Part shown: positions 1 through 64,000 of the stretch, piece after piece
How positions within the stretch are numbered: the first letter of the stretch is position 1
How the letters are laid out: every line of letters starts with the position of its first letter
Assembly: GCA_027319565.1 (NCBI GenBank)
Contig: DAHVNA010000004.1
Coordinates: 25,522 to 89,521 of the forward strand
DNA: 64,000 nucleotides
Reading direction: 5' to 3'
Origin: Elusimicrobiota bacterium
GTDB taxonomy: Bacteria > Elusimicrobiota > Elusimicrobia > UBA1565 > UBA9628
Made by a program: the position numbers and the translations under genes
Notes under the pieces: model-generated
Seen by the model: the letters and a program-made list of their open reading frames with translations, nothing else
Told to the model about the DNA's origin: nothing
Databases searched by the model: none

Positions 1-595
1 CGACGGACATCAGCTGCGGGGGAGCTTGGCGCACGGCGTCTTGGGCGAATTGGCGGATTTCCGGGTGCTTGGCATATTTTTTTACCAGTTTGCCGAAATT
101 TGGGGAAGCGGACAAGCCCTTTAAAAAGGCGATGGGGTCGTGATTTTTCATGTAATCGTCGTTTAATTTTTTAAGATCCGGATAGCTCATCCAATCGCGT
201 CCGTATTGCCGGATGACGGGGTAGCGTTGGGTATAAGCCATGGAGAGCGCTTGAACCTTTCCCTCGTTGGCGCGGCAAAGAGCGGTAAATTGCGCGGCTA
301 AATTATCGGCCGCAGTCGGCTTCGGTTTTGAAGAGCTAAAAAGCCCTGGAATAACTCCTTTAATCATGTCTAGCCCGGTTTGGCCGGATTGAGAACCGGG
401 AGAAGACGGTGTTGAAGAGGCATTTGTGCCGGTCTCTTGAGGCAAGGAAGTGACGTTAAATTCCGAGCTTGAGACATTAAGCGGGCGATTCTCTTGTTTT
501 GAATAATAAAATATCGCCGCGCCCGCCCCCAAAAAAACAAATAGCGCCAGTAGCCCTAACAGTCCGCTGCTTTTTTTTGTCGGTTGATCTGCCAT
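1..595 (-). CDS. Hypothetical membrane-anchored protein, runs off the left edge (MADQPTKKSSGLLGLLALFVFLGAGAAIFYY...)
   Basis: ATG at 595, 6 nt after the regulator stop; N-terminal TM helix, Ser/Pro/Thr linker, helical domain; frame open to the window edge; absent from the ORF track because it is truncated. Confidence 0.75.
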   Translation of the reverse strand, partial: MADQPTKKSSGLLGLLALFVFLGAGAAIFYYSKQENRPLNVSSSEFNVTSLPQETGTNASSTPSSPGSQSGQTGLDMIKGVIPGLFSSSKPKPTAADNLAAQFTALCRANEGKVQALSMAYTQRYPVIRQYGRDWMSYPDLKKLNDDYMKNHDPIAFLKGLSASPNFGKLVKKYAKHPEIRQFAQDAVRQAPPQLMSV

Positions 596-601
596 TGGAT
601 T

Positions 602-1345
602 TTACGCTCCATCATTTTCTTTTTCCGCGGAGATAATTCCTAGGTCTATTCCTTTGACCACCGCTTCCGTGCGGTTGGTTACGCCGAGCTTTTGGAACAT
701 ATTGTTGAGATGATTTTTAATGGTTTTGACGCTCAGTTCAAGTTTGAGCGCGATTTCTTTGTTTGATTGTCCTCTGCCTAGCAGAGCGAGAATCTTGACT
801 TCCATCCGGGTCAAGGCCACCAAGGGCGAATCGGCGGCGGTGTTGTTTGCTTTTCTCAGGCTGTCCATTAAGCGGCTCATGACCGGTTGTGGAATCATGA
901 CGTTTTTGTTGGCGAAAGCCTTGAGCGCGTTGACTAGCTCATAAGAAGGAAGCATTTTAGACAGGTATCCGTTGGCTCCGGCTTGAATGGCTTCCATCAC
1001 GTGGGATTCGTCTTCAAAAGACGAGAGAATCAGGACATTGGTGCGGGGACATTCCTTATGAATCTGTCGCGCGGCTTGAATTCCGTCCATGTGAGGAAGT
1101 TTGATATCGAGTAGGATGACATTGGGTTTAAGGGTTTTGACCAGCCGGAGGGCTTCTTTGCCGTCGGCTGCCTCTCCGATGACCTCGATTGTTTTTTCAT
1201 CGGCGAGCATGTCTTTAATCCCTTCCCGGAAAAGAGTCTGGTCGTCAGCAATGATCACTCGCACCTTCCCGTTATTTTTCGATGGGTGATTGGTTTTTTT
1301 TGAGGCCGCGGATTTTTTCTTCTTTGCGGATTTTTTGGTTGCCAT
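602..1345 (-). CDS. NarL/FixJ-family response regulator (REC + LuxR HTH) with Lys-rich N-terminal tail
   Basis: VIIADDQ...LLDIKLP receiver motifs; LTRMEVKILALLGRGQSNKEIA...TIKNHLNNMFQKLGV LuxR HTH; start moved to MATKK. Confidence 0.95.
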   Translation of the reverse strand: MATKKSAKKKKSAASKKTNHPSKNNGKVRVIIADDQTLFREGIKDMLADEKTIEVIGEAADGKEALRLVKTLKPNVILLDIKLPHMDGIQAARQIHKECPRTNVLILSSFEDESHVMEAIQAGANGYLSKMLPSYELVNALKAFANKNVMIPQPVMSRLMDSLRKANNTAADSPLVALTRMEVKILALLGRGQSNKEIALKLELSVKTIKNHLNNMFQKLGVTNRTEAVVKGIDLGIISAEKENDGA

Positions 1346-1374
1346 AATAAATGATTTTAACATATTGAATTTAG

Positions 1375-1412
1375 TTCAAACTCAAAATAGTATAATGAAA
1401 TTAGAGTTTGGA
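1375..1412. promoter_or_regulatory. Imperfect inverted repeat bracketing a TATAAT (1391-1396) upstream of htpX; putative operator
   Basis: ttcaaactcaaa ... ttagagtttgga arms; core CAAACTC / GAGTTTG. Confidence 0.45.
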
Positions 1413-1439
1413 TTATTCCAACTGATAGGAGGTGTCAAG

Positions 1440-2339
1440 ATGAAACGGGTCATTCTTTTTATCGCCGTCAATTTGTTGGTCCTTTTGGTGATTTCTTCGG
1501 TCATTAGCCTTTTGGGGCTTAAGCCGTGGTTGGGGGCAAATGGAATTAACTATCAGTCTCTTTTGATCATGTGCGCTCTCTTTGGCTTTGGCGGAGCTTT
1601 CATTTCGCTTCAAATGTCTCGCTGGATGGCGAAAATGTCTTTGGGGGTTCAGGTCATTGATCCGCAGAATCCGCAGGGAGATTTAGAGGCCCAAATTGTG
1701 GCGAAGGTTCGCGGACTTTGTCAGCGCGCCGGGCTTGAAACCTTGCCGGAAATCGGAATATACCAAAGCCCCGAGGTGAACGCTTTTGCCACCGGCCCTA
1801 GCCGCCGCCGCGCGCTACTAGCGATTTCCAGTTCCTTGTTGGAAAATATGGACTCAAGCGCGGTGGACGGAGTTATCGGCCACGAAATATCTCATATCGT
1901 CAACGGCGATATGGTGACGATGACGCTTCTTCAGGGAGTGGTCAACACCTTTGTCATTTTTCTCTCGCAGATTCTGGCTTTTGTCATTGAAAACGCGATA
2001 CAGAAAAGAGAAGACGAACGCGGCGGGCTTGGTTTTATCGCCCAGTTTCTTCTCATTAACGCCTTGGAAACGGTGTTGTTTCTCTTGGCTTCTCCCATCA
2101 TCTATTGGTTTTCGCGGCGGAGAGAATATGCCGCCGATTCCAGCTCGGCTCGTTTGACTAGCCCGCAGACGATGATTCACGCTCTTGAGTCTTTGCAGAC
2201 CACCCTGTCGGGACAAGACAACCGGGCGCCGGCCCTTTCGACTTTTAAAATCAACGGGCATGGCCGAGGCCTGATTGCGGCTCTTTTCGCCAGTCATCCG
2301 CCTTTGGACGCTCGAATCGAAGCGCTTAAGCGGATGTAG
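1440..2339 (+). CDS. htpX: Membrane zinc metalloprotease HtpX (M48)
   Basis: NAFATG, HEISHIVNGDMVTMTLLQGVVNTF, FSRRREYAAD, SHPPLDARIEAL; GGAGGT RBS before ATG 1440. Confidence 0.97.
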   Translation: MKRVILFIAVNLLVLLVISSVISLLGLKPWLGANGINYQSLLIMCALFGFGGAFISLQMSRWMAKMSLGVQVIDPQNPQGDLEAQIVAKVRGLCQRAGLETLPEIGIYQSPEVNAFATGPSRRRALLAISSSLLENMDSSAVDGVIGHEISHIVNGDMVTMTLLQGVVNTFVIFLSQILAFVIENAIQKREDERGGLGFIAQFLLINALETVLFLLASPIIYWFSRRREYAADSSSARLTSPQTMIHALESLQTTLSGQDNRAPALSTFKINGHGRGLIAALFASHPPLDARIEALKRM

Positions 2340-2742
2340 ATTCGCCGAGGCTTTCAAGGACACTCTTGGCCTTGGGCGTGTTTTCTGCCGCGATCAAAAT
2401 GCGGGTTTGATCGCCGCCGATCGAGGTGCCGTAAATCGTGGTGATATTGACGTGATTGTCGGCCAAAGCCTTGGTAATCCTTGACAGCTCTCCTGGTTTG
2501 TCGACCAGTTCAATGGAAAGGAGATTGGTTTCCACGCTGGCAAAACCAGCCTGGGTGAGAATTCCTGAAACATCGGTTCCTTCCGGCACCGCGACTCGGA
2601 CTAGTCCCGAATCATTTGAAATTTCAGAGGCGATCCCGATGAGGTTGACCCCTTGATTGGCGAAAAGCCGCGTCATGGCGGCCAAGGCTCCGGGCCGGTT
2701 CGGCATGAAGATGCTAAATTGCTTAAGGAGTTCGATTCTCAT
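2326..2742 (-). CDS. Tandem ACT-domain protein
   Basis: QFSIFMPNRPGAL and ELVDKPGELSRITKALADNHVNI ACT motifs. Confidence 0.9.
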   Translation of the reverse strand: MRIELLKQFSIFMPNRPGALAAMTRLFANQGVNLIGIASEISNDSGLVRVAVPEGTDVSGILTQAGFASVETNLLSIELVDKPGELSRITKALADNHVNITTIYGTSIGGDQTRILIAAENTPKAKSVLESLGESTSA

Positions 2743-2774
2743 AAGTTTTATTCTATCATAAGAGGCGATAGCTT

Positions 2775-3593
2775 ATGGAACAAGGCGGTTCTTCAGATAA
2801 GACTTTAGCTCCAGCGACAATCAACGAGCGCTTTATCGCTTATGTTTTAGACTTGTCTCCCTTTCTTGTGGGATGCACCCTGAGCTTGTGGGCGATGGCG
2901 CATTCCTATGCCTGGCCTCTTTTCTTGACTCCGTTAAGAGTGGCCGCGCTTTGGATATTGGCCTATGGAATCTATCAGTTTGTGGGCGTTCATAAAGGGG
3001 GAACCATTGGCAAGAGATTGATGGGGATTGCGGTGGTTGATGGAAATGGGCAATATCCGGGTCTTTTGCAGTCCCTGGTTCGGGCCTTTGGGCAAATCTT
3101 GAGTTCAGTATTTTTTAATTTCGGCTTTTGGTTCTCTTTTTTTCGCGCGGATTCAAGAGCCCTTCATGATTTGATGTCGGGAACCTCGGTGATTCAGTCG
3201 CGCCCGAAAAGCAGGATAGAGTCAAATACGCTTTTTATTGCGGCGATCAGCGTTCTTATTTTTGTTTACGGATTTTTGATCCATGGGATATTCTCATCTC
3301 CGGGGCTGGGCAATCGGCAAAAACTAAAGAAATCGGCTGATGCTCTCTATTTGCTCGCTAAAATCGAAGACGATTATAAAGCCCGACATGGAACTTATAC
3401 GGATTCTTTGGCCGACTTAGCGCTTGCTTCCGGCAATGCCGACGAGTTTAGGGCCGCTTTGCGGCGGATGTTCGAGCCCGATCATTTTGAGATGCGCGCG
3501 GGAACCAATGTCTATTGGATTTCCGCGGTTTGTCTGGACCAGCGGCGCACTCGTTTGATTGTCGAAGGTCCTCCGCCGAGGGTTCACCGCTAA
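2775..3593 (+). CDS. RDD-family membrane protein with C-terminal pilin-like domain
   Basis: ERFIAYVLD, GTIGKRLMGIAVV, RALHDLMSGTSV are RDD motifs; C-terminal LAKIEDDYKARHGTYTDSLADL. Confidence 0.85.
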   Translation: MEQGGSSDKTLAPATINERFIAYVLDLSPFLVGCTLSLWAMAHSYAWPLFLTPLRVAALWILAYGIYQFVGVHKGGTIGKRLMGIAVVDGNGQYPGLLQSLVRAFGQILSSVFFNFGFWFSFFRADSRALHDLMSGTSVIQSRPKSRIESNTLFIAAISVLIFVYGFLIHGIFSSPGLGNRQKLKKSADALYLLAKIEDDYKARHGTYTDSLADLALASGNADEFRAALRRMFEPDHFEMRAGTNVYWISAVCLDQRRTRLIVEGPPPRVHR

Positions 3594-4480
3594 TGAAGCT
3601 GGTGATCGCCGGCGGGACGGGTTTTATTGGAGAACGTTTAAGACAGGCGGCGATCTCTAAAGGCCATGAGGTTGTGATCTTATCCCGGCGTTCTCAGCGG
3701 GATTTTCCGGCGGTCGTGTGGGACGCGAAGAGTTCGGGGGAATGGCAGTCCGCCCTTGAAAAAGCCGATGCCGTCGTCAATCTATGCGGAACATCCATCG
3801 TGGAAGGTCGCTGGAATGTGCGCCAGAAAAAACAAATTTATGATAGCCGAATTCTTCCGACTCGCGCCTTGGTCGCGGCCCTTTCCCAGGCGCAAGAAAA
3901 ACCCAAGGCGCTTATCAACGCTTCGGCGATCGGGTTTTATGGAGACCGAGGGGAGGAAGAGCTTGATGAATCTTCAAAGCCGGGCGACGACTTTTTGGCG
4001 AAACTCTGTGTTGATTGGGAACGCGAGGCGTTGATGGCTCAAAGCCTGGGCGTTCGCGCGGTTTGTCTTCGCGTGGGGATGGTTTTGTCAAAGGAGGGCG
4101 GCGCCTTGGGGCGCTTGGCATTTCCCTTTCGCTTAGGCTTGGGCGGGCATTTGGGGAACGGGCGACAATGGATGAGCTGGATTGCCGTTGAAGATCTTTT
4201 GGAGGTGATATTTTCTCTTGTTAATTCCGATCTTCTGGGCCCGGTTAATGCGGTCTCTCCTAACCCTATTCGCAATAGCGATTTTGCGTTGACTCTTTCT
4301 CAAACCCTCAAAAGGCCGGCATGGATTTCCACCCCGAAATGGGTTTTAAACTGCGCTGTGGGCGAAGTTTCTTCGGTGATTTTATCCAGCCAGAGGGCTT
4401 TTCCCAAAAAAATCGCGGCATCGGGCTTTAAATTCCAGTTTGAAGATTTGTCTTCCGCGCTCAATTTTTACTTAAAATAG
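3593..4480 (+). CDS. TIGR01777-family NAD-dependent epimerase (YfcH-like)
   Basis: IAGGTGFIG, ASAIGFYG, LGNGRQWMSWI, GPVNAVSPNP; TAATG overlap with the upstream stop. Confidence 0.95.
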   Translation: MKLVIAGGTGFIGERLRQAAISKGHEVVILSRRSQRDFPAVVWDAKSSGEWQSALEKADAVVNLCGTSIVEGRWNVRQKKQIYDSRILPTRALVAALSQAQEKPKALINASAIGFYGDRGEEELDESSKPGDDFLAKLCVDWEREALMAQSLGVRAVCLRVGMVLSKEGGALGRLAFPFRLGLGGHLGNGRQWMSWIAVEDLLEVIFSLVNSDLLGPVNAVSPNPIRNSDFALTLSQTLKRPAWISTPKWVLNCAVGEVSSVILSSQRAFPKKIAASGFKFQFEDLSSALNFYLK

Positions 4481-4576
4481 ATTTCATTTTTTTATCCTTA
4501 CGAGCCCTTGACTTTACATCAATTGGGCGTTAACCTATTGCCAGGCCTAAAGCCTTAAAAAAGACGTCAAAATAGC

Positions 4577-4616
4577 TAGGCCTTTTGGCGGGGTCTTCTC
4601 TAGGACCTTTGGCCCA
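4577..4616 (+). promoter_or_regulatory. Tandem TAGGnCnnnnGnCC sites upstream of the giant-protein operon
   Basis: taggccttttggcggg (4577) and taggacctttggccca (4601), plus a weaker copy at 4542; TATCCT -10-like hexamer at 4639-4644. Confidence 0.55.
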
Positions 4617-4650
4617 TGCTTTAAAGCCAAAAATGGTTTATCCTAGGAAT

Positions 4651-6183
4651 ATGAAAGAGAAACGGTTTAAGCGTGCATTGGCCTTGATTCTCGCTCTTTG
4701 TTTGGGGCTTTTGTGGCCAGGACAGGCCTATCAGGCTTTAGCCAAGGACGTCGAGGTTGACCCTTTAGTTCAGCCTGTGCCATCTCTTCCCGGGGGCTTA
4801 AACTCAGAGTCTGTCTTGCCCAATCCCTCGGAGAACGAATTTCAATCTTCCCTCTTGCCCCTAGCCTTGCCGGCCTTGGACAAGGAAATTTCCCCGCTGC
4901 CCAATTCCGCCTTGGAAAAAGAGCCTTTGGGCAAGGTTCAAAAAGCGGCAGCCCCCCTATCCAACGCGGGAGAACTGACCGGGAAATTCAATCAGCTTTC
5001 ATCGGTTCAACAGCCAGAGAGTGCGGAACAAAGAGCTCAAAACTCAATTTTAGGGCGTTTAAACTCTCGTCTCTTTGGAAACAAGAAAGCCCCCATTTCC
5101 GGAACCGGAGCTTTTTCCAATAGTTTAAACGCAATCAATCAGCTTTACGACGGCGAAGGCGCGGCTTCTAAAAACCTGCCCCAGGAATCTGTGGCGAGCG
5201 CAAAGGCAGTGGGCGCTTGGCGTTCGGGGCTTAAGAAAGCCGCTCTCATCTCTGGAGCGGCGGGCGCGTCCGCGGCCTTGGCGGTTCCCGCATATGCGCA
5301 AGCCTTGCACCATGTTTCGGCGACTTCCGGCGCGTGGAATTTATTAGCGGCGGGCTGGCCTCTCTTCGCGCGCGGGGCATATTGGGTCAGCATGGTTTTT
5401 GGTTTTATGATGGCGATTCCGGAACTTCATGAGCTGATCAAGAAAAGGAGCTACAACTGGAGAACCTATGGGGTCATTGCGGCCAATTTGATGGTGGGTC
5501 TCATCGTGGCCCCGGCCCAAACTTCGGCGGACAAATTTTTATGGGGTTCGGAGTGTTTGTCGGTTTCCGCGGTTTTGGCGGCGGGAATTATGCTGGCGAA
5601 ATTTCTCCCGAAGGAAAAAACTCGGGAAAAGATTTCGCAGCAGGGCGGTTCTTGGCTCAGGAAATGGTTCGATTCTATTCGCACAGACCGCTCTCTCCAA
5701 ATGACCTTGGCCTTGGCGCCCATTCTCATCGCCTCCGGATTTGGGATGTATTTTGGTCTTGCCGCCTTTATGCCTTCCTTGATTTTGGCGGTTTCACCCG
5801 TTCCATTGTCCTTAATTAGCGCCGGAATTCAGATATTGGTTCAAGGGTTTTACTTGTCTTTATTCGTTCCTGATTTAATGGCGATAAAACGAGGAGAAAA
5901 GCCCTCCGGCTTTGCCCCGGGATTTGTGCTTCTTTTTTGCCTGATCGCCGCCTGCTTTGTTATCTGGGGAGGCACCCAGGCTTTTCAGAATCCGGCCAAA
6001 CACATTGATTTGGTTTTAGTCGCGGCCTCAAACGTGCTCCAGTTCTTGTTTTCTTTCATCACCTACCGCGCGCTTAAACGCCCGGATTCCGGCAAAAACA
6101 CTAAGTCCCAAGATCCTAAGCTGACTGAAAATAATCGAGGAGTTTTTAACGGCGGCCTGATTTCGGTTTCCTGCTACGCATGA
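4651..6183 (+). CDS. Secreted-leader membrane protein with two PQ-loop/SemiSWEET-like repeats
   Basis: Signal peptide, Pro-rich linker, then about 7-8 TM helices; MAIPELHELIKKRS and LFVPDLMAIKRGEKPSG...W...N patterns. Confidence 0.75.
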   Translation: MKEKRFKRALALILALCLGLLWPGQAYQALAKDVEVDPLVQPVPSLPGGLNSESVLPNPSENEFQSSLLPLALPALDKEISPLPNSALEKEPLGKVQKAAAPLSNAGELTGKFNQLSSVQQPESAEQRAQNSILGRLNSRLFGNKKAPISGTGAFSNSLNAINQLYDGEGAASKNLPQESVASAKAVGAWRSGLKKAALISGAAGASAALAVPAYAQALHHVSATSGAWNLLAAGWPLFARGAYWVSMVFGFMMAIPELHELIKKRSYNWRTYGVIAANLMVGLIVAPAQTSADKFLWGSECLSVSAVLAAGIMLAKFLPKEKTREKISQQGGSWLRKWFDSIRTDRSLQMTLALAPILIASGFGMYFGLAAFMPSLILAVSPVPLSLISAGIQILVQGFYLSLFVPDLMAIKRGEKPSGFAPGFVLLFCLIAACFVIWGGTQAFQNPAKHIDLVLVAASNVLQFLFSFITYRALKRPDSGKNTKSQDPKLTENNRGVFNGGLISVSCYA

Positions 6184-9100
6184 TTCCAAAAAAGTTCAAG
6201 AAATTTCTCTGCGCGTTTTTAGCTTTGAGCTTAATCTTGTTGTCTCCGGGAACCCGTTTTTACACCCTTTTAGCCGCCGATACTCCCAAGGAAGACTCTT
6301 CAGATCCCTTGGGAAATCCCCTGTCTCTTCCCAATCAATCCTTGGATCCGTCCGCAGCATTCGAGCTAGGTTCCGAACTTCCTTCGCCCGCGCCTTCCGC
6401 GGCCCCTGTCTTGCCTTTGGCCCCAGGACCCAATCTCCAAGAGACTCAAACAAATAATGAGATCCCGCAAACCAGGCCTCCAATTCCAGCTCAAGCCAGA
6501 CTCGAGGCCTTGCCGCAGGCAAAGGACCAGCCGCCTAAGCAGGTCTCTCAGCCCATGGCCCATTTACAAGAGCAAAACAAACAAAATGAAAAGGCGGATA
6601 GAGAAAGTTTTTCTCCTGAATCCTCCGCTTTGGCCAGCGCGGCCCTTTTTGACGGCGCCGGCAGAATGGGGGGCAGCGGACCGCCCATAGAGCCTCCCGC
6701 AGGTGGGTCTGAAGCGGCTTTGCCTCCGCAATCTCCTAGAGGCCCTCCGGGGGTATCCATTTTCTATGAAAATATCCTCGGCTACCGTAAAGTTGTCGGC
6801 CTCAAACACGATTCTAACCTTTCCCGCCTTCCTCTCAATGCAAAGACGCCCCAGATCATCGATCAAATCTCGCGTCAGTTCCATATATCGCGCGCGCGCG
6901 TTATTGAACTGGCCTCCCATGTCGGCCTTAAAGAAAATTCCCCCAATGCCGAGTGGGATGCCGTCTATTTGGGCCTTCAGAAACTCAATGCCCAGCGCTT
7001 TCAGCATTTTGACGCCCAGAAATATCATCTCGGGTTCCGCCAGATGGCGAATTTGAGCTATGAGACCGGATGGAAAGGGGGGCTTAAGCGATCTTTAGAA
7101 ATTCAAAAACATCTTCTAGGTTTTTTTGCTCGCTTTCCCTACCACCTTTTTGACGTTTTTGTCCTGGGTTACTTCCGGCAAAACATCAGCTATACCTTCG
7201 CTCATTCGACTGAGGATTTCCTAAGTCTTGCCGATGCCGAGGGCGGCTTGGTGGTGGCGACCGAGAACGCGGAGAAGTTTTTCCGCCGGGTTCTGCGCGA
7301 GAGGGCGATATCGGGAAAAGGGGAGACCTTAAGCTCTCGTTTTCTCGCGACTCGTTTGGGGCGGGCGGTGAGAATGTTCGGCCATGTCGCGCCTCTGCCG
7401 CTTCTAGCCTTTTTGAGGCGGCGCTTAATCATGGCCGTCGCTTCGGCGGTCGCGATGGGAATTTTGGGCGCCTTGGCCCCGGGAGTCGCGATTCTGCACT
7501 TGAGTCTTTTATCAATTCCAGTGATGGGCCCGCTTTTGGTCGCGGGCGCCAATAGCTTGCCCGTTTTTATCGCCGGCATTCCCGGTCTTGGGGGAATTTT
7601 CGCGCCGGTCGTGGCTGCTGCCACTGCGGCTTTGATGAAAGATTTGGTTCTCGGACCGCTTTTAAACACCTTCATTCTCTCGACGATTTTTACCTTGCCG
7701 CAATCACTGGATCAGCATCGCCGCCGGCTTGAGGCGGAACATCCCTTGGATTCCATCGGTTGGTCCCAGGCCTTGGCCTCGGCGGTTTTTGCCCGTGAAT
7801 TCTGGAAATTCTTTATTTTGCAGGATCTCAAATTTTTCTTGGGGCTTCTGACGGTGGGGTCCGAGATTCAAGGCATACTTTCTTACGGAACCCAGATTGA
7901 TGCCGGTTTGACTCCGGCTTGGCATGCGGCGACCGGGCATGATTTTCACGGCTTTCACGGGCTTTTTTCGGCTTTTGAAGCTCCGAAGGGTCAAAGCGTG
8001 ATTCCTTTTGGCGGCGCGATCACCTGGGGAAATCTCCTTCTCTACAAGACGGAATCGGCGTTAGGATTTAATCTCTCCGATGCGGTGATGCATGGCTTAA
8101 ACTCTCACACCGCCGGGGCTTCGGCTATAGCGGTGACCAGGGCCGCGTCGGCTCCCGGCAAACCCTTGCCGTTTGATCCCACCCTTTACAAAAAATCTCC
8201 CAAGGAAGTGGAAAAGCGCATTGCTGAGCTCGAAAAATCGGCCGGGAATTTTAAAGATGAGATGGCCTCGGCGCGGGCGCAAGAGTTAAAGCTCAGGAAA
8301 GACTTGGCCTTAGTGCAAAAAGACGAGGCGGGTCTTAAGGCCCAAAATAAGCCTTTGACCGCGACGGAACTTAAAGCCTATCAGGCGCAGTTGGAAAAAT
8401 TAAAACAGGCTCAAAACCAGCGCTATATCCGCTCAAAACTATCGGAAAACCGTGATCTGAACCATCCCCAAAGCGAGGATGAAAGGCTTCATCGCTTGGA
8501 AGAGAAGCTCAACGCCTTGGCTTCACAAACACGGGAAGACCGCATCGGCTATGCCGAGGACAAGGAAATCCATCCGGGAATTTTGAAATCAGTGTTAAGC
8601 AACCTGGATCAAAAAATTGGAATTGACACGGGTAAATCTAAAGACTCTATCTCTCAGGTCAACCCGAAGACTCAGAAAAAAATTGAAGACTTGGTTAAGG
8701 AAATCAAAACCTTACGGACTAATGCCGCGGCGCAGATGAAGATGAGAGACGCGACGACAAAAGTGCTTGAGGTGGTCTCCAAGGCGCGGGATCAGGCCCT
8801 CAAAAATCGCCGGAACGGGCAGGACATGATGAATTTCATTCAAAGCCTTTCCCAGGTTTCGGCGGTGATGGATTTCGCCCTGGGGCTTAGAGAAATTAAC
8901 GCCGCTCAAAATGCCATTGGCGGCATGGAAAACCTGTTAAATACTAATATTCAAAACATCAATCAGTCTCAGGCCTTGTCCCAGCAAAACCAGGCGGCGG
9001 CTCAACAGGCGGAGTCTAATTTACCGGCTTGGCAGCAGGAAGTGACGCAGCAGACCCAGGCCGATCAGGCCCAACAAAATCAACTTTCTTCCGATTTTAC

Positions 9101-12100
9101 CGAAGCCTCTTCCGCCGTTCAAGTCTTTACCTCGATTCAAAGCGTTTTGCCGTCTTTGATGGGGACCATCGCCTCTCATGAGGGAGTGGCGAGCGGAAGT
9201 TTTGACGCGGAGGCGCAGGCTTTGGCGTCCAAATTCCAACTTCGTTTATCCGAATTAGGCCAAGTCTCTTATTGGCGTACTAATGGAAATCCCAATGATC
9301 CGTCGGCTTTTTCGCTGAAAGGATTTAAAAATATCCTTTCAGAGGTTCAAAGCAATCTTCAATTGGCGCAAAATGGTCTTAGTGAGATTCAAACCGCTCC
9401 GGTCAATGCCTGGGCCCTGATCATTAAAGATGTTCCGGGGGGACCGGGAATTTCCAATTCGATGAGTTTGTCCGAGGTTTTAAGCGCGAGAAAATCTTAT
9501 TGGGAAGGGCAGATGCAGACCTTCCAGCAAGATCTTAACTCGGTTCAAGCCATGCTGGACCCGAACAATCAGACGATGCTGACAGATGAGTTTGGGAGAT
9601 CTTATCCGCAGTCTCTTCCAGTTTGGGAATCCCAAGCCAGTCAGACCTTAAACCAAGCGCAATCTTCCATTAATTCCATCACCTCTCAGATGGATCAATT
9701 GTCTTCCCAGATCACCCAAGCCGGAGGCACGGCCCTGCCCCAGCTGTCGGGGCTTTCCCTTGCCCAGCTTCAGACTGCGGTTCAAAGCTATGGGACGGCC
9801 CTTGAAAACATCCAGATTCCCAACAATGGAACCCCGCAGGCCTTTCAGGCTTCTCTGGACTTAGTCAAGCTTGCTTCTCTTTTGCCGCAAGCGGCATGGC
9901 TGGTCATCCAGGGAAGCGAGGCGCAGACGACCGTGACCACCATTCAAAACGCGCTCCAAAATACCGTTCCCCAGGCCCAAAGCGCGATGAAACAAGCGGT
10001 CAACATGGTGCAAAATATCATTAACGACGTGGATGCAGATCAGGCCTTCGTGGCGCAATTTCCCAGCGCGAACGCCAATCCCCAACCCTCTCAAGCCCAA
10101 GAACAGGCCCTGATTAGCCGCAAGGAAAATCTGCTCCAAAACGACATTATCACTCCTTTGACCGCCATTCAAGGCGCGGTGGAAAATACCCTGATTCCCT
10201 ATCAAGAGTCTTCCATTCAACAGGTGTCCCAGAACGGGGATTATCAAGAGCTTTTTAGCGCCGAAAATTCGCTGATTACCCAAACCATGCAGTTAAACGA
10301 TAAGACAATTCCCTGGGGACTCATCTCTTTTGGCGGCAGTCCCGGAAATACGAGCGGGAGTTTGGCGAGCCTGCAAAGCTGGCAGACGAATTTTTCAAAT
10401 CTTCTTCAAACGGTGACAACCGATAAGACCCAGGTCGATCAAAGACAAGATCCGAATTTCAACGGAAATGAGACGGTCGATTATTTGAAAGACAGTAATT
10501 ATCCCGGCGGCGGGCCTTATAGCTTGCCCAAAAAAATTACGCTCTACACCGCCGAGATGAATCAGCGCGCCCAACAAATTAACACTCAAGACGCGCAAGT
10601 CAATCAAATCCTGACAAAAATCCAGGCCCTGTCGGGTGGAAAGTATAATCTCTCGGCCTATCAATTGCCCACGAATGTTCCCGCCAATCAAGCGGGATAC
10701 AATCAAATTAACGGCTTGGTCAATAATGGAAATTTGACGAATTTGGCCACCCAGCTTCAAAATATCGCCAAGCAAGCCGGTTCGGCGTCTTCAATTAATG
10801 TCGGTGGGGGGGGCTTGGCAGTTAAGACCGGAAATCAGCCGTCGCCGACTGTTTCAAACGCGCAAGAGCTCGCTCTCTTGGCTTTGGATGCGGCTAAAAT
10901 TTTAGCGCCTTCTCCCGGAAGCAGCCCTAATTCTCCGTCGATTTCTTTCTCAATTGCTCGCTTTCTTTACTCCTATTCGACTGTTCAAAGTTCGCAACAG
11001 GAACTCGCGACCGAAATTCCGCAGGCGGAAAAATTCCTGACCGACGCGATTAACGCCTTAAATAACGCCCAAGCGCAATTAAAACAAGACCAGGCCTATA
11101 TCAACTCCGGGGGAAATAGCCCGCCGACCAACACGGTCTATCAAAATCAAATCGCGATGCTGAACTCTCTTCAGTCGGTTCTTCAAGAGGGAATGGCTTT
11201 TTTTAATCTCAAGATCAATACCTATGACCCCGAATCCTTGGGCACGGTCAACGAAGTCGCGACCTATTACAACGCTTTGGCTAATCAAGTTTACGGTTCA
11301 GGGAGTACCGTCGATCAAGGGGATCTCACGGCAATGAATTCGATGATGAGCGCCCTTCAAAATACGATGAACGGGCTTAATCAGACCAAATCAGAGCTTT
11401 TGTCTTGGATGGGACAGCTAAACAGCCCTTATGACAGCGCGCTGCGGAGAACCTCGGACGCGATTTCCCAGATTCAAGACGATACGCGCAAGGTGCTTGA
11501 ATCCAATCACAAATGGACCAAATTAAAAAAACAACTCTCGCGCGCGGACCAAATCCTTAAGGCGGATATGGATTTAATTCAGGATAAGCAGGGAGAGTTG
11601 ACCCATTTGATTGGCAATTTGCATGACGATGGATGGGACCGCTTGCCCAATCATATCAAGAAAGAAGTCGCTTCCCTTCACTTAAGCGATTCCGGGTGGG
11701 GGATGGGGCTTAACTCTTCTTCCGGAGCTTCGGCTCTGGTCATCAAAAAATCGAGTTTCCCGGATTTCGTCCACAATATTCTCTCAAGCTTGTCAGGAGG
11801 CCAAAATGCCTCGTCGGCCGATATTGGATCTTTGGGGCAAAGCATTTTGTCTAATCCTCAAAATATTTCCCAGTTGATTCCTGGGGCGCAGATCATGAAC
11901 CTGGGAGATTCAGCGGATGGGTTTTATCTCGTCTATCAGACCGGGTTTGGCGTTCCTTATGGTCTCAGTTCGACGGAACAAGTGACCTTGGGAAATGTCG
12001 CCCATGTGATGGGAAGTAATTTAAGCGTGATGGCATATGATACCTATGCTCCGCCCGAAACCGGCGGGGCTTCAAACGCTCCGTGGGGAGATAAGGGTAT

Positions 12101-15100
12101 CGGCGTTCAGGTCGAGACCTTGCGCGAAAACGACGTCAATTATTTTGAGGCCATCATTCACCACGATATTCTGGACGTTCCGCCCAACATGTCGTTTGCC
12201 TCTCAGGCAAACGAGTCGCGGCTTCTTCTCTTCGATGATTATGCCCTTCTTTTGATGAATGGAAAGCTTTATGTCGGCTTGTCCGGTTTTGGAGACGCGG
12301 CGGCTCAAAATTCCGCCAATCAACCTTATTATTACGGCGCGAACGCTAAGACCTCGATTCAGCTGACTCCGGTGATGAGCTTAAACGCCGATCAGCAGGC
12401 CTTGTTCGCCAAAGACCCGCGGCAATTTTTCGAGACCGCCAATCTCGATTTTACCGGTCTTGATCCGAGTCTGAACCAAACCTTCGACATCGCCGCGCAT
12501 GGAGCGAGCGCGAACTTCTATGAAACCAAGGTCGGACCTAAGTTTGACGTGGCTTCTCTTCTTAAACAGGCGGGGGTGGTTTCAAAAAGCGACAATAATC
12601 CGTTCACGGTTGATCTTTACTATGCCAATTACGCCGGGACTTACGACATTACGCAGCAAACCTTGGGCACGACCATTTTAAAGGGATTCGCTATTTATGG
12701 CCAGGATGATTCAGGTAAGCGCGTTCCCATTGTTAATATCACCAATACCGCGACCGGAGAACTGGGACAACAATATAATATCGCCATCGATCAGCTTTCG
12801 GTCGAGCTTCCCCAAAATGGAATTGTGTTTAGCGCCGAGGGCCAAATGCTGGGGCCGGCCGACGCCTATTATGCGCAGATCGGTAAGAAACTCAATGGAC
12901 ATTCCGATGTGTCTATCGGCTACGGTTCCCCGTTTGTGGGATACAACAATCGCTTATCCTTGATGTTTAACACTTCGGCGAGCCTCTCTCAGCTTTGGAA
13001 TGACGTGACCCGCAGCGCTTCCGAGGATTTAAACGGCGGCAAAGCCCTCAAAAACTATCAAAAGCGGATGACTGATTTCCTTAAGCCTCAAAAAGGCCAG
13101 AAAGAGCTCAATGAACTTAAATCGGTTTTCGCAAAAGATGTCGGCAGAAGACTGATCGAACAAAAAATCGGGACCTTGGATCACGATATTAAGGATTTAC
13201 GCTCGGCCGGCGCCATTTTAGACAATGTCAAGGTCATCGGAGACGCCGGCTTTGTCTCGGGTCCGGTTTCAAACGATCCCGCGGAACTTGCCGCGACCGG
13301 CGGATTTATGACCGGGACGGAAACGATGATGACCTTGAGCAAGACCCAAAAAGAGCTCTTAGACAGCAAGGTCGTTTCGCTTTATAAGAACGGGTTATTG
13401 CTCCAATCTCGTTTGGTTCAATTGACTAAGGATTGGGAGGAAAATGCCCTTCAGATCGTCAAGGCGAGGCTGGCAGTTGAGAGAGCGACGTTTCTTTTGG
13501 AAAATTCCTCCTCCGTTATTGAAAGAGAAAAGGCCAATACGCGCCTAGCGGCGGCTCTTGAAAAGTTAGGCGAGGCGCGCGTTCGCTATAACATCATGGC
13601 CGGCAAAAATCCGGATTCCGCCACTCCGTTTGACGATTTAAATCTCGCGGATGTCCAAAATTTAGTCAAGGAAATTCACTCGCTTGTAGCCGCTCCCGAT
13701 CGCTTAAAGAAGATTCTTTCGTCTTTGGATAAAACTTCTCTTAAAGACCGCATCGGACAAGACCGTTTTAACATCATGGACTGGATTCCGTTTGTGGATC
13801 AATTCACCTTTGGAATTGGAACTCAAATCCAGGATTTAATGGCGGGGCAGATTTTTGGCGTAGGTGGAACCCTGAGGCTTCCTTTCTACGATCCATCGTC
13901 TAAAGACAAGAATAAAAGCTATGTCTTGAAAAGCGCGGCCGATATCAAAGAGATGGAAGATATCCATTCTCAATACCGCTTGTTGGCTAATAACGAGAGA
14001 GAAGAAGCCGCGATTTGGGGACAGACGGCGCAGCAGATGACGAGCGCTTTGCCCCAAACCGGAAGCGATTTAGAATTCGCGCTTAAGGCTTATCGCAACG
14101 GCTTGATTTCAAGAGATGAGTTGCGCCAAGCGATTAATTTGTGGAGTCTCAATGCGCGGGCGACAGTCAATTCTCAATCCCGTGCCGCCGCCGCCGGCGC
14201 CTGGGCCGAGATGGATAGCGCGGTGGGCGAAAAACCTCCCGCGCAGGCGCCGCCGATCAGCGTCTCCAATTTGGGAGACGCCATTCAAACCGCTTTTAAG
14301 AATTCATCCCTGGAGTCTTTGGCTCTTCATCAGGAAGAGTTTCAGGCTTTGGCCAAAGCCGATAATCATGTGACCCAAAAATTCTGGATCAATTTGATGA
14401 TAGGGGCGGATCTGACCGCAACCGGAACCGGGTTTTTACCTTCTTTCGGCTTTACCGGATTTCCGATTTTGCCGATACCGGGTGCGCGTTTTCAGCCGGA
14501 AGAACTTCGCGAACTCCAAGTTTCATCGGATAAAGGCAAATCCGCCTATTACGGCGCCCTGGAATCGAAGCTGAAAATCGAGACCGCTCTTCAGATGTAT
14601 CAGGATGTGGTTCAAGCCAAAACCGCGCAATCGGTCATCGCCCAAGTGGATCAGAAGGTGATTCCGGATCTGAATGAGAAGCTTTCCCAGGCCGCAACTT
14701 CGGGCGATCGGGCGCGGATGAGCCAAATCAAAAAGGAAATTTTTAACGCCAAGTTGTGGCGCGCCCAGATGGTTTTAATTAATGACGAGGCCCATTCGGC
14801 GCTCAATGTTTTGATGGGGCGTCCGGCGGATTCCGGGCTGTCTATTGATCTGTCTCCCGAAGAAGCTTACCAACAACTTGAAGAAACGCTTAAAAATCAA
14901 AATTTGCCCGACATTCAAAAGACCATTTTTGACGCGCGCGTTCAAGTGGCCGAGGCTTACCAGAAGATGGTCGACAAAAATTTGAAGGTCCAGGAAGTTT
15001 CCGCCGATCCGATTTCTCTGACGGCTCGAACCATTGGGCGCTTAATCAACGCTTTATCAGAAGAAGATTCGGGTCGCGCCGATAAAGTGATGGCGGCGCG

Positions 15101-18100
15101 CTTGAGGCTTTTGATGGAGGAAAGGCAAAAAAATTCTTTTGATTCCAGTTTGGCCAGCCTTCGCGCGCGCAGCCAGGCGCGACTTGAGATGATTGATTCC
15201 AATATTGAGCGATTATCCGAAAAGGGAGATCCTTTGAGCTTGGCTCAGGCGCAAGAACTAAAAGGAGAAAAAGCGGTCATTAAGGCTTCTCTTCTCAGTC
15301 TCGCGGCCAAGCCTTCGGAAAAGGCTAATTCCGCTATTCTTCCAACGAGTTTCGCGGAACTTAGGCGCCGCCTGATTGACAAAGAAGAGGCCATGGTTCG
15401 CCCTCCCCGCCTAGATTCTTTGCCTTCGGCTCCCGCGCCCGGTTTGGAAAAGGCTCCGGCGGAAATGTTCATGCGCTACTTTTACGCCCAGCAAACCCTG
15501 GATGAAACTCCGATTAATCGCGGATTTTTGGAACCGTGGATTGAATTGCGGCTTAAAAATCACGATACGCCGCAAGCGGATTTAATCGCGCTGGCCAAAT
15601 TATCCCAAGACCGGGCTAATCGTTTGGATAAAATCGCACGGGAGCGCGCAGCGGCTTTAGCGGACGCGGAATTGGCGGATTTTACGGAAAATGTCCGGTT
15701 CTTGAACTGGGCAGAATCTCATCACAATGGAAAAGACAAGGCTGATTGGGACGACATGATTCATTCTATTCGACAAAAGGTCTTGTCTCAATCGGAAGAA
15801 ATCTGGGCGCTTCTCAATCTTCCAAGAGCGCAGGGACAAAGCATGGAAGAGCGCTTGCGCCTTCTGTCAAATTTAGTTCCGGAGTTTTCTGGAACGAAAT
15901 CCTCCGGTGAGTTATCCCGCTTGCTTAAGGAGATTGATTCTTCCGAGGGGAAAGCGCGCATAGCCCGCCTGTTGGGCCTTGACGCTTTTGGAGCTGGCAA
16001 TTCAAAAGACCTCTTCATGAACCAAATCCGCGCCGATGTCTTGTCGGAACATATGAGTTATCAGGGAATTACTCCGATAGCCGCCTTTGGAATTTTCCGC
16101 GGCACCCCCGTCTTTGGCGGATTTTTAGAAGCCCCCGATCCGCAGGAAATCGAGCGCGGGTTGACGAATATTTTGTCGGATTCCATCCGGGAAGAGTTAA
16201 AGGCGCAGGGGCAGTTTAAAAAGCTTGAGATGGTTCTCTATACTCAAATGGCGCGCGTTTCCGGCGGGATGAAAGAAGTTCAGGCCGATAGCCGACTATT
16301 GGCGGCGGCGACTGCGGACTTAAAACAAAAGGAGTGGACCTCCGATCATAATCCCGATTCGCTCAAGGACAAGAAAGATTTCTTGGAGGCAAAGAAAAAT
16401 TTGGTCGCGGCTTGGGGAAACCTCGTCAAAGACTCGGCGGATTTGAAATCTAATTTCGTTTCCCTGGTGGCGGAACTCAAGGCTTTGGGGCAGAAAGGAA
16501 ACTCTAAGTCTCCCGCGGCCTCTCTTAAGAATCTCAGTTTGGGGGATGAGCGCGTGCTGGAGGATCATGGACTACCGTCCACTCCTTCGGAACGCGGGCT
16601 CTTGGGCTATTGGACCGACCGCATGGAAGATCCTGATTTCATTGCCCAGCAAGACCGCTATCTTGAAGGCTTGGGAATTTCCCGGCAGATGATTGATTCT
16701 GTCGATTCCGTCGCTCGGCTTTACCGCACCGCTATTCGAGATTCCAAGGACGTAACGGCGGAAGACTTTTCCTCTCAAGAAAGGCTGCGCCTCTTAGCGC
16801 AAAACGACGCGCGCGGAAAGAGAAATCTTTTGATATTCGGGCTTTCCGCCTTAAAGACTGAAATTGAAAAAAAGGATCCGCAGTTAGGGTTTTTGCGGGG
16901 CGATTTGGAACGGCAATTGAGCCTGAGCGATCAAAAGCGGACGGAATACGCCCAGGCGGCCTTGCAGCTTCGCGATGCGTATTGGCACGCGGTTTCTGTT
17001 TCTCCGCGGGCCGAGGCCGCTTTCAAGGCTCTTGAAGCGGATCATCAAAAGTTGGTTCTGGCTAAGGATGCGTTGATTGATTCCTATTTCGCTTCGCCAT
17101 TGAAAAATGACGAGTTTATCTTGAGAGATGGGCTTTTGGATGATTATCTCAAAGCCCAGCAGGTTTTTGACGAGGACATAATCCGAACCTTGGATTTAAA
17201 GGAAGTTCAAGGCAACGCCGAGCTGATGCGCACTCTCGATGCCCTTTATGACGCTCGAAAGAGCCTCAATCGCCAGATCGACTTTAAAGAGGCGGGGCGT
17301 GGAATTCTCGCTTTAGACGCCTTGGTCATGCTTGAGAAATCTCGCCTTTTTGACGAGAGATGGGAAGGCCGTTCGGAGCGCTCCATTGACGCCGTCTCTC
17401 TTAAGATTGCGGATTTGGAAAGCAAAAAAGCCGATTGGCTCAAGCACGGTTCAAAACTTTATCCGCTCTACGCTCAAACCCGTATAGATAAGAACGGCCA
17501 TCGTCTATGGACAACGGAGAGTTGGCTTGGCCAAGATGAGTTAAAAGAGCGGATGAATCTTAAGGACACGGACAAGGATAAAATCATTGAAATTAAAGGG
17601 CGCTATTTCCTTAAGTCGGATTCCAGCGTTGAATTTCTCGGCGGGACGGACGCTTTGGAAAGGCGGAAATTGGAGGCTCAAAACGGAATGAAGAGCGATG
17701 AGAGCGCCATCGCTTTGGCGGAACGGCTGGGGAAATATGATTTTGCCCTCGAAAACGGGGAAAATGGCTATTCTGTTAAAGATCTCTTCGGCCCGACGGG
17801 GCTTTTGAGCCAAGGCAAGGTGCTTTTCTTTGAGGCTCCTGATCCAAAAGACCCGGGCCGCTTGCATTACCGGCTCCCGGCTTTGGCGGCCTGGGCGCGT
17901 TCTCCGGAGCGATATGAAATTTATGTTTATACGGGTAAAGGGGATTTGTCAACGGATAAATTTCAGACCCTTGAATCCTTGAAGTCTTCTCCGCTTAAAG
18001 GCGATTTTAATCGAGTTTACCTTTCCAAAAAAGGAGCCGTGGATTTGGCCGATTTCTTTGCCCAGCGCCGCCGCGCGGAGTTAAGAGCGGGATATGCGGA

Positions 18101-20159
18101 ATTAAAACTTGCCGGATATGGTTTCGCGCGCAATGACAAGGGAGAGATTGCGGAGGTTTATTTAAGCCGCGATGATTTTAACGCGGCAAAAAGAGCGTTC
18201 TCTGATTCCAATTCCGGCCTTAAAGAGGCCCAAGTTCGTCTCTCGAAAGCGCAGAAAGATCAGGCGGAAGCGGCAAAAAAAGAAAAAGAAATTTCCCGGA
18301 AAATGCTGGAAGCCGTGCGCGTTTCTAATGATATTGCGGGAAGTCTTAAAGCCCAGATCCTGAAAAAATATCCAAGAAAGCATAAGGAGTTGCCGGCGGA
18401 TTATTCCAAAAGATTGGACGAAAAAATTAAAAAAGCCTTGGCCGCAAACGGAGAGTATAAAGACGCCCAAAAGCGCTCAAACGTTATTTCAAAAAAATTA
18501 AACAAGGCTCGTGATGATTTAAAACTTCAGTCCGCTGTCTTGACAACCGCTCAAAAGCAGGTTAAAAATGCGGAGCAGATTCAGCGGCATTCTAAAACCT
18601 GGAGCCTTTACCACAGCCGTGATTTAATTTTAGGCTTGGACTCGGATGGCAATGTGATTCGCGCCCAGGCTTCTCCGGTTTACGGAAAATCTGTTCTGGA
18701 TGAACAATTAGCCTCGGAAAGAATCGCCGAGTATATCAAAGGGCCGCTTTATGCGGTCACGATGGATTCCGAGGGGCGCTTTAAGAATTATTACACCAGT
18801 CCCTCTAAATTGGAAAAGGCGGCCAAGAGTTGGGTCTTAAAGTCAAAGACTATCGATGGCGAGAAAAACGTGTTTGAGTCTAAAAACCATCTCAATCCCG
18901 CCTTGCGCATCAGCCATTACGAAGAGAATATCAACGGGAAAAATTATGCCGTTCTTCTCAATCAGCGTTATCTGGAAGAAAGCGCGAAAAATGTCTCTTC
19001 CCATCTTCCCTTCAAAAAATATTGGGGCGCGATGCCTTGGCGCTGGGGGAGTTTGCTCATGGAAGTCCCGCGCGAAATTGTCGGATTTCCCATCGAATGG
19101 GGCGCCGGCCGCGACCCGAGGTTCCAGCATTATCTTGGGCGCGTGGCGATGTATAAGGCCGAAGGCGGCGAGACCGAGCATCATGGGTTTTTCCGAAATG
19201 TGGCCGGAGCTTTGGATGTTCTCAATTTCTTGCCCGATCCGGTCACTCCTTATTATGATTTGAGCCAGTTCCCGCCGGATTTGCGCGTCGGGCAGTCCAC
19301 GATCATGCCCGGAGAAAGCGAGGCTTCTTTGAGCGGTCGCTATAAAGACAAGAATATCCATTTAGGGGCTCGCTTTTTGGCGCGACTGCTTCGCTACTAT
19401 CAGGAAGACATCAATGCCGCGCGTTTAAGAACCCTGGCCCATTTCCGCGGCGGGGTTTCTGAGTTTGTGATTAGCGAGATGCAGGGGCGGGAAAAACCAT
19501 ATGAAGAATCTCAAAAGAAAGGGGGCGTTGGAGAAAAAGCCCTGGTCGAGGCGTTAAGCGAGAAGGACTTGGGATTATCCCCTAAAGCCGATGGTTCCGG
19601 GGAAATCGTTTTGTCGGGAAAACCCGATGATATTTGGGTTAACCGCGCCCAAAAAACGGTTCATATCGACGCCGGCGCCCGGGAGTATCAAGCTGATTCC
19701 AAAGAAGCTCACGATTATGTCAACCCGGTAGAAAAAGAGCTTCCGTCCAACAAAAACGATTTGGCGTCTCTTAAGCTCAAGAGCGTGGAAATTGAACGGA
19801 TGAGAAAGGCTAGCGAGGTTTTGGATTCCAACGCTAGAGTTGCGGCTGAGAGTCTTCACAAAGACGTTTATGGACGGGAGATTCGGATTCTTTCCCAGAG
19901 AGAAGTCGAAGATCGCCTCCGAGCGGACCGGGCTCGCGAAAAGTCGCTTCAAAAGCGAATTTCCTGGTGGCGGCGCTATGTCCGTCGTTTGGAAAAACTA
20001 GAGCCGGCGCTTCAAGTTTCTTTTGTCCCCCATGCGATTTTATCTCTCAAGGACAAATTTTTATCCTACGCCGCCAAGATTATGCTTTTCTTTGGAACTC
20101 TCGCGACGGTTGCGGGGGCGGTTTTTAAGAAGAAAAAGCGGAGAAAGAATGTTCTATAA
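6180..20159 (+). CDS. Giant 4659-aa secreted/envelope protein (hydrophobic helices, coiled coils, Q/N-rich segment, beta-barrel-like block, tandem TolC-like repeats, C-terminal TM anchor)
   Basis: Uninterrupted 13,980-nt ORF with ATGA overlap; signal peptide; C-terminal TM helix + KKKKRRK; domain calls made by eye. Confidence 0.9.
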   Translation: MIPKKFKKFLCAFLALSLILLSPGTRFYTLLAADTPKEDSSDPLGNPLSLPNQSLDPSAAFELGSELPSPAPSAAPVLPLAPGPNLQETQTNNEIPQTRPPIPAQARLEALPQAKDQPPKQVSQPMAHLQEQNKQNEKADRESFSPESSALASAALFDGAGRMGGSGPPIEPPAGGSEAALPPQSPRGPPGVSIFYENILGYRKVVGLKHDSNLSRLPLNAKTPQIIDQISRQFHISRARVIELASHVGLKENSPNAEWDAVYLGLQKLNAQRFQHFDAQKYHLGFRQMANLSYETGWKGGLKRSLEIQKHLLGFFARFPYHLFDVFVLGYFRQNISYTFAHSTEDFLSLADAEGGLVVATENAEKFFRRVLRERAISGKGETLSSRFLATRLGRAVRMFGHVAPLPLLAFLRRRLIMAVASAVAMGILGALAPGVAILHLSLLSIPVMGPLLVAGANSLPVFIAGIPGLGGIFAPVVAAATAALMKDLVLGPLLNTFILSTIFTLPQSLDQHRRRLEAEHPLDSIGWSQALASAVFAREFWKFFILQDLKFFLGLLTVGSEIQGILSYGTQIDAGLTPAWHAATGHDFHGFHGLFSAFEAPKGQSVIPFGGAITWGNLLLYKTESALGFNLSDAVMHGLNSHTAGASAIAVTRAASAPGKPLPFDPTLYKKSPKEVEKRIAELEKSAGNFKDEMASARAQELKLRKDLALVQKDEAGLKAQNKPLTATELKAYQAQLEKLKQAQNQRYIRSKLSENRDLNHPQSEDERLHRLEEKLNALASQTREDRIGYAEDKEIHPGILKSVLSNLDQKIGIDTGKSKDSISQVNPKTQKKIEDLVKEIKTLRTNAAAQMKMRDATTKVLEVVSKARDQALKNRRNGQDMMNFIQSLSQVSAVMDFALGLREINAAQNAIGGMENLLNTNIQNINQSQALSQQNQAAAQQAESNLPAWQQEVTQQTQADQAQQNQLSSDFTEASSAVQVFTSIQSVLPSLMGTIASHEGVASGSFDAEAQALASKFQLRLSELGQVSYWRTNGNPNDPSAFSLKGFKNILSEVQSNLQLAQNGLSEIQTAPVNAWALIIKDVPGGPGISNSMSLSEVLSARKSYWEGQMQTFQQDLNSVQAMLDPNNQTMLTDEFGRSYPQSLPVWESQASQTLNQAQSSINSITSQMDQLSSQITQAGGTALPQLSGLSLAQLQTAVQSYGTALENIQIPNNGTPQAFQASLDLVKLASLLPQAAWLVIQGSEAQTTVTTIQNALQNTVPQAQSAMKQAVNMVQNIINDVDADQAFVAQFPSANANPQPSQAQEQALISRKENLLQNDIITPLTAIQGAVENTLIPYQESSIQQVSQNGDYQELFSAENSLITQTMQLNDKTIPWGLISFGGSPGNTSGSLASLQSWQTNFSNLLQTVTTDKTQVDQRQDPNFNGNETVDYLKDSNYPGGGPYSLPKKITLYTAEMNQRAQQINTQDAQVNQILTKIQALSGGKYNLSAYQLPTNVPANQAGYNQINGLVNNGNLTNLATQLQNIAKQAGSASSINVGGGGLAVKTGNQPSPTVSNAQELALLALDAAKILAPSPGSSPNSPSISFSIARFLYSYSTVQSSQQELATEIPQAEKFLTDAINALNNAQAQLKQDQAYINSGGNSPPTNTVYQNQIAMLNSLQSVLQEGMAFFNLKINTYDPESLGTVNEVATYYNALANQVYGSGSTVDQGDLTAMNSMMSALQNTMNGLNQTKSELLSWMGQLNSPYDSALRRTSDAISQIQDDTRKVLESNHKWTKLKKQLSRADQILKADMDLIQDKQGELTHLIGNLHDDGWDRLPNHIKKEVASLHLSDSGWGMGLNSSSGASALVIKKSSFPDFVHNILSSLSGGQNASSADIGSLGQSILSNPQNISQLIPGAQIMNLGDSADGFYLVYQTGFGVPYGLSSTEQVTLGNVAHVMGSNLSVMAYDTYAPPETGGASNAPWGDKGIGVQVETLRENDVNYFEAIIHHDILDVPPNMSFASQANESRLLLFDDYALLLMNGKLYVGLSGFGDAAAQNSANQPYYYGANAKTSIQLTPVMSLNADQQALFAKDPRQFFETANLDFTGLDPSLNQTFDIAAHGASANFYETKVGPKFDVASLLKQAGVVSKSDNNPFTVDLYYANYAGTYDITQQTLGTTILKGFAIYGQDDSGKRVPIVNITNTATGELGQQYNIAIDQLSVELPQNGIVFSAEGQMLGPADAYYAQIGKKLNGHSDVSIGYGSPFVGYNNRLSLMFNTSASLSQLWNDVTRSASEDLNGGKALKNYQKRMTDFLKPQKGQKELNELKSVFAKDVGRRLIEQKIGTLDHDIKDLRSAGAILDNVKVIGDAGFVSGPVSNDPAELAATGGFMTGTETMMTLSKTQKELLDSKVVSLYKNGLLLQSRLVQLTKDWEENALQIVKARLAVERATFLLENSSSVIEREKANTRLAAALEKLGEARVRYNIMAGKNPDSATPFDDLNLADVQNLVKEIHSLVAAPDRLKKILSSLDKTSLKDRIGQDRFNIMDWIPFVDQFTFGIGTQIQDLMAGQIFGVGGTLRLPFYDPSSKDKNKSYVLKSAADIKEMEDIHSQYRLLANNEREEAAIWGQTAQQMTSALPQTGSDLEFALKAYRNGLISRDELRQAINLWSLNARATVNSQSRAAAAGAWAEMDSAVGEKPPAQAPPISVSNLGDAIQTAFKNSSLESLALHQEEFQALAKADNHVTQKFWINLMIGADLTATGTGFLPSFGFTGFPILPIPGARFQPEELRELQVSSDKGKSAYYGALESKLKIETALQMYQDVVQAKTAQSVIAQVDQKVIPDLNEKLSQAATSGDRARMSQIKKEIFNAKLWRAQMVLINDEAHSALNVLMGRPADSGLSIDLSPEEAYQQLEETLKNQNLPDIQKTIFDARVQVAEAYQKMVDKNLKVQEVSADPISLTARTIGRLINALSEEDSGRADKVMAARLRLLMEERQKNSFDSSLASLRARSQARLEMIDSNIERLSEKGDPLSLAQAQELKGEKAVIKASLLSLAAKPSEKANSAILPTSFAELRRRLIDKEEAMVRPPRLDSLPSAPAPGLEKAPAEMFMRYFYAQQTLDETPINRGFLEPWIELRLKNHDTPQADLIALAKLSQDRANRLDKIARERAAALADAELADFTENVRFLNWAESHHNGKDKADWDDMIHSIRQKVLSQSEEIWALLNLPRAQGQSMEERLRLLSNLVPEFSGTKSSGELSRLLKEIDSSEGKARIARLLGLDAFGAGNSKDLFMNQIRADVLSEHMSYQGITPIAAFGIFRGTPVFGGFLEAPDPQEIERGLTNILSDSIREELKAQGQFKKLEMVLYTQMARVSGGMKEVQADSRLLAAATADLKQKEWTSDHNPDSLKDKKDFLEAKKNLVAAWGNLVKDSADLKSNFVSLVAELKALGQKGNSKSPAASLKNLSLGDERVLEDHGLPSTPSERGLLGYWTDRMEDPDFIAQQDRYLEGLGISRQMIDSVDSVARLYRTAIRDSKDVTAEDFSSQERLRLLAQNDARGKRNLLIFGLSALKTEIEKKDPQLGFLRGDLERQLSLSDQKRTEYAQAALQLRDAYWHAVSVSPRAEAAFKALEADHQKLVLAKDALIDSYFASPLKNDEFILRDGLLDDYLKAQQVFDEDIIRTLDLKEVQGNAELMRTLDALYDARKSLNRQIDFKEAGRGILALDALVMLEKSRLFDERWEGRSERSIDAVSLKIADLESKKADWLKHGSKLYPLYAQTRIDKNGHRLWTTESWLGQDELKERMNLKDTDKDKIIEIKGRYFLKSDSSVEFLGGTDALERRKLEAQNGMKSDESAIALAERLGKYDFALENGENGYSVKDLFGPTGLLSQGKVLFFEAPDPKDPGRLHYRLPALAAWARSPERYEIYVYTGKGDLSTDKFQTLESLKSSPLKGDFNRVYLSKKGAVDLADFFAQRRRAELRAGYAELKLAGYGFARNDKGEIAEVYLSRDDFNAAKRAFSDSNSGLKEAQVRLSKAQKDQAEAAKKEKEISRKMLEAVRVSNDIAGSLKAQILKKYPRKHKELPADYSKRLDEKIKKALAANGEYKDAQKRSNVISKKLNKARDDLKLQSAVLTTAQKQVKNAEQIQRHSKTWSLYHSRDLILGLDSDGNVIRAQASPVYGKSVLDEQLASERIAEYIKGPLYAVTMDSEGRFKNYYTSPSKLEKAAKSWVLKSKTIDGEKNVFESKNHLNPALRISHYEENINGKNYAVLLNQRYLEESAKNVSSHLPFKKYWGAMPWRWGSLLMEVPREIVGFPIEWGAGRDPRFQHYLGRVAMYKAEGGETEHHGFFRNVAGALDVLNFLPDPVTPYYDLSQFPPDLRVGQSTIMPGESEASLSGRYKDKNIHLGARFLARLLRYYQEDINAARLRTLAHFRGGVSEFVISEMQGREKPYEESQKKGGVGEKALVEALSEKDLGLSPKADGSGEIVLSGKPDDIWVNRAQKTVHIDAGAREYQADSKEAHDYVNPVEKELPSNKNDLASLKLKSVEIERMRKASEVLDSNARVAAESLHKDVYGREIRILSQREVEDRLRADRAREKSLQKRISWWRRYVRRLEKLEPALQVSFVPHAILSLKDKFLSYAAKIMLFFGTLATVAGAVFKKKKRRKNVL

Positions 20160-20178
20160 TGGGGACTGTCCCCATTAT
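20156..20178. repeat. Perfect 23-bp palindrome ATAATGGGGAC-T-GTCCCCATTAT
   Basis: 11-bp arms with a 1-nt spacer; overlaps the giant gene stop codon. Confidence 0.85.
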
Positions 20179-20184
20179 GTTTAA

Positions 20185-21354
20185 ATGAATATCAAAATAT
20201 CGGCGCTGACGGTTTTGATGGCGTGTTTAACGCCCAGTCTCTATGCCGGAGCTTTCTCCCGGAGCGTTGTCCAAGGCAACGGCGTCATGCCGATGAATTT
20301 TTCTGGGGTCTCAAGTTTTGAGATTTTGCCTCAGAATGCGGCGGCTTTGTCTCCGAGTCTTGGAACGTCTTTAAACGAGGCTGCGCCCGTTTTGCCAAGT
20401 CCTGTTCCCCCTGCGGTTCCATCGGAGGCTTTTTCGGCCATGCCCGTCAACCCTCGCTTTTCCGCTTCGTCTTCTCAAATTCAGCTTGGGGGAGGGGCCG
20501 CTCAAGGCCCTTTAGCGCGGAATTATTCCTCAGTCTCAAAGAATCAGGGCTTCCCTTTTTTTAAAAATATCCGGCATCGCGCTCTTGAGATGCGAGAGCC
20601 TCTTCAGAATCTGAAGGCCTGGGAAAATGACGCCAAAAAATCGGCCGAAAATGGGCGAAAAATTAGCGATGATTTATGGCGGCTCTTATCCCAAGGAAAC
20701 TCCTTGCCCCAAAGACCATTGTCTAAGAACGCCTTGCCTCAATCCAATGCCTCGCCTCTCAATTCTCTTTTGTCTGCCCAGCCCAATTCATCCAATGCGG
20801 CTTTTTCTCAAGGCTTAAAAAACGCCCCTTTCTCTGATTCCTTATCGGGGCCAAACCCGGCGCAAAGTCCTTTGCCCACGCTTGCCTCGGGGCGGGATCC
20901 AGCGGTTTCGGCAATTGGAGAAATTCCCTCCCCGGGAGATTCCGGAAATGAAATTTTTCTCGGCTCTTTGACAAAGCCCTCAAGGTCGGTCGAGATGGGG
21001 AGCGGTTTCGGGGGAGATTTACTATCGGACATTTCGTTTGTCGGCCGATTTCCGGTTTTAATCGTCATGCGCGTAGCTCGGCGGGTTTTAGATTTTTCCC
21101 TTTTCCGCGGGATGTGGAGTATTTCTCAAGGGTCCTCTCGAAGCGCGTCTTTGGGTTCCAATCCCAAGCGGGTTCTTTTTATCGCGTTTAACTCCAAGGG
21201 AGTTTCAATGCGTTCTCCTTCCGCGTTGAGCCTGGTTTCAGCCGCCGACATGCCGCCCTTATCTGGAACCGATGACGTGGCAAAATGGTGGCTTTCCTTG
21301 AGCCTGTTGCCAATTCTAGTCGCGGCCTTTTTATTTCGCCGCTCATTTTTGTGA
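20185..21354 (+). CDS. Hypothetical secreted Ser/Pro-rich protein with C-terminal TM + RR tail
   Basis: Signal peptide, low-complexity body, ends WWLSLSLLPILVAAFLFRRSFL. Confidence 0.7.
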   Translation: MNIKISALTVLMACLTPSLYAGAFSRSVVQGNGVMPMNFSGVSSFEILPQNAAALSPSLGTSLNEAAPVLPSPVPPAVPSEAFSAMPVNPRFSASSSQIQLGGGAAQGPLARNYSSVSKNQGFPFFKNIRHRALEMREPLQNLKAWENDAKKSAENGRKISDDLWRLLSQGNSLPQRPLSKNALPQSNASPLNSLLSAQPNSSNAAFSQGLKNAPFSDSLSGPNPAQSPLPTLASGRDPAVSAIGEIPSPGDSGNEIFLGSLTKPSRSVEMGSGFGGDLLSDISFVGRFPVLIVMRVARRVLDFSLFRGMWSISQGSSRSASLGSNPKRVLFIAFNSKGVSMRSPSALSLVSAADMPPLSGTDDVAKWWLSLSLLPILVAAFLFRRSFL

Positions 21355-21359
21355 AAACG

Positions 21360-22094
21360 ATGAAAAATCGCAATCGCGTCGGTCTTTTTTGCATGGGAGC
21401 TTTGCTCGTTCTCGCCGGTTGCGGCGGAGCTCCTAGAAAAATCGTGGTTTTGGATTTTGCCGAGGGCCGGGTTGTCGATCTCTCGATTACCGAAAAATTG
21501 ACCGGAGTCAACGATTATGTCTTTTTCTCTCTTCCCAAAAAAAGCGAGTTTTTAGACGGGTATATTCAGGGCGTTGTGACCGATTATGCCGACAATCCCA
21601 TTCAAGGGGTGGTGGTCCGCGCCGTGGCCTCCGCAGAAGGCCAGGAAAGTCAAGATCAATTTGATACCGGGGAAAAAGCTTTGGCGGTCAGCTCTTTTGA
21701 TCCCGGGGTCAGCGATTCAAACGGCTTTTACCGAATTCGTTTTTCCTTGCCTATTGTCAACGGCATTGTCGATGTTCGAGGGAAATTGGTGTACAACCCC
21801 GGCTGGGAAGAAGAGAAAGCCAATCTTGGAAAAGCCTATGAGCCTCAGATGAAACAGAGTCCGTTTAGGCTTTATTACGAGGAAAAAACCGGGATGATTG
21901 TTTTTGCGGAAGGAATACGCAAGGTGATTGTCTCTCCAGTCCGCAGTCTTTCCGGCGGGACAGCCATGGCCCCTTTGCCGGGAACATTGCCGCCTTCGTC
22001 TCAATCCGCGGCTTCTCCACAAAAGAAAGAATCAAAGCCAGCGGCCTCTAAGTCGGAAGACGATCTCTTTAAGGGATTTGGATTTGGCCCTTAG
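21360..22094 (+). CDS. Lipoprotein with carboxypeptidase-regulatory-like (transthyretin-fold) domain
   Basis: Lipobox LAGC; IQGVVTDYADNPIQGVVV ... SDSNGFYRI. Confidence 0.75.
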   Translation: MKNRNRVGLFCMGALLVLAGCGGAPRKIVVLDFAEGRVVDLSITEKLTGVNDYVFFSLPKKSEFLDGYIQGVVTDYADNPIQGVVVRAVASAEGQESQDQFDTGEKALAVSSFDPGVSDSNGFYRIRFSLPIVNGIVDVRGKLVYNPGWEEEKANLGKAYEPQMKQSPFRLYYEEKTGMIVFAEGIRKVIVSPVRSLSGGTAMAPLPGTLPPSSQSAASPQKKESKPAASKSEDDLFKGFGFGP

Positions 22095-22114
22095 TCCGTT
22101 GCGAACCTTTCATC

Positions 22115-23275
22115 ATGATGAAATCGGCTTACCTCGATTATAACGCGACGACTCCCATTCGGCCGGAGGTCATGGAAGCGGTCCTTCCCTTTTTGAAAGA
22201 CGGCTTTGCCAATCCCAATAGTCCCTATCGGATCGGACAAGAAGTTCGCCGCTCGCTTGAGCTGGCGCGCGAGCGGGTGGCGCGTCTTTTAGGCGCTAAA
22301 AATCCGAGCGAAATCATTTTTACTTCCTCCGGTTCCGAAGCCAACTCCGCCGCCCTTTACGGAGCCGCTTGGCATTCCTTGCAGCAAAGCGGGAGAAACA
22401 AAATTATCGTCAGCGCCGTCGAGCATGAAAGCGTTCGCGAGACTCTCCCGATTTTGTCGAGTCAAGGTTTTAAGATTTATGAGACCGGGGTGGACTCAAA
22501 CGGGCTCATCAATTGTGAGTCTCTGCTAGAGGCCATCGATGAGCGCACGGCCTTGGTTTCAGTGATGCACGCCAATAACGAGACCGGAGTTGTCCAGCCC
22601 ATCGAAAAAATAGCGGCTTTTTGCCAAGACAGAGGAGTCTTGTTTCACTCCGACGCGGTTCAATCCGCGGGGAAAATAGCCCTTGATGTTGAGAGTTTGG
22701 GCGTGGATTTGTTGTCGATTTCCGGCCATAAATTGGGCGCGCTTAAAGGCGCGGGGGCTTTGTATATTCGAACAGGGGTCAAACTCTTTCCGCTCATTGC
22801 CGGGCTTCAGGAAAAAAGGCGTCGGGGCGGAACCGAAAATGTGATTGGAATCGTCGCGCTTGGAGTTGCCTCCCAGTTAAGTTTATCCGAGTTGTCTTCT
22901 TTTCAGAGATATTTATCTTGGCAAAAACAAATTGAAGAGGGGTGTCTTTCTGTTTCTGGCGTGCGCTTAAATGGGGGCAAGGCGAAACGCTTGCCGAATA
23001 CCTCGAATTTTTCAATTGAGGGCGTTGACGGACATTCTCTGGCAATCGCGTTTGATTTGGCGGGGGCGTGCGTTTCTAGCGGTTCTGCGTGCGCGACCGG
23101 ACTCTCAAGCCCGTCTCATGTTCTCCGCGCGATGGGTCTTTCTAAAGACTTAGTCAAAGGCGCCTTGCGCGTTTCAACGGGATGGAGAACCACCCAAGAA
23201 GAGGTCGATTACTTTATTAAAGTTTTCCCAAGCGTGGTTAATAAAATGCGCTCGGTTTCTTTGGTTCCGGCATGA
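22115..23275 (+). CDS. iscS: Cysteine desulfurase (IscS/NifS group I)
   Basis: YLDYNATTP, ANNETG, SGHK (PLP Lys), SSGSAC (catalytic Cys); adjacent to mnmA. Confidence 0.95.
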   Translation: MMKSAYLDYNATTPIRPEVMEAVLPFLKDGFANPNSPYRIGQEVRRSLELARERVARLLGAKNPSEIIFTSSGSEANSAALYGAAWHSLQQSGRNKIIVSAVEHESVRETLPILSSQGFKIYETGVDSNGLINCESLLEAIDERTALVSVMHANNETGVVQPIEKIAAFCQDRGVLFHSDAVQSAGKIALDVESLGVDLLSISGHKLGALKGAGALYIRTGVKLFPLIAGLQEKRRRGGTENVIGIVALGVASQLSLSELSSFQRYLSWQKQIEEGCLSVSGVRLNGGKAKRLPNTSNFSIEGVDGHSLAIAFDLAGACVSSGSACATGLSSPSHVLRAMGLSKDLVKGALRVSTGWRTTQEEVDYFIKVFPSVVNKMRSVSLVPA

Positions 23276-24342
23276 ATCAGCGAGTGATCGTAGCGATGTC
23301 TGGCGGCGTCGACAGCTCGGTGGCGGCCGCGTTATTAGTCGAACAGGGTTTTGAGGTCATTGGAGTGACCCTTCAACTCTTGCCCGGGGCTTCGACCGGC
23401 TTTGGCTGTTGCGGATCTCCCGCCGATATCGCCGATGCCAAGGCGGTGGCCTCTCGCCTGGATATTTCTCATTATGTTATCACCATGGATGAACTTTTTG
23501 AAGATAAGGTCATTCGCCCTTTTGTCGAATCCTACCTTCGGGGAGATACGCCAAACCCCTGCGCTCTTTGTAACCGCTTCGTCAAATTTGGGCATCTTTT
23601 GGGTCTTGCCCAGGCTTGGGATGCCGGTTTTCTCGCCACTGGTCATTACGCGCGCGTCAAAGAGGGAAAACTTTACCGCGCCCAAGATGAAAACAAGGAC
23701 CAGACTTATTTTCTTTATAATTTGGGCCCGCGCGAATTGTCTCGCTTGGTTTTTCCAGTCGGAGATTTGTCAAAGCCCGAGGTTCGCTCTTATGCCAGAC
23801 GCCTTGGTCTTGAGACCGCGGATAAACCCGAAAGTCAGGAAATTTGTTTTATTCCCAATCGCGATTACCGCGGATTTGTCAAATCCCATCCTTTGAGTGC
23901 GGGCCTTGATTCCGCTCTTAAATCCGGTCCGATTAAAGATGTTTCCGGACGAGAACTGGGTCGCCATCAGGGAACAGTCGATTATACGATCGGGCAAAGA
24001 AAAGGGCTTGTCTCCGGCTCTCCCGCGCCCAAATATGTCGTGCGCTTGGATCCTAAAAATCAAACGGTCATTGTTGGAGAAAAAGAACAGACCCTGTCTT
24101 CCGTGTGCGAAATCTCTGATATGATCTGGACTTCCGGAATTCCCGTCGCGGAGGGGCAGGCGTCGGTTCGCATTCGCCATCGCCATCCGCCAGCGCCGTC
24201 TAATTTTTCTATGACCGAAGAGGGGCGGATTCGCGTTCGTTTCGATTTTCCCCAGCGGGCTGTTACTCCGGGGCAATCGGCGGTTTTTTATCAAGGAGAA
24301 GAAGTGCTTGGGGGTGGAATGATTAAGGAGGTTATTGAATGA
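23272..24342 (+). CDS. mnmA: tRNA 2-thiouridine(34) synthase
   Basis: MSGGVDSSV, TPNPC, ATGHYAR, KDQTYFL, ESQEICF, TPGQ. Confidence 0.98.
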   Translation: MNQRVIVAMSGGVDSSVAAALLVEQGFEVIGVTLQLLPGASTGFGCCGSPADIADAKAVASRLDISHYVITMDELFEDKVIRPFVESYLRGDTPNPCALCNRFVKFGHLLGLAQAWDAGFLATGHYARVKEGKLYRAQDENKDQTYFLYNLGPRELSRLVFPVGDLSKPEVRSYARRLGLETADKPESQEICFIPNRDYRGFVKSHPLSAGLDSALKSGPIKDVSGRELGRHQGTVDYTIGQRKGLVSGSPAPKYVVRLDPKNQTVIVGEKEQTLSSVCEISDMIWTSGIPVAEGQASVRIRHRHPPAPSNFSMTEEGRIRVRFDFPQRAVTPGQSAVFYQGEEVLGGGMIKEVIE

Positions 24343-24836
24343 AAAAAATCTTTATTTTTTTGGCCGCTTTATCGGCGTCTTTAGCTTGCGCGCCATCGAC
24401 TAAACTTTTTTCCGATTCGTCTTCCCGCGCGATGGATGAAGAAGCTTCCAAAGCGCAGGTCCAGGCGGCCGAATCTCAGACTCTTTCTTTCTTGGGAAAT
24501 ATTGATTCCGCCATTGCCGCCTACTATCATGACCGCGGCTCTATTCCTCCCGATATCAAATCCTTGGTTCCCAAATATTTATTTGAAATTCCGGTCGTGG
24601 AATTGGGACTTCCTAACTATAGAAATACTCGGATGGTGACGGTTTATCCGCCCAGTATTTTAAAGAACGGCAGAGTCGATGGCAAGAAGATTAAAAATAC
24701 CGGCGGCTGGGGATATGTCGTCAATGGAAACCAGGTGATCGCTTTTGTCGATGCAACGGCGGCTCTTCGCTATCCCATAGAGCCTCACGCGCCTAAATAC
24801 TGGTATCAGCAATCCGGGGCCAGGCTTACTCCTTAA
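24339..24836 (+). CDS. Lipoprotein with GspG/pseudopilin-like globular domain
   Basis: Lipobox LAC; LGNIDSAIAAYYHDRGSIPPDIKSLVPKYLFEIP. Confidence 0.65.
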   Translation: MKKIFIFLAALSASLACAPSTKLFSDSSSRAMDEEASKAQVQAAESQTLSFLGNIDSAIAAYYHDRGSIPPDIKSLVPKYLFEIPVVELGLPNYRNTRMVTVYPPSILKNGRVDGKKIKNTGGWGYVVNGNQVIAFVDATAALRYPIEPHAPKYWYQQSGARLTP

Positions 24837-26919
24837 TTTTATTTAAGAAGGCCTCGTTGTTGGGTTCGCGTCCCAGGAAGTCTTTCATCGATTCCATTTC
24901 CGGCCGCTCGCTTCCCTGTTCAAGAATTTTTTTCCTGTAATCCATGCCGACCGCGGGGTTTAAAACGCCTTCTTTTTTAAAGCGGGAAAACATATCATCG
25001 GCAAAAACCTCCGACCACAGGTAAGAATAATATCCGGCTCCGTAGCCTCCCAAGAGATGCCCGAAGCTGGCGGCAAAGTGAGTGTTTTCTTGGGGCGGGA
25101 AAAGCCCGATCCAGCCCATGATTTGATTGAAAATCGTATTGACATCGCTGGGAACGGTCGCGTGGACGGCGAGGTCGGCCAGGGCAAAGGAAAGTTGCCG
25201 CAGGTAGGCCAAGGATTGTCCGAGTTTTTTAGAGCGCTTCATTTGCTTGAGAAATGGAGAGGGAAGTTTCTTTGAAGAATCGCGGTAGTGGCCGGAGATA
25301 TTTTTTAAAATCTTGGGTTCCCAAACGAAGTGTTCCATCATCTGGGAGGGAGCTTCGACAAAATCCAGGGCGACGTTAGAGCCGGCAAAGCTGGCGTATC
25401 TTGCCTTGGTCAGGGTTTGATGCATCAGATGCCCGAACTCGTGGAAAAATGTCTCCACCTCGTCGAAATTAAGTAGAGCCGGGCGATCGGAGCGCGGAGG
25501 GCTGAGATTGGCGACCATGGCCGCCACGGGGTTTTTATATCCATCCTTGAGTTCTCTTCCGTTGATTAAAGGAAAGGCCGCGGCATGTCCGAATTTTCCG
25601 GGACGAGGATAGAGATCAAGATAAAAATGCCCGATTCTTCCATTGGTTTTTGCGTCTCTGATTTCAAAGGCGCGAACGTCCTTGTGCCAAACATCGGGGT
25701 TTTGAATTTCAGAAAAACGAAGGCCTAAAATTTGTTGATAGCTTTTAAGCGTGCCTTCGACGACTTGATTGACCGGAAAATATTCTTTTAATGAGCCCTC
25801 GTCTAATTGATTTTGGCTCTGATGCCATTTGCCGAGATAATAGCCTTTTTCCCATGAATGAACCTCTTGGGCCTCGGTAAAATCTTTTTTCTTGATTTTT
25901 AGAAGCTCTTTTAGTTCCGCGTCGCCCTTGGAGCGCAGAATCGGCAAGAGCCCGTTTAGAAAGTTCCAGACATTTTCGGGCTTCTCGGCCATACGGCCTT
26001 CAAGGGCCATTTCCGCATAAGAAGGATATCCTTGGGCCTTGGCCGATTCATCTCTGAGCTTGAGAGCTTCTTGGAGAAGGGGGATGTTTTTTTCGGCCGC
26101 GCGATTGTTGTATTTAAATTCGAGTTCTTTTCTGAGTTTTGAATTTTCGGCTTGCTGCATGAATGGGACGTAATCCGGATATTTGAGGGTGACGATATAT
26201 TTTCCATGGGCGTCTTTTTGAAGCCCGTCGACATAGTCTTGGGGGAGACCCTTGAGTTCGTCTCGGCTGACCGCGATAAAATCAGCGCTGTCGTTGATGT
26301 TTCTCTGAAATTCCATCGCGATTTGTCCTAAACGTTCCTCTATTTTGTTGAGTTTTTCCCTTTTATCCGCTGAGAGGCCTACCCCGCGAGACTGAAGGCT
26401 TTCAAGGCTGGTTTTAAGCAAAAGAGCGTCTTTGGAATCGAGATTCTCTTGTTTTTGAGCGCAGAGGCTTAAGGAGTTATACAAGGCTTCGTAATCGACA
26501 TTGGCATCGAATTTCTGGGCTTTTTCCTCGATTTGTTCCGCCGCCTGGCGAATTTGCGGATTGGGAGAAACCTGGCTTAAAAAAATCAGGGGCTGGATTT
26601 TGTCTGAATAGTCAGCGGAGGCTTCCTCCAAGGCTTTGGCGGTATTCTCAAAATTAATTTGATCTGGGGGAGTTGAGATAATCTTTTGGATCTGGGTTTG
26701 ATAGCGGGTTTCCGCTTCCTGATATTGCCCGAGCATTTCCTGGGGGCTTAGGAAAAAAGACAGTTCGGGCCCTGCCAGGGGGTGGTTGAGGGGTAAAGAT
26801 TCGGAAGCGGGAACTTCTGACTCGCTTAAATTGGCGGCCATTAAAGCCGCGTTTTGGAAGACAAGCGCGGCAATGAGCAGCGAGAGAATTATTTTTTTGG
26901 CGCGAGAGTTTCTATTCAT
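24826..26919 (-). CDS. Secreted M3A metallopeptidase (thimet oligopeptidase-like)
   Basis: FYLDLYPRPGK, FFHEFGH, DFVEAPSQ, AGYYSYLWSEV; N-terminal signal peptide. Confidence 0.95.
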   Translation of the reverse strand: MNRNSRAKKIILSLLIAALVFQNAALMAANLSESEVPASESLPLNHPLAGPELSFFLSPQEMLGQYQEAETRYQTQIQKIISTPPDQINFENTAKALEEASADYSDKIQPLIFLSQVSPNPQIRQAAEQIEEKAQKFDANVDYEALYNSLSLCAQKQENLDSKDALLLKTSLESLQSRGVGLSADKREKLNKIEERLGQIAMEFQRNINDSADFIAVSRDELKGLPQDYVDGLQKDAHGKYIVTLKYPDYVPFMQQAENSKLRKELEFKYNNRAAEKNIPLLQEALKLRDESAKAQGYPSYAEMALEGRMAEKPENVWNFLNGLLPILRSKGDAELKELLKIKKKDFTEAQEVHSWEKGYYLGKWHQSQNQLDEGSLKEYFPVNQVVEGTLKSYQQILGLRFSEIQNPDVWHKDVRAFEIRDAKTNGRIGHFYLDLYPRPGKFGHAAAFPLINGRELKDGYKNPVAAMVANLSPPRSDRPALLNFDEVETFFHEFGHLMHQTLTKARYASFAGSNVALDFVEAPSQMMEHFVWEPKILKNISGHYRDSSKKLPSPFLKQMKRSKKLGQSLAYLRQLSFALADLAVHATVPSDVNTIFNQIMGWIGLFPPQENTHFAASFGHLLGGYGAGYYSYLWSEVFADDMFSRFKKEGVLNPAVGMDYRKKILEQGSERPEMESMKDFLGREPNNEAFLNKIKE

Positions 26920-26954
26920 AACGTTTATTATAGGCGAGTTTTATTGATTAGGTA

Positions 26955-26995
26955 AGGGGCATTGGACCTAAAGGCTGGCTAGGACTTTAGGGTAG
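26955..26995 (-). promoter_or_regulatory. TAGGnCnnnnGnCC site(s) upstream of the M3 peptidase
   Basis: Minus strand taggtccaatgcccct (26970-26955), weaker copy at 26980-26995; TATAAT at 26932-26927. Confidence 0.55.
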
Positions 26996-28111
26996 GTTTT
27001 TGCTTAGCGCGTTTAGGCGCTCATCGGCCCTTGTCCATTCATCGTCCGCATGGGGGCCGACGACCGTGTAATGCCCCATTTTCCGGCCAGGGCGGGCTTC
27101 TGATTTTCCGTAGAGGTGGACTTTGAGGCCTGGGATGCCCTCAAGCGCGTTCCAGTTCGGCTCGCCACCGCTCCAGATGTCTCCCAGTAAATTGACCATG
27201 ACGGCGGGCCCTTTCATCGCGCAGGAGCCTAGCGGTAGGCCTCCAACGGCGCGCGCGTGTTGCTCGAATTGAGAGGTCTCGCAGGCTCCTAATGTGTAGT
27301 GGCCGCTGTTGTGCACGCGCGGAGCGATTTCGTTGACGAGCAACCGATCGTCCGGCAGGAGAAACATCTCCACCGCCATCACTCCGACGTGGCCGAGAGT
27401 TTCCGCAATTGTAAGCGCGAGTTTCTCGGCTTTGAGCGCGGTGTCTTTCGTGATAGCAGCCGGCGCTCGGGTCATGTGGAGAATGCCGTTTCTGTGGATG
27501 TTTTCGGCGATAGGGTAAACGGCGACGCGTCCATCGCGGCCGCGCGCGAGGATGACGGAGATTTCTTTCTTGAATAAAACGAGACTTTCCCAAACGCATG
27601 GCTCTTTCAGGACGTTGGCGGCTTTCGCGGTGTCGGCTGCGGAGTTAATTCGCGCTTGGCCTTTGCCGTCATAGCCGCGCGTTCGCCGTTTGAGGATGAC
27701 CGGAAACGGAAGGTTTTCTGCCGACGCGGCTTCTCCATAGGGCGTTTGCGGAAAGCCGTATTCATCAAGGAATTTTTTTTGAACAAGTCTGTCTTGAATT
27801 TTCGCGAGGACCGACGGCGCGGGGAAAAGGGGTTTCATGCACGCGATTTCTTCCAGAACCGAGAGGGCGATCAGTTCCCACTCAAGGGTGATGATGTCGC
27901 TTAATTGCGCCAAACGCCGCGCGGCGGAAATATCATCGACGGAGCCAACAATGGGAACATCCACAATTTGAAGCGCGGGAGAGTTTTTGTCCGCGTCAAG
28001 CGCGGCCGTTTTCCATCCGAGATTCTTGGCCGCCTGGGCGATGAACCGCCCGAGCTGTCCGCCTCCTAATATTCCCAGGGTTTTCCCGAAAGAGAGCGCT
28101 TCTTTTGTCAC
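26987..28111 (-). CDS. purK: N5-carboxyaminoimidazole ribonucleotide synthase
   Basis: [34 protein letters not shown]...RPGRKMGH. Confidence 0.97.
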
Positions 28112-28608
28112 GGGCTCAGACGGTCTTTGAGGACCGCGGCCGTTTGCCGCGCGCGGAAGGTTTTGACGCGGCGAGAAAGCTCGGCATTCGAGAGAGCGAG
28201 AATTTGAGCGGCGAGATGTCCGGCGTTGGCCGCGCCCGGTTCCCCAATCGCGAGCGTCCCGACTGCGACGCCGCGCGGCATTTGTGCGATGGATAAAAGT
28301 GAGTCAAGCCCTTTGAGGGCTTTAGAAGCCACTGGGACGCCGAGAACCGGGAGAGTGGTTTTTGAAGCGGTCATGCCGGGTAAATGCGCAGCGCCTCCTG
28401 CGCCAGCGATAATGACTTTAATTCCGCGCGCCTCGGCTGTTGCGGCATAACGCATCAGCTTATCCGGCGTGCGGTGAGCGGAAATAATCGCCGCCTCGTA
28501 GGGCACCTCGTAATTTTTTAGAACCGCAGCCGCGGCCTTCATCGTTTTCCAGTCCGATTTTGATCCCATGATGATGGCGACGAACGGCGTTTTTTTTAGG
28601 CGCTTCAT
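28108..28608 (-). CDS. purE: N5-CAIR mutase
   Basis: [31 protein letters not shown]. Confidence 0.98.
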
Positions 28609-28609
28609 G

Positions 28610-28641
28610 CGAATTCCAGGGACAGCATACTTAATTCAAAT
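28610..28641 (+). repeat. Direct repeat copy 1 (CGAATTCCAGGGACAGCATACTTAATT)
   Basis: 27 bp identical to 33283-33309; 31 of 32 bp when extended. Confidence 0.9.
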
Positions 28642-28687
28642 CCTTTTCGGCATCAGGAAACGTCATTCTACTATTTTCACCGACCAA

Positions 28688-28765
28688 TCTCCCGTGCCAC
28701 AGAAGATAAATCGCGGGATAGGCGAGAAGCTCCAAAATAAAGGATCTCAAAAAATCGGCGCCCAT
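28688..28765 (-). pseudogene. Short remnant of a cusA 3' end
   Basis: Encodes MGADFLRSFILELLAYPAIYLLWHGR versus CusA MVGGLFTSFILELLVYPAIYLLWHGR. Confidence 0.85.
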
Positions 28766-28812
28766 TGTTGTTTGTGGATGCGGGCGTTTTGCCGCCCCGC
28801 AACGGCACACTT

Positions 28813-29109
28813 TCATTTAATCTTTGGACCCCGCAGTTGTCCATCGATCAATTTAAGCAGTTGGTGGATTTGACTTCGTTTTTCGATAGGATGGCGGAGG
28901 TGCCGATCCGGATCAACGCGATAGCGATTTCGCCTTCCCTCTTTGATGACCGACAGATAGCCGCCCTCAATTAAGTCGGAGACGATGCGCTGTGTAGCTC
29001 GTTCGGTGATCCCAATGGCACGGGCCACGTCCTTGAGCCTAACGGCGGGGTCTGAGGCGATACAAAGAAGCGCGTGTCCATGATTGGTAAGAAATGTCCA
29101 TGCTTTCAT
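28813..29109 (-). CDS. Small winged-helix transcriptional regulator (WTFLTNH family, MarR/AsnC-like)
   Basis: WTFLTNHGHALLCI, RLKDVARAIGITERATQRIVSDL, KEGRRNRY. Confidence 0.9.
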   Translation of the reverse strand: MKAWTFLTNHGHALLCIASDPAVRLKDVARAIGITERATQRIVSDLIEGGYLSVIKEGRRNRYRVDPDRHLRHPIEKRSQIHQLLKLIDGQLRGPKIK

Positions 29110-29233
29110 TATAAGATTGTGTCATAAAACAAGCCGCACAAAAAATTTATTTTGCGGCCGATCGTATTATAACGTCAAATTAACATCTCTGCGGGGCGGC
29201 GCCTGCCCGTCTTATAAATAGGACATTTAAAAC

Positions 29234-29254
29234 ACGATAATATTATCGTATAAT
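29234..29254 (+). promoter_or_regulatory. Perfect 16-bp palindrome ACGATAATATTATCGT overlapping the icd -10 (TATAAT 29249-29254)
   Basis: Seen directly; lies between the divergent HTH gene and icd. Confidence 0.7.
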
Positions 29255-29278
29255 AGCTGGAGTCTAAAGGAGGACACA

Positions 29279-30739
29279 TTGAATAACAAAACGCCTATCA
29301 CCATCGCCTACGGAGACGGAGTCGGCCCGGAAATTATGGAGGCCACTCTTCGAATACTAGAGGCTGCCGGAGCGCTCCTTGAACCGGAGCGAATTCAGAT
29401 CGGAAAGGAAGTTTATTCGCGGGGTTTTTCCGCGGGCATCGAGCCTTCTGCCTGGGAGTCTTTGCGGCGCACGAGGATTTTTCTTAAAGCTCCCATTATG
29501 ACACCGCAAGGCGGAGGCTTTAAAAGTCTCAACGTGACCATTCGTAAGACCCTGGGCTTGTATGCCAATGTGCGCCCTTGCGCGGCGTACGCGCCGTTTG
29601 TCAGCACCCGGCATCCGCTAATGGATGTGGTGATAATTCGCGAAAACGAGGAGGACCTTTACGCAGGCATTGAGCACAGACAGACCGACGAGGTGATTCA
29701 ATGCCTGAAGCTCATCACGCGGCCGGGCTGCGAGAGAATTATACGATACGCCTTTGAATATGCGAGTTCCCATCATCGCTCGAAGGTGACCTGCATGACC
29801 AAGGACAACATAATGAAACTTACCGATGGATTGTTTCACGAAGTGTTCGGGGAAATCGCGGCGCAATATCCCGCCATCAAGAGCGAGCATATGATTGTGG
29901 ATATCGGCGCGGCGCGGCTGGCTGATTCTCCCGAGCAGTTCGATGTCTTGGTTCTTCCAAACCTCTACGGCGACATTCTCTCGGACATCGCCGCCCAGAT
30001 ATCGGGCTCCGTGGGACTGGCGCCGTCGAGCAACATCGGCGAGAATGGAGCGATGTATGAAGCGATTCATGGATCGGCGCCGGACATTGCGGGGCGGGAC
30101 CTTGCCAATCCTTCCGGACTATTGCTTTCTTCCGTGATGATGTTGGTTGATATCGGGCAACCGAAGGTCGCGGAGCGCATTCATAACGCGTGGTTGAAAA
30201 CCATTGAGGATGGAGTTCATACCGGGGATATGTTTACCGAAGGCCTAAGCGTTTGTCGAGTCGGCACGCGCGACTTTACCAACGCAGTCATTGAGCGGCT
30301 GGGAGCGCTTCCCGAAAGACTCAAGGTTGCGAATTATTCAACCTTCGCCCCCTCCCGTTCCGCGCTCGCGGGAAAAAAATGGGAACGTCAAGCGCCGCTG
30401 CGGAAAGATTTAGTAGGAGTGGACGTGTTTGTTCACTGGCGCAATGGCGCCCCGAACGATCTTGGAAAACTCCTGAACCAGGCGAGTAACGACGCCTTGA
30501 AACTCATCATGATCACCAATCGCGGGGTGAAGGTCTGGCCGGATGGGTTTCCGGAGACTTTCTGCACCGATCATTGGCGATGCAGATTTGTTTCTCCGCA
30601 AAATGGGAAGAGCATCTCTCATCGTGATATCATCGGCCTGCTTGAGCGAGTCGAAAAGAGCGGACTAGATTTCATCAAAACTGAGAATTTGTGTAATTTC
30701 GACGGCAAGCCTGGCTATTCATTGGGTCAAGGCCAATGA
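29279..30739 (+). CDS. icd: NADP-dependent isocitrate dehydrogenase (long type with C-terminal extension)
   Basis: GDGVGPEI, KSLNVTIRK, IRENEEDLY, PNLYGDILSD, EAIHGSAPDIAG, ends GYSLGQGQ; AAAGGAGG RBS, TTG start. Confidence 0.96.
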   Translation: MNNKTPITIAYGDGVGPEIMEATLRILEAAGALLEPERIQIGKEVYSRGFSAGIEPSAWESLRRTRIFLKAPIMTPQGGGFKSLNVTIRKTLGLYANVRPCAAYAPFVSTRHPLMDVVIIRENEEDLYAGIEHRQTDEVIQCLKLITRPGCERIIRYAFEYASSHHRSKVTCMTKDNIMKLTDGLFHEVFGEIAAQYPAIKSEHMIVDIGAARLADSPEQFDVLVLPNLYGDILSDIAAQISGSVGLAPSSNIGENGAMYEAIHGSAPDIAGRDLANPSGLLLSSVMMLVDIGQPKVAERIHNAWLKTIEDGVHTGDMFTEGLSVCRVGTRDFTNAVIERLGALPERLKVANYSTFAPSRSALAGKKWERQAPLRKDLVGVDVFVHWRNGAPNDLGKLLNQASNDALKLIMITNRGVKVWPDGFPETFCTDHWRCRFVSPQNGKSISHRDIIGLLERVEKSGLDFIKTENLCNFDGKPGYSLGQGQ

Positions 30740-31599
30740 GAGAAAAAATCGGTCCTTATAATAAGCGAACCATTGCGCTCGCGACGAAACATCAAAAGCA
30801 GGAGGCGATAGCTCCCTCTTTCCAGCGGATCCTTGGAGCGTCCATCACAGTTCCGAAGGGAATTGATACCGACTTGTTCGGAACTTTTTCCGGTGAAATT
30901 GAGCGTGAGGGAACGATGTTGGAAACCGCTAGAAAGAAGGCGAGGTTGGCGATTAAAGTCAGCGGACTGCCCTTTGGGCTCGCTAGCGAAGGCAGCTTTG
31001 GGCCAGACCCTTCCTGTCCTCTTTTCCCGTGTGGAATAGAGTTGATTGTTTTTATTGATGACGAAAGAAAGATCGAAGTTGTGGAAAGTGACTTGACTGA
31101 AGAAACAAATTTCAGTTCCATAACGGCCGTTTCGGCCCGAGAGATCCATGATTTCTTGGAACACGTGCGTTTTCCTTCTCATCGCCTTGTTGTGTCGCCT
31201 GAGGGTAAAATGGATTTGAGTCTTTTGAAAAAAGGGATCGGTCGATTTTCTGAACTTGAGGAAGCTATTCAGGCCGCCGCTCGCGGATCTCCGACGGGAA
31301 AGGCGCTCATTGTGGCGGATATGCGCGCTCATATGAATCCGACTCGTATGGTTTGTCTCGAAAAATTGGCGGAAAAACTCGCTCGGCGTTTGGCTTCGCC
31401 CTGTCCCGTTTGCGGGGCTCCGGGGTGGGGGAGTGTCGGCGTTATCAAAGGGCTTCCCTGCGAGTCTTGCGGCTCTGAGACAGAACTCGTCGTCCAAGAA
31501 ATTTATGGCTGCGCCTCTTGCGCAACTCGCGAGAGTAAACCGCGTGGTGATGGGAAGATGTTCGCGGATCCAGGCGAATGCCCGCGATGCAACCCTTGA
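30736..31599 (+). CDS. Conserved protein with C-terminal Cys-rich zinc ribbons (DUF6671-like)
   Basis: ATKHQKQEAIAP, DTDLFGTFSGEIER, ASEGSFGP, DMRAHMNPTRM, four CxxC pairs; family name recalled, not searched. Confidence 0.75.
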   Translation: MREKIGPYNKRTIALATKHQKQEAIAPSFQRILGASITVPKGIDTDLFGTFSGEIEREGTMLETARKKARLAIKVSGLPFGLASEGSFGPDPSCPLFPCGIELIVFIDDERKIEVVESDLTEETNFSSITAVSAREIHDFLEHVRFPSHRLVVSPEGKMDLSLLKKGIGRFSELEEAIQAAARGSPTGKALIVADMRAHMNPTRMVCLEKLAEKLARRLASPCPVCGAPGWGSVGVIKGLPCESCGSETELVVQEIYGCASCATRESKPRGDGKMFADPGECPRCNP

Positions 31600-32579
31600 G
31601 TCCGGGGGCGATCATCCGCGCTGACGCCCGGAACATCCGGCGCGCGGCGGATATCCTGCGCGCTGGCGGGCTTGTCGCGTTTCCGACCGAAACCGTTTAT
31701 GGCCTTGGCGCGAGCGCTTTGGACAGCGCGGCCGTTCGCCGGATTTATCATGCTAAGGGCCGTCCCTCTGACAACCCGCTCATCGTTCATGTTGATGGCG
31801 AAGATATGCTTGCGCTTGTTGCCCGCCGCGTGCCGCCGCTTGCGCGGCGTCTGATCGCCGCATTTTGGCCAGGGCCGCTAACGCTTGTGCTTGAGAAGGC
31901 TGAGCGCGTTCCTCTATCCGTTACCGCTGGGTGCCGAACCGTCGCCGTGCGTTGCCCCTCTCACCCGGTCGCGCGGGCGTTGATTCACGCGCTTGGAGAG
32001 CCCATAGCCGCTCCCTCGGCCAATCGATCGGGGCGCCCCAGTCCGACAACCGCCGCGCATGTCGCCAACGATTTAGGTCAAAGAGTGGCCCTGATACTTG
32101 ATGGCGGGCCGTGTCGCTTTGGCCTTGAGTCTACGATCATCGATGCACGAGGTCAAAGTCCAGTCTTATTGCGTCCGGGAGCGTTGTCGCCTGAAGGAAT
32201 CTCGCGCATTGCCAATGCTCCCTTGGTTTCCTGTGGCCGCGCGGCTCCGCCTTCGCCCGGAACACGCCATCGTCACTACGCGCCATTGTGCCACGTCAAG
32301 CTCGTCTCTCCCTCAGCCGTGCGCTCCGGTCTTATCCCGGGTTTGGGGCCACGAGACGGCTTGCTTCACTATTCACGCTGGGGCGGTTTGCGCCCAGCTT
32401 TCCTTCCGGCCTTTGTGCAGCGCGTGTCGGCGGGTCCCGCGGCCTATGCGCGCGGCCTTTTCGCCGCTTTGCGCGCCGCAGAAAAGGCGGAAGTTCAAAC
32501 GCTGTTTGTCGAGACCTTGCCCGAGCGAGGCATTGGTCGCGCGATTATGGATCGATTGCGCCGCGCGGCCGAACGCTGA
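31578..32579 (+). CDS. sua5: Threonylcarbamoyl-AMP synthase, Sua5 type (YrdC + Sua5 domains)
   Basis: VAFPTETVYGLGA, KGRPSDNPLIVH, FWPGPLT, APSANRSG, PGTRHRHYAP. Confidence 0.95.
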   Translation: MPAMQPLSPGAIIRADARNIRRAADILRAGGLVAFPTETVYGLGASALDSAAVRRIYHAKGRPSDNPLIVHVDGEDMLALVARRVPPLARRLIAAFWPGPLTLVLEKAERVPLSVTAGCRTVAVRCPSHPVARALIHALGEPIAAPSANRSGRPSPTTAAHVANDLGQRVALILDGGPCRFGLESTIIDARGQSPVLLRPGALSPEGISRIANAPLVSCGRAAPPSPGTRHRHYAPLCHVKLVSPSAVRSGLIPGLGPRDGLLHYSRWGGLRPAFLPAFVQRVSAGPAAYARGLFAALRAAEKAEVQTLFVETLPERGIGRAIMDRLRRAAER

Positions 32580-32637
32580 CGTTCTCTCAAGAAACTAGGC
32601 CAAAGTAAGTTTTGTGTTCTTAGAGATTCCTGGAATT

Positions 32638-33282
32638 TTATTGTCCATCAACATCCCGCCCATGCCATAGAAGATAGATCGCGGGATAGACGAGGAGTTC
32701 CAGGATAAATGAGGTGAAAAGACCGCCGACCATGGGGGCGGCGATTCGCTTCATGACGTCTGCGCCCGTTCCGGTCGACCACATGGCCGGAAGAAGTCCC
32801 AGAAACGCGCAAGCGACCGTCATCATTTTTGGGCGCAGACGCTTGGCCGCGCCGTCATGAATCGCTTCTTTAAGATCGGCTTGCGTGTTAAGACGTCCGG
32901 CGGCGGCGCGCGCTTGTTTTTCGAGATTGAGATAGAGAAGCATGAAAATGCCCGTTTCGGCGTCAAGCCCTAAAAGAGCGATAAACCCTACCCAGACCGC
33001 GACGGAGAGATGATATCCCAAGAGCCACAACAGCCAAATCGCTCCGACTGCCGAGAACGGCACCGCGACTAAGACGATTCCCGCTTCAATCCAGGAGCCT
33101 GTGTTAAAGTAGAGAAGCAATACGATCAGCAAAAGAGCGAGCGGGCCGATGATGAGGAGCCTTTTCTCGGCTTTTTTCATCTGTTTATACTGTCCGCTCA
33201 ATTCATAACGATAGCCCGAAGGAAAAGTGACCGATTTCGCAATGGCCGCCTTGGCCTTTTGGACGTAACCCCCGATATCGGA
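32638..33282 (-). pseudogene. 645-bp near-identical duplicate of the cusA 3' portion (matches 34269-34910), lacking the 5' part
   Basis: Colinear with the full cusA, mostly synonymous differences; homology ends exactly at the 27-bp repeat. Confidence 0.92.
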
Positions 33283-33314
33283 CGAATTCCAGGGACAGCA
33301 TACTTAATTTAAAT
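33283..33314 (+). repeat. Direct repeat copy 2; a degenerate third copy lies at 33374-33399
   Basis: cgaattccagggacagcatacttaatttaaat; aatttcggggacagacttaattcaaa. Confidence 0.9.
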
Positions 33315-33389
33315 TCAGATCCCAGGCCCCATAAGATCGGCAATGTCGAGATGAAAATCCCGATGGATGCCACAATTTCGGGGACAGAC

Positions 33390-33518
33390 TTAATTCAAAA
33401 AATCGGATGAATTAATGATCCCCTGATCCCCATAGGTCACGGTCTTGGCGCGAAGCGTGCCAGCTGACATAAGAACGCAAGAGAGAGCGCTTAAAAATAT
33501 TTTTCGTTTCATTTTCAT
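33390..33518 (-). pseudogene. Truncated secreted-protein gene (signal peptide only; possibly a multicopper oxidase N-terminus)
   Basis: GGAG RBS; MKMKRKIFLSALSCVLMSAGTLRAKTVTY then runs into repeat sequence and stops. Confidence 0.5.
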
Positions 33519-33542
33519 GATTTATTCTCCGGTTCAAAATAT

Positions 33543-33971
33543 CTACATGTCCTTAAAAACCTGGGCGCCGCCGAGGCTTCCTTGATAAATCAAGAGCGCG
33601 ACCAGGAGCAATCCTAAAAAAAGATAGCCTGCGGCGGGCCGCCGGTTTCGTTTATAGAAATACGCGCGCCAAAGGGCTAGGGCAGGCACCAGCAGAGCGA
33701 GCGAGGTTCCAAGCCACTTGTGGATCATCATCCCCTGCACGCCCACGTCGTCCTTCATCCAAAAGAGCCAGCCTGTCAGCGCGGTCAAAGGCGTCACGGC
33801 GGCGACGTAGAGCATCGTCCACCAGCCGACTTCATTGAAAGATTTCCGCCCCGACCATCTTTCCAGAAAGTCGCTGCCGATGGAAACCGGAACCAAGGCC
33901 GTCGTGAAATTGACCAGGATCGGATGAATCTTATACTGCATGACCAGATGAGCCAGCATGATTTTTAACAC
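33543..33971 (-). CDS. DUF2231-like membrane protein (copper-cluster associated)
   Basis: IHPILVNF, ALTGW, HKWLG, QGSLGG..VF; 4 TM helices; AAGGAGG RBS before GTG. Confidence 0.8.
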   Translation of the reverse strand: MLKIMLAHLVMQYKIHPILVNFTTALVPVSIGSDFLERWSGRKSFNEVGWWTMLYVAAVTPLTALTGWLFWMKDDVGVQGMMIHKWLGTSLALLVPALALWRAYFYKRNRRPAAGYLFLGLLLVALLIYQGSLGGAQVFKDM

Positions 33972-34069
33972 TATTTTTCCTCCTTATGGTAGCGCCACTT
34001 CCAGACGGTGTAGATGGCAGGGTAGCTCAGAAGCTCCATGATGAAGAAAATGAAGTTGCCGAGAGTCAT
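33971..34069 (-). pseudogene. Divergent cusA C-terminal remnant (32-codon mini-ORF)
   Basis: MTLGNFIFFIMELLSYPAIYTVWKWRYHKEEK*; its TAG overlaps the GTG start of the DUF2231-like gene. Confidence 0.75.
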
Positions 34070-34083
34070 TGATGATCCGCTCA

Positions 34084-34216
34084 CATCACTCCGGCAATCC
34101 CTAAGCCGGAGTCCAGACTCTCAGAAAGCCTACCACTGGCCGCTCCCCAACAGACTTTGGAAGCGGCATTTCCTCGGCTTATGCCTCGGTCAGATTCCGG
34201 CGTTCGCCGGAATGAC
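34084..34216. repeat. Paired REP-like palindromes (actccggc..gccggagt and attccggc-gttc-gccggaatgac) enclosing a ~55-bp hairpin repeat
   Basis: Palindromes at ~34088-34112 and 34194-34213; inner 34137-34194 resembles 37491-37545. Confidence 0.7.
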
Positions 34217-34268
34217 GAACCTGAGCAGTTACTTTTCGCGAACAAAATATTTCCCTTGACTTGCGGTG

Positions 34269-37200
34269 CTAATTCCCAATATCCCGCCCATGCCACAAAA
34301 GATAAATCGCGGGATAGACGAGAAGCTCCAAGATAAATGAGGTGAAAAGTCCGCCGACCATGGGGGCGGCGATTCTTTTCATGACGTCTGCGCCCGTTCC
34401 GGTCGACCACATGGCCGGAAGAAGTCCCAGAAACGCGCAAGCGACCGTCATCATTTTTGGGCGCAGACGCTTGGCCGCGCCGTCATGGATCGCTTCTTTA
34501 AGGTCGGCTTGTGTGTTAAGACGCCCAGCGGCGGCGCGCGCTTTTTTTGCGAGATTGAGATAGAGAAGCATGAAGATGCCGGTTTCGGCATCAAGTCCTA
34601 AAAGAGCGATAAATCCCACCCAAACCGCGACGGAGAGGTGATATCCCAAAATCCACAACAGCCAAATCGCGCCGACGGCCGAGAACGGCACCGCGACTAA
34701 GACGATTCCGGCTTCAATCCAGGAGCCGGTGTTAAAATAAAGAAGCAATACGATCAGAAAAAGAGCGAGCGGGCCGACGACGAGAAGTCTTTTCTCGGCT
34801 TTTTTCATCTGTTTATACTGTCCGCTAAATTCATAACGATAGCCCGAAGGAAAAGTGACCGATTTCGCAATGGCCGCCTTGGCCTTTTGGACGTAACCCC
34901 CGATATCGGAAGTTTTTAAGTCCACATAGACATATCCTGAGAGTTCGCCGTTTTCATCTCGAATCATGTCAGGTCCCTGGCGTATGCGAATTTCAGCGAT
35001 CTCGGCCAATGGAATCTGCTCGTCTTTGGAAACGGGGACCAAAACTTCTCCGATTTTTCTCAAACTGTCTTTAAAGTCCGGGGCATAGCGCACGTTCACC
35101 GGAAAACGATCGCGGCCTTCGATGGTCTTCGTCACGCGCTCGCCTCCTAAGGCGGCGGCGATCATCGAATTTGCGTCATCAACTGAAAGCCCGTATCTCG
35201 CCAAAGCCCGGCGCTTTAAAATGATGTCGGTGTAATAGCCCTGGGCGGTCCTTTCCGCCACGGCGCGCCTAGTTCCAGGCACGGAATTAAGAGCTCCTTC
35301 GATTTCAGCTCCGAGTTTTTGAATCACGGATAAATTCGGGCCGAAAATTTTAATTCCAACGGGCGTTCGCATTCCGGTTGAGAGCATATCGATGCGATTT
35401 TGTATGGGCTGGGTCCAGATATTGGGATAGCCCGGGATCTTAAGCTTCTGATTCATTTGAGAGATCAGCTGCCTCTGACTCAAATGGCATTTCCAGAGTC
35501 CGCCGAGACAAGGCGTTGTCGGCCAAAATTTTCGGGGTTTTAAAACGACGGTCGTTTCCATCATGGACAAGGGTGCGGGATCGGTCGCGGTTTCGGCGCG
35601 GCCAGCCTTGCCGTAAACGGTTTTAACTTCAGGGAAAGATTTGAGGATTTCGTCTTGAATTTGAAGGACCCTCCGGGCTTCCGTTATCGAGACTCCGGGA
35701 AGAGTGGTCGGCATGTAAAGGATGGTTCCCTCGTTGAGCGGAGGCATAAACTCAGATCCCAAGCGCCATAAAAGAGGCAGAGTCAAAAGGAAAAGCGCGG
35801 CGGCCGAGAAAATCGTTCGGCGCGGATTTTCCAAGACCCAGTTGACCACCGGCGAATAAATTTTAAAAAGCCGGCGGCTGATGGGGTGTTTCTCTTCCGG
35901 ATAATAGCGTCCGACTAAAATGGCGTCGGCGGCGCGGTTAAGCCAATGCGGCTTAATATTAAATGAGTCCATTCGCGCAAAAAACATTCGGACTGCGGGG
36001 TCTAGGGTCACGGCTAAGACCGCGGCAAGCGTCATCGCGAAAGTTTTTGAATAGGCGAGAGGCTTAAATAACCGGCCTTCTTGCCCGGTAAGAGCGAAAA
36101 TCGGAAGAAATGCGGCTGCGATAACGAGAAGCGAGAAAAAAACCGAAGGGCCGACTTCCATTAAAGCTTTGAGGCGCACCTCATGAAAATCTCCCTTGCG
36201 TCCCTCTTCTTGCCACTCCTCAAGACGCTTGTAGGCATTTTCGACCTCGACAATCGCGCCGTCAACGAGAATTCCAATTGAGATCGCGATGCCGGAAAGA
36301 GACATGATGTTGGTGGTCAGGCCCAAAGCCGCCATCGGGATAAAAGCCAAAAAAACGGAAACCGGAATTGTCAGAATCGGAACCATGGCCGACGGCGGGT
36401 GCCATAAAAAAAGAAGGATCACGAGACTGACGATGAGCATTTCTTCAAAGAGCGTTTCTTTGAGCGTTCCGACGGCTCGTTTGATAAGACCCGATCGGTC
36501 ATAGACCGGGATGATGCGAACTCCGGGCGGCAAAGAGGGAGAAATCTCTTTTATTTTTTCTTTGACGCGGTTGATCACATTGAGCGCATTTTCTCCGCTG
36601 CGAATGATGACGATTCCGCTGACGGCGTCGCCAAGGCCGTTGAATTCCCCGACGCCTCGCCTTCGAGCGGGTCCCAGGCTGACTGTGGCGATATCTTGAA
36701 CCAAAACAGGCGTTCCCGTTTCAGGGTCTCGTCCGACAGAAGTTTGCTCGATGTCTTTGATTCCTTTGAGATAACCGCGCCCTAAAATCATGAATTCTCT
36801 TCCCGAAAACTCGATCGTGCCGCCGCCCGCTTCGCTGTTGGATTCTGAAACGGCTTTGAGAACCTTGGTCAGCGAAATGTGATAGCTCCAGAGAGCGCTG
36901 GGATTTATTTTGACCTGATACTCTTTTTCATATCCGCCGATGGACGCCACTTCAGAGACGCCAGGAACGGCTTGAAGCTGATAGCGAATGTGCCAGTCTT
37001 GAAGGGCGCGGAGTTGAGATAAATCCAGCGCTTTTGAATCATCCACCAGCACGTACTGATAGACCCAACCAAGACTGGTCGCGTCCGGTCCCATTGCGGT
37101 TTTCACTCCTTTGGGAAGCTCCGGAATGATTTTGGATAGGTACTCTAAAACGCGCGAACGCGCCCAATAGAGGTCGGTTCCGTCCTCAAAAATTACGTAA

Positions 37201-37475
37201 ACTAAAGACACCCCGAATTCATTGATCGCGCGAATCGCCTTAACTTTAGGCGCGCCCAAAAGAGCCGAGACGATCGGATAAGTCACCTGGTCTTCCAATA
37301 CTTCGGGCGATTGATCCCAGTTTGAGGAGACGATTACCTGAGTGTCCGATAAATCCGGTATCGCGTCGAGCGGCATTCTTTTGACCGTGTAAAAGGCGTA
37401 GGCCAAGGCCACGAGAGTCAAAAGAATAACGAGAAATTTATTGCGCGCCGAAAACGAAATGATTTTAGAGATCAT
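34269..37475 (-). CDS. cusA: CusA/CzcA-family heavy-metal RND permease (Cu/Ag type)
   Basis: DAIPDLSDTQVIV, GPDATSLGWVYQY, GRLFKPLA, EFMPPLNEG, TDPAPLSMMET, RLRPKMMT. Confidence 0.97.
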   Translation of the reverse strand: MISKIISFSARNKFLVILLTLVALAYAFYTVKRMPLDAIPDLSDTQVIVSSNWDQSPEVLEDQVTYPIVSALLGAPKVKAIRAINEFGVSLVYVIFEDGTDLYWARSRVLEYLSKIIPELPKGVKTAMGPDATSLGWVYQYVLVDDSKALDLSQLRALQDWHIRYQLQAVPGVSEVASIGGYEKEYQVKINPSALWSYHISLTKVLKAVSESNSEAGGGTIEFSGREFMILGRGYLKGIKDIEQTSVGRDPETGTPVLVQDIATVSLGPARRRGVGEFNGLGDAVSGIVIIRSGENALNVINRVKEKIKEISPSLPPGVRIIPVYDRSGLIKRAVGTLKETLFEEMLIVSLVILLFLWHPPSAMVPILTIPVSVFLAFIPMAALGLTTNIMSLSGIAISIGILVDGAIVEVENAYKRLEEWQEEGRKGDFHEVRLKALMEVGPSVFFSLLVIAAAFLPIFALTGQEGRLFKPLAYSKTFAMTLAAVLAVTLDPAVRMFFARMDSFNIKPHWLNRAADAILVGRYYPEEKHPISRRLFKIYSPVVNWVLENPRRTIFSAAALFLLTLPLLWRLGSEFMPPLNEGTILYMPTTLPGVSITEARRVLQIQDEILKSFPEVKTVYGKAGRAETATDPAPLSMMETTVVLKPRKFWPTTPCLGGLWKCHLSQRQLISQMNQKLKIPGYPNIWTQPIQNRIDMLSTGMRTPVGIKIFGPNLSVIQKLGAEIEGALNSVPGTRRAVAERTAQGYYTDIILKRRALARYGLSVDDANSMIAAALGGERVTKTIEGRDRFPVNVRYAPDFKDSLRKIGEVLVPVSKDEQIPLAEIAEIRIRQGPDMIRDENGELSGYVYVDLKTSDIGGYVQKAKAAIAKSVTFPSGYRYEFSGQYKQMKKAEKRLLVVGPLALFLIVLLLYFNTGSWIEAGIVLVAVPFSAVGAIWLLWILGYHLSVAVWVGFIALLGLDAETGIFMLLYLNLAKKARAAAGRLNTQADLKEAIHDGAAKRLRPKMMTVACAFLGLLPAMWSTGTGADVMKRIAAPMVGGLFTSFILELLVYPAIYLLWHGRDIGN

Positions 37476-37490
37476 AGTTTGATTCCTCTG

Positions 37491-37545
37491 TGGCCGCTCT
37501 CCAACAGACTTGGAAGCGGCACTTCCTCGCCCATGCTCGGTCGGA
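37491..37545. repeat. ~55-bp hairpin repeat; second copy at 34137-34194, so the two copies flank cusA in direct orientation
   Basis: tggccgctctccaacagacttggaagcggcacttcctcg versus tggccgctccccaacagactttggaagcggcatttcctcg. Confidence 0.85.
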
Positions 37546-37573
37546 ACATTCTTGCGGCTTTTGCCGTATCAAA
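37543..37573 (+). promoter_or_regulatory. Putative ECF-sigma promoter for the tRNA-like gene
   Basis: GGAAC (37543-37547) - 17 nt - CGTATCAAA (37565). Confidence 0.4.
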
Positions 37574-37580
37574 GGTGTAG

Positions 37581-37654
37581 GCCTCGCTAGCTCAACTGGA
37601 TAGAGCGCACCGCTGACTACGGGGGAGATTCGGGTTCGAATCCCGAGCGGGGCA
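37581..37654 (+). tRNA. Atypical tRNA-like gene, anticodon GAC (Val) by geometry, Arg-like D loop; A28.G42 mismatch, U37, no encoded CCA
   Basis: Acceptor GCCTCGC/GCGGGGC, D arm GCTC-AACTGGATA-GAGC, anticodon arm CACCG-CTGACTA-CGGGG, T arm TCGGG-TTCGAAT-CCCGA; U8, A14, G18G19 and A15:U48 intact. Confidence 0.75.
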
Positions 37655-37715
37655 TATGCCGGTTTCCGGCGGATAGCGACTTTCCCTCCAAAGTCAGCGG
37701 TCGTTGTCCATCCCC

Positions 37716-37745
37716 TTGACAAACATGCATAAGAGGGCTTACAAT
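37716..37745 (+). promoter_or_regulatory. Sigma70-type promoter for the small RNA
   Basis: TTGACA (37716-37721) - 18 nt - TACAAT (37740-37745). Confidence 0.75.
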
Positions 37746-37751
37746 AAAGCG

Positions 37752-37828
37752 TAGGCGGTGTGCTCCGAGTTAGCGGAGTCTTCCCCGTAGTCAAAGCGGC
37801 GTCCACAAAGGCGCCGCTTTCTTTTTTT
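37752..37828 (+). ncRNA. Putative ~77-nt small RNA antisense to the tRNA-like RNA
   Basis: Bounded by its own promoter and terminator; three segments complementary to 37584-37593, 37603-37613 and 37614-37628. Confidence 0.7.
37793..37828 (+). terminator. Intrinsic terminator
   Basis: aaagcggcgtc-cacaaa-ggcgccgcttt followed by cttttttt. Confidence 0.85.
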
Positions 37829-37850
37829 CCAGGGGTGCGGTTGATTTTTA

Positions 37851-38978
37851 TCACATCTTCATCCCGGGCATGGAGCCCATTGAATCCGAGGGAGCGGCGT
37901 TTTTGGAGTCTTTGCCCGGTTGAGCGAATGATTGGATCGCGGATTGAAATTGAGATTCCGCGTCGATTAAAAAATTAGCCGAAGTCGTTACCGTTTCTCC
38001 GGGACTTAAACCCGATAAAATTTCGTAATAGCCCCCGGCTTTTGTTCCTAACTGGATTGATCTCGGATCAAGAGTCCCGTCTTCCCTAGCCACAAAAACG
38101 TATTGTTTCTCCCCGGTGTTTAAAACCGCGCCTTCCGGCACGCTCAAATGCTCTCCCAGCGGAGATTGAATTGTGACATCCACATAGGTTCCGGGTTTGA
38201 GCAGTCCCAAGGCATCATCCAGCCGGGCTCTGACGCGCGCGGTTCGAGTGGTGGGGTTGATCACTGGATCTATTGAAAGGACATTTGTCGTCCAGACTTT
38301 TCCCGGGAGAGTTTGGGATTTAATCTTCACGGGAATTCCCGGATGAATGAATTGCAGGTCATATTCATAAACATCCGCATAGACCCATACCGCCTGTCCG
38401 CGTTTTCCCACTAAAAGCCCTTGAGCGAGACTCGGATTCTTGACCCAGGCGGAAACCTGAGCGGGAGACAAACCTAAGAGTTTGAGTTTGAAGGCCGATG
38501 CTTTTTCCATGGAGCGCGCCCAATTCGCTTCGGAATTTTGAGAGCTTTTTTTGACTGAGTTCAAGGCTTCAAGGGCTTGGCGGTATTCTTCGATTGCCTC
38601 ATAGAGTTGCGGGTCATAAGCGATGCGGCCGGGAGCGCGGATATTTTTTGTGAGCGCCCGCATTTCGGACTTTCCATAGGTGACGCCGATTAATTGCCGC
38701 CTTTGAGAGGAGATTAAGATGGGGGCTCTCTCGGGCACATTGCTGTTGCCTTTTTTCATTTTCTCCATCGGTCGTAAATTCATGCCGCAGATGGGGCACT
38801 GGCCCGGATGATTTCGAATAATCTGATGGTGCATCGGGCATTGGTAGAGAGTTTTTGGGGCGGCCTTTTTTGAAGAGGCGGCAATCTCAATTGAAGCGTT
38901 GCGGCTTTTGAAGTAAATGCCGGCGATAACGGCGAGGAAAAGAGATATCGCGAAAAAGAATAATTTTTTTTGTTTCAT
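37851..38978 (-). CDS. cusB: CusB-like RND periplasmic adaptor with heavy-metal-binding domain
   Basis: YQCPMH...PGQCPICGM, IDPVINPTTRTARVR, ANFLIDAES, Met-rich tail. Confidence 0.93.
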   Translation of the reverse strand: MKQKKLFFFAISLFLAVIAGIYFKSRNASIEIAASSKKAAPKTLYQCPMHHQIIRNHPGQCPICGMNLRPMEKMKKGNSNVPERAPILISSQRRQLIGVTYGKSEMRALTKNIRAPGRIAYDPQLYEAIEEYRQALEALNSVKKSSQNSEANWARSMEKASAFKLKLLGLSPAQVSAWVKNPSLAQGLLVGKRGQAVWVYADVYEYDLQFIHPGIPVKIKSQTLPGKVWTTNVLSIDPVINPTTRTARVRARLDDALGLLKPGTYVDVTIQSPLGEHLSVPEGAVLNTGEKQYVFVAREDGTLDPRSIQLGTKAGGYYEILSGLSPGETVTTSANFLIDAESQFQSAIQSFAQPGKDSKNAAPSDSMGSMPGMKM

Positions 38979-40216
38979 GGGTTTGTCGCTCCTTTTTTGA
39001 AAACGGGGAGCGGGCCGCCGATGGCGCGCTCCAGTTTCGCTAAATGCTCGCCGTAAAGCTCTACTTCCTCTGGATATTTGAGTTGGGCGTCTAAAAGAGA
39101 CCTCACGTCTTCGGAAAGTTTTGCGAAATCCGTTCGGCCCGTTTCATAGCCTTTCTCCGCGATTTTGAGGGCGCCGTTTGCCAGAGGGATAATCTCGTGT
39201 TCATAACTGAGCGCTAAATCTCGGTGCAAGTTGACTTCGATGAACTCCGAATGGATTTGACGAAGGATCTCATTTTGCGCATCTTCTGAAGCCGCTTCAG
39301 CCTCTTGTTTATGGGCCTTGGCGGCTTTAAGCAAAGATTCCTGCTTCCAAAACCAGAGCGGGATCGTGAGATTGACCCCGTAAACGCTTTCCTGCATCGT
39401 CGCGACGTAGGGCCGCGCTTCTTGTGTCGCCGAAAACTGGAAATCCGGCGCAAAGCCGAGGCGATTGAATGCCACCATCGCTTTTGCGTGCATGATTTCA
39501 TGAAGAGCCAATAGATAATCGGGGCTTATCTTCTCCGCGATCGCGTCCAGTTCTTGGGGGGTGTAGTCAATGGCGTTGGGGTCAGAGGGATTTAAAAGAT
39601 CCCATTGAGTTCCTGCGGGTTTGGCCAAAAGCGCGTTTAAAGATTCTTCCTCAACTAATGATTCCTGTTCGCGTTCAAAAGCGGCATTTTTAATTTGGAT
39701 TTCTGAGGCTTGAGCGGAGAGGGCTTCATCTGTCGTCGCGCGTCCGGAGGCGACCGATGCTTGGGCGACTTGGGCGATTTCTCGCAAAATATCGGCGTCT
39801 TTTCTAAGGACGGAGCTTGTTTCTTTCAAGAAAGAAACCCGGTAATACTCAATTGCGACTCTTGACGCAATATCAAGACCCATGGCGCGATATTGTTGGT
39901 AAGCGATCATCGCCTCATGATGTTTCATTTTGGCGCTTTGAGAGAGCTTTCCCGGAAACGGCACGTTTTGCTCAATAGACCAGTAGTCCGCGCTTTGGCC
40001 GCCTTGGAAATTCATGCGCTGAAAACCAATCAGGGGGTCTTCCCATGTCGCCGCCGCCGGCACCTGGGCCATCAATGATTTCCAATGTTCCTTGGCCTTA
40101 AGTATGGCGGGATTATTTTTGAGCGCGATCTCAATGAGAGAATTAAGATCCCGCCGCGGAATCTGGCTTGCGCGGGCCGAAGAGACTGAAAACAGCAAAA
40201 TTAAAATTTTAAACAT
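38975..40216 (-). CDS. TolC/CusC-family outer-membrane efflux protein
   Basis: ALKNNPAI, EQNVPFPGKL, NLTIPLW, YETGRTDF, LERAIG; first gene of cusCBA. Confidence 0.93.
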   Translation of the reverse strand: MFKILILLFSVSSARASQIPRRDLNSLIEIALKNNPAILKAKEHWKSLMAQVPAAATWEDPLIGFQRMNFQGGQSADYWSIEQNVPFPGKLSQSAKMKHHEAMIAYQQYRAMGLDIASRVAIEYYRVSFLKETSSVLRKDADILREIAQVAQASVASGRATTDEALSAQASEIQIKNAAFEREQESLVEEESLNALLAKPAGTQWDLLNPSDPNAIDYTPQELDAIAEKISPDYLLALHEIMHAKAMVAFNRLGFAPDFQFSATQEARPYVATMQESVYGVNLTIPLWFWKQESLLKAAKAHKQEAEAASEDAQNEILRQIHSEFIEVNLHRDLALSYEHEIIPLANGALKIAEKGYETGRTDFAKLSEDVRSLLDAQLKYPEEVELYGEHLAKLERAIGGPLPVFKKGATNP

Positions 40217-40273
40217 TTTTCTCCTAGTTAAGAATTAAAAATACGAATCAGACAAACGACAGGCGGCCGACTT

Positions 40274-40630
40274 CTAGGCCAGGGGCGGGGAACGTCCGAG
40301 AGAGAGGAAATGTCCAGGCGGGGAATGTGTCAAGGGACGCCGAGACAAGGTTAAAAAAACAAAAGATTGGGGGGGTGTTGTAATCGGAGAGATCAAAATC
40401 GGATTCATTTTGTGCGGGCGCGGAGACTGCGCGGAAATGCGAAAGAGAGAGGTCTTCTGAATATGGCAGGTTTTGGCGTTGTGGCAGGGTTTTGAGGGGC
40501 AGGATTTGGCCGCGCAACAGGGCATTACGTCACAGCGGGGTAATGCGCGAGGGATAAGGGCCGCGATGAGAAAAAAAGCGCTTAAGCCGCGCAAAACGCC
40601 TTGCCAAAGCCGAGTTTTCATAAAAGCCAT
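40274..40630 (-). CDS. Small Cys/His-rich exported uORF ending in RSPP (DUF2946/CruR/CutF-like)
   Basis: Signal-like N-terminus, CDVMPCCAAKSCPSKPCHNAKTCH, C-terminal GRSPPLA; directly upstream of cusC. Confidence 0.7.
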   Translation of the reverse strand: MAFMKTRLWQGVLRGLSAFFLIAALIPRALPRCDVMPCCAAKSCPSKPCHNAKTCHIQKTSLFRISAQSPRPHKMNPILISPITTPPQSFVFLTLSRRPLTHSPPGHFLSLGRSPPLA

Positions 40631-40670
40631 CTCTTAAATTATAGCAGGCCGCCGAAAAATTTGCAAGGGA

Positions 40671-40692
40671 AAAAACGGAGAGGGTGAGATTC
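40671..40692 (-). repeat. Duplicate of the tRNA-Ser 3' end (att-like direct repeat)
   Basis: aaaaacggagagggtgagattc versus aaaaacggagagggtgggattc at 40794-40815 (21/22). Confidence 0.85.
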
Positions 40693-40798
40693 CTCCTCAT
40701 CCGGCCTACGCTTCGCTTTGGCCTCCCTCGGAGCCTGCTGCATCCGCAAACCAAATCGTTGGTTTGTGTCTGTCAGCTTCGAATCTTTCCTATAAAAA

Positions 40799-40885
40799 CG
40801 GAGAGGGTGGGATTCGAACCCACGAGGGGCGTGAACCCCTACCGGTTTTCAAGACCGGCGCCTTAAACCGCTCGGCCACCTCTCC
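40799..40885 (-). tRNA. tRNA-Ser(TGA)
   Basis: GGAGAGGTGGCCGAGCGGTTTAAGGCG CCGGT-CTTGAAA-ACCGG, long variable arm, GTGGG-TTCGAAT-CCCAC, G73; CCA not encoded. Confidence 0.97.
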
Positions 40886-40915
40886 AAATTCAATTAATTA
40901 TTATAGCAGGCTTGG

Positions 40916-41851
40916 TTAGGCTGGAATCTTGTGGAATTGTTTCTTCCAGATTTCAAGTTGATTGAGGCTGACTCCGACGCCGCCACAGACGATGGCGAGA
41001 AGAGATGAAAATTCCTTAAGAATGGGCGCGTTGTGATAAAGAGGCGCCAGCGCCGCCCCGCAGGCGGGCTCAACGAGGACGCGGTGATCATCGGCGAATT
41101 TAAGACAGGCCTCCACCGTGTCGCCATCGGAGACGACCTCGTCGATGACGCGGTGTTTGTGTGTCCAGTTTAAAGCCTCGGGAGTTATGATTTTGGTTCC
41201 AAGGCTGGTGGCGATGGTTTGAACTTTATCTAGCGAGACCAGTTTCCCGGCTTCCAGCGAAGCCTTGAGCGTGGCCGCTCCTTTGACCTCGCAGGCGATG
41301 ACGGGAATATCTTTCATTCCATGTTTGTGAAGACCTTGGAGAATTCCGCAGAGAAGCCCGCCTCCGCCGACCGCAACCGCGATCGCTCCCGGTTTAATTC
41401 CTTCTTTAACGATTTCATCGATGAGACTTGCGTGGCCTTCCCAGATGAGAGGATTATCAAAGGGATGAACATAGCCTACCTTGGGGTCTTGCGCCAAACG
41501 CGAGGCCTCTTGATGCGCGTCATCCCAAACCTTTCCGAAAACTCGAACCTCGGCTCCTTCCAGCGCGATTCTCTCTCTCATCATGGCCGGAGTTGTTTCC
41601 GGGACGATGACGGTCGTCTTGATTCCCAACCTTCGTCCGGCATATGCGGCGGCAAGGCCCGCGTTTCCACCGGAGGATGAGACAAAGCGCGTTTTTCCCA
41701 TTTTCGCGAGTTCTTCGCAAAGGTGTCCAATTCCGCGAATTTTAAAGGAACCCGAAGGCTGCAGCGCGTCCATCTTGAGATAGACCGGCTTATTGACGAT
41801 GCGGCTGATGGGAAGAGACTCAAGAAGAGGCGTGTCAATGTGAAGCGGCAT
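40916..41851 (-). CDS. PLP-dependent L-serine/threonine dehydratase (fold type II)
   Basis: QPSGSFKIRG, SSGGNAG, VGGGGLLCG, VEPACGAAL. Confidence 0.9.
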   Translation of the reverse strand: MPLHIDTPLLESLPISRIVNKPVYLKMDALQPSGSFKIRGIGHLCEELAKMGKTRFVSSSGGNAGLAAAYAGRRLGIKTTVIVPETTPAMMRERIALEGAEVRVFGKVWDDAHQEASRLAQDPKVGYVHPFDNPLIWEGHASLIDEIVKEGIKPGAIAVAVGGGGLLCGILQGLHKHGMKDIPVIACEVKGAATLKASLEAGKLVSLDKVQTIATSLGTKIITPEALNWTHKHRVIDEVVSDGDTVEACLKFADDHRVLVEPACGAALAPLYHNAPILKEFSSLLAIVCGGVGVSLNQLEIWKKQFHKIPA

Positions 41852-42392
41852 TTAAATTCTCCTTATTGCTGCGAATCTTGTTTGAATTTCCAAATTTTTC
41901 AACGATCTTTAAGCGCGAATTCCGGCTTGATTTAAGATGGCAAAGGGCTATTGCGGCGGCATCGGCGACATCGGCGGGGTGAAGGGTTTCTTTGAGGCCT
42001 AGCGCCCGCTGAACGGCCCATTGCATTTGAGATTTAATCGCTGTTCCGCTACCGGTCAGAGTCAATTTAACCGCGCGCGGATTGTATTCTTTGATTGGTT
42101 TTTTGGCTAAAGCCGCGGCCAGTAAAATGACCCCGCGGGCCTGAAGAGTCGCCCTCACGGTCGGGGCCGCCTTTAAAAAAAACATCTCTTCGATGGCGAC
42201 GGCATCCGGCGCGTGTTCTCTAATGACGCGTTTGACTTCATTGTGGATGTAAACGAGGCGTTCCGTTAATACCTGCGTGGGAAATGTCCGGATAAGACCG
42301 GAGGCGATGAGTTGGGGGACAGGGGCTCCGCCTTCATTTAAGACCGCCCATCCGGTCTCGGAAACGCCGGGATCTATCCCTAAGGTGATCAT
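41835..42392 (-). CDS. ruvC: Holliday junction resolvase
   Basis: LGIDPG, AIEEMFF, QARGVI, TGSG.A.K.Q, DVADAAAIALCH. Confidence 0.96.
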   Translation of the reverse strand: MITLGIDPGVSETGWAVLNEGGAPVPQLIASGLIRTFPTQVLTERLVYIHNEVKRVIREHAPDAVAIEEMFFLKAAPTVRATLQARGVILLAAALAKKPIKEYNPRAVKLTLTGSGTAIKSQMQWAVQRALGLKETLHPADVADAAAIALCHLKSSRNSRLKIVEKFGNSNKIRSNKENLNAASH

Positions 42393-43147
42393 CAGGCTTC
42401 AAGTTTCGCTAATATCTCATCCGGGATGTCGAAATTAGCGTGGACATTTTTGACGTCATCATGCTCTTCTAAAGCGTCAATGAGAGCCAAAACTTTTTCG
42501 GCCGTCGCCTGGTCCAAGGTGATGGTGTTGTCTGGCTTCATGATGGAAGACGCCGATTCGACTTCATATCCCGCCTTGAGCAAGGCTTCTTTCGCTTTAT
42601 CGGTATTGAGAGGTGTCGTGATCACTTCGAAAAATTCGGAATCATCGGTCGCGATATCCTCAGCGCCCGCGTCAAGGGCCTGAGACATGAAAGCGTCCTC
42701 GTCTTTGACCGAGCTTTTTTTGACGCGGATAAGGCCTTGGGGCTTGAACATCCAGGCGACGCAGCCCGCCTCGCCCTTGTTCCCGCCATTTTTAGTGAAA
42801 ATCGTCGCAATCTCCGAACCGGTGCGGTTGCGGTTGTCGGTCGTCACTTCAACTAGAATTGCGATGCCGCCGGGGCCGTAGCCCTCATAGGTTAACTCTT
42901 CATATGTCGCTCCGGGAATTTCGCCGGTCCCTTTTTGAATGGCGCGTTTGATGGTGTCTAAAGGCATATTGGCCGCGCGTCCATCGTCAATCGCCTTGCG
43001 CAGCCTGGGGTTTCCGGCCGGATCCCCGCCTCCCATCTTTGCCGCAATCGTGATTTCGCGGCTGATTTTAGTCCAAACTTTTCCGCGCTTGGCGTCGATG
43101 AGCGCCTTTTTGTGTTTAATTCCCGCCCAGTGAGAGTGTCCGCCCAT
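42392..43147 (-). CDS. yebC: YebC/PmpR-family protein
   Basis: MGGHSHWAGIKHKK, YEGYGPGG, TDNRNRT, DDVKNVHAN. Confidence 0.97.
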   Translation of the reverse strand: MGGHSHWAGIKHKKALIDAKRGKVWTKISREITIAAKMGGGDPAGNPRLRKAIDDGRAANMPLDTIKRAIQKGTGEIPGATYEELTYEGYGPGGIAILVEVTTDNRNRTGSEIATIFTKNGGNKGEAGCVAWMFKPQGLIRVKKSSVKDEDAFMSQALDAGAEDIATDDSEFFEVITTPLNTDKAKEALLKAGYEVESASSIMKPDNTITLDQATAEKVLALIDALEEHDDVKNVHANFDIPDEILAKLEA

Positions 43148-43264
43148 AAAGCCTCCAGAGAAATTTCAGCGGAGTCAATTGAGACCCGCCTTTATCCATT
43201 TTAGCACATCGCGGGAGGCGTTTTAGGGCATTGCTTTGAGACATTTAGGTATAATAGGTTCATT

Positions 43265-44782
43265 ATGTGGAAAAATCTTTTCGCCGCAAAGCCTCTTTCC
43301 CTGATTATGGAGGAAATGAACACGGGTAAGCGCTTGAGCCGGGTGTTGGGGCCTTGGCAATTGGCCGGGATCGGAATCGGCGGAATCATCGGCACCGGAA
43401 TTTTTGTCTTGACCGGAGTCGCGGCGCATGACAAGGCGGGGCCGGCTCTTATTCTCTCCTTTGTTTTTGCCGGAATCGCCTGCATTTTCGCCGCCCTTTG
43501 CTACGCGGAGTTTGCGGCGATGGTCCCCGTTGCGGGTTCGGCCTACACCTACGCTTACGCGACACTAGGCGAGCTGTTCGCCTGGATTATCGGCTGGGAT
43601 TTGATTTTGGAATACACCGTGGCCTCCGCCGCCGTCGCTCATGGATGGTCTCATTATTTCCAGGACTTCATCAGTATTTTTGGGCTCTCGATTCCGCATG
43701 CTTTGACAAACGCGCCGTTCGATTTTAGCCCGACCTTGGGCCGCCTTTTGCCGACGGGCACGGTCTGCGATTTTCCCGCCATCGTCATCACCTTCATCAT
43801 CATGGGGATTTTGATCGTCGGCGTCAAGGAAAGCGCCTCTTTTAACGCCTCGATGGTGTTTACGAAACTTGTGGTGGTCCTTTTTGTCATCTGCGTGGGG
43901 GCTCTTTATGTCAAGCCTCACAATTGGATTCCCTTTGCCCCCTATGGATACACGGGGATCAGCTTTTTTGGAAAAACGATTCTGGGACAAACGGGCGCGA
44001 GTGGAGAGCCCTTGGGAGTTTTTGCCGGGGCCGCGATGATTTTTTTCGCTTATATCGGCTTTGACGCGGTCTCAACCCAAGCCGAGGAGGCGATCAACCC
44101 GCAAAAAAGCGTTCCCTTCGGAATCATCACGTCTTTGATCGTCTGCACGGTTCTTTACATCGCGGTGACGGCGGTCTTGACTGGAATGATCCCATACAAA
44201 CAAATCAATATCGACGCTCCGATTTCGGAAGCCTTTAAGCAGGTGGGGCTTCCCTGGGCTCAGGGGATTATCGCCTTGGGCGCCTTGGCTGGGATCACTT
44301 CCGTTTTGCTTGTCATGATGCTCAGCCAGCCGCGCGTGTTTTTGGCGATGGCTCGCGACGGGCTTTTGCCGAGAAAGTTTTTCGCGGCGATCCATGACAA
44401 ATTCCACACTCCTTATAAAGCGACGATTTTGACCGGCATCGTCGTGGCGGTGATGTCGGCCTTGATTCCGCTCCGCATTTTGGCCGAACTCGTCAATATC
44501 GGAACGTTGCTCGCTTTCGTCATCGTTTGCGCCGCAGTCCTCATCATGCGAAAAACCCATCCTCACGCTGCGCGCCCGTTTTTATGCCCCCTTGTTCCCG
44601 CCGTTCCTATTTTGGGAATCGCCTTTTGCCTTCTCCTGATGTTTTCTCTCCCGGCGGAGAATTGGTGGCGGTTAATTATTTGGCTCCTCATTGGACTAGT
44701 GATCTATTTCTTCTACAGCCGCCACAATAGCGTCTTGGCCGAGGAAAGGCGTAGAATCGCCGAGCGTCCGGATCCCGCATAA
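43265..44782 (+). CDS. APC-family amino acid permease (cationic amino acid transporter-like)
   Basis: IIGTGIFVLTG, GSAYTYAY, FFAYIGFDAVST, MARDGLLP. Confidence 0.95.
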   Translation: MWKNLFAAKPLSLIMEEMNTGKRLSRVLGPWQLAGIGIGGIIGTGIFVLTGVAAHDKAGPALILSFVFAGIACIFAALCYAEFAAMVPVAGSAYTYAYATLGELFAWIIGWDLILEYTVASAAVAHGWSHYFQDFISIFGLSIPHALTNAPFDFSPTLGRLLPTGTVCDFPAIVITFIIMGILIVGVKESASFNASMVFTKLVVVLFVICVGALYVKPHNWIPFAPYGYTGISFFGKTILGQTGASGEPLGVFAGAAMIFFAYIGFDAVSTQAEEAINPQKSVPFGIITSLIVCTVLYIAVTAVLTGMIPYKQINIDAPISEAFKQVGLPWAQGIIALGALAGITSVLLVMMLSQPRVFLAMARDGLLPRKFFAAIHDKFHTPYKATILTGIVVAVMSALIPLRILAELVNIGTLLAFVIVCAAVLIMRKTHPHAARPFLCPLVPAVPILGIAFCLLLMFSLPAENWWRLIIWLLIGLVIYFFYSRHNSVLAEERRRIAERPDPA

Positions 44783-44790
44783 CTTTGCCG

Positions 44791-46446
44791 ATGGATTTGT
44801 CCAGGCTTTGGAAGCGAAAGGGGCTTAATGAGTTGTCGTCCGAAGCGGAGGACCCTCACGGTCTTTCGCGTTCCCTAGGGCCTATCGATCTCATTTTCCT
44901 CGGAATCGGAGCCGTGATCGGCGCGGGAATTTTTTCTACGATCGGAACGGCCGCCGCCGGTCAAATCGACGCATCGGGACACGTTGTGCGCTTGGCCGCG
45001 GGGCCCGCGATTATTCTTTCCTTTGTCGTCACCGCCGTTGTCTGCGGCTTTGCCGCCATCTGCTACGCCGAAATGGCCTCGATGATTCCTATTTCCGGCT
45101 CGGCCTATACCTACGCATATGCGACGATGGGGGAATTGATCGCGTGGATTATCGGTTGGGATCTCCTTTTGGAATATGCCGCCTCGAACGTGGCCGTCGC
45201 CATTTCCTGGGCGGGCTATTTCAACGAGATGGTTCATAACGCCGGGCTTTTAATCGGCTCGTCTTTAGGACGCCCCGGCTGGAATTGGGGCGTGCCGGCT
45301 TGGTTGAGCATGTGTCCGCGGGGAACTCCGGATGCGGTCTTCGCGGCGGCTCCTCATCTGTTCGGAATTCCCATCGTCTTTAATTTGTTCGCGGTTCTCA
45401 TCATGGCGGCGATTACATGGATTACGGTCATCGGCATTAAGGAATCCAGCCGCTTTAACGCGATCATGGTCCTCATTAAATTGGTGATTCTTTTATTTTT
45501 TACCGCCGTGGGAGTGAGCCTTTTTAAGATGGACCATTGGATTCCGGTGGGATCGGTGTCGGCGTGGAAAGGTTTTGCGCCGAATGGCTGGGGCGGAATT
45601 TTTTCCGGCGCGGCGATCGTCTTTTTCGCCTATATCGGCTTTGACGCGGTTTCAACGGCTTCCGAGGAAAGCAAAAACCCCAAGCGCGATATTCCCATCG
45701 GCATTATCGGATCTTTAATCGCCTGCACCGTCATCTATATCGTCGTCGCCGCGGCCTTGACCGGCATGGCGCCCTACGCGAGCTTAAACAACGCCGAGCC
45801 CTTGGCCTCGGCCATCGAGCGGCATGCGTCCGCTTCAAGCGGGCTATGGATTACTTTTTGCGCTTTTTTGGTTTCGGTGGGATCGGTGGTCGCCAACACG
45901 GCGGCCCTCTTGGTCTATCAGATTGGCCAGCCGAGAATTTTCTTCTCGATGTCTCGTGACGGGCTTTTGCCGTCGTGGTGCGCGAAGATTCATCCCAAAT
46001 ACAAGACGCCGGTCGTGACGACTGTCCTCACGGGAGTCGCCGTCGCGGTCTGCTCCGCCTTTTTTCCGATTGATGAAATCGTGGATTTGACCAATATCGG
46101 CACTCTTTTTGCCTTTATCCTGGTTTGCGGTGGAGTTTTGATTTTGCGCGTCACCGATCCCGAGCGCCCGCGGGATTTTCGCGCGCCTTGGGTGTGGCTG
46201 ACGGCGCCCGCCGGAATCATCTCGTGTTTTTTGCTGATGGTTTATCTGCCGAAAGTGACCTGGGTTCGTTTTTTCGTCTGGCTTTTAATCGGGCTTGCCT
46301 TTTATTTTGCGATGGTCGTTTGGCAGGAAAATTTACGCCAAAACGGAATGTCTAAGAGAAAATCATTTTGGTTGACCGGGATCGCGGCTTCCATCGTTAC
46401 GGCGATCGTGACCGGAGGGAGCATTTGGCTGGGGCTGTGGAAATAA
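44791..46446 (+). CDS. APC-family amino acid permease, tandem paralog
   Basis: VIGAGIF, GSAYTYAY, FFAYIGFDAVST, MSRDGLLP. Confidence 0.95.
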   Translation: MDLSRLWKRKGLNELSSEAEDPHGLSRSLGPIDLIFLGIGAVIGAGIFSTIGTAAAGQIDASGHVVRLAAGPAIILSFVVTAVVCGFAAICYAEMASMIPISGSAYTYAYATMGELIAWIIGWDLLLEYAASNVAVAISWAGYFNEMVHNAGLLIGSSLGRPGWNWGVPAWLSMCPRGTPDAVFAAAPHLFGIPIVFNLFAVLIMAAITWITVIGIKESSRFNAIMVLIKLVILLFFTAVGVSLFKMDHWIPVGSVSAWKGFAPNGWGGIFSGAAIVFFAYIGFDAVSTASEESKNPKRDIPIGIIGSLIACTVIYIVVAAALTGMAPYASLNNAEPLASAIERHASASSGLWITFCAFLVSVGSVVANTAALLVYQIGQPRIFFSMSRDGLLPSWCAKIHPKYKTPVVTTVLTGVAVAVCSAFFPIDEIVDLTNIGTLFAFILVCGGVLILRVTDPERPRDFRAPWVWLTAPAGIISCFLLMVYLPKVTWVRFFVWLLIGLAFYFAMVVWQENLRQNGMSKRKSFWLTGIAASIVTAIVTGGSIWLGLWK

Positions 46447-46712
46447 TGGATACGAAGCTGATGCTCAGCGCTTTTTTTACTCTTTTTCTCGCCGAGATGG
46501 GAGACAGAACTCAGTTTGCCGCCTTGGCCTTGGCGGCGTCAACGCATAAGCCCTGGTCAGTTTTTGTCGGCGCCCTGGCGGGCTTGGCCTTGGCCCTTCT
46601 TTTAGCGGTGGTTTTCGCCGACATCGCCGGCCGCTATCTTCCCGAGCTTGTTTTGAGAAGAACCGCCGCCGTTCTCTGCATCGCCATGGGCGTTTGGATG
46701 TGGTGGCGGTAA
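46446..46712 (+). CDS. TMEM165/GDT1 (UPF0016) single-repeat protein
   Basis: FLAEMGDRTQF motif, 3 TM helices; TAATG coupling. Confidence 0.9.
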   Translation: MDTKLMLSAFFTLFLAEMGDRTQFAALALAASTHKPWSVFVGALAGLALALLLAVVFADIAGRYLPELVLRRTAAVLCIAMGVWMWWR

Positions 46713-46730
46713 ATAAATAAAAGCTTAGGC

Positions 46731-47126
46731 TTAATTTTCCGGCCAGTGGGAAAGAATCTCTTTTCCCGCGGAAGAATCCGGCTTGATTCCCGCTTTGTCG
46801 AGATATTCCGAGACATCCTTTCGAGTAGGCGCGTGGTCTTTGATCCAACTGTGAGCAGCTTGTTCAGGATTATCTTGAGGAATCTTTGGCAACGTCGCTC
46901 CTAGATACAAAAAAACTAAAACCGCAAACCCCGCTTCGACGGCGAGTTTGACGACCTTGGAGCCGATATCGACGAGTTTAATCGCGATAAAAACCGCGAT
47001 AGCCGAAACCAGAATTAAGGAAAACTGGGCGAGGTGATACCCATGGGCGTGCCATTGGGGAAAATGGAACAAGAAAAATAAGTATCCGGCGACGGCGTAT
47101 ATGATTAGGCGTAGAAGGGTTAACAT
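46731..47126 (-). CDS. Hypothetical membrane protein
   Basis: 3 TM helices; follows the tonB-like gene by 6 nt. Confidence 0.7.
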   Translation of the reverse strand: MLTLLRLIIYAVAGYLFFLFHFPQWHAHGYHLAQFSLILVSAIAVFIAIKLVDIGSKVVKLAVEAGFAVLVFLYLGATLPKIPQDNPEQAAHSWIKDHAPTRKDVSEYLDKAGIKPDSSAGKEILSHWPEN

Positions 47127-47132
47127 AGTTTT

Positions 47133-47813
47133 TTAATTGGAAGTGAGCGTTAGATGAATTTTTAAAAAGGGCTGGTGAAAATCTCGCGGTAGAGGCGGAA
47201 ACGGAGAAGCGTCTTGAACGGAAGACAGCGCCGTTAAGTCAAAATCCGAGTCGCCGGAGCTTGACTCCGTTTTTAGATCTACAATTCTTCCGTCTGGCAT
47301 AATTTCAAAAACCACCTCGCATTTCCCGGAAAACGAAGGGAGATTTTTCGACCACTGATCCCAAAGCGCTGCGCGCAATTCGCTAATATACCAAGGGTAG
47401 GGGAAGTTTGGCAAGTCCGCCGAGATATTGGCGCTGGCCGAAGGGCCTGTAGCATTGTTTTGTTTGACCGAAACCACGTTAGATTTAATACGGGATTTTG
47501 TCGGCGCGATAGGCTCTGAATCAGAAGAAAGAAGACTGGGTTTGGGCAAGACAAAATGCCGAGGTTTTTTAGAGAACGAAACCTCTTTGTTTTGATTAGC
47601 TGAAGTCGCGGCGCTTTTGGCGGTGGAATTTTGGGACGGCGTCTCGGGGCCTTGGATTTTGACCGCGCTGGGGCCGACGAAATCAATAGTGTAAAAGTGG
47701 GGCGTTTCGGAAGAATATCTTCGGGCAATTAGGATAAAAAATATCGCAAGAAGCGAATGCGCCAGAAAAGAGCCGACAATATAGGGCGACAACTCGGAAC
47801 TCCAAAGCCGCAA
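47133..47813 (-). CDS. TonB/TolA-family energy transducer
   Basis: N-terminal TM with S-x3-H (SFLAH), linker, C-terminal SSGDSDFDLTALSSV..PFPPLP. Confidence 0.88.
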   Translation of the reverse strand: MRLWSSELSPYIVGSFLAHSLLAIFFILIARRYSSETPHFYTIDFVGPSAVKIQGPETPSQNSTAKSAATSANQNKEVSFSKKPRHFVLPKPSLLSSDSEPIAPTKSRIKSNVVSVKQNNATGPSASANISADLPNFPYPWYISELRAALWDQWSKNLPSFSGKCEVVFEIMPDGRIVDLKTESSSGDSDFDLTALSSVQDASPFPPLPRDFHQPFLKIHLTLTSN

Positions 47814-47845
47814 TTGATTAGAAATGGGAATCCTCCGGTTCCTAA

Positions 47846-48259
47846 TTAGCGTGGAGTCTGCGCGACTCCAACGCCGAGTTTGCCAACTCCAAGGCGTTTA
47901 GCGACGTCCATGACATAGACCACTTTTTCTATCGGGACCGAATGATCGGCCTCGACTAAAATCGTTTTCCGGGCGGCATGGGGCAGTTTTAGAATCAATT
48001 CTTCTTTTAGATTGTTCCAAGAGACGGCGTTTCCATCAATGAGTAGAGCGCCCGAGGATGTAATCTGAAGGGTGAGCGCGTCTGAATTGGAAACGGGAAC
48101 GGCCGATTTTGATTTAGGGAGTTTAACGCTCAATTCCGAGCGAACCAGCATAGGAGTTAAGACCATAAAGATAATGACTAAAATTAAAGATACGTCAATG
48201 AGCGGAATCATGTTGGGTTCCGCAAACAGCGCGCGACGATTTCTTCGCGAGGTCCTCAT
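47846..48259 (-). CDS. exbD: ExbD/TolR-family protein
   Basis: NMIPLIDVSLILVIIFMV, VKLPK, EADHSV. Confidence 0.9.
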   Translation of the reverse strand: MRTSRRNRRALFAEPNMIPLIDVSLILVIIFMVLTPMLVRSELSVKLPKSKSAVPVSNSDALTLQITSSGALLIDGNAVSWNNLKEELILKLPHAARKTILVEADHSVPIEKVVYVMDVAKRLGVGKLGVGVAQTPR

Positions 48260-48882
48260 GAAGAGGCTTTTCCGGACAGATGTTCGATGATTTCTTCCGA
48301 TATCCAGTTCATTTCATCTAAAAATTGTCCGATCTTATTGGTGAAATAGTTGTAGGCCCAAACGGCGGGAATGGCCACTAAAAGTCCGGTGGCGGTGCAG
48401 ACGAGGGCTTCCGATATTCCGACAGCGACAATTCCCGGCCCCGCCCCGGCGGCCCCGGCTAAATCTTGGAAGGCGCGAATAACTCCGACCACGGTTCCAA
48501 AAAGCCCGATAAAAGGGGCGGTGGATGCGATCGTTGCTAGAAAATTCAGCCTTTTTTCGAGAAGCGCGGCTGCTCTTGAGGCCGCGCGATCGGCTTGGCG
48601 TTTTCTTTCTTGGCGATTGGAAGAGCCGACCAAACTCGCTGTTATGACAGAAGAGGCAAGCCCTTTATAGCTTTTGCTAATCGTCAGAGCCTGGGAAAGA
48701 TTTTCTTCTTCTATGTTTTTCCTAATTTTACCCAAGAAAACGTCTAGGCCAGAAAAAGAGTTTTTAAAAAATTGCCAGCGCTCCCAAACCAGGGCCATGG
48801 AGTAAATCGATAATAGGATGAGAAAGGCTAGCGGCGCCCCACCCGAGATTAGGACTTCTTTGATCGTGATATGAAAACCCAT
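48256..48882 (-). CDS. exbB: ExbB/TolQ/MotA-family proton channel
   Basis: APFIGLFGTVVG, GISEALVCTATGLLVAIPA. Confidence 0.92.
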   Translation of the reverse strand: MGFHITIKEVLISGGAPLAFLILLSIYSMALVWERWQFFKNSFSGLDVFLGKIRKNIEEENLSQALTISKSYKGLASSVITASLVGSSNRQERKRQADRAASRAAALLEKRLNFLATIASTAPFIGLFGTVVGVIRAFQDLAGAAGAGPGIVAVGISEALVCTATGLLVAIPAVWAYNYFTNKIGQFLDEMNWISEEIIEHLSGKASS

Positions 48883-49011
48883 GGAGTTTGACCTATTTTA
48901 AGGTATAATAATAAATTATTATATGATTAAGCGCAAGTCCCGCGTCTTTACTCGGAAATACCAAAGGCCCTTCTGTTTTTGCGGACGGCTCTTGTATTTG
49001 GGAGATGTGGG

Positions 49012-51063
49012 ATGATTGGGGATCTCGTCTCCAAGTGGATGCCGTTTCCAGAGCGGTATTACCACAAGCCTAAGGATTGGGCCGATAATTTGCGCCCGGA
49101 TTCCGGATTAACCGATCACGAACACGTTCCCCATCTATTGAAGAATAGCATTCTCAAGGCTCAAGAAGCCTTGCTGAGAATGCAAAACCGGAAAGAGGGT
49201 TTTTGGTGCGGACCCCTTAAATCCGACACGACCATTGTATCTGATTCCATCATGCTGTTTAATTTCTTGGGGCGGGGCCAAGACCCCAAGGTCCAGAAAA
49301 TGGCCGCTCATATTATGCGCGAACAGCTGCCGGACGGCGGCTGGCCGATTTATAAAAACGGTTCGTCGGATGTTTCCGCCACGCTTAAGGCGTATTGGGC
49401 TTTAAAATTCGCCGGTTATTCTCCTCAAGACGCGAGAATGCAGGCCGCCCGTAAAAGGATTCAGGATCTGGGCGGCATTCACAAGGTCAACACCTACACG
49501 AAATTTTACATGGCCGTTTTCGGCCAGTATGATTGGAAGGGCGTTCCCACGATTTTGCCGGAGTTGATGTTGTTTCCAAGATGGTTTTATTTCAGCATTT
49601 ATGCGATGAGCTCTTGGACGCGGGCCATCGTCATTCCGCTGTCCATCGTTTGGGCTAAGCCTCCCAAAATTTCGTGTCCGCCTAATGCCGTTTTAGACGA
49701 GTTGTTTCCGGATTCCCGGCGTTATGTTCCGCTCAAGGACACGATGCCGCGGCATGGATTTTTTTCATGGACTAATTTCTTTTTATTGTGGGATCAGGGC
49801 TTGAAAAAATTAGAGGGTCATGGAGGGCACTGGATTCGCCAATGGGCGTTGCGCCTGGCCGAGGATTGGATTCTTCAGCGTTTGGAAGGCTCCGATGGTT
49901 TGGGAGCGATTTATCCTGGAATCATTAATACGATTATGGCGATGAAGTGCCTAGGATATCCGGAGACCGACCCGCGTTTTATTCAACAAATAAAGGTTCT
50001 GGAAAATTTGGAGCTTGATGAGGGCGATGCGTTGCAGTATCAGCCTTGCCATTCTCCTATTTGGGATACGGCTATTTCAATTATTGCCCTAGCGGAATCG
50101 GGTCTTGAGAGAAACCATCCGGATCTCATTGCCGGCGCTCGCTGGCTGATTTCAAAAGAAATACGCGTCGCCGGAGATTGGCGGGCGACCAATCCCTTGG
50201 CCCCGATTGGCGGTTGGTATTTTGAGTTTAACAACACCTATTATCCCGATATTGACGACACCGCGATGGTGATGCTGGCCCTTCGGCATGTCGAGATGGA
50301 TGAATCCCTAGGCAAAGCTAGGGAGCGCTCATGTTTGCGCGGAATCAACTGGCTTTGGGGCATGCAGTCCCGTTCCGGCGGCTGGGCGGCTTTCGACAAG
50401 GACAATACAAGGGCGATTTTGACGAAAATTCCTTTCGCCGATCATAACGCGATGATCGACCCGCCAACGGCGGATGTCACGGCCCGGGTTTTAGAATTTA
50501 TGGGCTATGTCGGCTATGATCTCAGTTTTCCGCGAATTAAAAAAGCGGTTGATTTTTTGCGCCAGGAGCAGGAGAAAGACGGTTCTTGGTTCGGGCGCTG
50601 GGGAGTCAATTATATTTATGGAACCTGGCAAGTTCTTAGAGGTTTAGCCGCGATTGGCGAAGATATGAATCAGCCTTATATCCGGCGAGCGGCGGATTGG
50701 CTTAAATCGGTTCAAATGGACGATGGCGGCTGGGGGGAGCGCTGCGACACTTATAATGATCCTAGCCTCAAAGGCAAGGGACCTTCAACCCCATCTCAAA
50801 CCGCCTGGGGGCTTATGGGCCTTTTGGCGGCGGGAGAAAACGGCGACAGTGAGCCTGTCCGCCGCGCTGTCGATTATCTGATTCGGACTCAGAAAATTGA
50901 CGGAACCTGGGATGAAAATGAGTGCACGGGAACGGGCTTTCCCAAGGTTTATTATTTGGAATACACGATGTACCGCCAGTATTTTCCGCTCCAAGCCCTG
51001 GGAAACTACTTGAAGATTTTCGCATCGAACAAAAAAATGTCGTCGGTCGCTGAACCCGTATAA
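49012..51063 (+). CDS. shc: Squalene-hopene cyclase
   Basis: YYPDIDDTA (DXDD), QW repeats, GSWFGRWGVNYIYGT, STPSQTAW, TGTGFP. Confidence 0.97.
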   Translation: MIGDLVSKWMPFPERYYHKPKDWADNLRPDSGLTDHEHVPHLLKNSILKAQEALLRMQNRKEGFWCGPLKSDTTIVSDSIMLFNFLGRGQDPKVQKMAAHIMREQLPDGGWPIYKNGSSDVSATLKAYWALKFAGYSPQDARMQAARKRIQDLGGIHKVNTYTKFYMAVFGQYDWKGVPTILPELMLFPRWFYFSIYAMSSWTRAIVIPLSIVWAKPPKISCPPNAVLDELFPDSRRYVPLKDTMPRHGFFSWTNFFLLWDQGLKKLEGHGGHWIRQWALRLAEDWILQRLEGSDGLGAIYPGIINTIMAMKCLGYPETDPRFIQQIKVLENLELDEGDALQYQPCHSPIWDTAISIIALAESGLERNHPDLIAGARWLISKEIRVAGDWRATNPLAPIGGWYFEFNNTYYPDIDDTAMVMLALRHVEMDESLGKARERSCLRGINWLWGMQSRSGGWAAFDKDNTRAILTKIPFADHNAMIDPPTADVTARVLEFMGYVGYDLSFPRIKKAVDFLRQEQEKDGSWFGRWGVNYIYGTWQVLRGLAAIGEDMNQPYIRRAADWLKSVQMDDGGWGERCDTYNDPSLKGKGPSTPSQTAWGLMGLLAAGENGDSEPVRRAVDYLIRTQKIDGTWDENECTGTGFPKVYYLEYTMYRQYFPLQALGNYLKIFASNKKMSSVAEPV

Positions 51064-51076
51064 ATTGAGGTAACTT

Positions 51077-52183
51077 ATGCCATCACCTATGTCGTTGCAA
51101 TTGTCTGTCCTTAAACACATCCTGGCGCAGAAGATTAAAGGCAACAAAAAATATCCACTCGTCATGATGCTGGAGCCCTTGTTCGCCTGTAACTTGGAAT
51201 GCGCCGGTTGCGGCAAGATTCAGTATCCGACCGACATCTTGCGCAAGCGCTTAAGCCCCGAAGAGTGTTGGGAATCGGCGGAAGAGTGCGGCGCTCCGGT
51301 GGTTTCTATCGCGGGAGGAGAGCCCTTGGTTCACTCCCAGATTGACACGATCGTCGAAGGTTTGATTGCCCGCGGGAAATATATTTATCTCTGCTCCAAC
51401 GCCATTTTGCTTGAGAAAAATATCCACCGCTTCAAGCCTTCCCCCAAGCTGATTTTTTCCATCCATTTAGACGGGGTCGAGAAAACCCATGATCGGATGG
51501 TTTGCCGCGAGGGGGTTTACAAGACCGCCGTTTCCGCGATTAAATTGGCCAAGTCAAAAGGCTTTAACGTCATGACCAATTCGACCATTTTTCAAGGAGA
51601 ATCTTCCGAGGAATTTCGCCGCTTCTTTGACGAGACCATGGCCCTTGGGGTTGACGGCATGATGATTTCCCCGGGGTATGCCTACGAGAAAGCGCCGGAA
51701 CAAAGCCTGTTTCTTAAAAACGAGCAGACCAAGTCTTGGTTTAAAGAGACGCTTAAAGACTGGAGAAAAATGGGATGGGATTTCAATCACAGCCCTTTTT
51801 ATCTTGACTTTCTGGAAGGCAAACGCGATTATGACTGCACTCCATGGGGAAATCCGCTGCGCAATGTTTTCGGGTGGCAGAAGCCCTGCTACTTGATGGC
51901 CGACGGTGGTTACGCGAAAACCTACAAGGAACTCTTGGAAACGACCGACTGGTCTCAATACGGGCATGCCTCTAAAAACCCCAAGTGCGCCAATTGCATG
52001 GTTCATGTCGGTTTCGAGCCCTCCGCCGTGGTCGAAGGTTTTTCAAGCCTGCCGCGTTTCATGGAAATGGTCATTGATTTCGCGACGATCAAGGGACCCA
52101 AAAAGGCTCAGAACGCCTACCCGAGAAAAATGGAAACAGAAGAAAAATTGGTTCCGGTCGGCAAGGATTCTTCCGCGCATTAA
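51077..52183 (+). CDS. hpnH: Adenosylhopane synthase, radical SAM
   Basis: YPLVMMLEPLFACNLECAGCGKI, CTPWGNP, WQKPCYL, CANCMVH. Confidence 0.95.
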   Translation: MPSPMSLQLSVLKHILAQKIKGNKKYPLVMMLEPLFACNLECAGCGKIQYPTDILRKRLSPEECWESAEECGAPVVSIAGGEPLVHSQIDTIVEGLIARGKYIYLCSNAILLEKNIHRFKPSPKLIFSIHLDGVEKTHDRMVCREGVYKTAVSAIKLAKSKGFNVMTNSTIFQGESSEEFRRFFDETMALGVDGMMISPGYAYEKAPEQSLFLKNEQTKSWFKETLKDWRKMGWDFNHSPFYLDFLEGKRDYDCTPWGNPLRNVFGWQKPCYLMADGGYAKTYKELLETTDWSQYGHASKNPKCANCMVHVGFEPSAVVEGFSSLPRFMEMVIDFATIKGPKKAQNAYPRKMETEEKLVPVGKDSSAH

Positions 52184-53211
52184 TGGACACCTGCTTTCTG
52201 ACCGGCGGGACGGGCTTTGTCGGCGCGAATCTGGCGCGGCTTTTAATCGACAAGGGCTTTCATGTCCGAGCGTTGGCCAGGCGCGGTTCAAACCGCAAGA
52301 ATCTCGAAGGTCTTTCGCTTGAGATTGTCGAAGGCGATTTGTCCGATGAGGCGGCTTTAAAAGTGGGTTGCGCGGGTTCGCGATACGTTTTTCATTGCGC
52401 GGCGGATTACCGTTTGTGGGTGAAACATCCCGAAGCCATGTATGAGTCTAATGTGAAGGGGACTGTCCGCGTGATTGAATCGGCGGCCCGTGCGGGATGC
52501 GAAAAAATCGTTCACTGTTCCTCGGTTGCGGCCGTTAAGCCTCGGCGGGACCATCGTCCGGCGGATGAGACTTCGGAATACGCCTCCGAAGCCGAAATCG
52601 TAAGCCACTATAAAAAGTCAAAGTATCTCGCCGAGAAAGAGGCTCTGAAATTGGCTCAAAAGGGGGCTCCAGTTGTTGTCGTCAACCCGGCCGCGCCTAT
52701 TGGAGCCTATGATATTAAGCCCACGCCTACTGGAAAAATTGTCGTTGATTTTCTCAATGGACGCATTCCTTCTTATATAGAGACCGGGCTCAACATTGTC
52801 TTTGCCCGGGATGCGGCCTTGGGGCATTTATTGGCGGCCGAAAAAGGGCGAGTGGGCGAGCGTTATATTTTGGGCGGGGAAAACATCACCTTTAAGGCGA
52901 TGCTGGAGATTTTAGCCGATTTGAGCGGGGTTTCCGCGCCGCGATTTAAAACGCCTTATTCCATCGCTTACGCGTTTGCCGCGCTTGATTCCGCGCGCGC
53001 GCGTCTGACCGGTAAAGAGCCCTTGGCGCCGCTAGACGCCGTTAAAATGGCCAAACATTATATGTGGTTTGATTCGTCGAAAGCCGAAAAAGAATGGGGA
53101 TATCATCCCGTTTCCGCGCGCGAAGCTTTGAAAAACGCCGTCAATTGGTTTGTGGAAAATGGGTACGTCTCAAAAAAGGCCGAGGAGCGGATGAAAGTAT
53201 GCCTGTCATGA
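52183..53211 (+). CDS. hpnA: Hopanoid-associated NAD-dependent epimerase/dehydratase
   Basis: TGGTGFVG, HCAADYRLW, YKKSK, DIKPTPTG; operon context. Confidence 0.9.
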   Translation: MDTCFLTGGTGFVGANLARLLIDKGFHVRALARRGSNRKNLEGLSLEIVEGDLSDEAALKVGCAGSRYVFHCAADYRLWVKHPEAMYESNVKGTVRVIESAARAGCEKIVHCSSVAAVKPRRDHRPADETSEYASEAEIVSHYKKSKYLAEKEALKLAQKGAPVVVVNPAAPIGAYDIKPTPTGKIVVDFLNGRIPSYIETGLNIVFARDAALGHLLAAEKGRVGERYILGGENITFKAMLEILADLSGVSAPRFKTPYSIAYAFAALDSARARLTGKEPLAPLDAVKMAKHYMWFDSSKAEKEWGYHPVSAREALKNAVNWFVENGYVSKKAEERMKVCLS

Positions 53212-53942
53212 GCGATGTCTCTCGCGTTTCCAAAGAAGAGACGTCTCGATTTTTCCCGACCTTAATCTGCGCTGCGACCTCTTGGGAGGCTGTTCCAATC
53301 GCTCAAGCCCTTCATCTTAAGGCCGCTTCTTCCGATTCTTTCTTTGGCAAGTTCGGCGGGCGCTCGATTCTTTTGATTAAAACCGGAATGGGAGGCGCGG
53401 CTTTAAAAAAGCGACTTTCGGAATTGCCCGAAGGAGGCGTTTTTTCGCGAGTGATTTCAACGGGATTTTGCGGGGCTTTAAAACCCGAGTTATCTACGGG
53501 AGATATCATCTGCGATGGTTTGCCCGAGGCTTTGTCCGCAAAAGCCGAAACAATAAAGAATTCTTTAGGCTTGAAGGTTCACTTTTCTACGATTGCTCAT
53601 TCCGAAGAGGCGCTTTATTCTCCAAAACTAAAAAAATCTTTCGCGGAAAAAACCGGGGCCTTGGCGGTGGATATGGAATCATCTCCTTTGAAGTCCTGGG
53701 CCAAGGAAAAAAATCCTGATTGCGAGTTTGTCTCAATCCGCGTGGTTTTAGATTCCTTGGCGGATTCTTTGCCTGCCCAAGCTCCTCAAAGCGAAAAAAT
53801 GCTCTCTTTCATTTGGTATTTTATCTCACAACCTGGGTCTTGGGCGAACTTTGGAAAGCTTTATTTTAAACAGAGGCGGGCGTCGAAAATTTTGATTGCT
53901 TTTTTGCGGGGACTTTTGGACGATTCGGGAGATTTGAAATGA
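53199..53942 (+). CDS. hpnG: Nucleoside phosphorylase-like protein (HpnG)
   Basis: KTGMG, STGFCGAL, AVDMES, IRVVLD; operon context. Confidence 0.8.
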   Translation: MPVMSDVSRVSKEETSRFFPTLICAATSWEAVPIAQALHLKAASSDSFFGKFGGRSILLIKTGMGGAALKKRLSELPEGGVFSRVISTGFCGALKPELSTGDIICDGLPEALSAKAETIKNSLGLKVHFSTIAHSEEALYSPKLKKSFAEKTGALAVDMESSPLKSWAKEKNPDCEFVSIRVVLDSLADSLPAQAPQSEKMLSFIWYFISQPGSWANFGKLYFKQRRASKILIAFLRGLLDDSGDLK

Positions 53943-54877
53943 GAAAGGCGCCGGTCGAAGATAGGACGACTTCTTTAGAGGATTATCTTTCCGTTTACTC
54001 AAAGAAGGTGGACTCCGCCTTAAAGAAGCTTTTTGTCCGGCATAAAGATGAGCCGGTCTCGGTTAATAAAGCGATGGGTTATTCAATCTTTGCCGGAGGC
54101 AAGCGCTTGCGCCCGATTTTGGTTTTGGCGGCGCATGAATGTTGCGGCGGAAAAGCGGAGGATGCCCTTAAAACCGCGTCGGCTCTCGAAATGATTCATA
54201 CCTATTCCTTAATTCACGACGATTTGCCGGCCATGGACGATGATGATTTAAGGCGCGGACGCCCGACCAACCATAAGGTTTTTGGAGAGGCGCTGGCGAT
54301 CTTGGCCGGAGACGGGCTTTTAACCTATGCTTTTGAAGTCGCGGCCGAAAATAGCGCGGATTTAAACCTGGACGGAAAGCGCGCGGCGACCTTGATTCAG
54401 GCCATTGCCCGCGGCGCCGGAGCCGCCGGAATGGTGGGCGGGCAAGCCGCCGATTTGGAAGCGGAAAACTGGAAAAATAAAAATCACGGGTTTAATCCTG
54501 CCCGCCATTTAGAATATATTCATCTTCACAAGACGGCGGCTCTGATTGTGGCCAGTTTGGAAGCGGGGGCGATTTTAGCGCGAGCGACGGAAGCCGAGAT
54601 TAAATCTCTGTCGAGGTATGGCCGCTCCTTGGGTCTTGCCTTTCAGATCACCGATGATGTTTTGGACGCGGTTGGAGACAAGAAGAAGATGGGTAAAATG
54701 GGTTCTGATGCCGCCAACAACAAATTGACCTATGTTTCTCTTTACGGAGTTGACAAGGCCCGGGCGATGGCCCGGCGGGAAGCTTCAAAGGCTAAAGCCG
54801 CCTTGGATGTTTTTTCATCACAAAGAAATCAGTGGCTTAAACGGATTGCAGATTATACTATCGAGAGGGATAAATAA
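53939..54877 (+). CDS. ispA: Farnesyl diphosphate synthase
   Basis: GGKRLRP, LIHDDLPAMDDDDLRRG, KTAAL, FQITDDVLD. Confidence 0.95.
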   Translation: MRKAPVEDRTTSLEDYLSVYSKKVDSALKKLFVRHKDEPVSVNKAMGYSIFAGGKRLRPILVLAAHECCGGKAEDALKTASALEMIHTYSLIHDDLPAMDDDDLRRGRPTNHKVFGEALAILAGDGLLTYAFEVAAENSADLNLDGKRAATLIQAIARGAGAAGMVGGQAADLEAENWKNKNHGFNPARHLEYIHLHKTAALIVASLEAGAILARATEAEIKSLSRYGRSLGLAFQITDDVLDAVGDKKKMGKMGSDAANNKLTYVSLYGVDKARAMARREASKAKAALDVFSSQRNQWLKRIADYTIERDK

Positions 54878-56847
54878 TGTCAGAAGAAAATTCGCGCGCG
54901 TCTTTAGAAAACGGGAAAATGGCTTCGACGGAGCCGGAAAAATCAGAGTGGCCGCTTTTAACCTCAATTAGCGATCCAGTGGAGCTGAGAAAAATTCCCG
55001 TCGAAAAATTGCCCCAGGTTTCCTCGGAATTGCGCCAATACTTAATCCACACCGTGTCTCAAATCGGCGGACATTTCGGCTCAAGCCTAGGCGCGGCCGA
55101 TATCGCGGTGGCCTTGCACTATGTCTTTAACACGCCGAAAGACAAGCTGGTCTGGGATACCGGGCATCAAACCTACGGCCACAAGGTTTTGACCGGACGG
55201 CGGGATTCCTTAAAAAAAATTCGCCACTTCGGCGAAATCTCCGGATTTTTAAAGCGCACGGAATCTCCTTATGATTCTTTCGGCGCGGGACACGCCTCGA
55301 CCGCGATTTCAGCCGCTTTGGGAATGGCCGCGGCGCGCGACATCCAGGGCGAGAAAAACAAGGTCGTCGCCATTGTCTCCGATGGATGCATGACCGGTGG
55401 GGAATCCTACGAGGGCCTTCAAAACGCGGGACAACTGCAGAGCGATCTGATCGTCGTCCTCAACGATAATCAGATGTTTATTTCTCATCGCGTGGGAGCC
55501 CTGGGGGTGTTTCTCACCCGGCTTTTAACCTTGGGCGCGGTTCAAGGCGCGCATAAACAAGTGGAAAAATTTCTGGCGCGCTTTAAGTTCTGGGGCGCAA
55601 GCATTATGCGCATCGCTAAGCGCGCGCGGGTCCTTTTGTTTCCGGGCATGCTTTTTGAAGAGATGGGGTTTTCCTATTTCGGACCCATCGATGGTCATGA
55701 TGTGAAGTCCTTAGTCGAGGTTTTCCGCCATGTTAAGGAGCTTAAAGGCCCGGTTTTGATTCACTGCATCACTCAAAAAGGGAAAGGTTACGCTCCGGCG
55801 GAAGCGGACGCTATTACCTGGCACGGCCCGGGAAAATTCGACCCCAAGACTGGGACCATGATCAAATCAACCGCCAAAACCCCGCCGTCTTATACCGCGG
55901 TGTTTTCCAAAGCCCTTATTAAAGAAGCCGAGGCCGATCCTAAAATCGTCGGAATCACCGCGGCAATGCCGGAAGGGACCGGAATGGACGCTTTCAGAGA
56001 TAAGTTTCCCAAACGTTATTTCGATGTCGGCTTGGCCGAAGAGCATGCGGTGACTTTTGCCGGCGGCTTGGCTGCCTCGGGACAAAAGCCCGTGGTCGCG
56101 ATTTATTCGACTTTTCTCCAGAGAGGTTTTGATCAAATCGAGCATGATATCTGCCTTCAAAATCTGCCGGTGGTTTTCTGTCTTGACCGCGCGGGACTGG
56201 TCGGAGAAGACGGGCCGACCCATCACGGAGTTTTCGACTATAGCTATCTCCGAATCATTCCTGGAATGACGGTCATGGCTCCGGCGGATGAAAACGAGCT
56301 TCAGCATATGCTTAAAACCGCCTTGAATCTCAACGCGCCGGTCAGCATCCGTTATCCTCGCGGCGCCGGGCAAGGAATCGAGATGGATGCGGAAGCCAAG
56401 CTTTTGCCGATTGGAAAAGCCGTGCGTCTGCGGGAAGGGCGAGATCTGACGATATTGGCGATTGGAAATCGTGTGCATCCGTCTCTTGAAGCCGCCAAAA
56501 CGCTGGAAGAGCGCGGAATTTCCGCGGGTGTCGTCAATATGCGCTTTGTAAAGCCCTTAGATACTGAAATGATCCAGGAATGTCTGCGCATAAGCCCCCA
56601 TTTGGTGACGGTCGAAGACAATGTTTTGCAAGGCGGCTTTGGCAGCGCGGTCTTGGAAGCGTTGGGAGACTCTCCGGCTTCGGTTTTAAGAATTGGGATT
56701 CCCGATCGCTTTGTCGAGCATGGGGCCCCGGCTCTTCTTTATGATCACATCGGGCTTTCGGCTCCCAAGATCGCCGAACGAGTGGCCGAGTGGATGAAAG
56801 GCCGTTCCGCCAAGGGACTTGAGTTTGCCGCAGGCAAGGGGGCATAA
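54877..56847 (+). CDS. dxs: 1-deoxy-D-xylulose-5-phosphate synthase
   Basis: GGHFGSSLG, GHASTAIS, AEEHAV, IYSTFLQR, DRAGLVGEDGPTHHG. Confidence 0.98.
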   Translation: MSEENSRASLENGKMASTEPEKSEWPLLTSISDPVELRKIPVEKLPQVSSELRQYLIHTVSQIGGHFGSSLGAADIAVALHYVFNTPKDKLVWDTGHQTYGHKVLTGRRDSLKKIRHFGEISGFLKRTESPYDSFGAGHASTAISAALGMAAARDIQGEKNKVVAIVSDGCMTGGESYEGLQNAGQLQSDLIVVLNDNQMFISHRVGALGVFLTRLLTLGAVQGAHKQVEKFLARFKFWGASIMRIAKRARVLLFPGMLFEEMGFSYFGPIDGHDVKSLVEVFRHVKELKGPVLIHCITQKGKGYAPAEADAITWHGPGKFDPKTGTMIKSTAKTPPSYTAVFSKALIKEAEADPKIVGITAAMPEGTGMDAFRDKFPKRYFDVGLAEEHAVTFAGGLAASGQKPVVAIYSTFLQRGFDQIEHDICLQNLPVVFCLDRAGLVGEDGPTHHGVFDYSYLRIIPGMTVMAPADENELQHMLKTALNLNAPVSIRYPRGAGQGIEMDAEAKLLPIGKAVRLREGRDLTILAIGNRVHPSLEAAKTLEERGISAGVVNMRFVKPLDTEMIQECLRISPHLVTVEDNVLQGGFGSAVLEALGDSPASVLRIGIPDRFVEHGAPALLYDHIGLSAPKIAERVAEWMKGRSAKGLEFAAGKGA

Positions 56848-57836
56848 TGGAACAAGAGCAAGACATTAAGATTGAAAAGCTCATTTTAGCTCGCCTGCGC
56901 GGGTTTTGCGCCGGAGTCGTTCGCGCCATTGACGTCGTTGAAAAGGCCCTTGAAGTTTGCGGGCGCCCGGTCTATGTGAGACATGAAATTATCCATAACC
57001 GCTACGTGGTGGATGGTTTAAGGGCCAAGGGAGCTATTTTCGTTGAAGATCTCTCCGAGGTTCCGCCCGGATCGTGGCTGATTTTTTCCGCTCACGGAGT
57101 GTCCCCGGCGGTGGTTCAGGAGGCCAAGGACCGTAAACTTAAAGCGATTGACGCCACCTGCCCCTTGGTGACCAAGGTCCATTTAGAGGCCAAGGCCTTG
57201 GCTAAAAAAGGCTATTCCATTCTCCTCATTGGACACGCCGACCATGTAGAAACGATTGGCACGATGGGGGAAGCGCCAGAACATATCCGGGTTATTGGAA
57301 GCGCTACGGAAGCCGAAAAGGTTTCTGTTCCCGATCCTAACCGTGTTGCCTATTTAACGCAGACGACCCTTTCCTTGGACGATACCCGCGAGATCGTCGC
57401 GGTTTTAAAGAGGCGCTTTCCGAATCTCCATGCGCCTTCTAAAGACGATATTTGTTACGCGACTCAAAATCGCCAAAACGCGGTTAAGGCGATGGTGCCG
57501 CATATGGATCTTTTGCTGGTTTTAGGCGCGCCGAATAGTTCCAACTCCATTCGCCTGTGCGAAGTGGCCAAGGCCAAGGGCTTGCGCTCTTATTTGATTG
57601 AGCGCGCCGCCGACATTAAAAAAGATTGGCTAAAAAATGTGCGCATCTTGGGTCTGACCGCCGGCGCTTCCGCTCCCGAGGTTTTGGTTCAGGAAGTGGT
57701 CAAATACGTTAGAGAACATTTCGGGGTCAGTCAGGTTGAGGAATTTGAGACGGTCGAAGAAAATATGCATTTTTCTCTTCCCTACGAACTTGAGCAGATC
57801 ATCAAATCTTCTCCATCTGCCGCGGCGCCGAAATAA
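56847..57836 (+). CDS. ispH: HMBPP reductase
   Basis: RGFCAGV, DATCPLVTKVH, ICYATQNRQ, SSNS, TAGASAP. Confidence 0.98.
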   Translation: MEQEQDIKIEKLILARLRGFCAGVVRAIDVVEKALEVCGRPVYVRHEIIHNRYVVDGLRAKGAIFVEDLSEVPPGSWLIFSAHGVSPAVVQEAKDRKLKAIDATCPLVTKVHLEAKALAKKGYSILLIGHADHVETIGTMGEAPEHIRVIGSATEAEKVSVPDPNRVAYLTQTTLSLDDTREIVAVLKRRFPNLHAPSKDDICYATQNRQNAVKAMVPHMDLLLVLGAPNSSNSIRLCEVAKAKGLRSYLIERAADIKKDWLKNVRILGLTAGASAPEVLVQEVVKYVREHFGVSQVEEFETVEENMHFSLPYELEQIIKSSPSAAAPK

Positions 57837-57932
57837 TCAAGAAAAAACGATTTGTTCCAAAAATTCTGAAACAACTGCCGATGGCGGAGCCTTTCTACAT
57901 TGGGAATCCCTACGGTCCAAGCTGTAAGGGCG

Positions 57933-58472
57933 TTATTTAAATATCGTTTTCCGGTAATAAATGAGTTCCGAGATGGATTCTCGGATATCTTCGAGCGCCT
58001 GGTGCTTCTTGTTTTTCTGGTGTTCGTATTTTTTGTCCGGATACCAGCGCGCGACTAGTTCCTTGACCGTGCTGACATCCACCGAACGGTAATGGAAAAA
58101 TTCGTTTAAAATTGGCATATACTTAGCCAAAAACCTTCGGTCTTGTCCGATTGTGTTCCCGCAGAGAGGGACTTTTCTGCGCGGGCAATATTTGGCGATA
58201 AATTCAAGCGTTCGCGCCTGGGCTTCCAAGACCTCGACGGCTGAATTGCGAACGCGCTCGATGAGCCCGGATTTGGTGTGGGTCTCTCGACACCAGGAAT
58301 CCATCAAAGCCAAGGCGTGTTCGCTTTGCCGAATAGCGATGACCGGGCCTTCCGCGATGAGGTTGAGATCGCTATCGGTAATGATGGTTGCGATTTCTAG
58401 AATGGCGTCTTTTTCAGGATCTAAGCCGGTCATTTCCAGATCCAGCCAGGCGAGGTTCGTCTCATTCTGCAT
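57933..58472 (-). CDS. orn: Oligoribonuclease
   Basis: WLDLEMTGLD, GNTIGQDRRFL, HYRSVDVST, HQALEDIRES. Confidence 0.97.
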   Translation of the reverse strand: MQNETNLAWLDLEMTGLDPEKDAILEIATIITDSDLNLIAEGPVIAIRQSEHALALMDSWCRETHTKSGLIERVRNSAVEVLEAQARTLEFIAKYCPRRKVPLCGNTIGQDRRFLAKYMPILNEFFHYRSVDVSTVKELVARWYPDKKYEHQKNKKHQALEDIRESISELIYYRKTIFK

Positions 58473-58506
58473 ACGTTAAGAGTTATCATATCTAAAGTTT
58501 TAGGAC

Positions 58507-58535
58507 TTGACAATGAAATCTTTCTCTGCTAGACT
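58507..58535 (+). promoter_or_regulatory. Sigma70 promoter of the lipoprotein operon
   Basis: TTGACA - 17 nt - TAGACT with extended TG. Confidence 0.7.
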
Positions 58536-58581
58536 TGCGGGTGTGAGGTTATTAGGTCTGTCGGTTAAAAAGGAGAACATT

Positions 58582-59184
58582 ATGAAAAGCTTCGAAAGTT
58601 TTAACTCTGTTGTCTCTGCCGTCATCTTGGGAGCGGTTGTGGGTATTGCCGGGTGCGCGCATTATGCGCCCTTGGTTTCTTCCAGCGCTCCGGCGTGGGT
58701 CAATAAAGGCAGCGGGGCTTTTAAGGATTCTCAAGGGAATGGCGTTTTCTACGGAGTGAGTGGATTTAAAGGAAGCCAAAACCCCATTTTAGCTCGCCAG
58801 GCCGCGGGTGACCGCGCTTGCGCTCAGATCGCGCAGACCATGAACCGCTACGTCGCGGTTTTAGACAAAGACTATATGTCGGCGACGACCGCGGGAAATC
58901 AGAGTAAGACCGCCGATGAGCAGTTTGTCAGCCAGACCCAGAAGACCTTCACCCAGTTTACTTTGACCGGAGCGCATGTGGTTGATTACTGGAAGAGTTC
59001 CGGCGGGACAATCTATGCTCTTTGCAAGATGGACTTAAACGGCTTCTTGAAAAATCTCGATCAGGCCAATCAGCTCAGCAGCCAGGTTCGCGATTTTGTT
59101 CGGAAAGACGCTCAGAAGGCCTTTAGTGATCTGAGCAAAAACGAAAAAGAGCACTCTAACGGCACCATTTCCGGCGGGCTTTAA
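58582..59184 (+). CDS. LPP20-family lipoprotein
   Basis: AAGGAG RBS, lipobox IAGC, APAWV, ARQAAGDRACAQIA. Confidence 0.8.
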   Translation: MKSFESFNSVVSAVILGAVVGIAGCAHYAPLVSSSAPAWVNKGSGAFKDSQGNGVFYGVSGFKGSQNPILARQAAGDRACAQIAQTMNRYVAVLDKDYMSATTAGNQSKTADEQFVSQTQKTFTQFTLTGAHVVDYWKSSGGTIYALCKMDLNGFLKNLDQANQLSSQVRDFVRKDAQKAFSDLSKNEKEHSNGTISGGL

Positions 59185-59211
59185 GCCGAAGAAATAGGTA
59201 AGGTTTAGGAT

Positions 59212-59808
59212 ATGCGTATGCCAAAGAGCGCGTTTTGGGTGGTAGCCTTTCTTTCTCTCTCCGCGTGTGGTCCTAGCGTTCAGCGCTTGAACACCAACGC
59301 CGTAGTTGATCTCAATGGGCGTTGGGATTCTACCGATGCGCGTTTGACCGCGGAGAAGATGATTTCCGACTGTTTGTCCCGACCCTGGCTTTCTAATTTT
59401 CAGCAAAAATATGATCGCCAGCCGGTTGTCATCGTCGGAGATATTTACAATAAGAGCTTCGAGCATATCAACACCGATATCTTTATCCAGGATATCGAAA
59501 GCGAACTCATCAATTCCGGCAAAGTTAAATTTGTCGCCGATGACAAGCAACGCGCGCAGTTGCGCCAGGAGCGCTTAGATCAAGACGTAAACGCTTCCGC
59601 AGCCACGCGCAAGGCCATGGGAAAAGAATTAGGGGCGGATTATATGCTTGAAGGCACCTTGGACGCGATCAAGACCCAAGAGGGCGGGCGCGAAGTGATG
59701 TATTATCAGGTCAATCTTCAGCTCATCAATATCGAGACAAACGATATCGCCTGGATTGGGCAAAAGAAGATCAAGAAATATATTTCTAGGCCTGGCTGGA
59801 CGCTCTAG
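59212..59808 (+). CDS. lpoB: LpoB-like (CsgG/FlgO-fold) lipoprotein
   Basis: Lipobox LSAC, IYNKSFEHI, LINSGKV, GADYML.G, YYQVNLQL..W. Confidence 0.75.
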   Translation: MRMPKSAFWVVAFLSLSACGPSVQRLNTNAVVDLNGRWDSTDARLTAEKMISDCLSRPWLSNFQQKYDRQPVVIVGDIYNKSFEHINTDIFIQDIESELINSGKVKFVADDKQRAQLRQERLDQDVNASAATRKAMGKELGADYMLEGTLDAIKTQEGGREVMYYQVNLQLINIETNDIAWIGQKKIKKYISRPGWTL

Positions 59809-59838
59809 GATTGGAGAATCATCTCTCCACTCGCTTTA

Positions 59839-61203
59839 ATGAGAGCCTTTCCTAATCGTAGATGGAGAGACGGGTCTCGGTCCTGGATTTCAGCCTCGGT
59901 GTTAGGCGTTATTGTCCTTTTTTCCGCCTGCTCAACCGAGCCTACCACCGCTTACCGAGATCAGCTCAATCACCTCATTGCGCTACGAGAATATCCAGCC
60001 GCTCTTAAAGATGTTCAAGACCATAAAGACAGCGAATATGGGTCTAAGAGCATAGTCCTTTATCGTTTAGACGAAGGAACCATTCTTAACAACGGCAATC
60101 AATACAAGGAAAGCGACCAAAAATTCGCCGATGCCGAACACATCATGCAGGATCTCTACACCAAGAGCATCCTTCAGGCGGGGGGGATGCTCCTTCTCAA
60201 CGACACGACAATGGATTACGCCGGCGAGCCTTTTGAACGTGTGCTTCTCCACGTTTTCCGCGCGATGAACTGGATTTTTATGGGCCATCCCCATGGCGCG
60301 GCGGTCGAAGCCAACAAAGCGGAATTTTTTCTCCAGCAGCTCCACGATCATTACGGCGACAAATTGGGTTATAAAGACGACGCCTTTGTCCGTTACCTTG
60401 ACGCAATGCTTTACGCCGATATCGGAGATCTTAACGACGCCCGGATATCCCTTGAGGCGGCCAAGAGAGCTTATCTGTGGTATGCCTCCTATTATAATAC
60501 TCCGCAGCCGGAGTTTCATTTTCCAAAAAATGCGCGCAAGGAAGGAGACGGAGAACTTGTCTTCATTCATTATAACGGGGTTGCCCCGATTAAGATTTCA
60601 AAGACGATTCAAGTCGCTTGGAACCAAGCTGTTTTAGCGGTTCAAGAAAGTAATGATACCAGTCAAGACGCTCAGCGCGCCAAAAATGCTCTAGTGGCGG
60701 GCTTTGTCGGAAACGCGATTACGGTGGCCTATCCGCAGTACGTCCAGCCTCAATACCACATCGTTTCTTCCGAGGTGTTTGTGGATTCAAAGCCTGCGGG
60801 CGAGACGGTTTTAATGGAAGATGTTAGCGCTATCGCCTTTAAGAATTTGAAAAATCGCATGGATATGATTATGGCGCGGGCAATCGCCCGAGCGGCCATT
60901 AAATATATTTTGGCCCATGCGGCCAGCCAAGCCGTTTCCAAACAATTTGGGCAAGGTTGGGGGCTTTTAACGCAGGTAGGCTCAAACATTATCGCCGCGG
61001 CAACCGAAGTCGCCGATACGAGGAGTTGGACGACGCTTCCCTCTCAAATTCGCATGGCGCGGATAAAAGTCCCTCCGGGCGTTCATACCGTGCGGGTTGA
61101 TTTCAAAGATCAAACCGGGGATGTCATTGAGTCACATGTTTTTACGGACGTGAGAATTAAAAAATTTACGCGGAGTTATCTCGCTTTCCGGACGGCTCTG
61201 TGA
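59839..61203 (+). CDS. COG3014-family TPR lipoprotein
   Basis: Lipobox FSAC, YAGEPFE, ADTRSWTTLP. Confidence 0.8.
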   Translation: MRAFPNRRWRDGSRSWISASVLGVIVLFSACSTEPTTAYRDQLNHLIALREYPAALKDVQDHKDSEYGSKSIVLYRLDEGTILNNGNQYKESDQKFADAEHIMQDLYTKSILQAGGMLLLNDTTMDYAGEPFERVLLHVFRAMNWIFMGHPHGAAVEANKAEFFLQQLHDHYGDKLGYKDDAFVRYLDAMLYADIGDLNDARISLEAAKRAYLWYASYYNTPQPEFHFPKNARKEGDGELVFIHYNGVAPIKISKTIQVAWNQAVLAVQESNDTSQDAQRAKNALVAGFVGNAITVAYPQYVQPQYHIVSSEVFVDSKPAGETVLMEDVSAIAFKNLKNRMDMIMARAIARAAIKYILAHAASQAVSKQFGQGWGLLTQVGSNIIAAATEVADTRSWTTLPSQIRMARIKVPPGVHTVRVDFKDQTGDVIESHVFTDVRIKKFTRSYLAFRTAL

Positions 61204-61213
61204 GGAGGAAACG

Positions 61214-62260
61214 ATGATGCGCAAAATAATTCCCATTATTTTCTTGGGTTTTTCACTTAGCGCCTGCGCCTCTTTTCAAACGAAAAATTCTTTTTCCGTC
61301 AAAAGGCCGACCTGGATTAATGGGAGTGATGATCAATATCCCAACAGCTTTTATTTGACCGGAGTTGGATCAGGCGGAAGCCATGCCTCGTCCGGAAATT
61401 CCGCCAGGGCTGAGATCGCTAAAATTATCAGCAGCCGCGTGACGGTGCATGATAACGTCTCTGAAGCCGAAGGAACCCAGATGGCCAGCGGGAAAACAAA
61501 AAATACTTTCTCTCAATCGGTTTCTCAGGCGGTCGAGGTGGCTTCTCAAGAGGTTTTAAGAGGCGTTCGCGTCGTTAAGTATTGGGAAAATCCCTTGACT
61601 AAAAACTACTATGCCCTGGCCGTCATGGATCGGCAAAAAGCCTCTATTTCCCTTAATGACAAGATTTCAAGAATCGATCACGAACTCAAGGATTGGGACG
61701 ATACCCTTAATACTTCAAAAGAGAAATTTGGACGAGCGCGCGCGGCCATGAAGGTCTTGGCCCTTTTGAAAGCGCGAGAGCATTTGGCCCAAGAGCTCGA
61801 AGTGATTTCCGCGACAGGTCAGGCCCCAGCTTGCCCCATTGATGAGTCGAAAGCCAAGGTCCGGGTTGAAAAGGCTTTATCGGCCCTTGTCATTTCCGTT
61901 CATATCTCCGGCAAGGACGGGGGGATCGTTGAGACCGGCGTCGTTGAAGGCCTCAATGGCTTGGGGATGTCGGCCGTTGTCGATTATTCGACGAAAACCC
62001 CCGATATTCTCATTGAAGGAAAGCTGTCGTCGGAAAAACTGACCCAGTTGCCGCCCCCGTGGAAATGGGGAAAATCCCAGGCGATTATTTCGCTAGAAAA
62101 TGCGCTTTCAAAGGCTATCTTCGCCCAGTTTAACGCCGAAGATCGCCAAGCTTCTTCCATTAGCCATTCCGACGCGGTCAATCGCTCAGAGATTTCTCTG
62201 GCCAGAAAGGTGTCCAAAAAAATTCACGACGCCATTGCGGCTTATTTCGAGAATATTTAA
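61214..62260 (+). CDS. LPP20-family lipoprotein
   Basis: Lipobox LSAC, RPTWI, YLTGVG, ARAEIAKII, YYALAVMDR. Confidence 0.78.
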   Translation: MMRKIIPIIFLGFSLSACASFQTKNSFSVKRPTWINGSDDQYPNSFYLTGVGSGGSHASSGNSARAEIAKIISSRVTVHDNVSEAEGTQMASGKTKNTFSQSVSQAVEVASQEVLRGVRVVKYWENPLTKNYYALAVMDRQKASISLNDKISRIDHELKDWDDTLNTSKEKFGRARAAMKVLALLKAREHLAQELEVISATGQAPACPIDESKAKVRVEKALSALVISVHISGKDGGIVETGVVEGLNGLGMSAVVDYSTKTPDILIEGKLSSEKLTQLPPPWKWGKSQAIISLENALSKAIFAQFNAEDRQASSISHSDAVNRSEISLARKVSKKIHDAIAAYFENI

Positions 62261-64000
62261 TTACTTGCCGAAGAGCCCGTTGATGAGGCCCTTGGCCGGC
62301 CCGAGCAAAAGATCCGCTAAATCGACGTGAACCTTGGGCTTGTTGAATTTTCCTTTGACTGAAATTTTCATCGGCGCGATGTTGGCGACTTGGGCAATGA
62401 TATGCATGTCCAGGTTTTGCCTGGGAATGTCGATTTTTCCTTTCGCGCTGACATTGGCCGCGTCGCTGTAGACATGGCTTTCGTTGACCAGCATGATGCC
62501 ATTGGCGAAATTGTAATCTCCGGCCAATTCCTGGAAGGTGATATTATTGAAATTGGGGAAAAGCCGAATTCCGCCAAAACTGGTGATTTTTTGGATGGCA
62601 ATCAGAGGAGAAGCCAGGATTTTTATCAAAATAGATTTATCCACCATCGTTCCCAAATCCTTCATTTTTCCGTGATTGGCCAGGATATGGGCATGGCCGG
62701 TCATGGTTTTTAAGTCCGGAGTAATTCCTTGAACGTTCCAGGTGACGCGAACGCCGTCGGCGCGAAATTTAGGATGAGTCATCTGGTCGATGTTTAATAT
62801 TCCCTTGGAATCGATGGGGTTCCGAGGGCTTTTATGCGCGGGTAAAGAGGTTTTAGACTGGCTTGGAGATTCCTTGAAAGACGATATGGTTTTGATAAAG
62901 CGGTCTCTGGCCGCGAAAAAATGATCGAGGTTGAATTTTGAAAGATCGATTTCCGCGTCGATAAAAGGTCGTTGGGCGTAATTTTTGATGGTTAGATCAA
63001 TATGGGTTTTGGAACCGTCAAATGAACCGTAGATGTCTGGGGCGTCGATTCTATTCTCGCTAAAAGACACTATTCCGGAAAAATGAGACAGGTCAAAGCC
63101 GAGATCGCCCATCCCTAGGTTTTTAAATTTGAGTTTCCCTTCGAGAATTGGATTTTTAACCGGTCCGGAAGCCGCCACGGCAAAAAAACCATGGCCGACC
63201 AGTTTGAGCTTCCGGGTGTTTGGAAAAATAGGGGTCAGTTCCGGCAGGTCAAAGGAGGGACACTTGACTAGAATTTTTAAAGAGGGGTGAGCGCTCTGGA
63301 TGTCGAGGAATTCGCTCTTTGAAAGTTCAATAGCGTTGCGCTTAAAGGATACGGCGAGCTGTTTAACGCGGATATTTCTTTGCCCGATATAAAAACTTCC
63401 GTCCCAGCGCGAGGGGGGAAAGCGAATTCCCGGGGGAAATTGATGAAACGGCAAATCCGAGGACTCAAAGGCCGGCAAGTTGATGGCGGCGCTCACCATG
63501 AGATGCGGCTGGGGTTTTGGCGAGGCGAAATCAGAGACCGGTCCTGAAAAGCTCAGCGCTCCATAATGGGTTGAGACTTTCGCTTGATAAAAAGTGAGCA
63601 GGTTTTTTTTGAGATTAAGCCTGGCCTCAATATGAGTTGCGGGAATGACTAATTCTTTTGACAGCTTGGCCCAAGAAATCTCTTCTGATCTTAAGCGTGG
63701 AAATTTTAGATCCGTTGTGATATCAAGATTGGGAAGAGGGGTTTTGGAAAAAACGTTTTGAACGCTGCCCTCAACGGAGAGAATGCCCGGAGCGGCTTGA
63801 ATGGTTGAAGAACTCAGTTTGAGGGTTTGGCGATTCAGCGATGCCTGTCCTTTGATTTTGAGCGCCGGGATGGGAAGTTTTGCTGGGAGAGAGGCAAAGA
63901 AAATGTCTTGGCCGACGAGTTTAGGAGTTTGAATCGACCAGGCAATCCTTAGGTGGGGCTGGGGGCTCATCGAAAAATTCTCGACAGTTCCCGACAGCCT
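62261..64000 (-). CDS. AsmA-family protein, 5' end outside the window
   Basis: Repetitive beta-taco-like strands, C-terminal AKGKIDI...ISVKGKFNKP; frame stays open past 63970 to the edge. Confidence 0.8.
   Translation of the reverse strand, partial: RLSGTVENFSMSPQPHLRIAWSIQTPKLVGQDIFFASLPAKLPIPALKIKGQASLNRQTLKLSSSTIQAAPGILSVEGSVQNVFSKTPLPNLDITTDLKFPRLRSEEISWAKLSKELVIPATHIEARLNLKKNLLTFYQAKVSTHYGALSFSGPVSDFASPKPQPHLMVSAAINLPAFESSDLPFHQFPPGIRFPPSRWDGSFYIGQRNIRVKQLAVSFKRNAIELSKSEFLDIQSAHPSLKILVKCPSFDLPELTPIFPNTRKLKLVGHGFFAVAASGPVKNPILEGKLKFKNLGMGDLGFDLSHFSGIVSFSENRIDAPDIYGSFDGSKTHIDLTIKNYAQRPFIDAEIDLSKFNLDHFFAARDRFIKTISSFKESPSQSKTSLPAHKSPRNPIDSKGILNIDQMTHPKFRADGVRVTWNVQGITPDLKTMTGHAHILANHGKMKDLGTMVDKSILIKILASPLIAIQKITSFGGIRLFPNFNNITFQELAGDYNFANGIMLVNESHVYSDAANVSAKGKIDIPRQNLDMHIIAQVANIAPMKISVKGKFNKPKVHVDLADLLLGPAKGLINGLFGK

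Follow-up and report, generated by a model that had tools for sequence, protein, structure and literature searches.

A giant Elusimicrobiota envelope protein with a TolC-like module predicted to form a ring from a single chain

The window analysed here, a stretch of 64,000 nucleotides from an Elusimicrobiota bacterium, carries at 6180..20159 of its forward strand one intact frame that encodes a protein of 4659 amino acids, P0001, which appears to be a giant envelope protein of Elusimicrobiota bacteria. The order of its core domains is fixed, being colinear in 47/47 relatives of at least 3000 aa, truncated ends aside. The features of the protein, and of an efflux operon on the opposite strand, are the following.

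6180..6278, forward strand: putative Sec-type signal peptide (aa 1-33, a basic start followed by a hydrophobic stretch; from sequence and hydropathy)
Directly after the signal peptide, forward strand: Pro-rich linker (sequence)
6765..8195, forward strand: optional N-terminal domain made of successive hydrophobic helices of membrane-like character (aa 196-672; hydropathy)
8196..11759, forward strand: long coiled-coil-like stalk (aa ~673-1860; generic coiled-coil matches only)
11925..12983, forward strand: predicted outer-membrane β-barrel of 18 strands (aa 1916-2268; AlphaFold2, pLDDT 76.8)
13140..13598, forward strand: half-repeat 1, N-type, with a helix, a hairpin and two long helices (AlphaFold2; hhalign 63-72% to the end of the TolC N-half)
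13644..14225, forward strand: half-repeat 2, C-type (AlphaFold2; hhalign 95%; OEP above cut-off in relatives L007 and L044)
14271..14813, forward strand: half-repeat 3, N-type (AlphaFold2; hhalign 91-92%)
14856..15299, forward strand: half-repeat 4, degenerate, with a single strand and shorter helices (AlphaFold2; no sequence signal)
15009..15059, forward strand: amphipathic helix occupying the position of the second strand in half-repeat 4 (AlphaFold2, relatives)
15351..15812, forward strand: half-repeat 5, N-type as judged by position and end motif (AlphaFold2 secondary structure; TolC sequence signal absent, 1.1%)
15843..16484, forward strand: half-repeat 6, C-type (AlphaFold2; hhalign 39-52% to the TolC C-half; OEP matches in relatives)
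16512..19739, forward strand: conserved C-terminal region, no fold assigned, containing near aa 4010-4120 a coiled coil whose length varies
20070..20156, forward strand: C-terminal hydrophobic helix and basic tail (sequence, hydropathy, comparison of relatives)
38975..40216, reverse strand: stand-alone TolC, a true OEP protein (E 6.5e-31)
37851-38978 and 34269-37475: MFP and RND partners of this TolC in the same operon

The N-terminal domain is restricted to “type A” copies (33/47 long relatives) and was not found in the other 14, a few of which are partial; it had no match in a PDB sequence-profile search, and Pfam searches on the N-terminal parts of 24 relatives returned 0 families. The C-terminal hydrophobic helix and basic tail are likewise typical of type A copies and are a candidate inner-membrane anchor or sorting signal. 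Both the stalk, for which PDB profiles gave nothing informative, and the conserved C-terminal region, two blocks of which were searched against the PDB with no useful match there or in Pfam, are probably periplasmic. Extra TolC repeats in the stalk or the C-terminal region were considered and rejected, as hhalign to TolC gave at most 3.1%. Pfam and profile searches of the giant revealed no SecA, peptidase or carbohydrate-binding domain, and no motor domain was found in the chain.

The upstream barrel (aa 1916-2268) is the best conserved of the regions aligned, with a mean column identity of 61%. Its Foldseek matches are membrane barrels, such as Wzi (Z 16.1, rmsd 5.0, 268 aligned), and its neighbouring strands covary; no sequence-profile match was found in the PDB or Pfam. 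In the model, about 50 helical residues lie between strand 18 and half-repeat 1. By prediction only, from two separate models, the single chain of P0001 would thus hold more than one membrane barrel. The pairing of this barrel with the module that follows was absent from the earlier, sequence-only reading of this DNA.

That reading had proposed three tandem TolC-like protomers at 13000-14230, 14260-15310 and 15340-16490, borders that agree with those of the modelled units (13140-14225, 14271-15299 and 15351-16484). All 13 motifs that it quoted for the giant are present in the units named, as are 5/5 for the stand-alone TolC, which is indeed bona fide. Computation further shows that TolC homology is present and in register. 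When alignments of relatives were compared with 39 stand-alone TolCs by hhalign, unit 1 scored 97.2%, unit 2 93.9% and unit 3 66.2%, under controls of at most 0.8% for reversed columns and at most 3.1% for 21 windows from other regions of P0001. The matches follow the N/C register of a protomer, with unit 2 aligning to the TolC N-half and unit 3 to the C-half, and half-repeat 6 also finds its counterparts in the C-halves of stand-alone TolCs. In unit 1, OEP is matched more often than any other Pfam family (9/81 relatives at E<=0.1, best 4.4e-7), and the Pfam cut-off for OEP is exceeded in 3/40 relatives. A profile of the region drew weak matches in 32 distant genomes, and 16/16 of those examined are stand-alone OEP proteins; the best ESM Atlas matches for the module are TolC-named clusters, which lie under the recognition threshold of that resource. 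OEP homology is thereby detectable in the module through the alignments of relatives. The same search on P0001 itself and on its three units gave no Pfam OEP (PF02321) match, the gathering score not being reached, so the profile similarity expected by the earlier reading is borne out by the relatives and not by the single sequence. The sequence signal has further bounds: it is absent from half-repeats 4 and 5 (hhalign 0.3% and 1.1%), PDB sequence-profile searches with the whole region and with units 1 and 3 did not retrieve TolC, a half-versus-half profile comparison did not reveal the internal repeat (best 52%; units 55%), and the unit profiles, run against the 2114 frames of the genome, did not rank its 9 TolCs first.

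The structural model fills out this picture. AlphaFold2, run on aa 2261-3447 (1187 aa) with no templates, yielded six TolC-type half-repeats around one barrel, with a pLDDT of 79 and a pTM of 0.76 (five models, pLDDT 71.7-78.9), and in it unit 3 shows the protomer pattern of half-repeats. TolC-family channels account for all ten Foldseek matches at E<=0.001, and the best structural matches are OprM, CusC and TolC, with Z up to 15.4, the value for OprM at rmsd 3.7 over 309 aligned residues. Halves 2+3 (model 280-622) fit a whole TolC chain at Z 14.9-15.4, and halves 3+4 (model 436-783) do so loosely (9tg4_A, Z 9.2, rmsd 4.8, 312 aligned), as is expected for a ring of half-repeats. The hairpins from unit 1 through unit 3 superpose on closed single-chain barrels: the porin 8xua on model 88..1063 (Z 9.0, rmsd 3.7, 153/210) and the designed barrel TMB10 8uzl on model 91..1059 (Z 8.5, rmsd 3.3, 130/143), matches of middling Z (7-9) whose ranges give the first and last aligned residue only. 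Three tandem TolC-like units are thus found both in the register of the profiles and in the model, unit 3 being the weakest part. Where the earlier reading foresaw a closed barrel of 12 strands, the model has a barrel of 11, a helix having taken the position of one strand in half-repeat 4. The pseudo-trimeric channel of that reading accordingly stands as a prediction: the hairpins of all three units fit closed barrels, and closure itself is predicted.

The helix of half-repeat 4 is a constant feature of the module. It is 16-17 aa long in 81/81 relatives, can be recognised by eye in the distant relatives L201-L203, and has a helical moment of 1.57 against a strand moment of 0.61; the seam in which it lies is modelled at pLDDT <50. 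This amphipathic helix is a candidate gate, seam cover or plug. The module as a whole is also constant in length (1061-1135 aa across 81 relatives), and unit 3 is present in 45/47 long relatives, the remaining two stopping before it.

The strongest covarying pair spans the border of units 1 and 2, where it couples the strand that ends half 2 to the one that opens half 3, and the fifth-ranked pair joins helices of halves 1 and 6. The closing ladder of the module was not recovered (rank 81 antiparallel and 47 parallel of 110; 286/406 in a separate test), in shallow alignments (120-182 rows) whose top-ranked pairs appear to be noise in roughly half of the cases. Closure of the ring is therefore a prediction of one AlphaFold2 model that covariation does not confirm.

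The module was found in 85/101 genomes of the order. Among the best 8000 candidates, a stand-alone form of 621-2099 aa was represented by one partial match only. Probes made from the RND, MFP and TolC proteins of the window had no match beside the giant in 81 loci, and no adaptor or RND gene occurs among 58 sampled neighbour frames. A functional link between the giant and the efflux operon at 34269-40216 was rejected: the two are 14 kb apart on opposite strands, the operon comes with a TolC of its own, and genes of this kind were not encountered next to the relatives.

We propose that aa ~2320-3435 form an outer-membrane-factor channel from one chain, a single-chain TolC-like ring to which we assign a probability of about 0.75. 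Three ancestral TolC protomers, amounting to six half-repeats, would have been fused and then diverged into an asymmetric pseudo-trimer in which a helical tunnel bears a barrel of ~11 strands; the loss of one strand would have left a seam, now occupied by the amphipathic helix. The channel and the 18-strand barrel of the same protein would lie side by side in the outer membrane, with a periplasmic stalk of ~1,200 residues before the two barrels and a periplasmic region of ~1,100 residues after them, and type A copies would additionally be pinned to the inner membrane. The giant may then be a fixed, self-scaffolded conduit across the envelope, its own helices substituting for a separate adaptor protein and its cargo most likely a large exported substrate. 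We infer actual closure, membrane topology, an open channel, direction and substrate from the computed features; with no motor domain in the chain and no RND or adaptor among the neighbours, nothing names the substrate or the energy source. The ring together with the conduit function is about evenly balanced.

The function of the ring is where the most serious alternative arises, namely that it is real but non-conducting, a plugged structural post with which the giant tethers the outer membrane to the inner one or sets their spacing. A barrel filled or pinched by the half-4 helix is conceivable, there is no transporter among the neighbours, type A copies have membrane anchors at both ends, and the coiled coil varies in length. 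Against it, the membrane-anchor parts are dispensable (the N-terminal domain in the 14/47 above) and both barrels are always kept; the module is also not found in 16/101 genomes, a pattern more in keeping with an accessory machine than with an essential tether. This reading is unlikely.

Less probable again is an open arc of the six half-repeats, which a second copy of the giant would close or which would merge with the 18-strand sheet into one much wider barrel. The odd strand count would suit this idea, as would the fact that the two barrels were modelled separately, that the rmsd to 18-strand barrels is ~5 Å, and that covariation revealed a closing ladder for neither (strands 1 and 18 of the upstream barrel rank 92/153). 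Each part, however, fits closed barrels over most of the target when modelled alone, the helical linker separates strand 18 from half 1, and the hybrid closing pair that a merged barrel calls for, strand 1 with half 6, ranks 404/406.

The giant could also be a contact weapon or adhesin, in which the 18-strand barrel exports the stalk, the N-terminal domain is a tip inserting into the membrane of another cell, and the TolC module is a basal duct. Against this stand the established topology of an even-stranded barrel, which leaves both chain ends in the periplasm, the place of the 18-strand barrel in mid-chain, and Pfam and PDB profile searches that found no toxin, adhesin or autotransporter domain in the giant. 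A Gly/Ala-rich hydrophobic run does sit on the long helical stalk (sequence, hydropathy), and giant proteins of related phyla are linked to predation and adhesion in the available part of one report (10.1101/2023.11.21.568195), but we regard this possibility as decidedly doubtful. Least probable of all is that only halves 1-3 (or 1-4) derive from TolC and that unit 3 is an unrelated helical or hairpin region forced into the ring by AlphaFold: halves 4 and 5 are silent in sequence, the ESM Atlas gave no usable match to unit 3, no TolC chain matched best on it in structural searches that return one alignment per chain, and its helices matched generic bundles (Z <=8.7), yet OEP is its top Pfam family (12/81 relatives at E<=0.1, best 2.6e-5), half 6 aligns in register with the TolC C-half and retrieves stand-alone TolCs, and the model was built without templates.

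If the single-chain ring is taken as a channel, a wider and tentative reading, which we hold somewhat less probable than its converse, is that of a one-polypeptide trans-envelope machine comprising an asymmetric single-chain TolC tunnel whose seam is gated by a helix, a second pore of 18 strands and a periplasmic adaptor-like stalk, with an inner-membrane domain in type A, which would replace a multi-gene secretion or import system. Such a machine would be a chain of 3,800-5,900 residues carried by most members of one Elusimicrobiota order. No description of a single-chain TolC-like module in a giant protein was found in the literature searched.

Several known systems can be compared with P0001. 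Classical (type Va) autotransporters have a 12-strand barrel at the C-terminus, whereas the barrel of the giant has 18 strands, lies mid-chain and is accompanied by no autotransporter Pfam match. Wzi, the OpdQ/Occ porins and AlgE, and also PelB and BcsC, have a fold like that of aa 1916-2268 (Z 14-16, rmsd 4.4-5.0), at an identity of 7-10%, with no profile match and with many families tied within 1-2 Z; as so many score alike, no family or substrate is assigned to this barrel. Elusimicrobiota are described as rich in huge unannotated proteins in the available parts of two reports (10.1101/2023.11.21.568195; PMC11573180), which do not mention TolC or efflux. Like P0001, the giants of Omnitrophota and related phyla described there are envelope proteins of great length that have a signal peptide and membrane helices. 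They differ in their domains, of SecA-like, peptidase and carbohydrate-binding type, and in their proximity to a type II secretion locus, no neighbour of this kind being found among those sampled for the giant.

The closest relationship is with the TolC/OMF family (PF02321; OprM, CusC, TolC, VceC), whose half-repeat organisation recurs in the model of the module. As far as the available parts of the sources describe them, a half-repeat in this family is a hairpin with long helices, two halves make a protomer, and a tunnel of helices carries the barrel (PMC8277102); three separate chains assemble into one channel, and its 12-strand barrel draws four strands from each (PMC8277102; 10.1101/268029). 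Where these channels are trimers of ~450-residue chains, the giant holds its six halves, strongly unlike one another, in one 4659-aa frame, and its module is modelled with 11 strands and a helix. For the adaptor protein and energised inner-membrane transporter of tripartite efflux and type I secretion systems, no counterpart was found at the sampled loci of the giant. In TolC-type channels, as trimers of separate chains, three-fold symmetry is forced. If the proposed ring is true, a natural single-chain TolC would show how the fold changes once this symmetry is lifted, with a lost strand and unequal helices, and would offer a scaffold that opens the protomer positions to study one by one. It would also be a first structural handle on one unannotated giant protein of Elusimicrobiota, and would raise for outer-membrane assembly the question of how two barrels are inserted mid-chain in a membrane-anchored protein.

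Finally, multi-barrel outer-membrane proteins are fusions of units that normally oligomerise, according to the available text of the work describing them (10.1101/2021.02.17.431615), in the main text of which TolC, OEP and “Elusimicrobi” do not occur. They have, as is predicted for the giant, two barrels per chain; they string complete barrels together, whereas the module of P0001 would build one barrel from several partial protomers.

The giant gene and other features recorded in the window are as follows.

6180-20159 (+): giant open reading frame, 4659 aa in a single uninterrupted frame, containing the TolC-like region
4585-6183 (+): unannotated gene with a signal peptide, a Pro-rich stretch and several membrane helices, overlapping the giant start by 4 bases
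20185-21354 (+): unannotated, secreted-looking protein with a terminal hydrophobic helix and basic tail, as in the giant
34269-40216 (-): efflux operon of the ordinary heavy-metal type, encoding a TolC, an adaptor that carries a metal-binding domain, and an RND pump

The cluster of the 4585-6183 gene lies upstream of the giant in 9 of 78 loci, and the 20185-21354 protein is next to the giant in the closest relatives only. A sequence-only reading had proposed that the giant contains three fused TolC-like protomers (units 1-3), and profiles and an AlphaFold2 model indicate that this is largely right, the feature being real and conserved. The motifs quoted are present, both in the giant (13/13) and in the separate TolC at 38975-40216 (5/5), which matches the Pfam outer-membrane efflux family (OEP) with E 6.5e-31. 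The Pfam check proposed for the giant finds no OEP in the whole protein or in its three units, and since the giant fails this single-sequence test, relatives are needed.

Relatives of the module (aa 2261-3447) are present in 85/101 genomes of the host's order, 50/59 of those of good quality, with two matches per genome in many; beyond the closest genomes, full-length relatives share 28-40% identity. The 82 matches among 1.84 billion representatives searched are giants or shorter pieces. The genome collection contributes 77 loci: 70 have Elusimicrobiota-type titles, two of them naming Endomicrobium, a genus of that phylum, and 7 are titled 'bacterium' only. In a phylum sample of 401 genomes, 98 have a match: 62 in the order itself, 4 further ones with giants, and 32 with weak matches in short frames; 16 of these 32 were retrieved, and every one (16/16) is an ordinary OEP protein whose match runs through half 2, 3 or 6 (TolC half-repeats, two per unit). 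Among the 47 relatives of at least 3000 aa, the order of coiled-coil-like stalk, 18-strand barrel and unit 1 is constant (47/47), unit 3 is present in 45, the remaining two stopping before it, and a hydrophobic N-terminal domain is detected in 33. Type A, the longer form, has this domain and usually a C-terminal membrane helix; type B (about 3850 aa) has neither. Some relatives of 5300-5900 aa (L130, L133, L142, L150, L155, L156, L159) are extended at the N-terminus by long regions that match nothing in Pfam, and similar long relatives have additional hydrophobic helices there. Another family of the class has very distant giants (L201:3490-14844 (-), L202:3509-14959 (-), L203:5386-13254 (+)) that retain both the barrel and the TolC module, give no match to the other profiles tested and have quite different N-termini; they are of use for deeper alignments. 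In two nearly closed genomes (G040:C1; G066:C1, C2) the giant is split over several frames, likely through sequencing errors.

When the whole region was scanned in 40 of the 81 aligned relatives, 3/40 passed the OEP cut-off, and in a per-unit scan (E<=0.1) the most frequent family in both unit 1 (9/81) and unit 3 (12/81) is OEP. Compared profile to profile with 39 stand-alone TolCs, unit 1 scores 97.2%, unit 2 93.9% and unit 3 66.2%, with reversed columns at <=0.8% and 21 windows elsewhere in the giant at <=3.1%. The TolC N-half aligns with unit 2 and the C-half with unit 3, the register expected of three protomers; halves 4 and 5 give no TolC signal in this comparison. The giant's halves fail to detect one another in half-against-half profile comparison, unit profiles do not rank the host genome's own TolCs first, and PDB sequence-profile searches found no TolC.

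The module model (AlphaFold2, no templates, 81-sequence alignment; pLDDT 78.9, pTM 0.76) shows the six half-repeats anticipated, each with short helices, one hairpin and a pair of long helices, the TolC half-repeat pattern in the available text of PMC8277102. Foldseek matches at E<=0.001 are all TolC-family channels (10/10), and VIA gives OprM (Z 15.4, rmsd 3.7, 309 aligned). A whole TolC chain is fitted by halves 2+3 (7akz_A, Z 14.9) and also by halves 3+4 (9tg4_A, Z 9.2), which suggests that the modelled half-repeats are arranged side by side. In a wide structural search, model residues 88..1063 fit porin 8xua (Z 9.0, rmsd 3.7, 153 of 210) and residues 91..1059 fit TMB10, a designed barrel (Z 8.5, rmsd 3.3, 130 of 143), middling Z values, with weaker barrel fits to Tsx, NanC and AIDA-I; the first two fits indicate that the hairpins of all three units form one barrel in the model. 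A closed 12-strand barrel had been expected; the predicted single barrel counts about 11 strands, with a seam at half 4, which supplies one strand only. After that strand comes an amphipathic helix, of 16-17 residues in 81/81 relatives and also discernible by eye in three distant giants; model confidence at this helix is low (pLDDT under 50). Half 5 opens with a strand that is, on average, polar, which would fit cover by the half-4 helix. The module's long helices are unequal (medians 48-70 residues).

The stretch just before the module, aa 1916-2268, shows 61% column identity, more than any other region aligned, and its model, of 18 strands (pLDDT 76.8), matches membrane barrels. Profile searches assigned this barrel to no family.

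Structural fits to the aa 1916-2268 model
Wzi: Z 16.1, rmsd 5.0, 268 aligned
OpdQ: Z 15.3
OccAB1: Z 15.0
PelB: Z 15.0

Gene neighbourhoods were compared in 78 loci including the window, with flanks of <=10 kb around the module, often ended by the contig, so that near neighbours are covered. Recurrent neighbours of type A giants are a DnaA-C-domain gene upstream (18 loci) and a sensor kinase (19 loci) and LysM/FecR protein downstream; type B neighbours recurrently include helicase, ClpS, reductase and TPR genes. Type A giants such as those of L132, L147, L155, L164 and others often have the DnaA-C-domain gene on one side and, on the other, the LysM-FecR gene with a sensor kinase of dCache/HAMP/PAS type, a context absent from the window. 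Probes made from the RND pump, adaptor and TolC of the window gave no match in 81 loci. Elsewhere, in two Elusimicrobiota genomes, L214:1469-3400 (-) and L215:8-1897 (+) each combine a full TolC with a TetR helix-turn-helix domain in one stop-to-stop frame (644 and 630 aa), either a fusion or a pair of genes that share the frame, and G095:C32:23108-24097 (+) has two OEP matches in an open frame of 1056 aa, roughly double what is usual for TolC.

Most likely, the giant chain would be exported by Sec and both barrels inserted in the outer membrane, the six half-repeats closing within one chain into an asymmetric TolC-like duct; flanking helical regions would remain periplasmic as a built-in scaffold, fixed to the inner membrane in type A copies. 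We put the single-chain ring at about 0.75, give even odds to a ring that also has the predicted conduit function, and regard a one-chain trans-envelope machine as less likely than not. That the module is a plugged tether is unlikely. An open arc or merged barrel is less probable again. In covariation the top-ranked pair joins strands on either side of the unit 1/unit 2 border, the fifth links helices of halves 1 and 6, and the eight best strand ladders of the 18-strand barrel all join sequence neighbours; the closing ladder of the ring was not recovered (ranks 47 and 81 of 110), about half of the top covarying pairs looking like noise, and a companion covariation run gave a similar picture. 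With this ladder missed and the barrel fits middling, ring closure stands as a prediction of the model. A surface weapon or adhesin is improbable; a search of the giant outside barrel and module found no recognisable domain. Least probable is a unit 3 unrelated to TolC: for this reading, structural searches reported no TolC chain on unit 3 and matched its helices to generic bundles; against it, unit 3 aligns with the TolC C-half.

Among known systems, efflux barrels are treated as multi-chain, with four strands from each chain, in the accessible part of 10.1101/268029. TolC, OEP and Elusimicrobi do not occur in the main text of a multi-barrel survey (10.1101/2021.02.17.431615), whose supplements might touch on the second barrel. 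Elusimicrobiota are noted as rich in giant proteins (10.1101/2023.11.21.568195; PMC11573180; PMC12057145), the available portions of these papers describing no module of this kind, and in the available text of 10.64898/2026.03.19.712371 a stand-alone TolC gene lies among giant genes, with one on either side. A full-text literature search, with subscription papers mostly outside its scope, found no single-chain TolC. The module is built like a TolC channel, whereas the TolC family is defined by a trimer of separate chains; the giant is one chain and is therefore not classed as an ordinary member. Its module, a real and conserved feature, is probably a TolC-type channel in a single-chain variant.

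What the first reader, a model, noticed from the sequence alone, without database searches (positions are those of the whole stretch)
37543..37830. RNA-only two-gene cassette: a tRNA-like RNA plus a dedicated antisense sRNA (candidate anti-tRNA toxin-antitoxin or regulatory system)
Seen in sequence: the cusB-cusA gap carries, on the + strand, a full cloverleaf (37581-37654). It is followed by a separate unit: TTGACA-18-TACAAT, ~77 nt, then an intrinsic terminator. That unit is complementary to the tRNA in three blocks: 37755-37765 pairs with 37603-37613 (11 bp), 37767-37776 with 37584-37593 (10 bp) and 37779-37793 with 37614-37628 (15 bp, covering the anticodon). Together these cover tRNA nt ~4-47 except the D loop. 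All four departures from perfect complementarity (three C>U, one A>G) give G.U wobbles when both RNAs are + strand, as expected if RNA pairing is under selection and not from a decaying DNA inversion. The blocks are in permuted order, so this is not a simple inverted duplication. The sRNA folds as a hairpin (gctccg/cggagt, 37762-37779), then a single-stranded anti-anticodon toehold, then the terminator. Established: that architecture is typical of antisense antitoxins, and RNA-only (type VIII) TA systems exist. Inference: a toxic, miscoding or decoy tRNA is kept silent by a constitutively made anti-tRNA. I know of no described system of this form.
Basis: partly seen in the sequence, partly recalled or inferred. 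Interest (0 to 1): 0.96.

Follow-up and report, generated by a model that had tools for sequence, protein, structure and literature searches.

The report
Miscoding tRNA with antisense RNA antidote
This stretch is one member of a family of small protein-free cassettes in which an extra tRNA built from mismatched parts, likely to put the wrong amino acid into proteins, sits beside a small RNA that base-pairs with it and probably keeps it switched off, a pairing I did not find described in the papers I could search.

Summary
Observation confirmed and much extended. The tRNA (37581-37654, anticodon GAC) is supernumerary, with arginine-type A20 and anti-valine features; the downstream sigma-70 unit is antisense to it. 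A second, co-varied copy lies in the same genome. A search anchored only on the tRNA's promoter and 5' end gave 33 hits in 17 of 101 genomes; 29 of 32 examined have a matching antisense RNA. Anticodons vary (GAC, AAC, CAC, GGC, GCU, GUC, CUC, GAU, CCA) and the partner follows. A sister class (U1-A72 with Asp/Glu anticodons, hosts with GatB but no AsnRS/GlnRS) is predicted to turn Asp into Asn and Glu into Gln. The same junction is empty, sRNA-only, or holds other cassettes in the genus. Best reading: stress-inducible miscoding-tRNA toxin with antisense antitoxin (0.6). Transcription, charging and toxicity are untested. The scan noted a similar pair on other DNA (e1-5264216).

The parts
37543..37568 (+). 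ECF-sigma-like promoter of the tRNA (GGAAC at 37543-37547, 17 nt, CGTA at 37565-37568)
   Evidence: Coordinates; motif plus tRNA 5' end found 33 times in 17 of 101 genomes, 0 in the reversed control; 15 copies in own genome at spacer 17 against 6-8 at spacers 15, 16, 18, 19; a 16-nt-spacer copy ends 27 nt before an ECF sigma gene with an anti-sigma-like neighbour. That the motif is an ECF consensus is recalled; use as a promoter is inferred.
37581..37654 (+). Hybrid-identity tRNA: tRNA-Arg-like body (A20), Val anticodon GAC, U37, U4.G69 and C3-G70 in the acceptor stem, A73, no encoded CCA; putative toxin
   Evidence: the genome also has an ordinary tRNA-Val(GAC) and five tRNA-Arg genes; identity rules from PMC9976931 (passages).
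37671..37709 (+). 3' trailer: hairpin whose loop (37681-37699) is complementary to the tRNA's own anticodon arm (37692-37701 pairs 37609-37618, 10 of 10 Watson-Crick); can refold the precursor into a rod
   Evidence: (rod -56.8 against -50.0 kcal/mol with cloverleaf enforced; 4 of 1000 shuffles as good); a complementary stretch of at least 6 pairs in 20 of 24 cassettes with a spacer of 40 nt or more (13 of 40 by a stricter rule).
37716..37745 (+). Sigma-70 consensus promoter of the antisense RNA
   Evidence: a promoter-like site scoring at least 8 of 12 precedes the partner in 43 of 49 cassettes (the site was chosen partly by the pairing downstream of it).
37752..37828 (+). Antisense small RNA (putative antitoxin): blocks 37755-37765, 37767-37776, 37779-37793 pair with tRNA nt 23-33, 4-13 and 34-48; intrinsic terminator 37793-37828. 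5' end inferred from the -10 box
   Evidence: no Rfam family near its gathering score.
37465..37854 (-). 129-codon stop-free frame across the whole cassette; starts on the cusB stop (GTGA overlap) and ends 8 nt inside the cusA start; read as a translational bridge, not a conserved protein
   Evidence: no Pfam or NCBIfam match.
37491..37545 (.). REP-like palindromic repeat touching the -35 box; 12 copies in the genome, one more just past cusA (34137-34191); not part of homologous cassettes
37851..38978 (-). cusB-like adaptor gene, upstream host gene
34269..37475 (-). cusA/czcA-like RND gene, downstream host gene
   Evidence: TIGR00914 over cut-off.

Best explanation
A mobile or exchangeable RNA-only toxin-antitoxin cassette whose toxin is a miscoding tRNA. 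(1) An ECF-type stress promoter makes a tRNA precursor (inferred). (2) The trailer folds back on the anticodon arm and keeps the precursor inert until 3' trimming, as the fbi element does in hok mRNA (folding computed, role inferred). (3) The mature tRNA carries one amino acid's identity and another's anticodon: A20 body with GCU gives Arg at Ser codons, U1-A72 body with GUC or CUC gives Asn at Asp or Gln at Glu codons through the non-discriminating synthetase and GatCAB (strong prediction from published identity rules); for the window's GAC tRNA, Arg at Val codons is the likeliest outcome but only about even odds because C35 is missing. (4) A constitutive sigma-70 sRNA pairs with the anticodon arm and D or acceptor strands and neutralises it (pairing and co-variation shown, effect inferred). 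(5) When stress raises the tRNA or transcription stops and the sRNA decays, global mistranslation arrests growth (inferred). (6) A stop-free frame on the other strand lets ribosomes cross the cassette so that the host operon stays coupled (stop avoidance shown, purpose inferred).
For: Partner present in 29 of 32 cassettes found without any constraint on anticodon or sRNA; two of the three misses are broken tRNAs. Cognate Watson-Crick run through the anticodon: median 12 against 4 for non-cognate pairs, mean 6.6 for non-cognate pairs with the same anticodon; cognate strictly best in 28 of 41. Both-side changes 49 of 319 cells; G.U 15 against A.C 1. Identity split is clean: all 21 Val/Ala/Ser-anticodon tRNAs have A20 and G1, all 20 GUC/CUC/CCA tRNAs lack A20 and start with U1 (17) or C1 (3), none G1. 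GatB over cut-off in 5 of 5 genomes, AsnRS and GlnRS in 0 of 5; a tRNA-Asn with the Asp anticodon is amidated efficiently (PMC1635274, passages and table). G.U at acceptor pair 3 or 4 impairs valylation and A20 is the main bacterial Arg determinant (PMC9976931). Missense allo-tRNAs kill E. coli (PMC5389517). Dispensable and patchy: cusB-cusA junction empty, stump, sRNA-only, or CUC, GUC, GAC cassette in 6 genomes; a second junction occupied in 5 of 25 with three anticodons; five tRNAs carry a palindrome inserted in the T loop, one is internally deleted. ParE, HicB, HigB genes beside cassettes in L218, L237, L225. Val codons GUC+GUU are 45 per 1000 codons in long ORFs.
Against: No transcript, charging or growth data. 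The window's tRNA lacks C35, a major Arg determinant, and keeps A35, C36, A73, the main Val determinants, so it may be valylated or uncharged. GAU and CCA anticodons on the U1-A72 body do not fit the GatCAB route; three GUC/CUC tRNAs have C1-G72, untested in the paper read. Energy-only tests are weak: window duplex 15 of 1000 shuffles, and the window sRNA ranks its own tRNA 4th of 46 in the genome by RNAduplex; arm-level energy ranks the cognate first in 22 of 41. Some odd tRNAs have no partner within 450 nt (L089, L150, L159). Most Pfam-named neighbours are housekeeping genes, not defence islands; no match in viral contigs, plasmids or phages; no mobility enzyme found. Homologues are related, so p-values overstate.
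Confidence: 0.6

Rival explanations
1. Regulated, sub-lethal mistranslation: the host uses a stress sigma factor to raise error rates at chosen codons, and the sRNA only sets the threshold. Same parts, host benefit instead of toxicity.
For: ECF-like promoter shared with host genes; attenuating features, C33 in 12 of 41 and pyrimidine or G at 37, resemble the non-U33 bases of known mistranslating tRNAs (PMC11415595, passages); cassettes avoid harming host operons.
Against: Patchy presence, swapped anticodons at one site and frequent tRNA loss with sRNA retention fit a selfish module better than a host regulon member.
Confidence: 0.15
2. The tRNA is not a miscoder but a decoy or spare: uncharged or correctly charged, it titrates a synthetase, stalls ribosomes or triggers Rel, or replaces a host tRNA cut by an anticodon nuclease; the sRNA keeps it off until needed.
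For: Window-type tRNAs lack C35 and have U37 or G37 (14 of 14 GAC tRNAs without A37); GAU and CCA types have no clear mischarging route; discriminator base varies; some allo-tRNAs are toxic without being used in translation (PMC5389517).
Against: GCU/A20 and GUC/U1-A72 types carry complete identity sets for a wrong amino acid; AlaRS and SerRS do not read the anticodon (recalled), so GGC and GCU types cannot be anticodon decoys for them; a harmless spare would not need two layers of masking.
Confidence: 0.18
3. The functional gene is the opposite-strand ORF, and the RNAs regulate it or the host operon (antisense to the cus mRNA).
For: A frame is stop-free in 31 of 40 cassettes against 9.4 expected and often starts on the upstream gene's stop (11 of 31).
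Against: The frame shifts relative to the sRNA and terminator between cassettes and the products differ outside the tRNA-derived part; no family match; it does not explain tRNA-sRNA co-variation; open in few non-Elusimicrobia cassettes.
Confidence: 0.04
4. Neutral debris: a tRNA pseudogene with scrambled inverted duplications.
For: Several copies are broken; single-locus energy test is weak.
Against: Co-variation, G.U bias, conserved promoters and terminators, and recurrence in distant phyla.
Confidence: 0.03

Closest known systems
Type VIII toxin-antitoxin systems: SdsR/RyeA (PMC8610362, passages) and CreTA (PMC12737573, passages)
   Same: Both partners are RNAs; in SdsR/RyeA the antitoxin acts by antisense pairing; CreT poisons translation through a tRNA.
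   Different: Here the toxin would be a tRNA itself; the antitoxin is a separate same-strand gene with partial, permuted complementarity, not a cis-overlapping transcript, and no Cas protein is involved. No sequence relation.
hok/Sok type I system (PMC9841398, passages)
   Same: Inert precursor closed by a 3' fold-back element, activation by 3' trimming, neutralisation by a small antisense RNA.
   Different: The toxin is not a peptide; the trailer is optional in this family; stress-type promoter; chromosomal operon junctions.
Mistranslating tRNAs: allo-tRNAs (PMC5389517, passages) and tRNA-ProX (PMC11415595, passages)
   Same: Hybrid identity, rare A34 anticodons, non-U33 loops, toxicity on expression, neighbourhood of protein TA genes.
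   Different: Canonical 7/5 cloverleaf, no dedicated synthetase, Arg or GatCAB identity; the word 'antisense' does not occur in the main text of either paper.

Membership tests
Type VIII toxin-antitoxin | Both components are non-coding RNAs | tested here: met
   tRNA call and promoter-terminator unit; no conserved protein. Transcripts themselves not seen.
Type VIII toxin-antitoxin | Antitoxin pairs specifically with toxin RNA | tested here: met
   Co-variation and cognate specificity in silico.
Type VIII toxin-antitoxin | Toxin RNA inhibits growth and antitoxin rescues | not testable with these tools
   Needs expression tests.
SdsR/RyeA | Two RNAs on opposite strands of one locus; sequence family | tested here: not met
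   Tandem same-strand genes; no Rfam match.
CreTA | crRNA-like antitoxin within a CRISPR-Cas locus; toxin with strong RBS and rare codons | tested here: not met
   Neighbours are cus genes; no Cas family among 86 and 74 flanking ORFs scanned.
Type I (hok/Sok-like) | Small protein toxin translated from the targeted mRNA | tested here: not met
   Target is a tRNA; same-strand frames are open no more than chance (10 of 40 against 6.8).
Type I (hok/Sok-like) | 3' fold-back element closing the precursor | tested here: inconclusive
   Predicted for the window, present in 20 of 24 long-spacer cassettes, absent from short-spacer ones; processing untested.
Allo-tRNA | 8/4 or 9/3 acceptor/T-stem structure | tested here: not met
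   7/5 cloverleaf, full match to RF00005 1-71.
tRNA-ProX | tRNA-Pro identity with adjacent ProRSx gene | tested here: not met
   Arg-like or Asn/Gln-like bodies; no synthetase family among flanking ORFs scanned.
Housekeeping tRNA-Val(GAC) | Purine 37, regular acceptor stem, conserved across relatives | tested here: not met
   U37, U4.G69; ordinary tRNA-Val(GAC) present on another contig; this gene absent from the same junction in 5 of 5 congeners.

The most novel reading that the evidence does not exclude
A modular, reprogrammable class of selfish or defensive RNA cassettes that attack the genetic code itself: a tRNA chassis (Arg or GatCAB identity) whose anticodon and matching antisense antidote are swapped together, triggered by a stress sigma factor, and kept free of stop codons on the other strand so that it can sit inside host operons without breaking them.
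Probability: 0.5. Interest if true: 0.95.

Novelty: categorically new. Interest (0 to 1): 0.88.

Why it matters
No tRNA controlled by its own dedicated antisense RNA turned up in the literature searched. If the reading holds, it gives a natural role and an off-switch for encoded mistranslation, whose regulation a 2024 review calls largely unknown (PMC11415595), adds a tRNA toxin to the RNA-only TA class, and shows GatCAB being turned against the code. The whole system is about 290 nt and can be tested by simple expression. These genes are annotated by standard tools as ordinary tRNA-Val, -Asp, -Glu or -Ser, so they distort tRNA inventories and are easy to mine once recognised.

Tried and rejected
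Rfam: only the tRNA reaches a gathering score. Plasmid and phage BLAST: only generic tRNA hits. Viral contigs: a loose pattern gave 18 ordinary phage tRNAs, a second gave 1 non-tRNA, strict class patterns gave 0. The genome-collection pattern was too loose: 21 of 74 loci held an ARAGORN tRNA. A phylum pattern caught mostly ordinary tRNA-Arg and served as control set. RNAduplex energies discriminate poorly. No RNA holder listed; three RNA runs laid gave no cover, which says nothing about expression. The 129-aa ORF as a conserved protein: rejected. An alternative anticodon register (loop shifted by one, exposing C35-U36) folds better in L161, L163, L165, is ambiguous in L160, and is not favoured in the window; the idea that ArgRS reads C36-U37 in a shifted register is speculation. 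No target-site duplication or mobility gene identified by eye at the junctions. No covariance model was built; pair counts came from scripts. Relatives of the Nitrospirales-titled genome: 1 of 151 with the strict pattern. Supplements of the papers were not read; rare tRNA lists there could include these genes.

Full report
Observation. The cusB-cusA gap (genes identified; both on the minus strand) holds on the plus strand a tRNA at 37581-37654 with anticodon GAC, a near-consensus sigma-70 promoter at 37716-37745 and a terminator at 37793-37828. The genome has an ordinary tRNA-Val(GAC) elsewhere, so this one is extra. On its own the window's pairing is only modestly beyond chance by energy: 15 of 1000 shuffles are as good, and the sRNA ranks its own tRNA 4th of 46 genomic tRNA calls by RNAduplex.

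Homologues. BLAST of the gap against the own genome found a second full cassette on contig C43, 72% identical, in which changes in the anticodon arm are mirrored in the sRNA. Related genomes gave more; ordinary tRNA-Arg(UCG) genes of relatives have nearly the same body but no partner. A genome-collection scan (74 loci, 21 with an ARAGORN tRNA) added cassettes in records titled Elusimicrobia, Actinomycetota and Nitrospirales, so the window's host is most likely Elusimicrobiota (inferred from titles). A metagenome scan gave 25 loci; of 21 with a non-Arg A20 tRNA call, 17 have a helix with at least 13 Watson-Crick pairs across the anticodon; in some the sRNA lies upstream on the other strand, and in L104 one sRNA carries complements to two tRNAs. 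That pattern fixed positions 35-38, so conservation there in this set is by construction. Over all loci then held, 26 of 31 A20 tRNAs with NAC/NGC anticodon and no A37 have at least 11 Watson-Crick pairs, against 1 of 76 ordinary A20 tRNA-Arg and 0 of 6 A20 NAC tRNAs with A37.

An unbiased set. Upstream of the tRNAs stands GGAAC-17 nt-CGTA (window 37543-37568). A pattern of this motif plus the tRNA 5' end, blind to anticodon and partner, matched 33 times in 17 of 101 genomes of the order and never in the reversed control. Of 32 examined, 29 have a helix of at least 10 pairs between anticodon arm and downstream DNA; the misses are one internally deleted cassette, one broken tRNA and one bulged 8-pair match. 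For statistics I pooled these 32 with 20 units that I had picked because they showed a partner, dropped 3 broken or shared units, 6 without a detected promoter and 2 redundant, leaving 41. In these the cognate Watson-Crick run has median 12 against 4 for non-cognate pairs, and 6.6 on average for non-cognate pairs with the same anticodon; the cognate is strictly best in 28 of 41. By energy it ranks first in only 22 of 41. Internal non-canonical positions are G.U 15, A.C 1, other 5, which fixes the strand. For 11 window-type cassettes, 227 of 319 cells keep the commonest pair, 49 change on both sides, 29 on one side, 14 break (block registers were chosen by best score, which leans towards pairing). 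The sequences are related, so these are not independent events.

What the tRNAs are. Two chassis separate cleanly. Class I, 21 tRNAs including the window's: G1, A20, anticodons GAC, AAC, CAC, GGC, GCU. Class II, 20 tRNAs: no A20, U1 (17) or C1 (3), anticodons GUC, CUC, CCA; GAU occurs too. A20 is the main bacterial arginine determinant together with C35 and base 36, valine identity rests on A35, C36, A73, and a G.U at acceptor pair 3 or 4 impairs valylation (PMC9976931, passages). GCU with A20 is therefore a full Arg identity reading Ser codons. The window's tRNA has A20, U4.G69 and C3-G70 but A35, so Arg at Val codons is plausible, not established. All 14 GAC tRNAs lack A37 (U 11, G 2, C 1) whereas all 4 GCU tRNAs have it. 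For class II, U1-A72 and a short D loop are what bacterial GatCAB reads, and tRNA-Asn with the Asp anticodon is amidated efficiently (PMC1635274, passages and table); five host genomes tested have GatB and neither AsnRS nor GlnRS over cut-off. GUC and CUC members should then put Asn at Asp and Gln at Glu codons. GAU and CCA members are unexplained. C33 occurs in 12 of 41; known mistranslating tRNAs carry G33 or A33, and G33 seems to curtail decoding (PMC11415595, passages).

(a) The promoter motif: 15 copies in the genome at spacer 17 against 6-8 at neighbouring spacers, a modest excess; by their translations the genes behind it include two integrase-like proteins and a DNA-methylase-like protein (labels are my reading, not scanned); a 16-nt-spacer copy precedes an ECF sigma gene with an anti-sigma-like neighbour. 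Its ECF character is recalled; one search was seen as a listing only. In non-Elusimicrobia cassettes a sigma-70-like promoter is visible instead. (b) A trailer at 37671-37709: a hairpin whose loop matches the anticodon arm; precursor rod -56.8 against -50.0 kcal/mol with the cloverleaf enforced; 4 of 1000 shuffles as good. It co-varies with the anticodon and is present in 20 of 24 long-spacer cassettes but absent from short-spacer ones. It recalls the fold-back element that keeps full-length hok mRNA inert until 3' maturation (PMC9841398, passages). No terminator lies between tRNA and sRNA, so the primary transcript may also contain the antisense in cis. (c) A stop-free frame on the opposite strand: in 31 of 40 cassettes against 9.4 expected from shuffles, while the RNA strand shows 10 against 6.8 and ordinary tRNA-Arg loci 9 of 71. 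Downstream of the tRNA, stop triplets number 14 in the tRNA's open frame and 131 in the other two (32 cassettes). The frame shifts relative to the sRNA between cassettes, so no protein is conserved. In 11 of 31 it starts exactly on the upstream gene's stop; of 25 open frames with a downstream ORF, 10 run in frame into it and 11 end within 20 nt of a start (host genes there are long ORFs, only partly confirmed by Pfam). In the window it is 37465-37854.

Population behaviour. The cusB-cusA junction in five congeners is empty (15 nt), holds only a terminator stump, holds an anti-CUC sRNA without tRNA, or holds a CUC or a GUC cassette. A hydrolase-permease junction is occupied in 5 of 25 loci with CUC, GGC or GAU cassettes. 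Cassettes occur in tandem and beside ParE, HicB and HigB genes in three loci, but most Pfam-named neighbours among 86 ORFs are metabolic. How the cassettes move is unknown.

Mechanism and rivals. Shown: the parts, their conservation, RNA-RNA co-variation, hybrid identities, stop avoidance, patchy gain and loss. Inferred: transcription, charging, toxicity, trigger. I put a miscoding-tRNA toxin with antisense antitoxin at 0.6, a non-miscoding decoy or spare tRNA at 0.18, host-beneficial regulated mistranslation at 0.15, a functional opposite-strand ORF at 0.04, debris at 0.03.

Known systems and novelty. It works like hok/Sok in logic and would meet the type VIII definition if toxicity is shown (PMC8610362, PMC12737573, passages), but it fails the specific features of SdsR/RyeA, CreTA, allo-tRNAs and tRNA-ProX. 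Searches for a tRNA with a dedicated antisense RNA (listings and abstract starts only) found none; the library lacks most subscription journals and I read no supplements. Look-ups by sequence and place returned nothing.

Noticed in passing
window 37491-37545 and 34137-34191: Two copies of a REP-like 55-nt palindromic repeat flank cusA; 12 copies in the genome and many in the genus.
   Followed up: partly
window 32638-33201 (-): 187-aa ORF matching only the C-terminal part of an RND permease, a short distance past the full cusA.
   Followed up: no
L225, L242, L244, L247, L250 (T loop of cassette tRNAs): A tandem-palindrome element is inserted in or next to the T loop in several genomes, probably inactivating the tRNA.
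   Followed up: no
own genome C31 and C46: The GGAAC-17-CGTA motif stands directly before two integrase-like ORFs and a RhuM-like ORF (labels are my reading), hinting that the same sigma factor drives mobile genes.
   Followed up: no
L104 (with L149, L153, L169): Two odd tRNAs share one opposite-strand sRNA with two anti-anticodon segments; the record is titled Bifidobacterium breve but is near-identical to three metagenome contigs, so the label is doubtful.
   Followed up: partly
L089, L150, L155, L159: Odd A20 tRNAs (UGC or GCU readings) with no antisense partner within 450 nt.
   Followed up: no
L131, L144: A20 tRNAs with CAC and AAC anticodons and A37 in similar surroundings, no partner found; AAC is rare in bacteria (recalled).
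   Followed up: no
L240: Cassette sits between two copies of a class III aminotransferase gene.
   Followed up: no
window 40798-40886 (-): tRNA-Ser(UGA); a second tRNA-Ser(UGA) lies on contig C101.
   Followed up: no
L291: Second cassette (AAC anticodon, matching antisense) in the Nitrospirales-titled genome G443.
   Followed up: partly

Follow-up and report, generated by a model that had tools for sequence, protein, structure and literature searches.

A tRNA with an arginine-type body and a valine anticodon and its co-varying antisense RNA: a predicted RNA-only toxin-antitoxin-like module in an Elusimicrobiota bacterium

The window analyzed here, a stretch of 64,000 nucleotides from an Elusimicrobiota bacterium (source genome G000, 91.65% complete), carries an odd tRNA gene that is accompanied by a gene for a small complementary RNA. 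Comparison of related loci strongly supports the view that the tRNA and the adjacent antisense RNA are under selection to base-pair. The whole unit spans about 290 nt and consists of an ECF-type promoter, the tRNA, a 3' trailer, a sigma70 promoter and a terminated antisense RNA of about 75 nt. We consider it probable that this unit is an RNA-only, toxin-antitoxin-like module, in which a stress-induced mistranslating tRNA would place arginine at GUC and GUU codons and would be kept in check by the antisense RNA. By a small preponderance we also favor a wider reading, namely that such modules make up a widespread class with a mischarged tRNA as toxin and a co-evolving antisense RNA as antidote, and with ArgRS reading the anticodon loop out of register. 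Members of this predicted class would insert Arg in place of Val, Ala or Ser, Asn in place of Asp and Gln in place of Glu, and would be spread over several phyla of bacteria, with further cases on some viral contigs and in one archaeal record, all annotated as ordinary tRNAs. A first-pass annotation of the same DNA had recognized the odd tRNA, but neither the ECF-type promoter and the fold-back trailer nor the antisense RNA with its own promoter; the family across phyla and the mistranslation reading were likewise missed.

A tRNA with conflicting identity elements

The tRNA-like gene, the predicted effector or toxin of the module, occupies positions 37581-37654 of the + strand; it is 74 nt long, adopts a 7/5 cloverleaf with the anticodon GAC and encodes no CCA. 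ARAGORN labels it tRNA-Val(GAC), and the Rfam tRNA model gives 48.8 bits at the same position (gathering score 29). The first-pass annotation had described an intact tertiary core (U8, A14, A15:U48, G18G19 and TTCGAAT) in combination with A20, GAC, U37, an A28.G42 mismatch in the anticodon arm and the residues A35, C36 and A73, and the sequence confirms every one of these features, with A20 at 37600, the anticodon at 37615-37617 and U37 at 37618. To these we add a U4.G69 wobble and a C3-G70 pair in the acceptor stem, neither of which had been mentioned.

Canonical tRNA-Val(GAC) has a purine at position 37, and A20 alone is able to direct arginine to a suppressor tRNA. The gene agrees with the valine features in A35, C36 and A73, and has C3-G70, U4.G69, A20 and U37 in place of G3-C70, U4-A69, G20 and a purine at 37. 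Of the arginine features it shows A20, C3-G70 and an A/G at position 73; in place of an Arg anticodon with in-register C35 and U/G36 it has A35 and C36, with C-U at 36-37. A35, C36 and A73 are determinants for ValRS, the pair used by ArgRS is C35-(U/G)36, and valylation is impaired by a G.U pair at position 3 or 4 (PMC9976931; papers are cited here and below for their openly readable text). Charging by ValRS appears disfavored because of C3-G70, U4.G69 and A20. The earlier suggestion of an Arg-like body (A20, C3-G70, A73) under a Val anticodon (GAC) is thus supported, as is the conclusion that the tRNA is surplus to the normal set and purposeful rather than decayed.

The tRNA complement of G000 comprises 45 calls, among them a canonical tRNA-Val(GAC) with A37 on contig C58, a tRNA-Val(TAC) and five tRNA-Arg (GCG, CCG, TCG, TCT and CCT). 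The separate tRNA-Val(GAC) that the first-pass annotation had proposed to look for is therefore present, and tRNA-Arg(ACG), the other counterpart it had named, was not found among the tRNAs of this 91.65%-complete genome; CGY codons are apparently served by tRNA-Arg(GCG) at C42:16407-16481, not by ACG. A paralogue of the odd tRNA lies on contig C43. Among Val codons, the genome uses GUC and GUU most often, with about 24 and 20 per 1000 in a rough count. Two outcomes had been named beforehand as speaking against the first-pass reading, an ordinary tRNA-Val that is the sole GAC tRNA of its genome and random decay among homologues, and we observed neither. It had further pointed to a string resembling tRNA-Arg(ACG), shifted 4 nt out of register: the 9-mer TGACTACGG is indeed found there, but it is not kept in the aligned relatives, and for this reason we regard it as a coincidence and rejected the shifted string as the key to the odd tRNA.

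The antisense RNA and the other parts of the module

The antisense RNA (37751-37828, +; inverted repeat I25) is a predicted antitoxin of about 75 nt with a presumed 5' end, and it is complementary to the tRNA in three blocks. Positions 37755-37765 pair with tRNA positions 22-32, the hairpin loop at 37767-37774 pairs with 6-13 and positions 37776-37793 pair with 33-50. In the window this amounts to 37 nt of pairing, 33 Watson-Crick and four G.U, with zero mismatches, and the co-fold of both RNAs reaches -72.9 compared with -32.2 and -32.5 for the single molecules. When ranked against all 45 tRNAs of G000, the antisense RNA of the window has the 37581-37654 tRNA as its top target (-45.2, next -39.9) and that of the C43 copy the C43 tRNA (-51.4, next -48.9). 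A downstream complement of more than 11 nt is found for two of the 45 tRNAs, which are the two odd ones (16 and 14 nt).

In an alignment of nine modules, one row of which (G056) is misaligned and was retained, 87.7% of 277 cells are paired, compared with 80.0% in shuffles and 35-48% for slid partners. Changes on both sides were seen in 16 of 31 tRNA-antisense pairs (7.8 in shuffles, with 0 of 500 reaching the observed value), figures that do not represent a probability because the structure derives from the sequence of the window itself and the rows share ancestry. The compensating changes in tRNA and antisense RNA are visible row by row. The asymmetry between G.U and A.C pairs was null in the ECF-selected set described below (12:14) and modest elsewhere (23:10, p=0.035), and a stricter post-hoc version (4:0 and 5:1) was not significant. 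The first-pass judgment that random decay is unlikely is borne out by the co-varying antisense partner and its cognate specificity.

A putative sigma70-type promoter for the antisense RNA is located at 37716-37745 (+; TTGACA-18-TACAAT, 11/12 match). Taken alone this site is weak, because one such site compares with a mean of 0.6 in shuffles, and a downstream promoter by itself is not enriched in the broader set (56/295 downstream, 53/291 upstream). A sigma70-like site is present at the corresponding place in 37 of the 40 ECF-selected modules. The intrinsic terminator (37793-37828, +) has an 11-bp stem and a U-run and is kept in the paralogue and in relatives, and no protein gene is encoded on the + strand between the tRNA and this terminator. 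At gathering score, Rfam finds the tRNA and nothing else around the module, so that the antisense RNA matches no family there; matches to STnc240 and suhB are driven by the terminator, lie far under the cut-off and were rejected. A T-box riboswitch was also dismissed, as the 11 Rfam matches obtained for 37400-37900 up to E 10 include none. Three RNA contig sets contained nothing on 37400-37900, which speaks neither for nor against expression.

Between both genes lies the 3' trailer, whose hairpin (37671-37709, +) has an 11-bp stem and a 17-nt loop. Comparison of the sequences reveals that the loop and its flanks are complementary to the anticodon arm, and we predict that the hairpin acts as a cis lock on the precursor. 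Folding of the precursor with the trailer invading the anticodon arm gives -60.4 kcal/mol, compared with -50.1 for the forced cloverleaf. The trailer next to the 37581-37654 tRNA ranks first of 40 for this tRNA, and the cognate trailer is within the top three in 12 of the 21 modules that have trailers; in many modules the hairpin is missing.

The putative promoter of the tRNA (37543-37568, +) combines a -35 element GGAAC (37543-37547) and a -10 element CGTA (37565-37568) with a 17-nt spacer, a motif that we take to be of the ECF-sigma type. GGAAC-N17-CGTA with a variable spacer sequence precedes eight listed Elusimicrobia modules and is missing upstream of the modules L024, L174 and L176; in the C43 copy the promoter region is cut by the contig end. 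The extended motif occurs in G000 with spacers of 16 nt (four sites), 17 nt (nine), 18 nt (two) and 19 nt (one), and with none of 12-15 or 20-23 nt. A spacer of 16-18 is described for ECF promoters, in a text that does not support GGAAC/CGT itself (bioRxiv 10.1101/2020.06.23.168245). Nine sigma70 region-2 matches were found in G000, seven of them of ECF size. At one locus (L434, G000:C30:4655-7855) an ECF sigma gene is followed by a zinc-finger anti-sigma-like gene and GGAAC-N16-CGTA lies just upstream, which makes this sigma factor a candidate for the cognate ECF of the module promoter. Further GGAAC-N17-CGTA sites of G000 (contigs C31, C46, C23, C26 and C18; L476-L484) precede two phage integrases and a RhuM-family gene, as well as DNA methylases, a Spy/CpxP-like gene and a histidine kinase. 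These sites could belong to one ECF regulon that mobile genes have in common.

Distribution and turnover of related modules

Pattern scans returned at least 121 and at least 120 genome loci, at least 21 and at least 120 viral loci and at least 119 metagenome loci, the first A20 pattern being one N longer and its loci representing members whose anticodon arm has one additional base. With position 35 as the only restriction, the 129 different A20 bodies listed include the anticodons GAC (75), AAC (12), TAC and TGC (6 each) and CAC, GGC and AGC (5 each). The first-pass annotation had treated U37 and the stem flaw as damage. Among the matches listed, position 37 of the 182 NAC members is U in 93, G in 64, A in 21 and C in 4, and with U or G in 157 of 182 the idea of damage is not supported. 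The recurring C36-(U/G)37 would correspond to the ArgRS pair C35-(U/G)36 moved by one position. In the 79 antisense-positive A20 tRNAs among the matches listed, a sample in which C36 was partly forced and a few rows are probably due to chance, the pair is shifted by +1 in 55, by -1 in 7, both ways in 2 and in register in 7; the remaining 8 have no C-(G/U) in any register, which argues against a slipped register. Seven A20 modules (L207, L214, L225, L254, L290, L301 and L106) have a CGC or CGT anticodon with C-G at 34-35, i.e., the -1 register, and several of these come from Acidobacteriota records.

For A20 tRNAs with NRC, U/G37 and both flanks, again among the matches listed, a complement of at least 12 nt was found in 116 of 175 cases, compared with 18 of 175 decoys. 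The layouts were divergent upstream (53), tandem (50), convergent (14) and upstream on the same strand (4). No complement of at least 12 nt within 250 nt was found for the other 59, of which at least L006 and L022 have split 11-nt blocks. The upstream control of the target ranking gave rank 1 in 48 of 175, which could be traced to real divergent antisense genes. Among the 49 loci selected by the downstream promoter alone that remained after seven of 56 were set aside for lying too near to the end of their locus, the antisense RNA had its cognate tRNA as top target in 28 and within the top three in 33.

Without a constraint on the D loop, GGAYA was seen in 56 of 76 GAC+U37 tRNAs among the matches listed, and an antisense RNA accompanied 40 of the 48 GGAYA members with full flanks versus 1 of 19 others, this one having A20 as well. 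A group of GAC+U37 tRNAs with G20 (L501, L502, L504, L507 and others) lacks the antisense RNA and looks apparently normal in spite of breaking the purine-37 rule; these are probably true Val tRNAs. Because of this group, U37 alone is not diagnostic. A separate GAC candidate with A37 is present in five of five other carrier genomes.

According to the record titles, antisense-bearing loci belong to Actinomycetota, Chloroflexota, Acidobacteriota, Eremiobacterota and Ignavibacteria, with one Pacearchaeota. Solirubrobacterales loci contain an odd tRNA and antisense pair of the same kind, and Actinobacteria bacterium IMCC25003 (L104) is a carrier with the divergent layout. In the Pacearchaeota record (L217), an A20/GAC tRNA is accompanied by an antisense RNA behind a TATA-like box. 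Viral loci are mostly without antisense (2/12 and 2/53 positive among the matches listed, the 53-locus set including many ordinary tRNA-Arg admitted by a looser filter). One viral contig (L160) has two tandem modules with CAC and AGC anticodons and an antisense RNA for each. The phage and plasmid record collections gave generic tRNA matches only (7 and 1 records), none of which spans the module.

A search for the ECF motif together with a T loop, ignoring the antisense RNA, yielded 42 tRNA-like genes, spread over 19 of the 101 genomes from the order, and the reversed control yielded 0. After one gene at a contig end was skipped and two identical copies were merged, 40 modules remained as the ECF-selected set. 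In 26 modules the tRNA and its own antisense RNA form the top-ranking pair of 40, and in 30 they are within the top three; counted for 37 loci, the cognate is best in 26. Of the remaining three modules, two have 16-17-nt complements and L468 has none. With four mis-parsed rows set by hand, the scaffolds are U1-A72 bodies with GUC (19), CUC (3), GUA (3) or GCC-like (3) anticodons, C1-G72 with GUC (2), nine A20 bodies (GAC in five, AAC, GGC, and GCU in two) and one degenerate case. Amidation by GatCAB depends on U1-A72 as its determinant and is prevented by G1-C72 and U20a (PMC9976931). In three of three genomes of the genus gatB was found and AsnRS did not exceed the cut-off, and a separate canonical tRNA-Asp is present in four of five. 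We infer from these identity rules that U1-A72 tRNAs with GUC decode Asp codons as Asn and those with CUC decode GAG as Gln. The Asp/Glu case does not depend on the Arg case and is our strongest argument for mischarging as the purpose. U1-A72 bodies with GUA (L456, L457 and L469) or GCC-like anticodons (L442, L455 and L464) likewise have a cognate antisense RNA, and the identity rules give no clear prediction of an amino acid for them. All predictable substitutions (Asp to Asn, Glu to Gln, and Val, Ala or Ser to Arg) push protein charge in the positive direction.

In the window the module lies in the gap between cusB and cusA, on the strand opposite to a cusCBA-type operon. Its left neighbor (34269-37475, -) is a cusA/czcA heavy-metal RND transporter (TIGR00914, 1047.6 bits, cut-off 701.45) and its right neighbor (37851-38978, -) a cusB-like adaptor with TIGR00999 and NF007303 matches under the cut-off. 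A duplicate of the 3' end of cusA lies at a distance of 1628 nt (32638-33283 versus 34269-34911, -; 94% over 300 nt, matching blocks to about 635 nt), and the duplicate encodes a C-terminal fragment of 187 aa. A multi-copy, REP-like intergenic repeat at 37492-37545 abuts the promoter. It is a hairpin of about 55 nt without an Rfam match, with about ten copies in G000 (a second one near 34138-34190) and further copies in many genomes of the order; it is missing at the cusB-cusA site of congeners with a module, and we do not count it as a part of the module.

Of the 401 genomes sampled from the phylum, 14 contain the A20/NRC pattern, and there are several module copies per genome. The content of the cusB-cusA gap changes from genome to genome: an Arg/GAC module in G000, U1-A72/GUC in G001 and U1-A72/CUC in G002; G003 has only an orphan CUC-type antisense RNA, G005 has half a terminator, and G004 is empty at this site. 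We reject a cus-specific regulation, because the site is empty in G004 and the neighbors vary. HicB-like genes are interspersed between the modules of G001 and G005 (one below and two above the Pfam cut-off), and an ORF beside a G001 module is presumably RelE-like. An identical 858-nt unit of module and HicB-like gene occurs in tandem in G005 (C11:39821-43717; L184 and L186), which may be a recent duplication or an assembly artefact. Patchiness, multiple copies, the changing content of one site, including an orphan antisense RNA, and HicB-like neighbors argue for a toxin-antitoxin-like behavior. The 67 ORFs around 20 modules are mostly metabolic, housekeeping or unassigned. Mobile or toxin-antitoxin genes are few among them, and besides a single integrase and a single methylase there are a few HTH or ORF6N genes, which argues against a location in defense islands in general. 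An integration-site remnant was rejected, since 30000-45000 contains no terminal repeats or tRNA 3' duplication; no integrase lies beside the module in the stretch of the window examined.

Proposed mechanism, alternatives and comparison with known systems

Induction, processing, charging, decoding, toxicity and neutralization are predicted steps of the following scheme. Under stress, an ECF sigma factor would transcribe the tRNA precursor, which the trailer would hold misfolded until 3' trimming and CCA addition. The mature tRNA would be arginylated through A20, C3-G70 and A73, with C36-U37 replacing C35-U36 one base off, and the ribosome would read GAC and insert Arg at GUC and GUU Val codons, with partial valylation being possible. 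The antisense RNA, made constitutively from its sigma70 promoter, would open the D and anticodon arms, neutralize the tRNA and thereby set a threshold, beyond which proteome-wide mistranslation would arrest growth. Sister modules would work in the same way, with Asp to Asn via GatCAB for U1-A72 and GUC, Glu to Gln for U1-A72 and CUC, and Ser to Arg for A20 and GCU. Mistranslating allo-tRNAs are able to arrest and kill E. coli (PMC5389517). The weakest link is charging by ArgRS without C35, for which we infer a slipped register, while A35, C36 and A73 invite ValRS; in addition, variants with U37 and C33 may decode poorly.

We weighed whether the same toxin-antitoxin logic could employ another poison, i.e., stalling or frameshifting at GUY codons or a decoy for ArgRS, ValRS or EF-Tu instead of Arg insertion. 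U37, occasional C33, bulges, mismatches and an extra anticodon-arm nucleotide are common in the family, an in-register C35 is missing, and some allo-tRNA(UAU) variants are toxic without decoding (PMC5389517). Against it, the family is confined to few anticodon classes, and U1-A72 with GUC or CUC are textbook substrates of two-step mischarging, which a pure decoy would not need. We consider such a poison unlikely and favor mistranslation, because the sister modules join U1-A72 bodies to Asp and Glu anticodons.

In another reading, the module would be a rheostat for beneficial mistranslation, in which low-level substitution is raised by stress and the antisense RNA sharpens the response, with neither arrest nor addiction. 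This would be in line with the ECF-type promoter, with the same motif upstream of an ECF gene that has a zinc-finger anti-sigma-like neighbor, with predictable changes that all remove negative or add positive charge, and with the increased carbenicillin resistance of E. coli with tRNA-ProX mistranslators (PMC10404621). Scaffold swaps at one site, orphan antisense RNAs, empty sites and patchiness, however, fit better to a selfish or dispensable toxic unit, and two layers of repression suggest danger, so that we judge a rheostat rather improbable. A non-translational RNA pair, with the tRNA shape as a stable scaffold in a self-moving cassette or in antisense control of the flanking operon, would explain why the cassette comes and goes at one gap, why it lies antisense within cusBA and why other ECF-type sites precede two integrases and a RhuM gene; it is quite improbable in view of the differing neighbors, the retained synthetase and GatCAB identity elements and the lack of terminal repeats, tRNA 3' duplication (both in 30000-45000) and an adjacent integrase in the stretch examined. 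A decayed or ordinary tRNA-Val beside a chance inverted repeat is highly improbable, although ARAGORN and Rfam score the gene as a tRNA(-Val) and some apparently normal Val(GAC) tRNAs have U37, since G000 has its canonical Val(GAC), five of five other carriers have an A37 GAC candidate, and covariation and cognate specificity refute chance.

If the mistranslating module is real, a tRNA would join the bacterial toxins, and cells or mobile DNA would toggle the genetic code by an antisense RNA. For natural tRNAs that mistranslate, role and control are described as open (PMC5389517, PMC10404621), and the module would supply a defined regulator; many annotations of "extra" Val, Ala, Asp and Glu tRNAs would be wrong. 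Even a harmless tRNA would leave a dedicated, co-varying RNA directed against a tRNA, a kind of regulatory device that we did not find in the literature searched.

Among known systems, tisB/istR-1 and hok/sok resemble the module in combining a stress-induced toxin transcript with a constitutive antisense RNA, an inert primary transcript and processing; the 3' fold-back of hok resembles the trailer, both have a two-layer control, and type I systems show tandem, convergent and divergent layouts as the module family does (PMC5668327). As in type I, the antisense RNA is encoded near its target, which is a tRNA and not a leader; concerning a small-protein toxin, two ORFs of 72 and 129 aa overlap the tRNA-antisense module. 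Unlike in tisB and hok, the repressed RNA is a tRNA and not the mRNA of a peptide toxin, and the inducer looks like an ECF factor and not LexA. The type VIII pairs CreTA and SdsR-RyeA, the only validated kinds in the accessible text on TADB 3.0, resemble the module in having two RNA partners from neighboring genes (PMC10767807), which are here two adjacent predicted RNA genes with their own promoter-like sites. Their toxins are not tRNAs and CreA works via CRISPR effectors (PMC10097628), whereas the antidote described here would pair directly with arms of the predicted toxin tRNA.

Allo-tRNAs likewise have a body that disagrees with the anticodon, cause missense and toxicity in E. coli and are found near toxin-antitoxin genes (PMC5389517, PMC7609411). 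They differ by an 8/4 or 9/3 acceptor branch and mostly Ser identity, compared with 7/5 and Arg or Asn/Gln-type bodies in the modules, and the word "antisense" has 0 occurrences in the main texts of both papers. tRNA-ProA and tRNA-ProX are natural bacterial tRNAs that are mis-annotated by their anticodon and mistranslate; they have a Pro body, ProA comes with ProRSx, and "antisense" and "toxin" have 0 occurrences each in the text consulted (PMC10404621). The tRNA of the window, in contrast, has an Arg-type body and cusB and cusA as neighbors, with no synthetase nearby. Searches of openly readable literature at the level of titles and the beginnings of abstracts showed no tRNA with a cognate antisense antitoxin, and the supplement of PMC5389517 on irregular tRNA polycistrons might bear on this point. 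Taken together, the module belongs to no named family, would act like type I and, if the tRNA is toxic, would be type VIII by definition; on the evidence available, the unit of a tRNA and its antisense RNA appears categorically new, with a predicted function.

What the first reader, a model, noticed from the sequence alone, without database searches (positions are those of the whole stretch)
37657..37709. The tRNA trailer carries a second, cis-acting anti-anticodon sequence held in an alternative hairpin
Seen: 37692-37701 (agtcagcggt) is the exact reverse complement of 37609-37618, and the adjacent tttccctcc can pair with gggggaga, so the trailer could zip onto the anticodon arm. The same trailer can instead fold on itself (ggatagcgac 37671-37680 with gtcgttgtcc 37700-37709, or gacttt/aaagtc). 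Inference: the precursor is a conformational switch that stays inactive until processed, like self-silenced type I toxin mRNAs.
Basis: partly seen in the sequence, partly recalled or inferred. Interest (0 to 1): 0.7.

Follow-up and report, generated by a model that had tools for sequence, protein, structure and literature searches.

The report
Self-masking tRNA with its own antisense
An extra, oddly built transfer RNA in this bacterium is followed by a hairpin and then by a separate small RNA, both matching its anticodon arm, and these matches co-evolve in relatives, which suggests a tRNA kept switched off in two ways because it may misread the genetic code.

Summary
The pairing is real and covaries. 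The trailer belongs to a cassette: ECF-type promoter, extra tRNA (arginine-type body, valine anticodon), trailer hairpin, sigma-70 promoter, antisense small RNA, terminator. I found 39 such cassettes, nearly all in relatives of this genome, with tRNA bodies that mismatch their anticodons; 24 have the trailer, 15 do not. Trailer-arm pairing beats shuffles in 18 of 24 (canonical tRNAs 2 of 55). In ten arginine-body copies, 8 of 14 pairs change on both sides. The anti-anticodon sits in the hairpin's loop (22 of 24) at a fixed distance from the tRNA end (23 of 24), split by a short linker. A full zip wins in only 6 of 24 pseudoknot-free folds. A cis loop-arm kiss on a 3'-extended precursor fits better than a two-state switch. 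At this locus, congeners hold other cassettes, nothing, or the antisense gene alone, as expected of a toxin-antitoxin pair. Expression, charging and toxicity are untested, and Val or Arg charging of this tRNA is open. Ten literature searches found nothing like it. This scan noted a similar tRNA-antisense pair in other bacteria (unchecked).

The parts
37543..37568 (+). ECF-sigma-type promoter of the tRNA (GGAAC, 17 nt, CGTA); inferred
   Evidence: Exact motif before 20 of 24 trailer-bearing and 6 of 15 trailer-less cassettes (some were found through this motif). In this genome the stricter form occurs 15 times at two adjacent spacings against 0-5 at the other 14 spacings, including before RecA, an ECF-type sigma factor, a ComF-like gene and two integrases.
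37581..37654 (+). Extra tRNA with mixed identity: anticodon GAC (37615-37617), A20, C3-G70, A73, U37, A28.G42 mismatch, no encoded CCA
   Evidence: ARAGORN, Rfam RF00005 48.8 bits. The GGAYA D-loop occurs only in the 5 Arg tRNAs and the 2 cassette tRNAs among 45 host tRNAs. An ordinary tRNA-Val(GAC) exists on another contig.
37658..37670 (+). Small 5-bp hairpin in the spacer, seen only in this copy among the ten aligned
37671..37709 (+). Trailer hairpin: 11-bp stem (37671-37681 with 37699-37709) and 17-nt loop
   Evidence: -23.3 kcal/mol, z -4.6. An enclosing stem of at least 6 bp in 22 of 24 homologous trailers.
37681..37701 (+). Split anti-arm element: 37681-37688 against tRNA 40-47, CAA linker, 37692-37701 against tRNA 28-37
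   Evidence: (I3). Covariation on alignment A1; the AA of the linker is invariant in 10 of 10.
37716..37745 (+). Sigma-70-type promoter of the antisense RNA (TTGACA, 18 nt, TACAAT)
   Evidence: 11 of 12 matches, 0.3 expected. A similar promoter was parsed automatically in 38 of 39 cassettes; the 39th was set by hand and one was reassigned.
37752..37828 (+). Antisense small RNA (ends inferred): 37754-37765 against 37603-37614 (12 bp), 37767-37779 against tRNA 1-13 (12 of 13), 37776-37793 against 37614-37631 (18 bp)
   Evidence: (I1, I6). Its best partner among 45 host tRNAs is this tRNA.
37793..37828 (+). Intrinsic terminator of the antisense RNA, and probably of the read-through transcript
   Evidence: 11-bp stem and U tract.
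37492..37543 (.). Piece of a dispersed palindromic repeat abutting the cassette's left edge
   Evidence: 12 other matches in this genome; many in five congeners.
34269..37475 (-). cusA-like RND efflux gene flanking the cassette
   Evidence: PF00873.
37851..38978 (-). cusB-like membrane-fusion gene flanking the cassette
   Evidence: PF16576, PF19335.

Best explanation
The trailer is a cis-acting mask on the precursor of a potentially harmful tRNA, one layer of an exchangeable tRNA/antisense-RNA cassette that is laid out like a type I toxin-antitoxin locus. Shown by sequence: the parts, the pairings and their covariation. Inferred: (1) an ECF sigma factor transcribes the tRNA under stress, while a sigma-70 promoter keeps making the antisense RNA; (2) with no terminator between them, the first transcript runs through and is masked by its own copy of the antisense RNA; (3) once the 3' part is trimmed or cut, the strong trailer stem defines a stable intermediate; a short single strand plus the stem reaches from the acceptor end to the anticodon arm, and the loop pairs with the arm (about 7 bp first, then perhaps the second block), so this intermediate cannot be used; (4) removing the hairpin and adding CCA gives the mature tRNA, which the free antisense RNA unfolds over most of its 5' two thirds; (5) when induction outruns the antisense RNA, or the cassette is lost, mature tRNA accumulates and slows growth, most likely by mistranslation. 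For this copy that would be arginine at GUC/GUU valine codons, the least certain step. My odds: functional cis pairing 0.8; masking or delaying role 0.6; toxin-antitoxin role of the cassette 0.65.
For: Cognate pairing beats shuffles in 18 of 24 trailers against 2 of 55 canonical tRNAs, and beats the same-class non-cognate mean in 23 of 23. On ten arginine-body copies 85.7% of cells pair, 8 of 14 pairs change on both sides, and slid registers reach at most 55%. Many pairs are G.U, which points to selection on RNA. The block facing tRNA 27-37 starts 25-31 nt after the discriminator in 23 of 24; this copy starts at 38 and has an extra 13-nt hairpin in between. A single kiss of at most 8 bp stays below -2 kcal/mol after opening costs in 18 of 24 (-5.8 here). 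The same architecture sits on two different tRNA bodies. Body and anticodon disagree across the family: A20 bodies with GCU, ACC, GCC, GGC, GAC, AAC, and U1-A72 bodies with GUC, CUC. This host has gatB and no asnS or glnS above cut-off. U1-A72 is the amidotransferase signal and A20 the main ArgRS determinant (PMC9976931, passages). At the cusB-cusA site five congeners hold two other cassette types, an antisense gene without tRNA, a terminator remnant, or nothing. One tRNA copy is interrupted while its trailer and antisense gene are intact. One cassette lies in tandem with hicAB. Natural mistranslating tRNAs are toxic in E. coli (PMC5389517; PMC10404621; passages).
Against: No expression, processing, charging or toxicity data. 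15 of 39 cassettes lack the trailer, including all 9 with A20 plus C35, the most convincing mistranslators; a 40th cassette has a 62-nt spacer with no such element that I could see. In 6 of 24 trailers the pairing does not beat shuffles, and the cognate tRNA ranks first for only 11 of 24 trailers. Loop position was scored after forbidding the element's core to pair; unconstrained folds are often a few kcal/mol lower because its two halves partly pair with each other (not in this copy). Kiss energies ignore topology. This tRNA keeps the valine determinants A35, C36, A73 and lacks arginine's C35, so it may simply carry valine. No RNase Z above cut-off was found in this 92% complete genome, so the release step is unidentified; RNase III is present. 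The cassettes come from about 24 mostly related genomes or contigs and are not independent.
Confidence: 0.5

Rival explanations
1. One reading: the trailer either folds on itself (off-target) or zips fully onto the arm and opens the acceptor stem; the two states exclude each other.
For: For this copy the zip is the pseudoknot-free optimum by 6.8 kcal/mol and takes over as soon as 37702 is transcribed in prefix folds. A kiss could mature into a zip.
Against: Zip dominant in 6 of 24 homologs. The extra pairing of the stem's 3' strand with the D arm is not general: the trailer beats shuffles against tRNA 1-24 in 2 of 24. The 6-bp alternative helix is found in 1 of 9.
Confidence: 0.15
2. The cassette is a tunable stress-response mistranslation device, not an addiction module; trailer and antisense RNA set a threshold and a delay for a tRNA that helps the cell under DNA damage or competence.
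For: The promoter motif is shared with recA, a ComF-like gene and an ECF sigma gene. Proline-mistranslating tRNAs raised carbenicillin tolerance in E. coli (PMC10404621, passages). No match in phages or plasmids.
Against: Different bodies and anticodons replace one another at one site and the site can be empty, which fits a selfish or dispensable module better than one specific recoding need. The trailer's masking role would be the same under this reading.
Confidence: 0.15
3. The hairpin is mainly a processing signal or exonuclease block (for example an RNase III site that frees the tRNA from the read-through transcript), and the loop match is secondary, or acts in trans after release.
For: Stems of 7-18 bp, usually starting about 7 nt after the discriminator; RNase III present; few trailers end in a U tract (2 of 24), so they are not terminators.
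Against: A pure barrier needs no covarying loop, and action in trans needs no fixed distance from the tRNA end.
Confidence: 0.12
4. Roles reversed: the small RNA is the effector (against host tRNAs or mRNAs) and the tRNA-shaped RNA is its stress-induced sponge.
For: Layout alone cannot assign roles; CreT toxins are small RNAs that sequester tRNAs (PMC8501985, abstract).
Against: The small RNA's best partner among 45 host tRNAs is its own neighbour, -51.6 against -43.5 next. It survives without the tRNA at the orthologous site in one congener, which a toxic RNA should not. The tRNAs keep intact cloverleaves with coherent identity swaps. mRNA targets were not searched systematically.
Confidence: 0.05
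5. The matches are leftovers of local inverted duplication or template switching in DNA and have no RNA function.
For: Inverted repeats arise readily near hairpin-forming sequences (general knowledge).
Against: Copying would give perfect complements; instead an AA linker is invariant in 10 of 10, G.U pairs are common, double-sided changes recur, and the spacing is fixed on two tRNA bodies.
Confidence: 0.03

Closest known systems
Type I toxin-antitoxin loci with self-silenced primary transcripts: aapA1/IsoA1 (PMC5416894, abstract), tisB/IstR-1 (PMC8969498, passages), general two-step scheme (PMC11228461, passages); hok/Sok recalled
   Same: Separate promoters for a silenced RNA and a small antisense RNA; a primary transcript masked by its own 3' part and predicted to need 3' processing; stress-type promoter on the silenced gene, as for SOS-induced tisB.
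   Different: No toxin ORF: the silenced RNA is a tRNA. The antisense RNA is encoded downstream on the same strand, not opposite. The target is the anticodon arm and D/acceptor strands, not a ribosome-binding site. Toxicity untested.
Allo-tRNAs (PMC5389517, passages; review PMC7609411, passages)
   Same: Extra tRNAs whose identity and anticodon disagree; found near toxin-antitoxin genes; some kill E. coli by missense suppression.
   Different: Allo-tRNAs have 8/4 or 9/3 acceptor branches and mostly Ser or Ala identity; these have a normal 7/5 fold with Arg or U1-A72 bodies. The word 'antisense' occurs 0 times in the main text of either paper; supplements not read.
tRNA-ProX mistranslators of Streptomyces and relatives (PMC10404621, passages)
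   Same: Natural tRNAs that mistranslate sense codons and impair growth.
   Different: They come with a dedicated ProRSx; here no synthetase gene accompanies the tRNA, and a cognate antisense RNA does. 'Antisense' and 'toxin' occur 0 times in that main text.
CreTA, an RNA-only (type VIII, label recalled) toxin-antitoxin system (PMC8501985, abstract)
   Same: Both partners would be RNAs, and the harm would come through tRNA function.
   Different: CreT sequesters rare tRNAs through a mini-ORF and CreA represses its promoter through Cas proteins; here the putative toxin is itself a tRNA and is bound directly.
C4 RNA of phages P1/P7 and CI RNA of P4 (recalled)
   Same: tRNA-shaped RNA with complementary sites nearby.
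   Different: There the cloverleaf is the regulator of an mRNA. Here the complementary sites lie in a hairpin loop and in a terminated small RNA with no ORF downstream on that strand. Rfam gave only tRNA matches in the window.

Membership tests
Type I toxin-antitoxin | Toxin is a small protein from an mRNA | tested here: not met
   No + strand ORF of 50 aa or more begins between 37480 and 37750; the ORFs listed over the cassette, 37465-37854 (-) and 37760-37978 (+), were not examined further. The conserved unit is a tRNA. Peptides under 50 aa were not screened.
Type I toxin-antitoxin | Small antisense RNA from its own promoter, complementary to the toxin transcript | tested here: met
   Promoter and terminator; arm pairing beats shuffles in 30 of 39, pairing with tRNA 1-15 in 21 of 39 against 2 of 55 controls. 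Transcription not shown.
Type I toxin-antitoxin | Primary transcript inactive through its own folding, activated by processing | tested here: inconclusive
   Predicted: arm paired to the cis antisense copy in 37 of 39 read-through folds; kiss favourable in 18 of 24. Equilibrium folds only; the acceptor stem also opens with many shuffled trailers.
RNA-only (type VIII) toxin-antitoxin | Toxin RNA arrests growth and antitoxin RNA rescues | not testable with these tools
   Indirect only: antisense gene left alone at an orthologous site and an interrupted tRNA with intact antisense gene.
CreTA | crRNA-like antitoxin acting through CRISPR-Cas; mini-ORF toxin | tested here: not met
   No CRISPR family in Rfam scan of the window; flanks are cusA/cusB; the antisense RNA matches the tRNA body, not its promoter.
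Allo-tRNA | 8/4 or 9/3 acceptor/T branch | tested here: not met
   7-bp acceptor and 5-bp T stem, full-length RF00005 alignment.
Mistranslating tRNA (works like) | Identity elements of one amino acid with the anticodon of another | tested here: inconclusive
   Clear by sequence for 9 A20+C35 members (GCU, ACC, GCC) and 15 U1-A72 members (GUC, CUC); mixed for this tRNA: Arg A20, C3-G70, A73 without C35; Val A35, C36, A73 without G3-C70, U4-A69.
Ordinary tRNA-Val(GAC) | Purine 37, Val acceptor pairs, needed for decoding | tested here: not met
   U37 here; 33 of 33 distinct canonical short-arm tRNAs scored have a purine. The host has a separate canonical Val(GAC) gene.

The most novel reading that the evidence does not exclude
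A family of RNA-only toxin-antitoxin modules in which the toxin is an identity-swapped tRNA that poisons the proteome (Arg at Ser, Gly, Ala or Val codons; Asn at Asp; Gln at Glu by hijacking GatCAB), is switched on by an ECF sigma factor together with recA, comF and prophage integrases, and is held by three RNA locks: a cis antisense copy in the read-through transcript, a strut-like trailer hairpin whose loop caps the anticodon arm of the processing intermediate and so stores inert toxin, and a free antisense RNA that unzips the mature tRNA.
Probability: 0.4. Interest if true: 0.92.

Novelty: categorically new. Interest (0 to 1): 0.8.

Why it matters
I found no description of a tRNA gene controlled by its own dedicated antisense RNA, or of a pre-tRNA trailer evolved to cap its own anticodon arm. 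If true, mistranslation is used as a regulated RNA toxin, and the two-step control known from type I toxin mRNAs has been rebuilt on a tRNA. It would offer an answer to why allo-tRNAs and other mismatched tRNAs persist without killing their hosts, and it gives a sequence signature (tRNA, promoter, complement of its own arm) to find more. The cassette is about 290 bp and can be tested in a laboratory strain. It also suggests a compact way to switch suppressor tRNAs on and off.

Tried and rejected
Expression: no RNA holder was listed, and no contig of three same-study RNA runs lay on the stretch; no evidence either way. Viruses and plasmids: two strict tRNA patterns found 0 viral contigs; blastn found nothing in phages or plasmids. 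A loose A20 pattern returned phage tRNAs of many anticodons with no such cassette among the 43 distinct ones scored, so a GGAYA D-loop marks arginine in this host but not everywhere. A phylum-wide pattern mostly returned canonical Arg tRNAs and one new cassette. Trailer as terminator: rejected, U tract in 2 of 24. An 8-nt anticodon loop or an Arg anticodon in a shifted register: considered by eye and dropped because the stem does not pair. Host tRNAs as targets of the small RNA: not favoured. A second register for the 3' block covaried less well (6 of 14 pairs, 165 of 500 shuffles as high). Dropped before counting: one broken tRNA remnant in L018, and ARAGORN calls without a GGTTCRA T arm, which lost cassette L213 (recovered, not in the counts of 39). 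Literature: ten searches gave no paper on an antisense-controlled tRNA or an anticodon-masking trailer; I read listings, abstracts or passages only, no supplements, and most subscription papers are outside the library.

Full report
Observation. All coordinates are right. The 10-nt match is exact, the second block pairs over 8 nt, and both self-folds exist. The trailer binds its own anticodon arm at -30.1 kcal/mol, matched by 3 of 300 shuffles. None of the other 39 scored host tRNA genes has more than a 7-nt exact complement in its next 62 nt, and the 7 belongs to a paralogous cassette. In the trailer's own best fold, most of the match lies in a 17-nt loop on an 11-bp stem.

Anatomy. The tRNA (37581-37654) lies between cusB-like and cusA-like genes on the other strand. 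It has the anticodon GAC but the D-loop found otherwise only in this host's five Arg tRNAs, plus U37 and a mismatch in the anticodon stem. A normal tRNA-Val(GAC) exists elsewhere. After the trailer come a near-consensus sigma-70 promoter and a terminator. The RNA between them pairs with three tRNA segments: 1-13, the D-stem 3' strand with the 5' anticodon strand, and the loop through the variable region. Upstream lies GGAAC-17-CGTA. In this genome the stricter form of that motif occurs 15 times at two adjacent spacings and 0-5 times at each of 14 others; the reversed control gave 9 at the same two spacings and 1-8 elsewhere. It also precedes RecA, an ECF-type sigma factor, a ComF-like gene (label recalled from its domain pair) and two integrases. 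That it is an ECF promoter for a DNA-damage or competence response is inference.

Family. BLAST and pattern searches of relatives, all GTDB species and metagenomes gave 39 distinct cassettes from about 24 genomes or contigs. I classed them by tRNA body and anticodon only. A strict tRNA-only pattern hit 8 places in 185,579 genomes; 4 record titles name Elusimicrobia and 4 say bacterium. It hit 4 metagenome contigs, three of which have a different promoter and antisense layout and may come from another lineage (not identified). Classes: 23 A20 bodies (GAC 12, GCU 6, ACC 2, GCC, GGC, AAC), 15 U1-A72 bodies (GUC 12, CUC 3) and one other. An exact complement of 9 nt or more lies within 200 nt downstream in 37 of 39 cassettes and 0 of 55 canonical tRNAs. 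Selection caveats: required a downstream TTGAC, another the upstream motif, a non-A at position 37, and searches used the whole cassette as query. Relatives are not independent.

The trailer across the family. 24 cassettes have a spacer of 40 nt or more before the antisense promoter and 15 have 22 nt or less. Pairing with the own arm beats shuffles at 5% in 18 of 24, against 2 of 55 controls, and beats the same-class non-cognate mean in 23 of 23; the cognate tRNA ranks first for 11 of 24. On a MAFFT alignment of ten A20 copies, 85.7% of cells pair (0 of 500 shuffles as high), 8 of 14 pairs change on both sides (2 of 500), and slid registers pair at most 55%. The element always reads: complement of the 3' stem strand, short linker, complement of the 5' strand and part of the loop. 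It is enclosed by a stem of at least 6 bp in 22 of 24, scored with the core held unpaired. The stems differ in sequence but usually start about 7 nt after the discriminator. The block facing tRNA 27-37 starts 25-31 nt after the discriminator in 23 of 24. By a rough estimate from recalled dimensions, 7 single-stranded nt plus a 12-bp stem span about the 70 angstroms from acceptor end to anticodon.

Switch or kiss. For this copy the pseudoknot-free optimum is the zip, -56.8 against -50.0 kcal/mol for cloverleaf plus hairpins, helped by a local match between the stem's 3' strand and the D arm. Across homologs the zip dominates in 6 of 24, the D-arm match beats shuffles in 2 of 24, and the 6-bp alternative helix is present in 1 of 9. 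A single loop-arm helix of at most 8 bp remains below -2 kcal/mol after opening costs in 18 of 24 and is better than non-cognate in 22 of 23; this ignores topology and tethering. Only 2 of 24 trailers end in a U tract, so read-through is likely. In read-through folds the arm pairs with the cis antisense copy in 37 of 39 and with the trailer in 1 of 24. The trailer should therefore matter early in transcription or after the 3' part is removed. The second option resembles the stored, inert toxin message of aapA1 (PMC5416894, abstract).

Why mask a tRNA. By the identity table and text of PMC9976931 (passages), A20 with C35 directs ArgRS, and amidotransferases rely on U1-A72 (stated there for Glu-tRNA-Gln; the extension to Asp/Asn is recalled). 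This host has gatB and no asnS or glnS above cut-off; the other hosts were not checked. The GCU, ACC and GCC members should then put Arg at Ser or Gly codons, and the GUC and CUC members Asn at Asp or Gln at Glu. This tRNA is ambiguous: it has A20, C3-G70 and A73 but no C35, and it keeps A35-C36-A73. All 14 GAC, AAC and GGC members lack a purine-A at 37 and 13 have U or G there, which resembles Arg's C35-U/G36 moved by one; this is partly imposed by my pattern and remains a guess. GUC and GUU make up about three quarters of Val codons in long ORFs of this genome. At the cusB-cusA site, five congeners hold a GUC cassette, a CUC cassette, an antisense gene without tRNA, a terminator remnant, or nothing. 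One tRNA copy is split by an insertion while its trailer and antisense gene persist. One cassette is repeated in tandem with hicAB; most other neighbours checked are ordinary enzymes.

Against and open. No RNA data. The trailer is absent from 15 of 39, including the nine clearest Arg mistranslators, and from a 40th cassette with a long spacer. In trailer-less cassettes the antisense copy starts a median 41 nt after the tRNA, against 86 nt with a trailer, so it may do the same early job. No RNase Z passed cut-off; RNase III did.

Known relatives and novelty. It works like the two-step control of type I toxins but is not type I, as no toxin ORF is evident. It is not an allo-tRNA (7/5 fold), not tRNA-ProX and not CreTA. 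Ten searches found no matching description. Earlier notes of this scan describe a tRNA-like RNA with an antisense neighbour in Thermoleophilia and a self-masked phage tRNA; I did not check them and they are not independent support. Look-ups by sequence and place found nothing.

Verdict. Observation confirmed; interpretation partly supported. The element is a conserved, optional, loop-displayed cis mask within a tRNA/antisense cassette that is probably a toxin-antitoxin pair. Interest 0.8.

Noticed in passing
G000:C43:18470-18705 (-), locus L002: Second cassette of the same type at a contig end, with compensatory changes in tRNA, trailer and antisense RNA.
   Followed up: yes
G000:C25:21871, C30:6418, C56:7430, C31:5790, C46:4145, C31:10227: One ECF-type promoter motif precedes recA, an ECF sigma gene, a ComF-like gene, two integrases and a RhuM-family gene; also a ComF-like gene in G030. 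Possible ECF-run DNA-damage or competence regulon in this lineage.
   Followed up: partly
window 37492-37543: Piece of a dispersed palindromic repeat, 12 other matches in this genome and many in congeners.
   Followed up: no
L275 (G003:C96:62255-62374): Antisense gene of the CUC type with promoter and terminator but no tRNA, between cusB and cusA.
   Followed up: partly
L215 (G004:C34) and L018/L257 (G005:C11:40344): Cassette tRNAs interrupted just before the T loop by what looks like the same short element.
   Followed up: no
L020, L032, L115 (viral contigs): Phage tRNAs with an A20-type D-loop, anticodon AAC and U37, followed by a terminator-like hairpin and no antisense RNA that I could see.
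   Followed up: no
L177, L178, L180 (metagenome contigs): The same GAC tRNA type with sigma-70-like promoters on both RNAs, a differently built antisense RNA and no trailer, beside a gcvT-like gene (label by eye); lineage not identified.
   Followed up: partly
L261 (G021:C89): Cassette with a CUC anticodon on a C1-G72, A73 body, possibly proline-type (recalled identity), with trailer and antisense RNA.
   Followed up: no
window 32638-33201 and 34081-34440: The 3' end of the cusA-like gene and its flank appear duplicated about 1.6 kb downstream.
   Followed up: no
G000 tRNA set: The genome has tRNA-Arg(GCG) and no tRNA-Arg(ACG) among 45 ARAGORN calls; the assembly is 92% complete.
   Followed up: no
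L191 (G051:C40): Two possible antisense copies follow this tRNA, each behind a promoter-like stretch.
   Followed up: no
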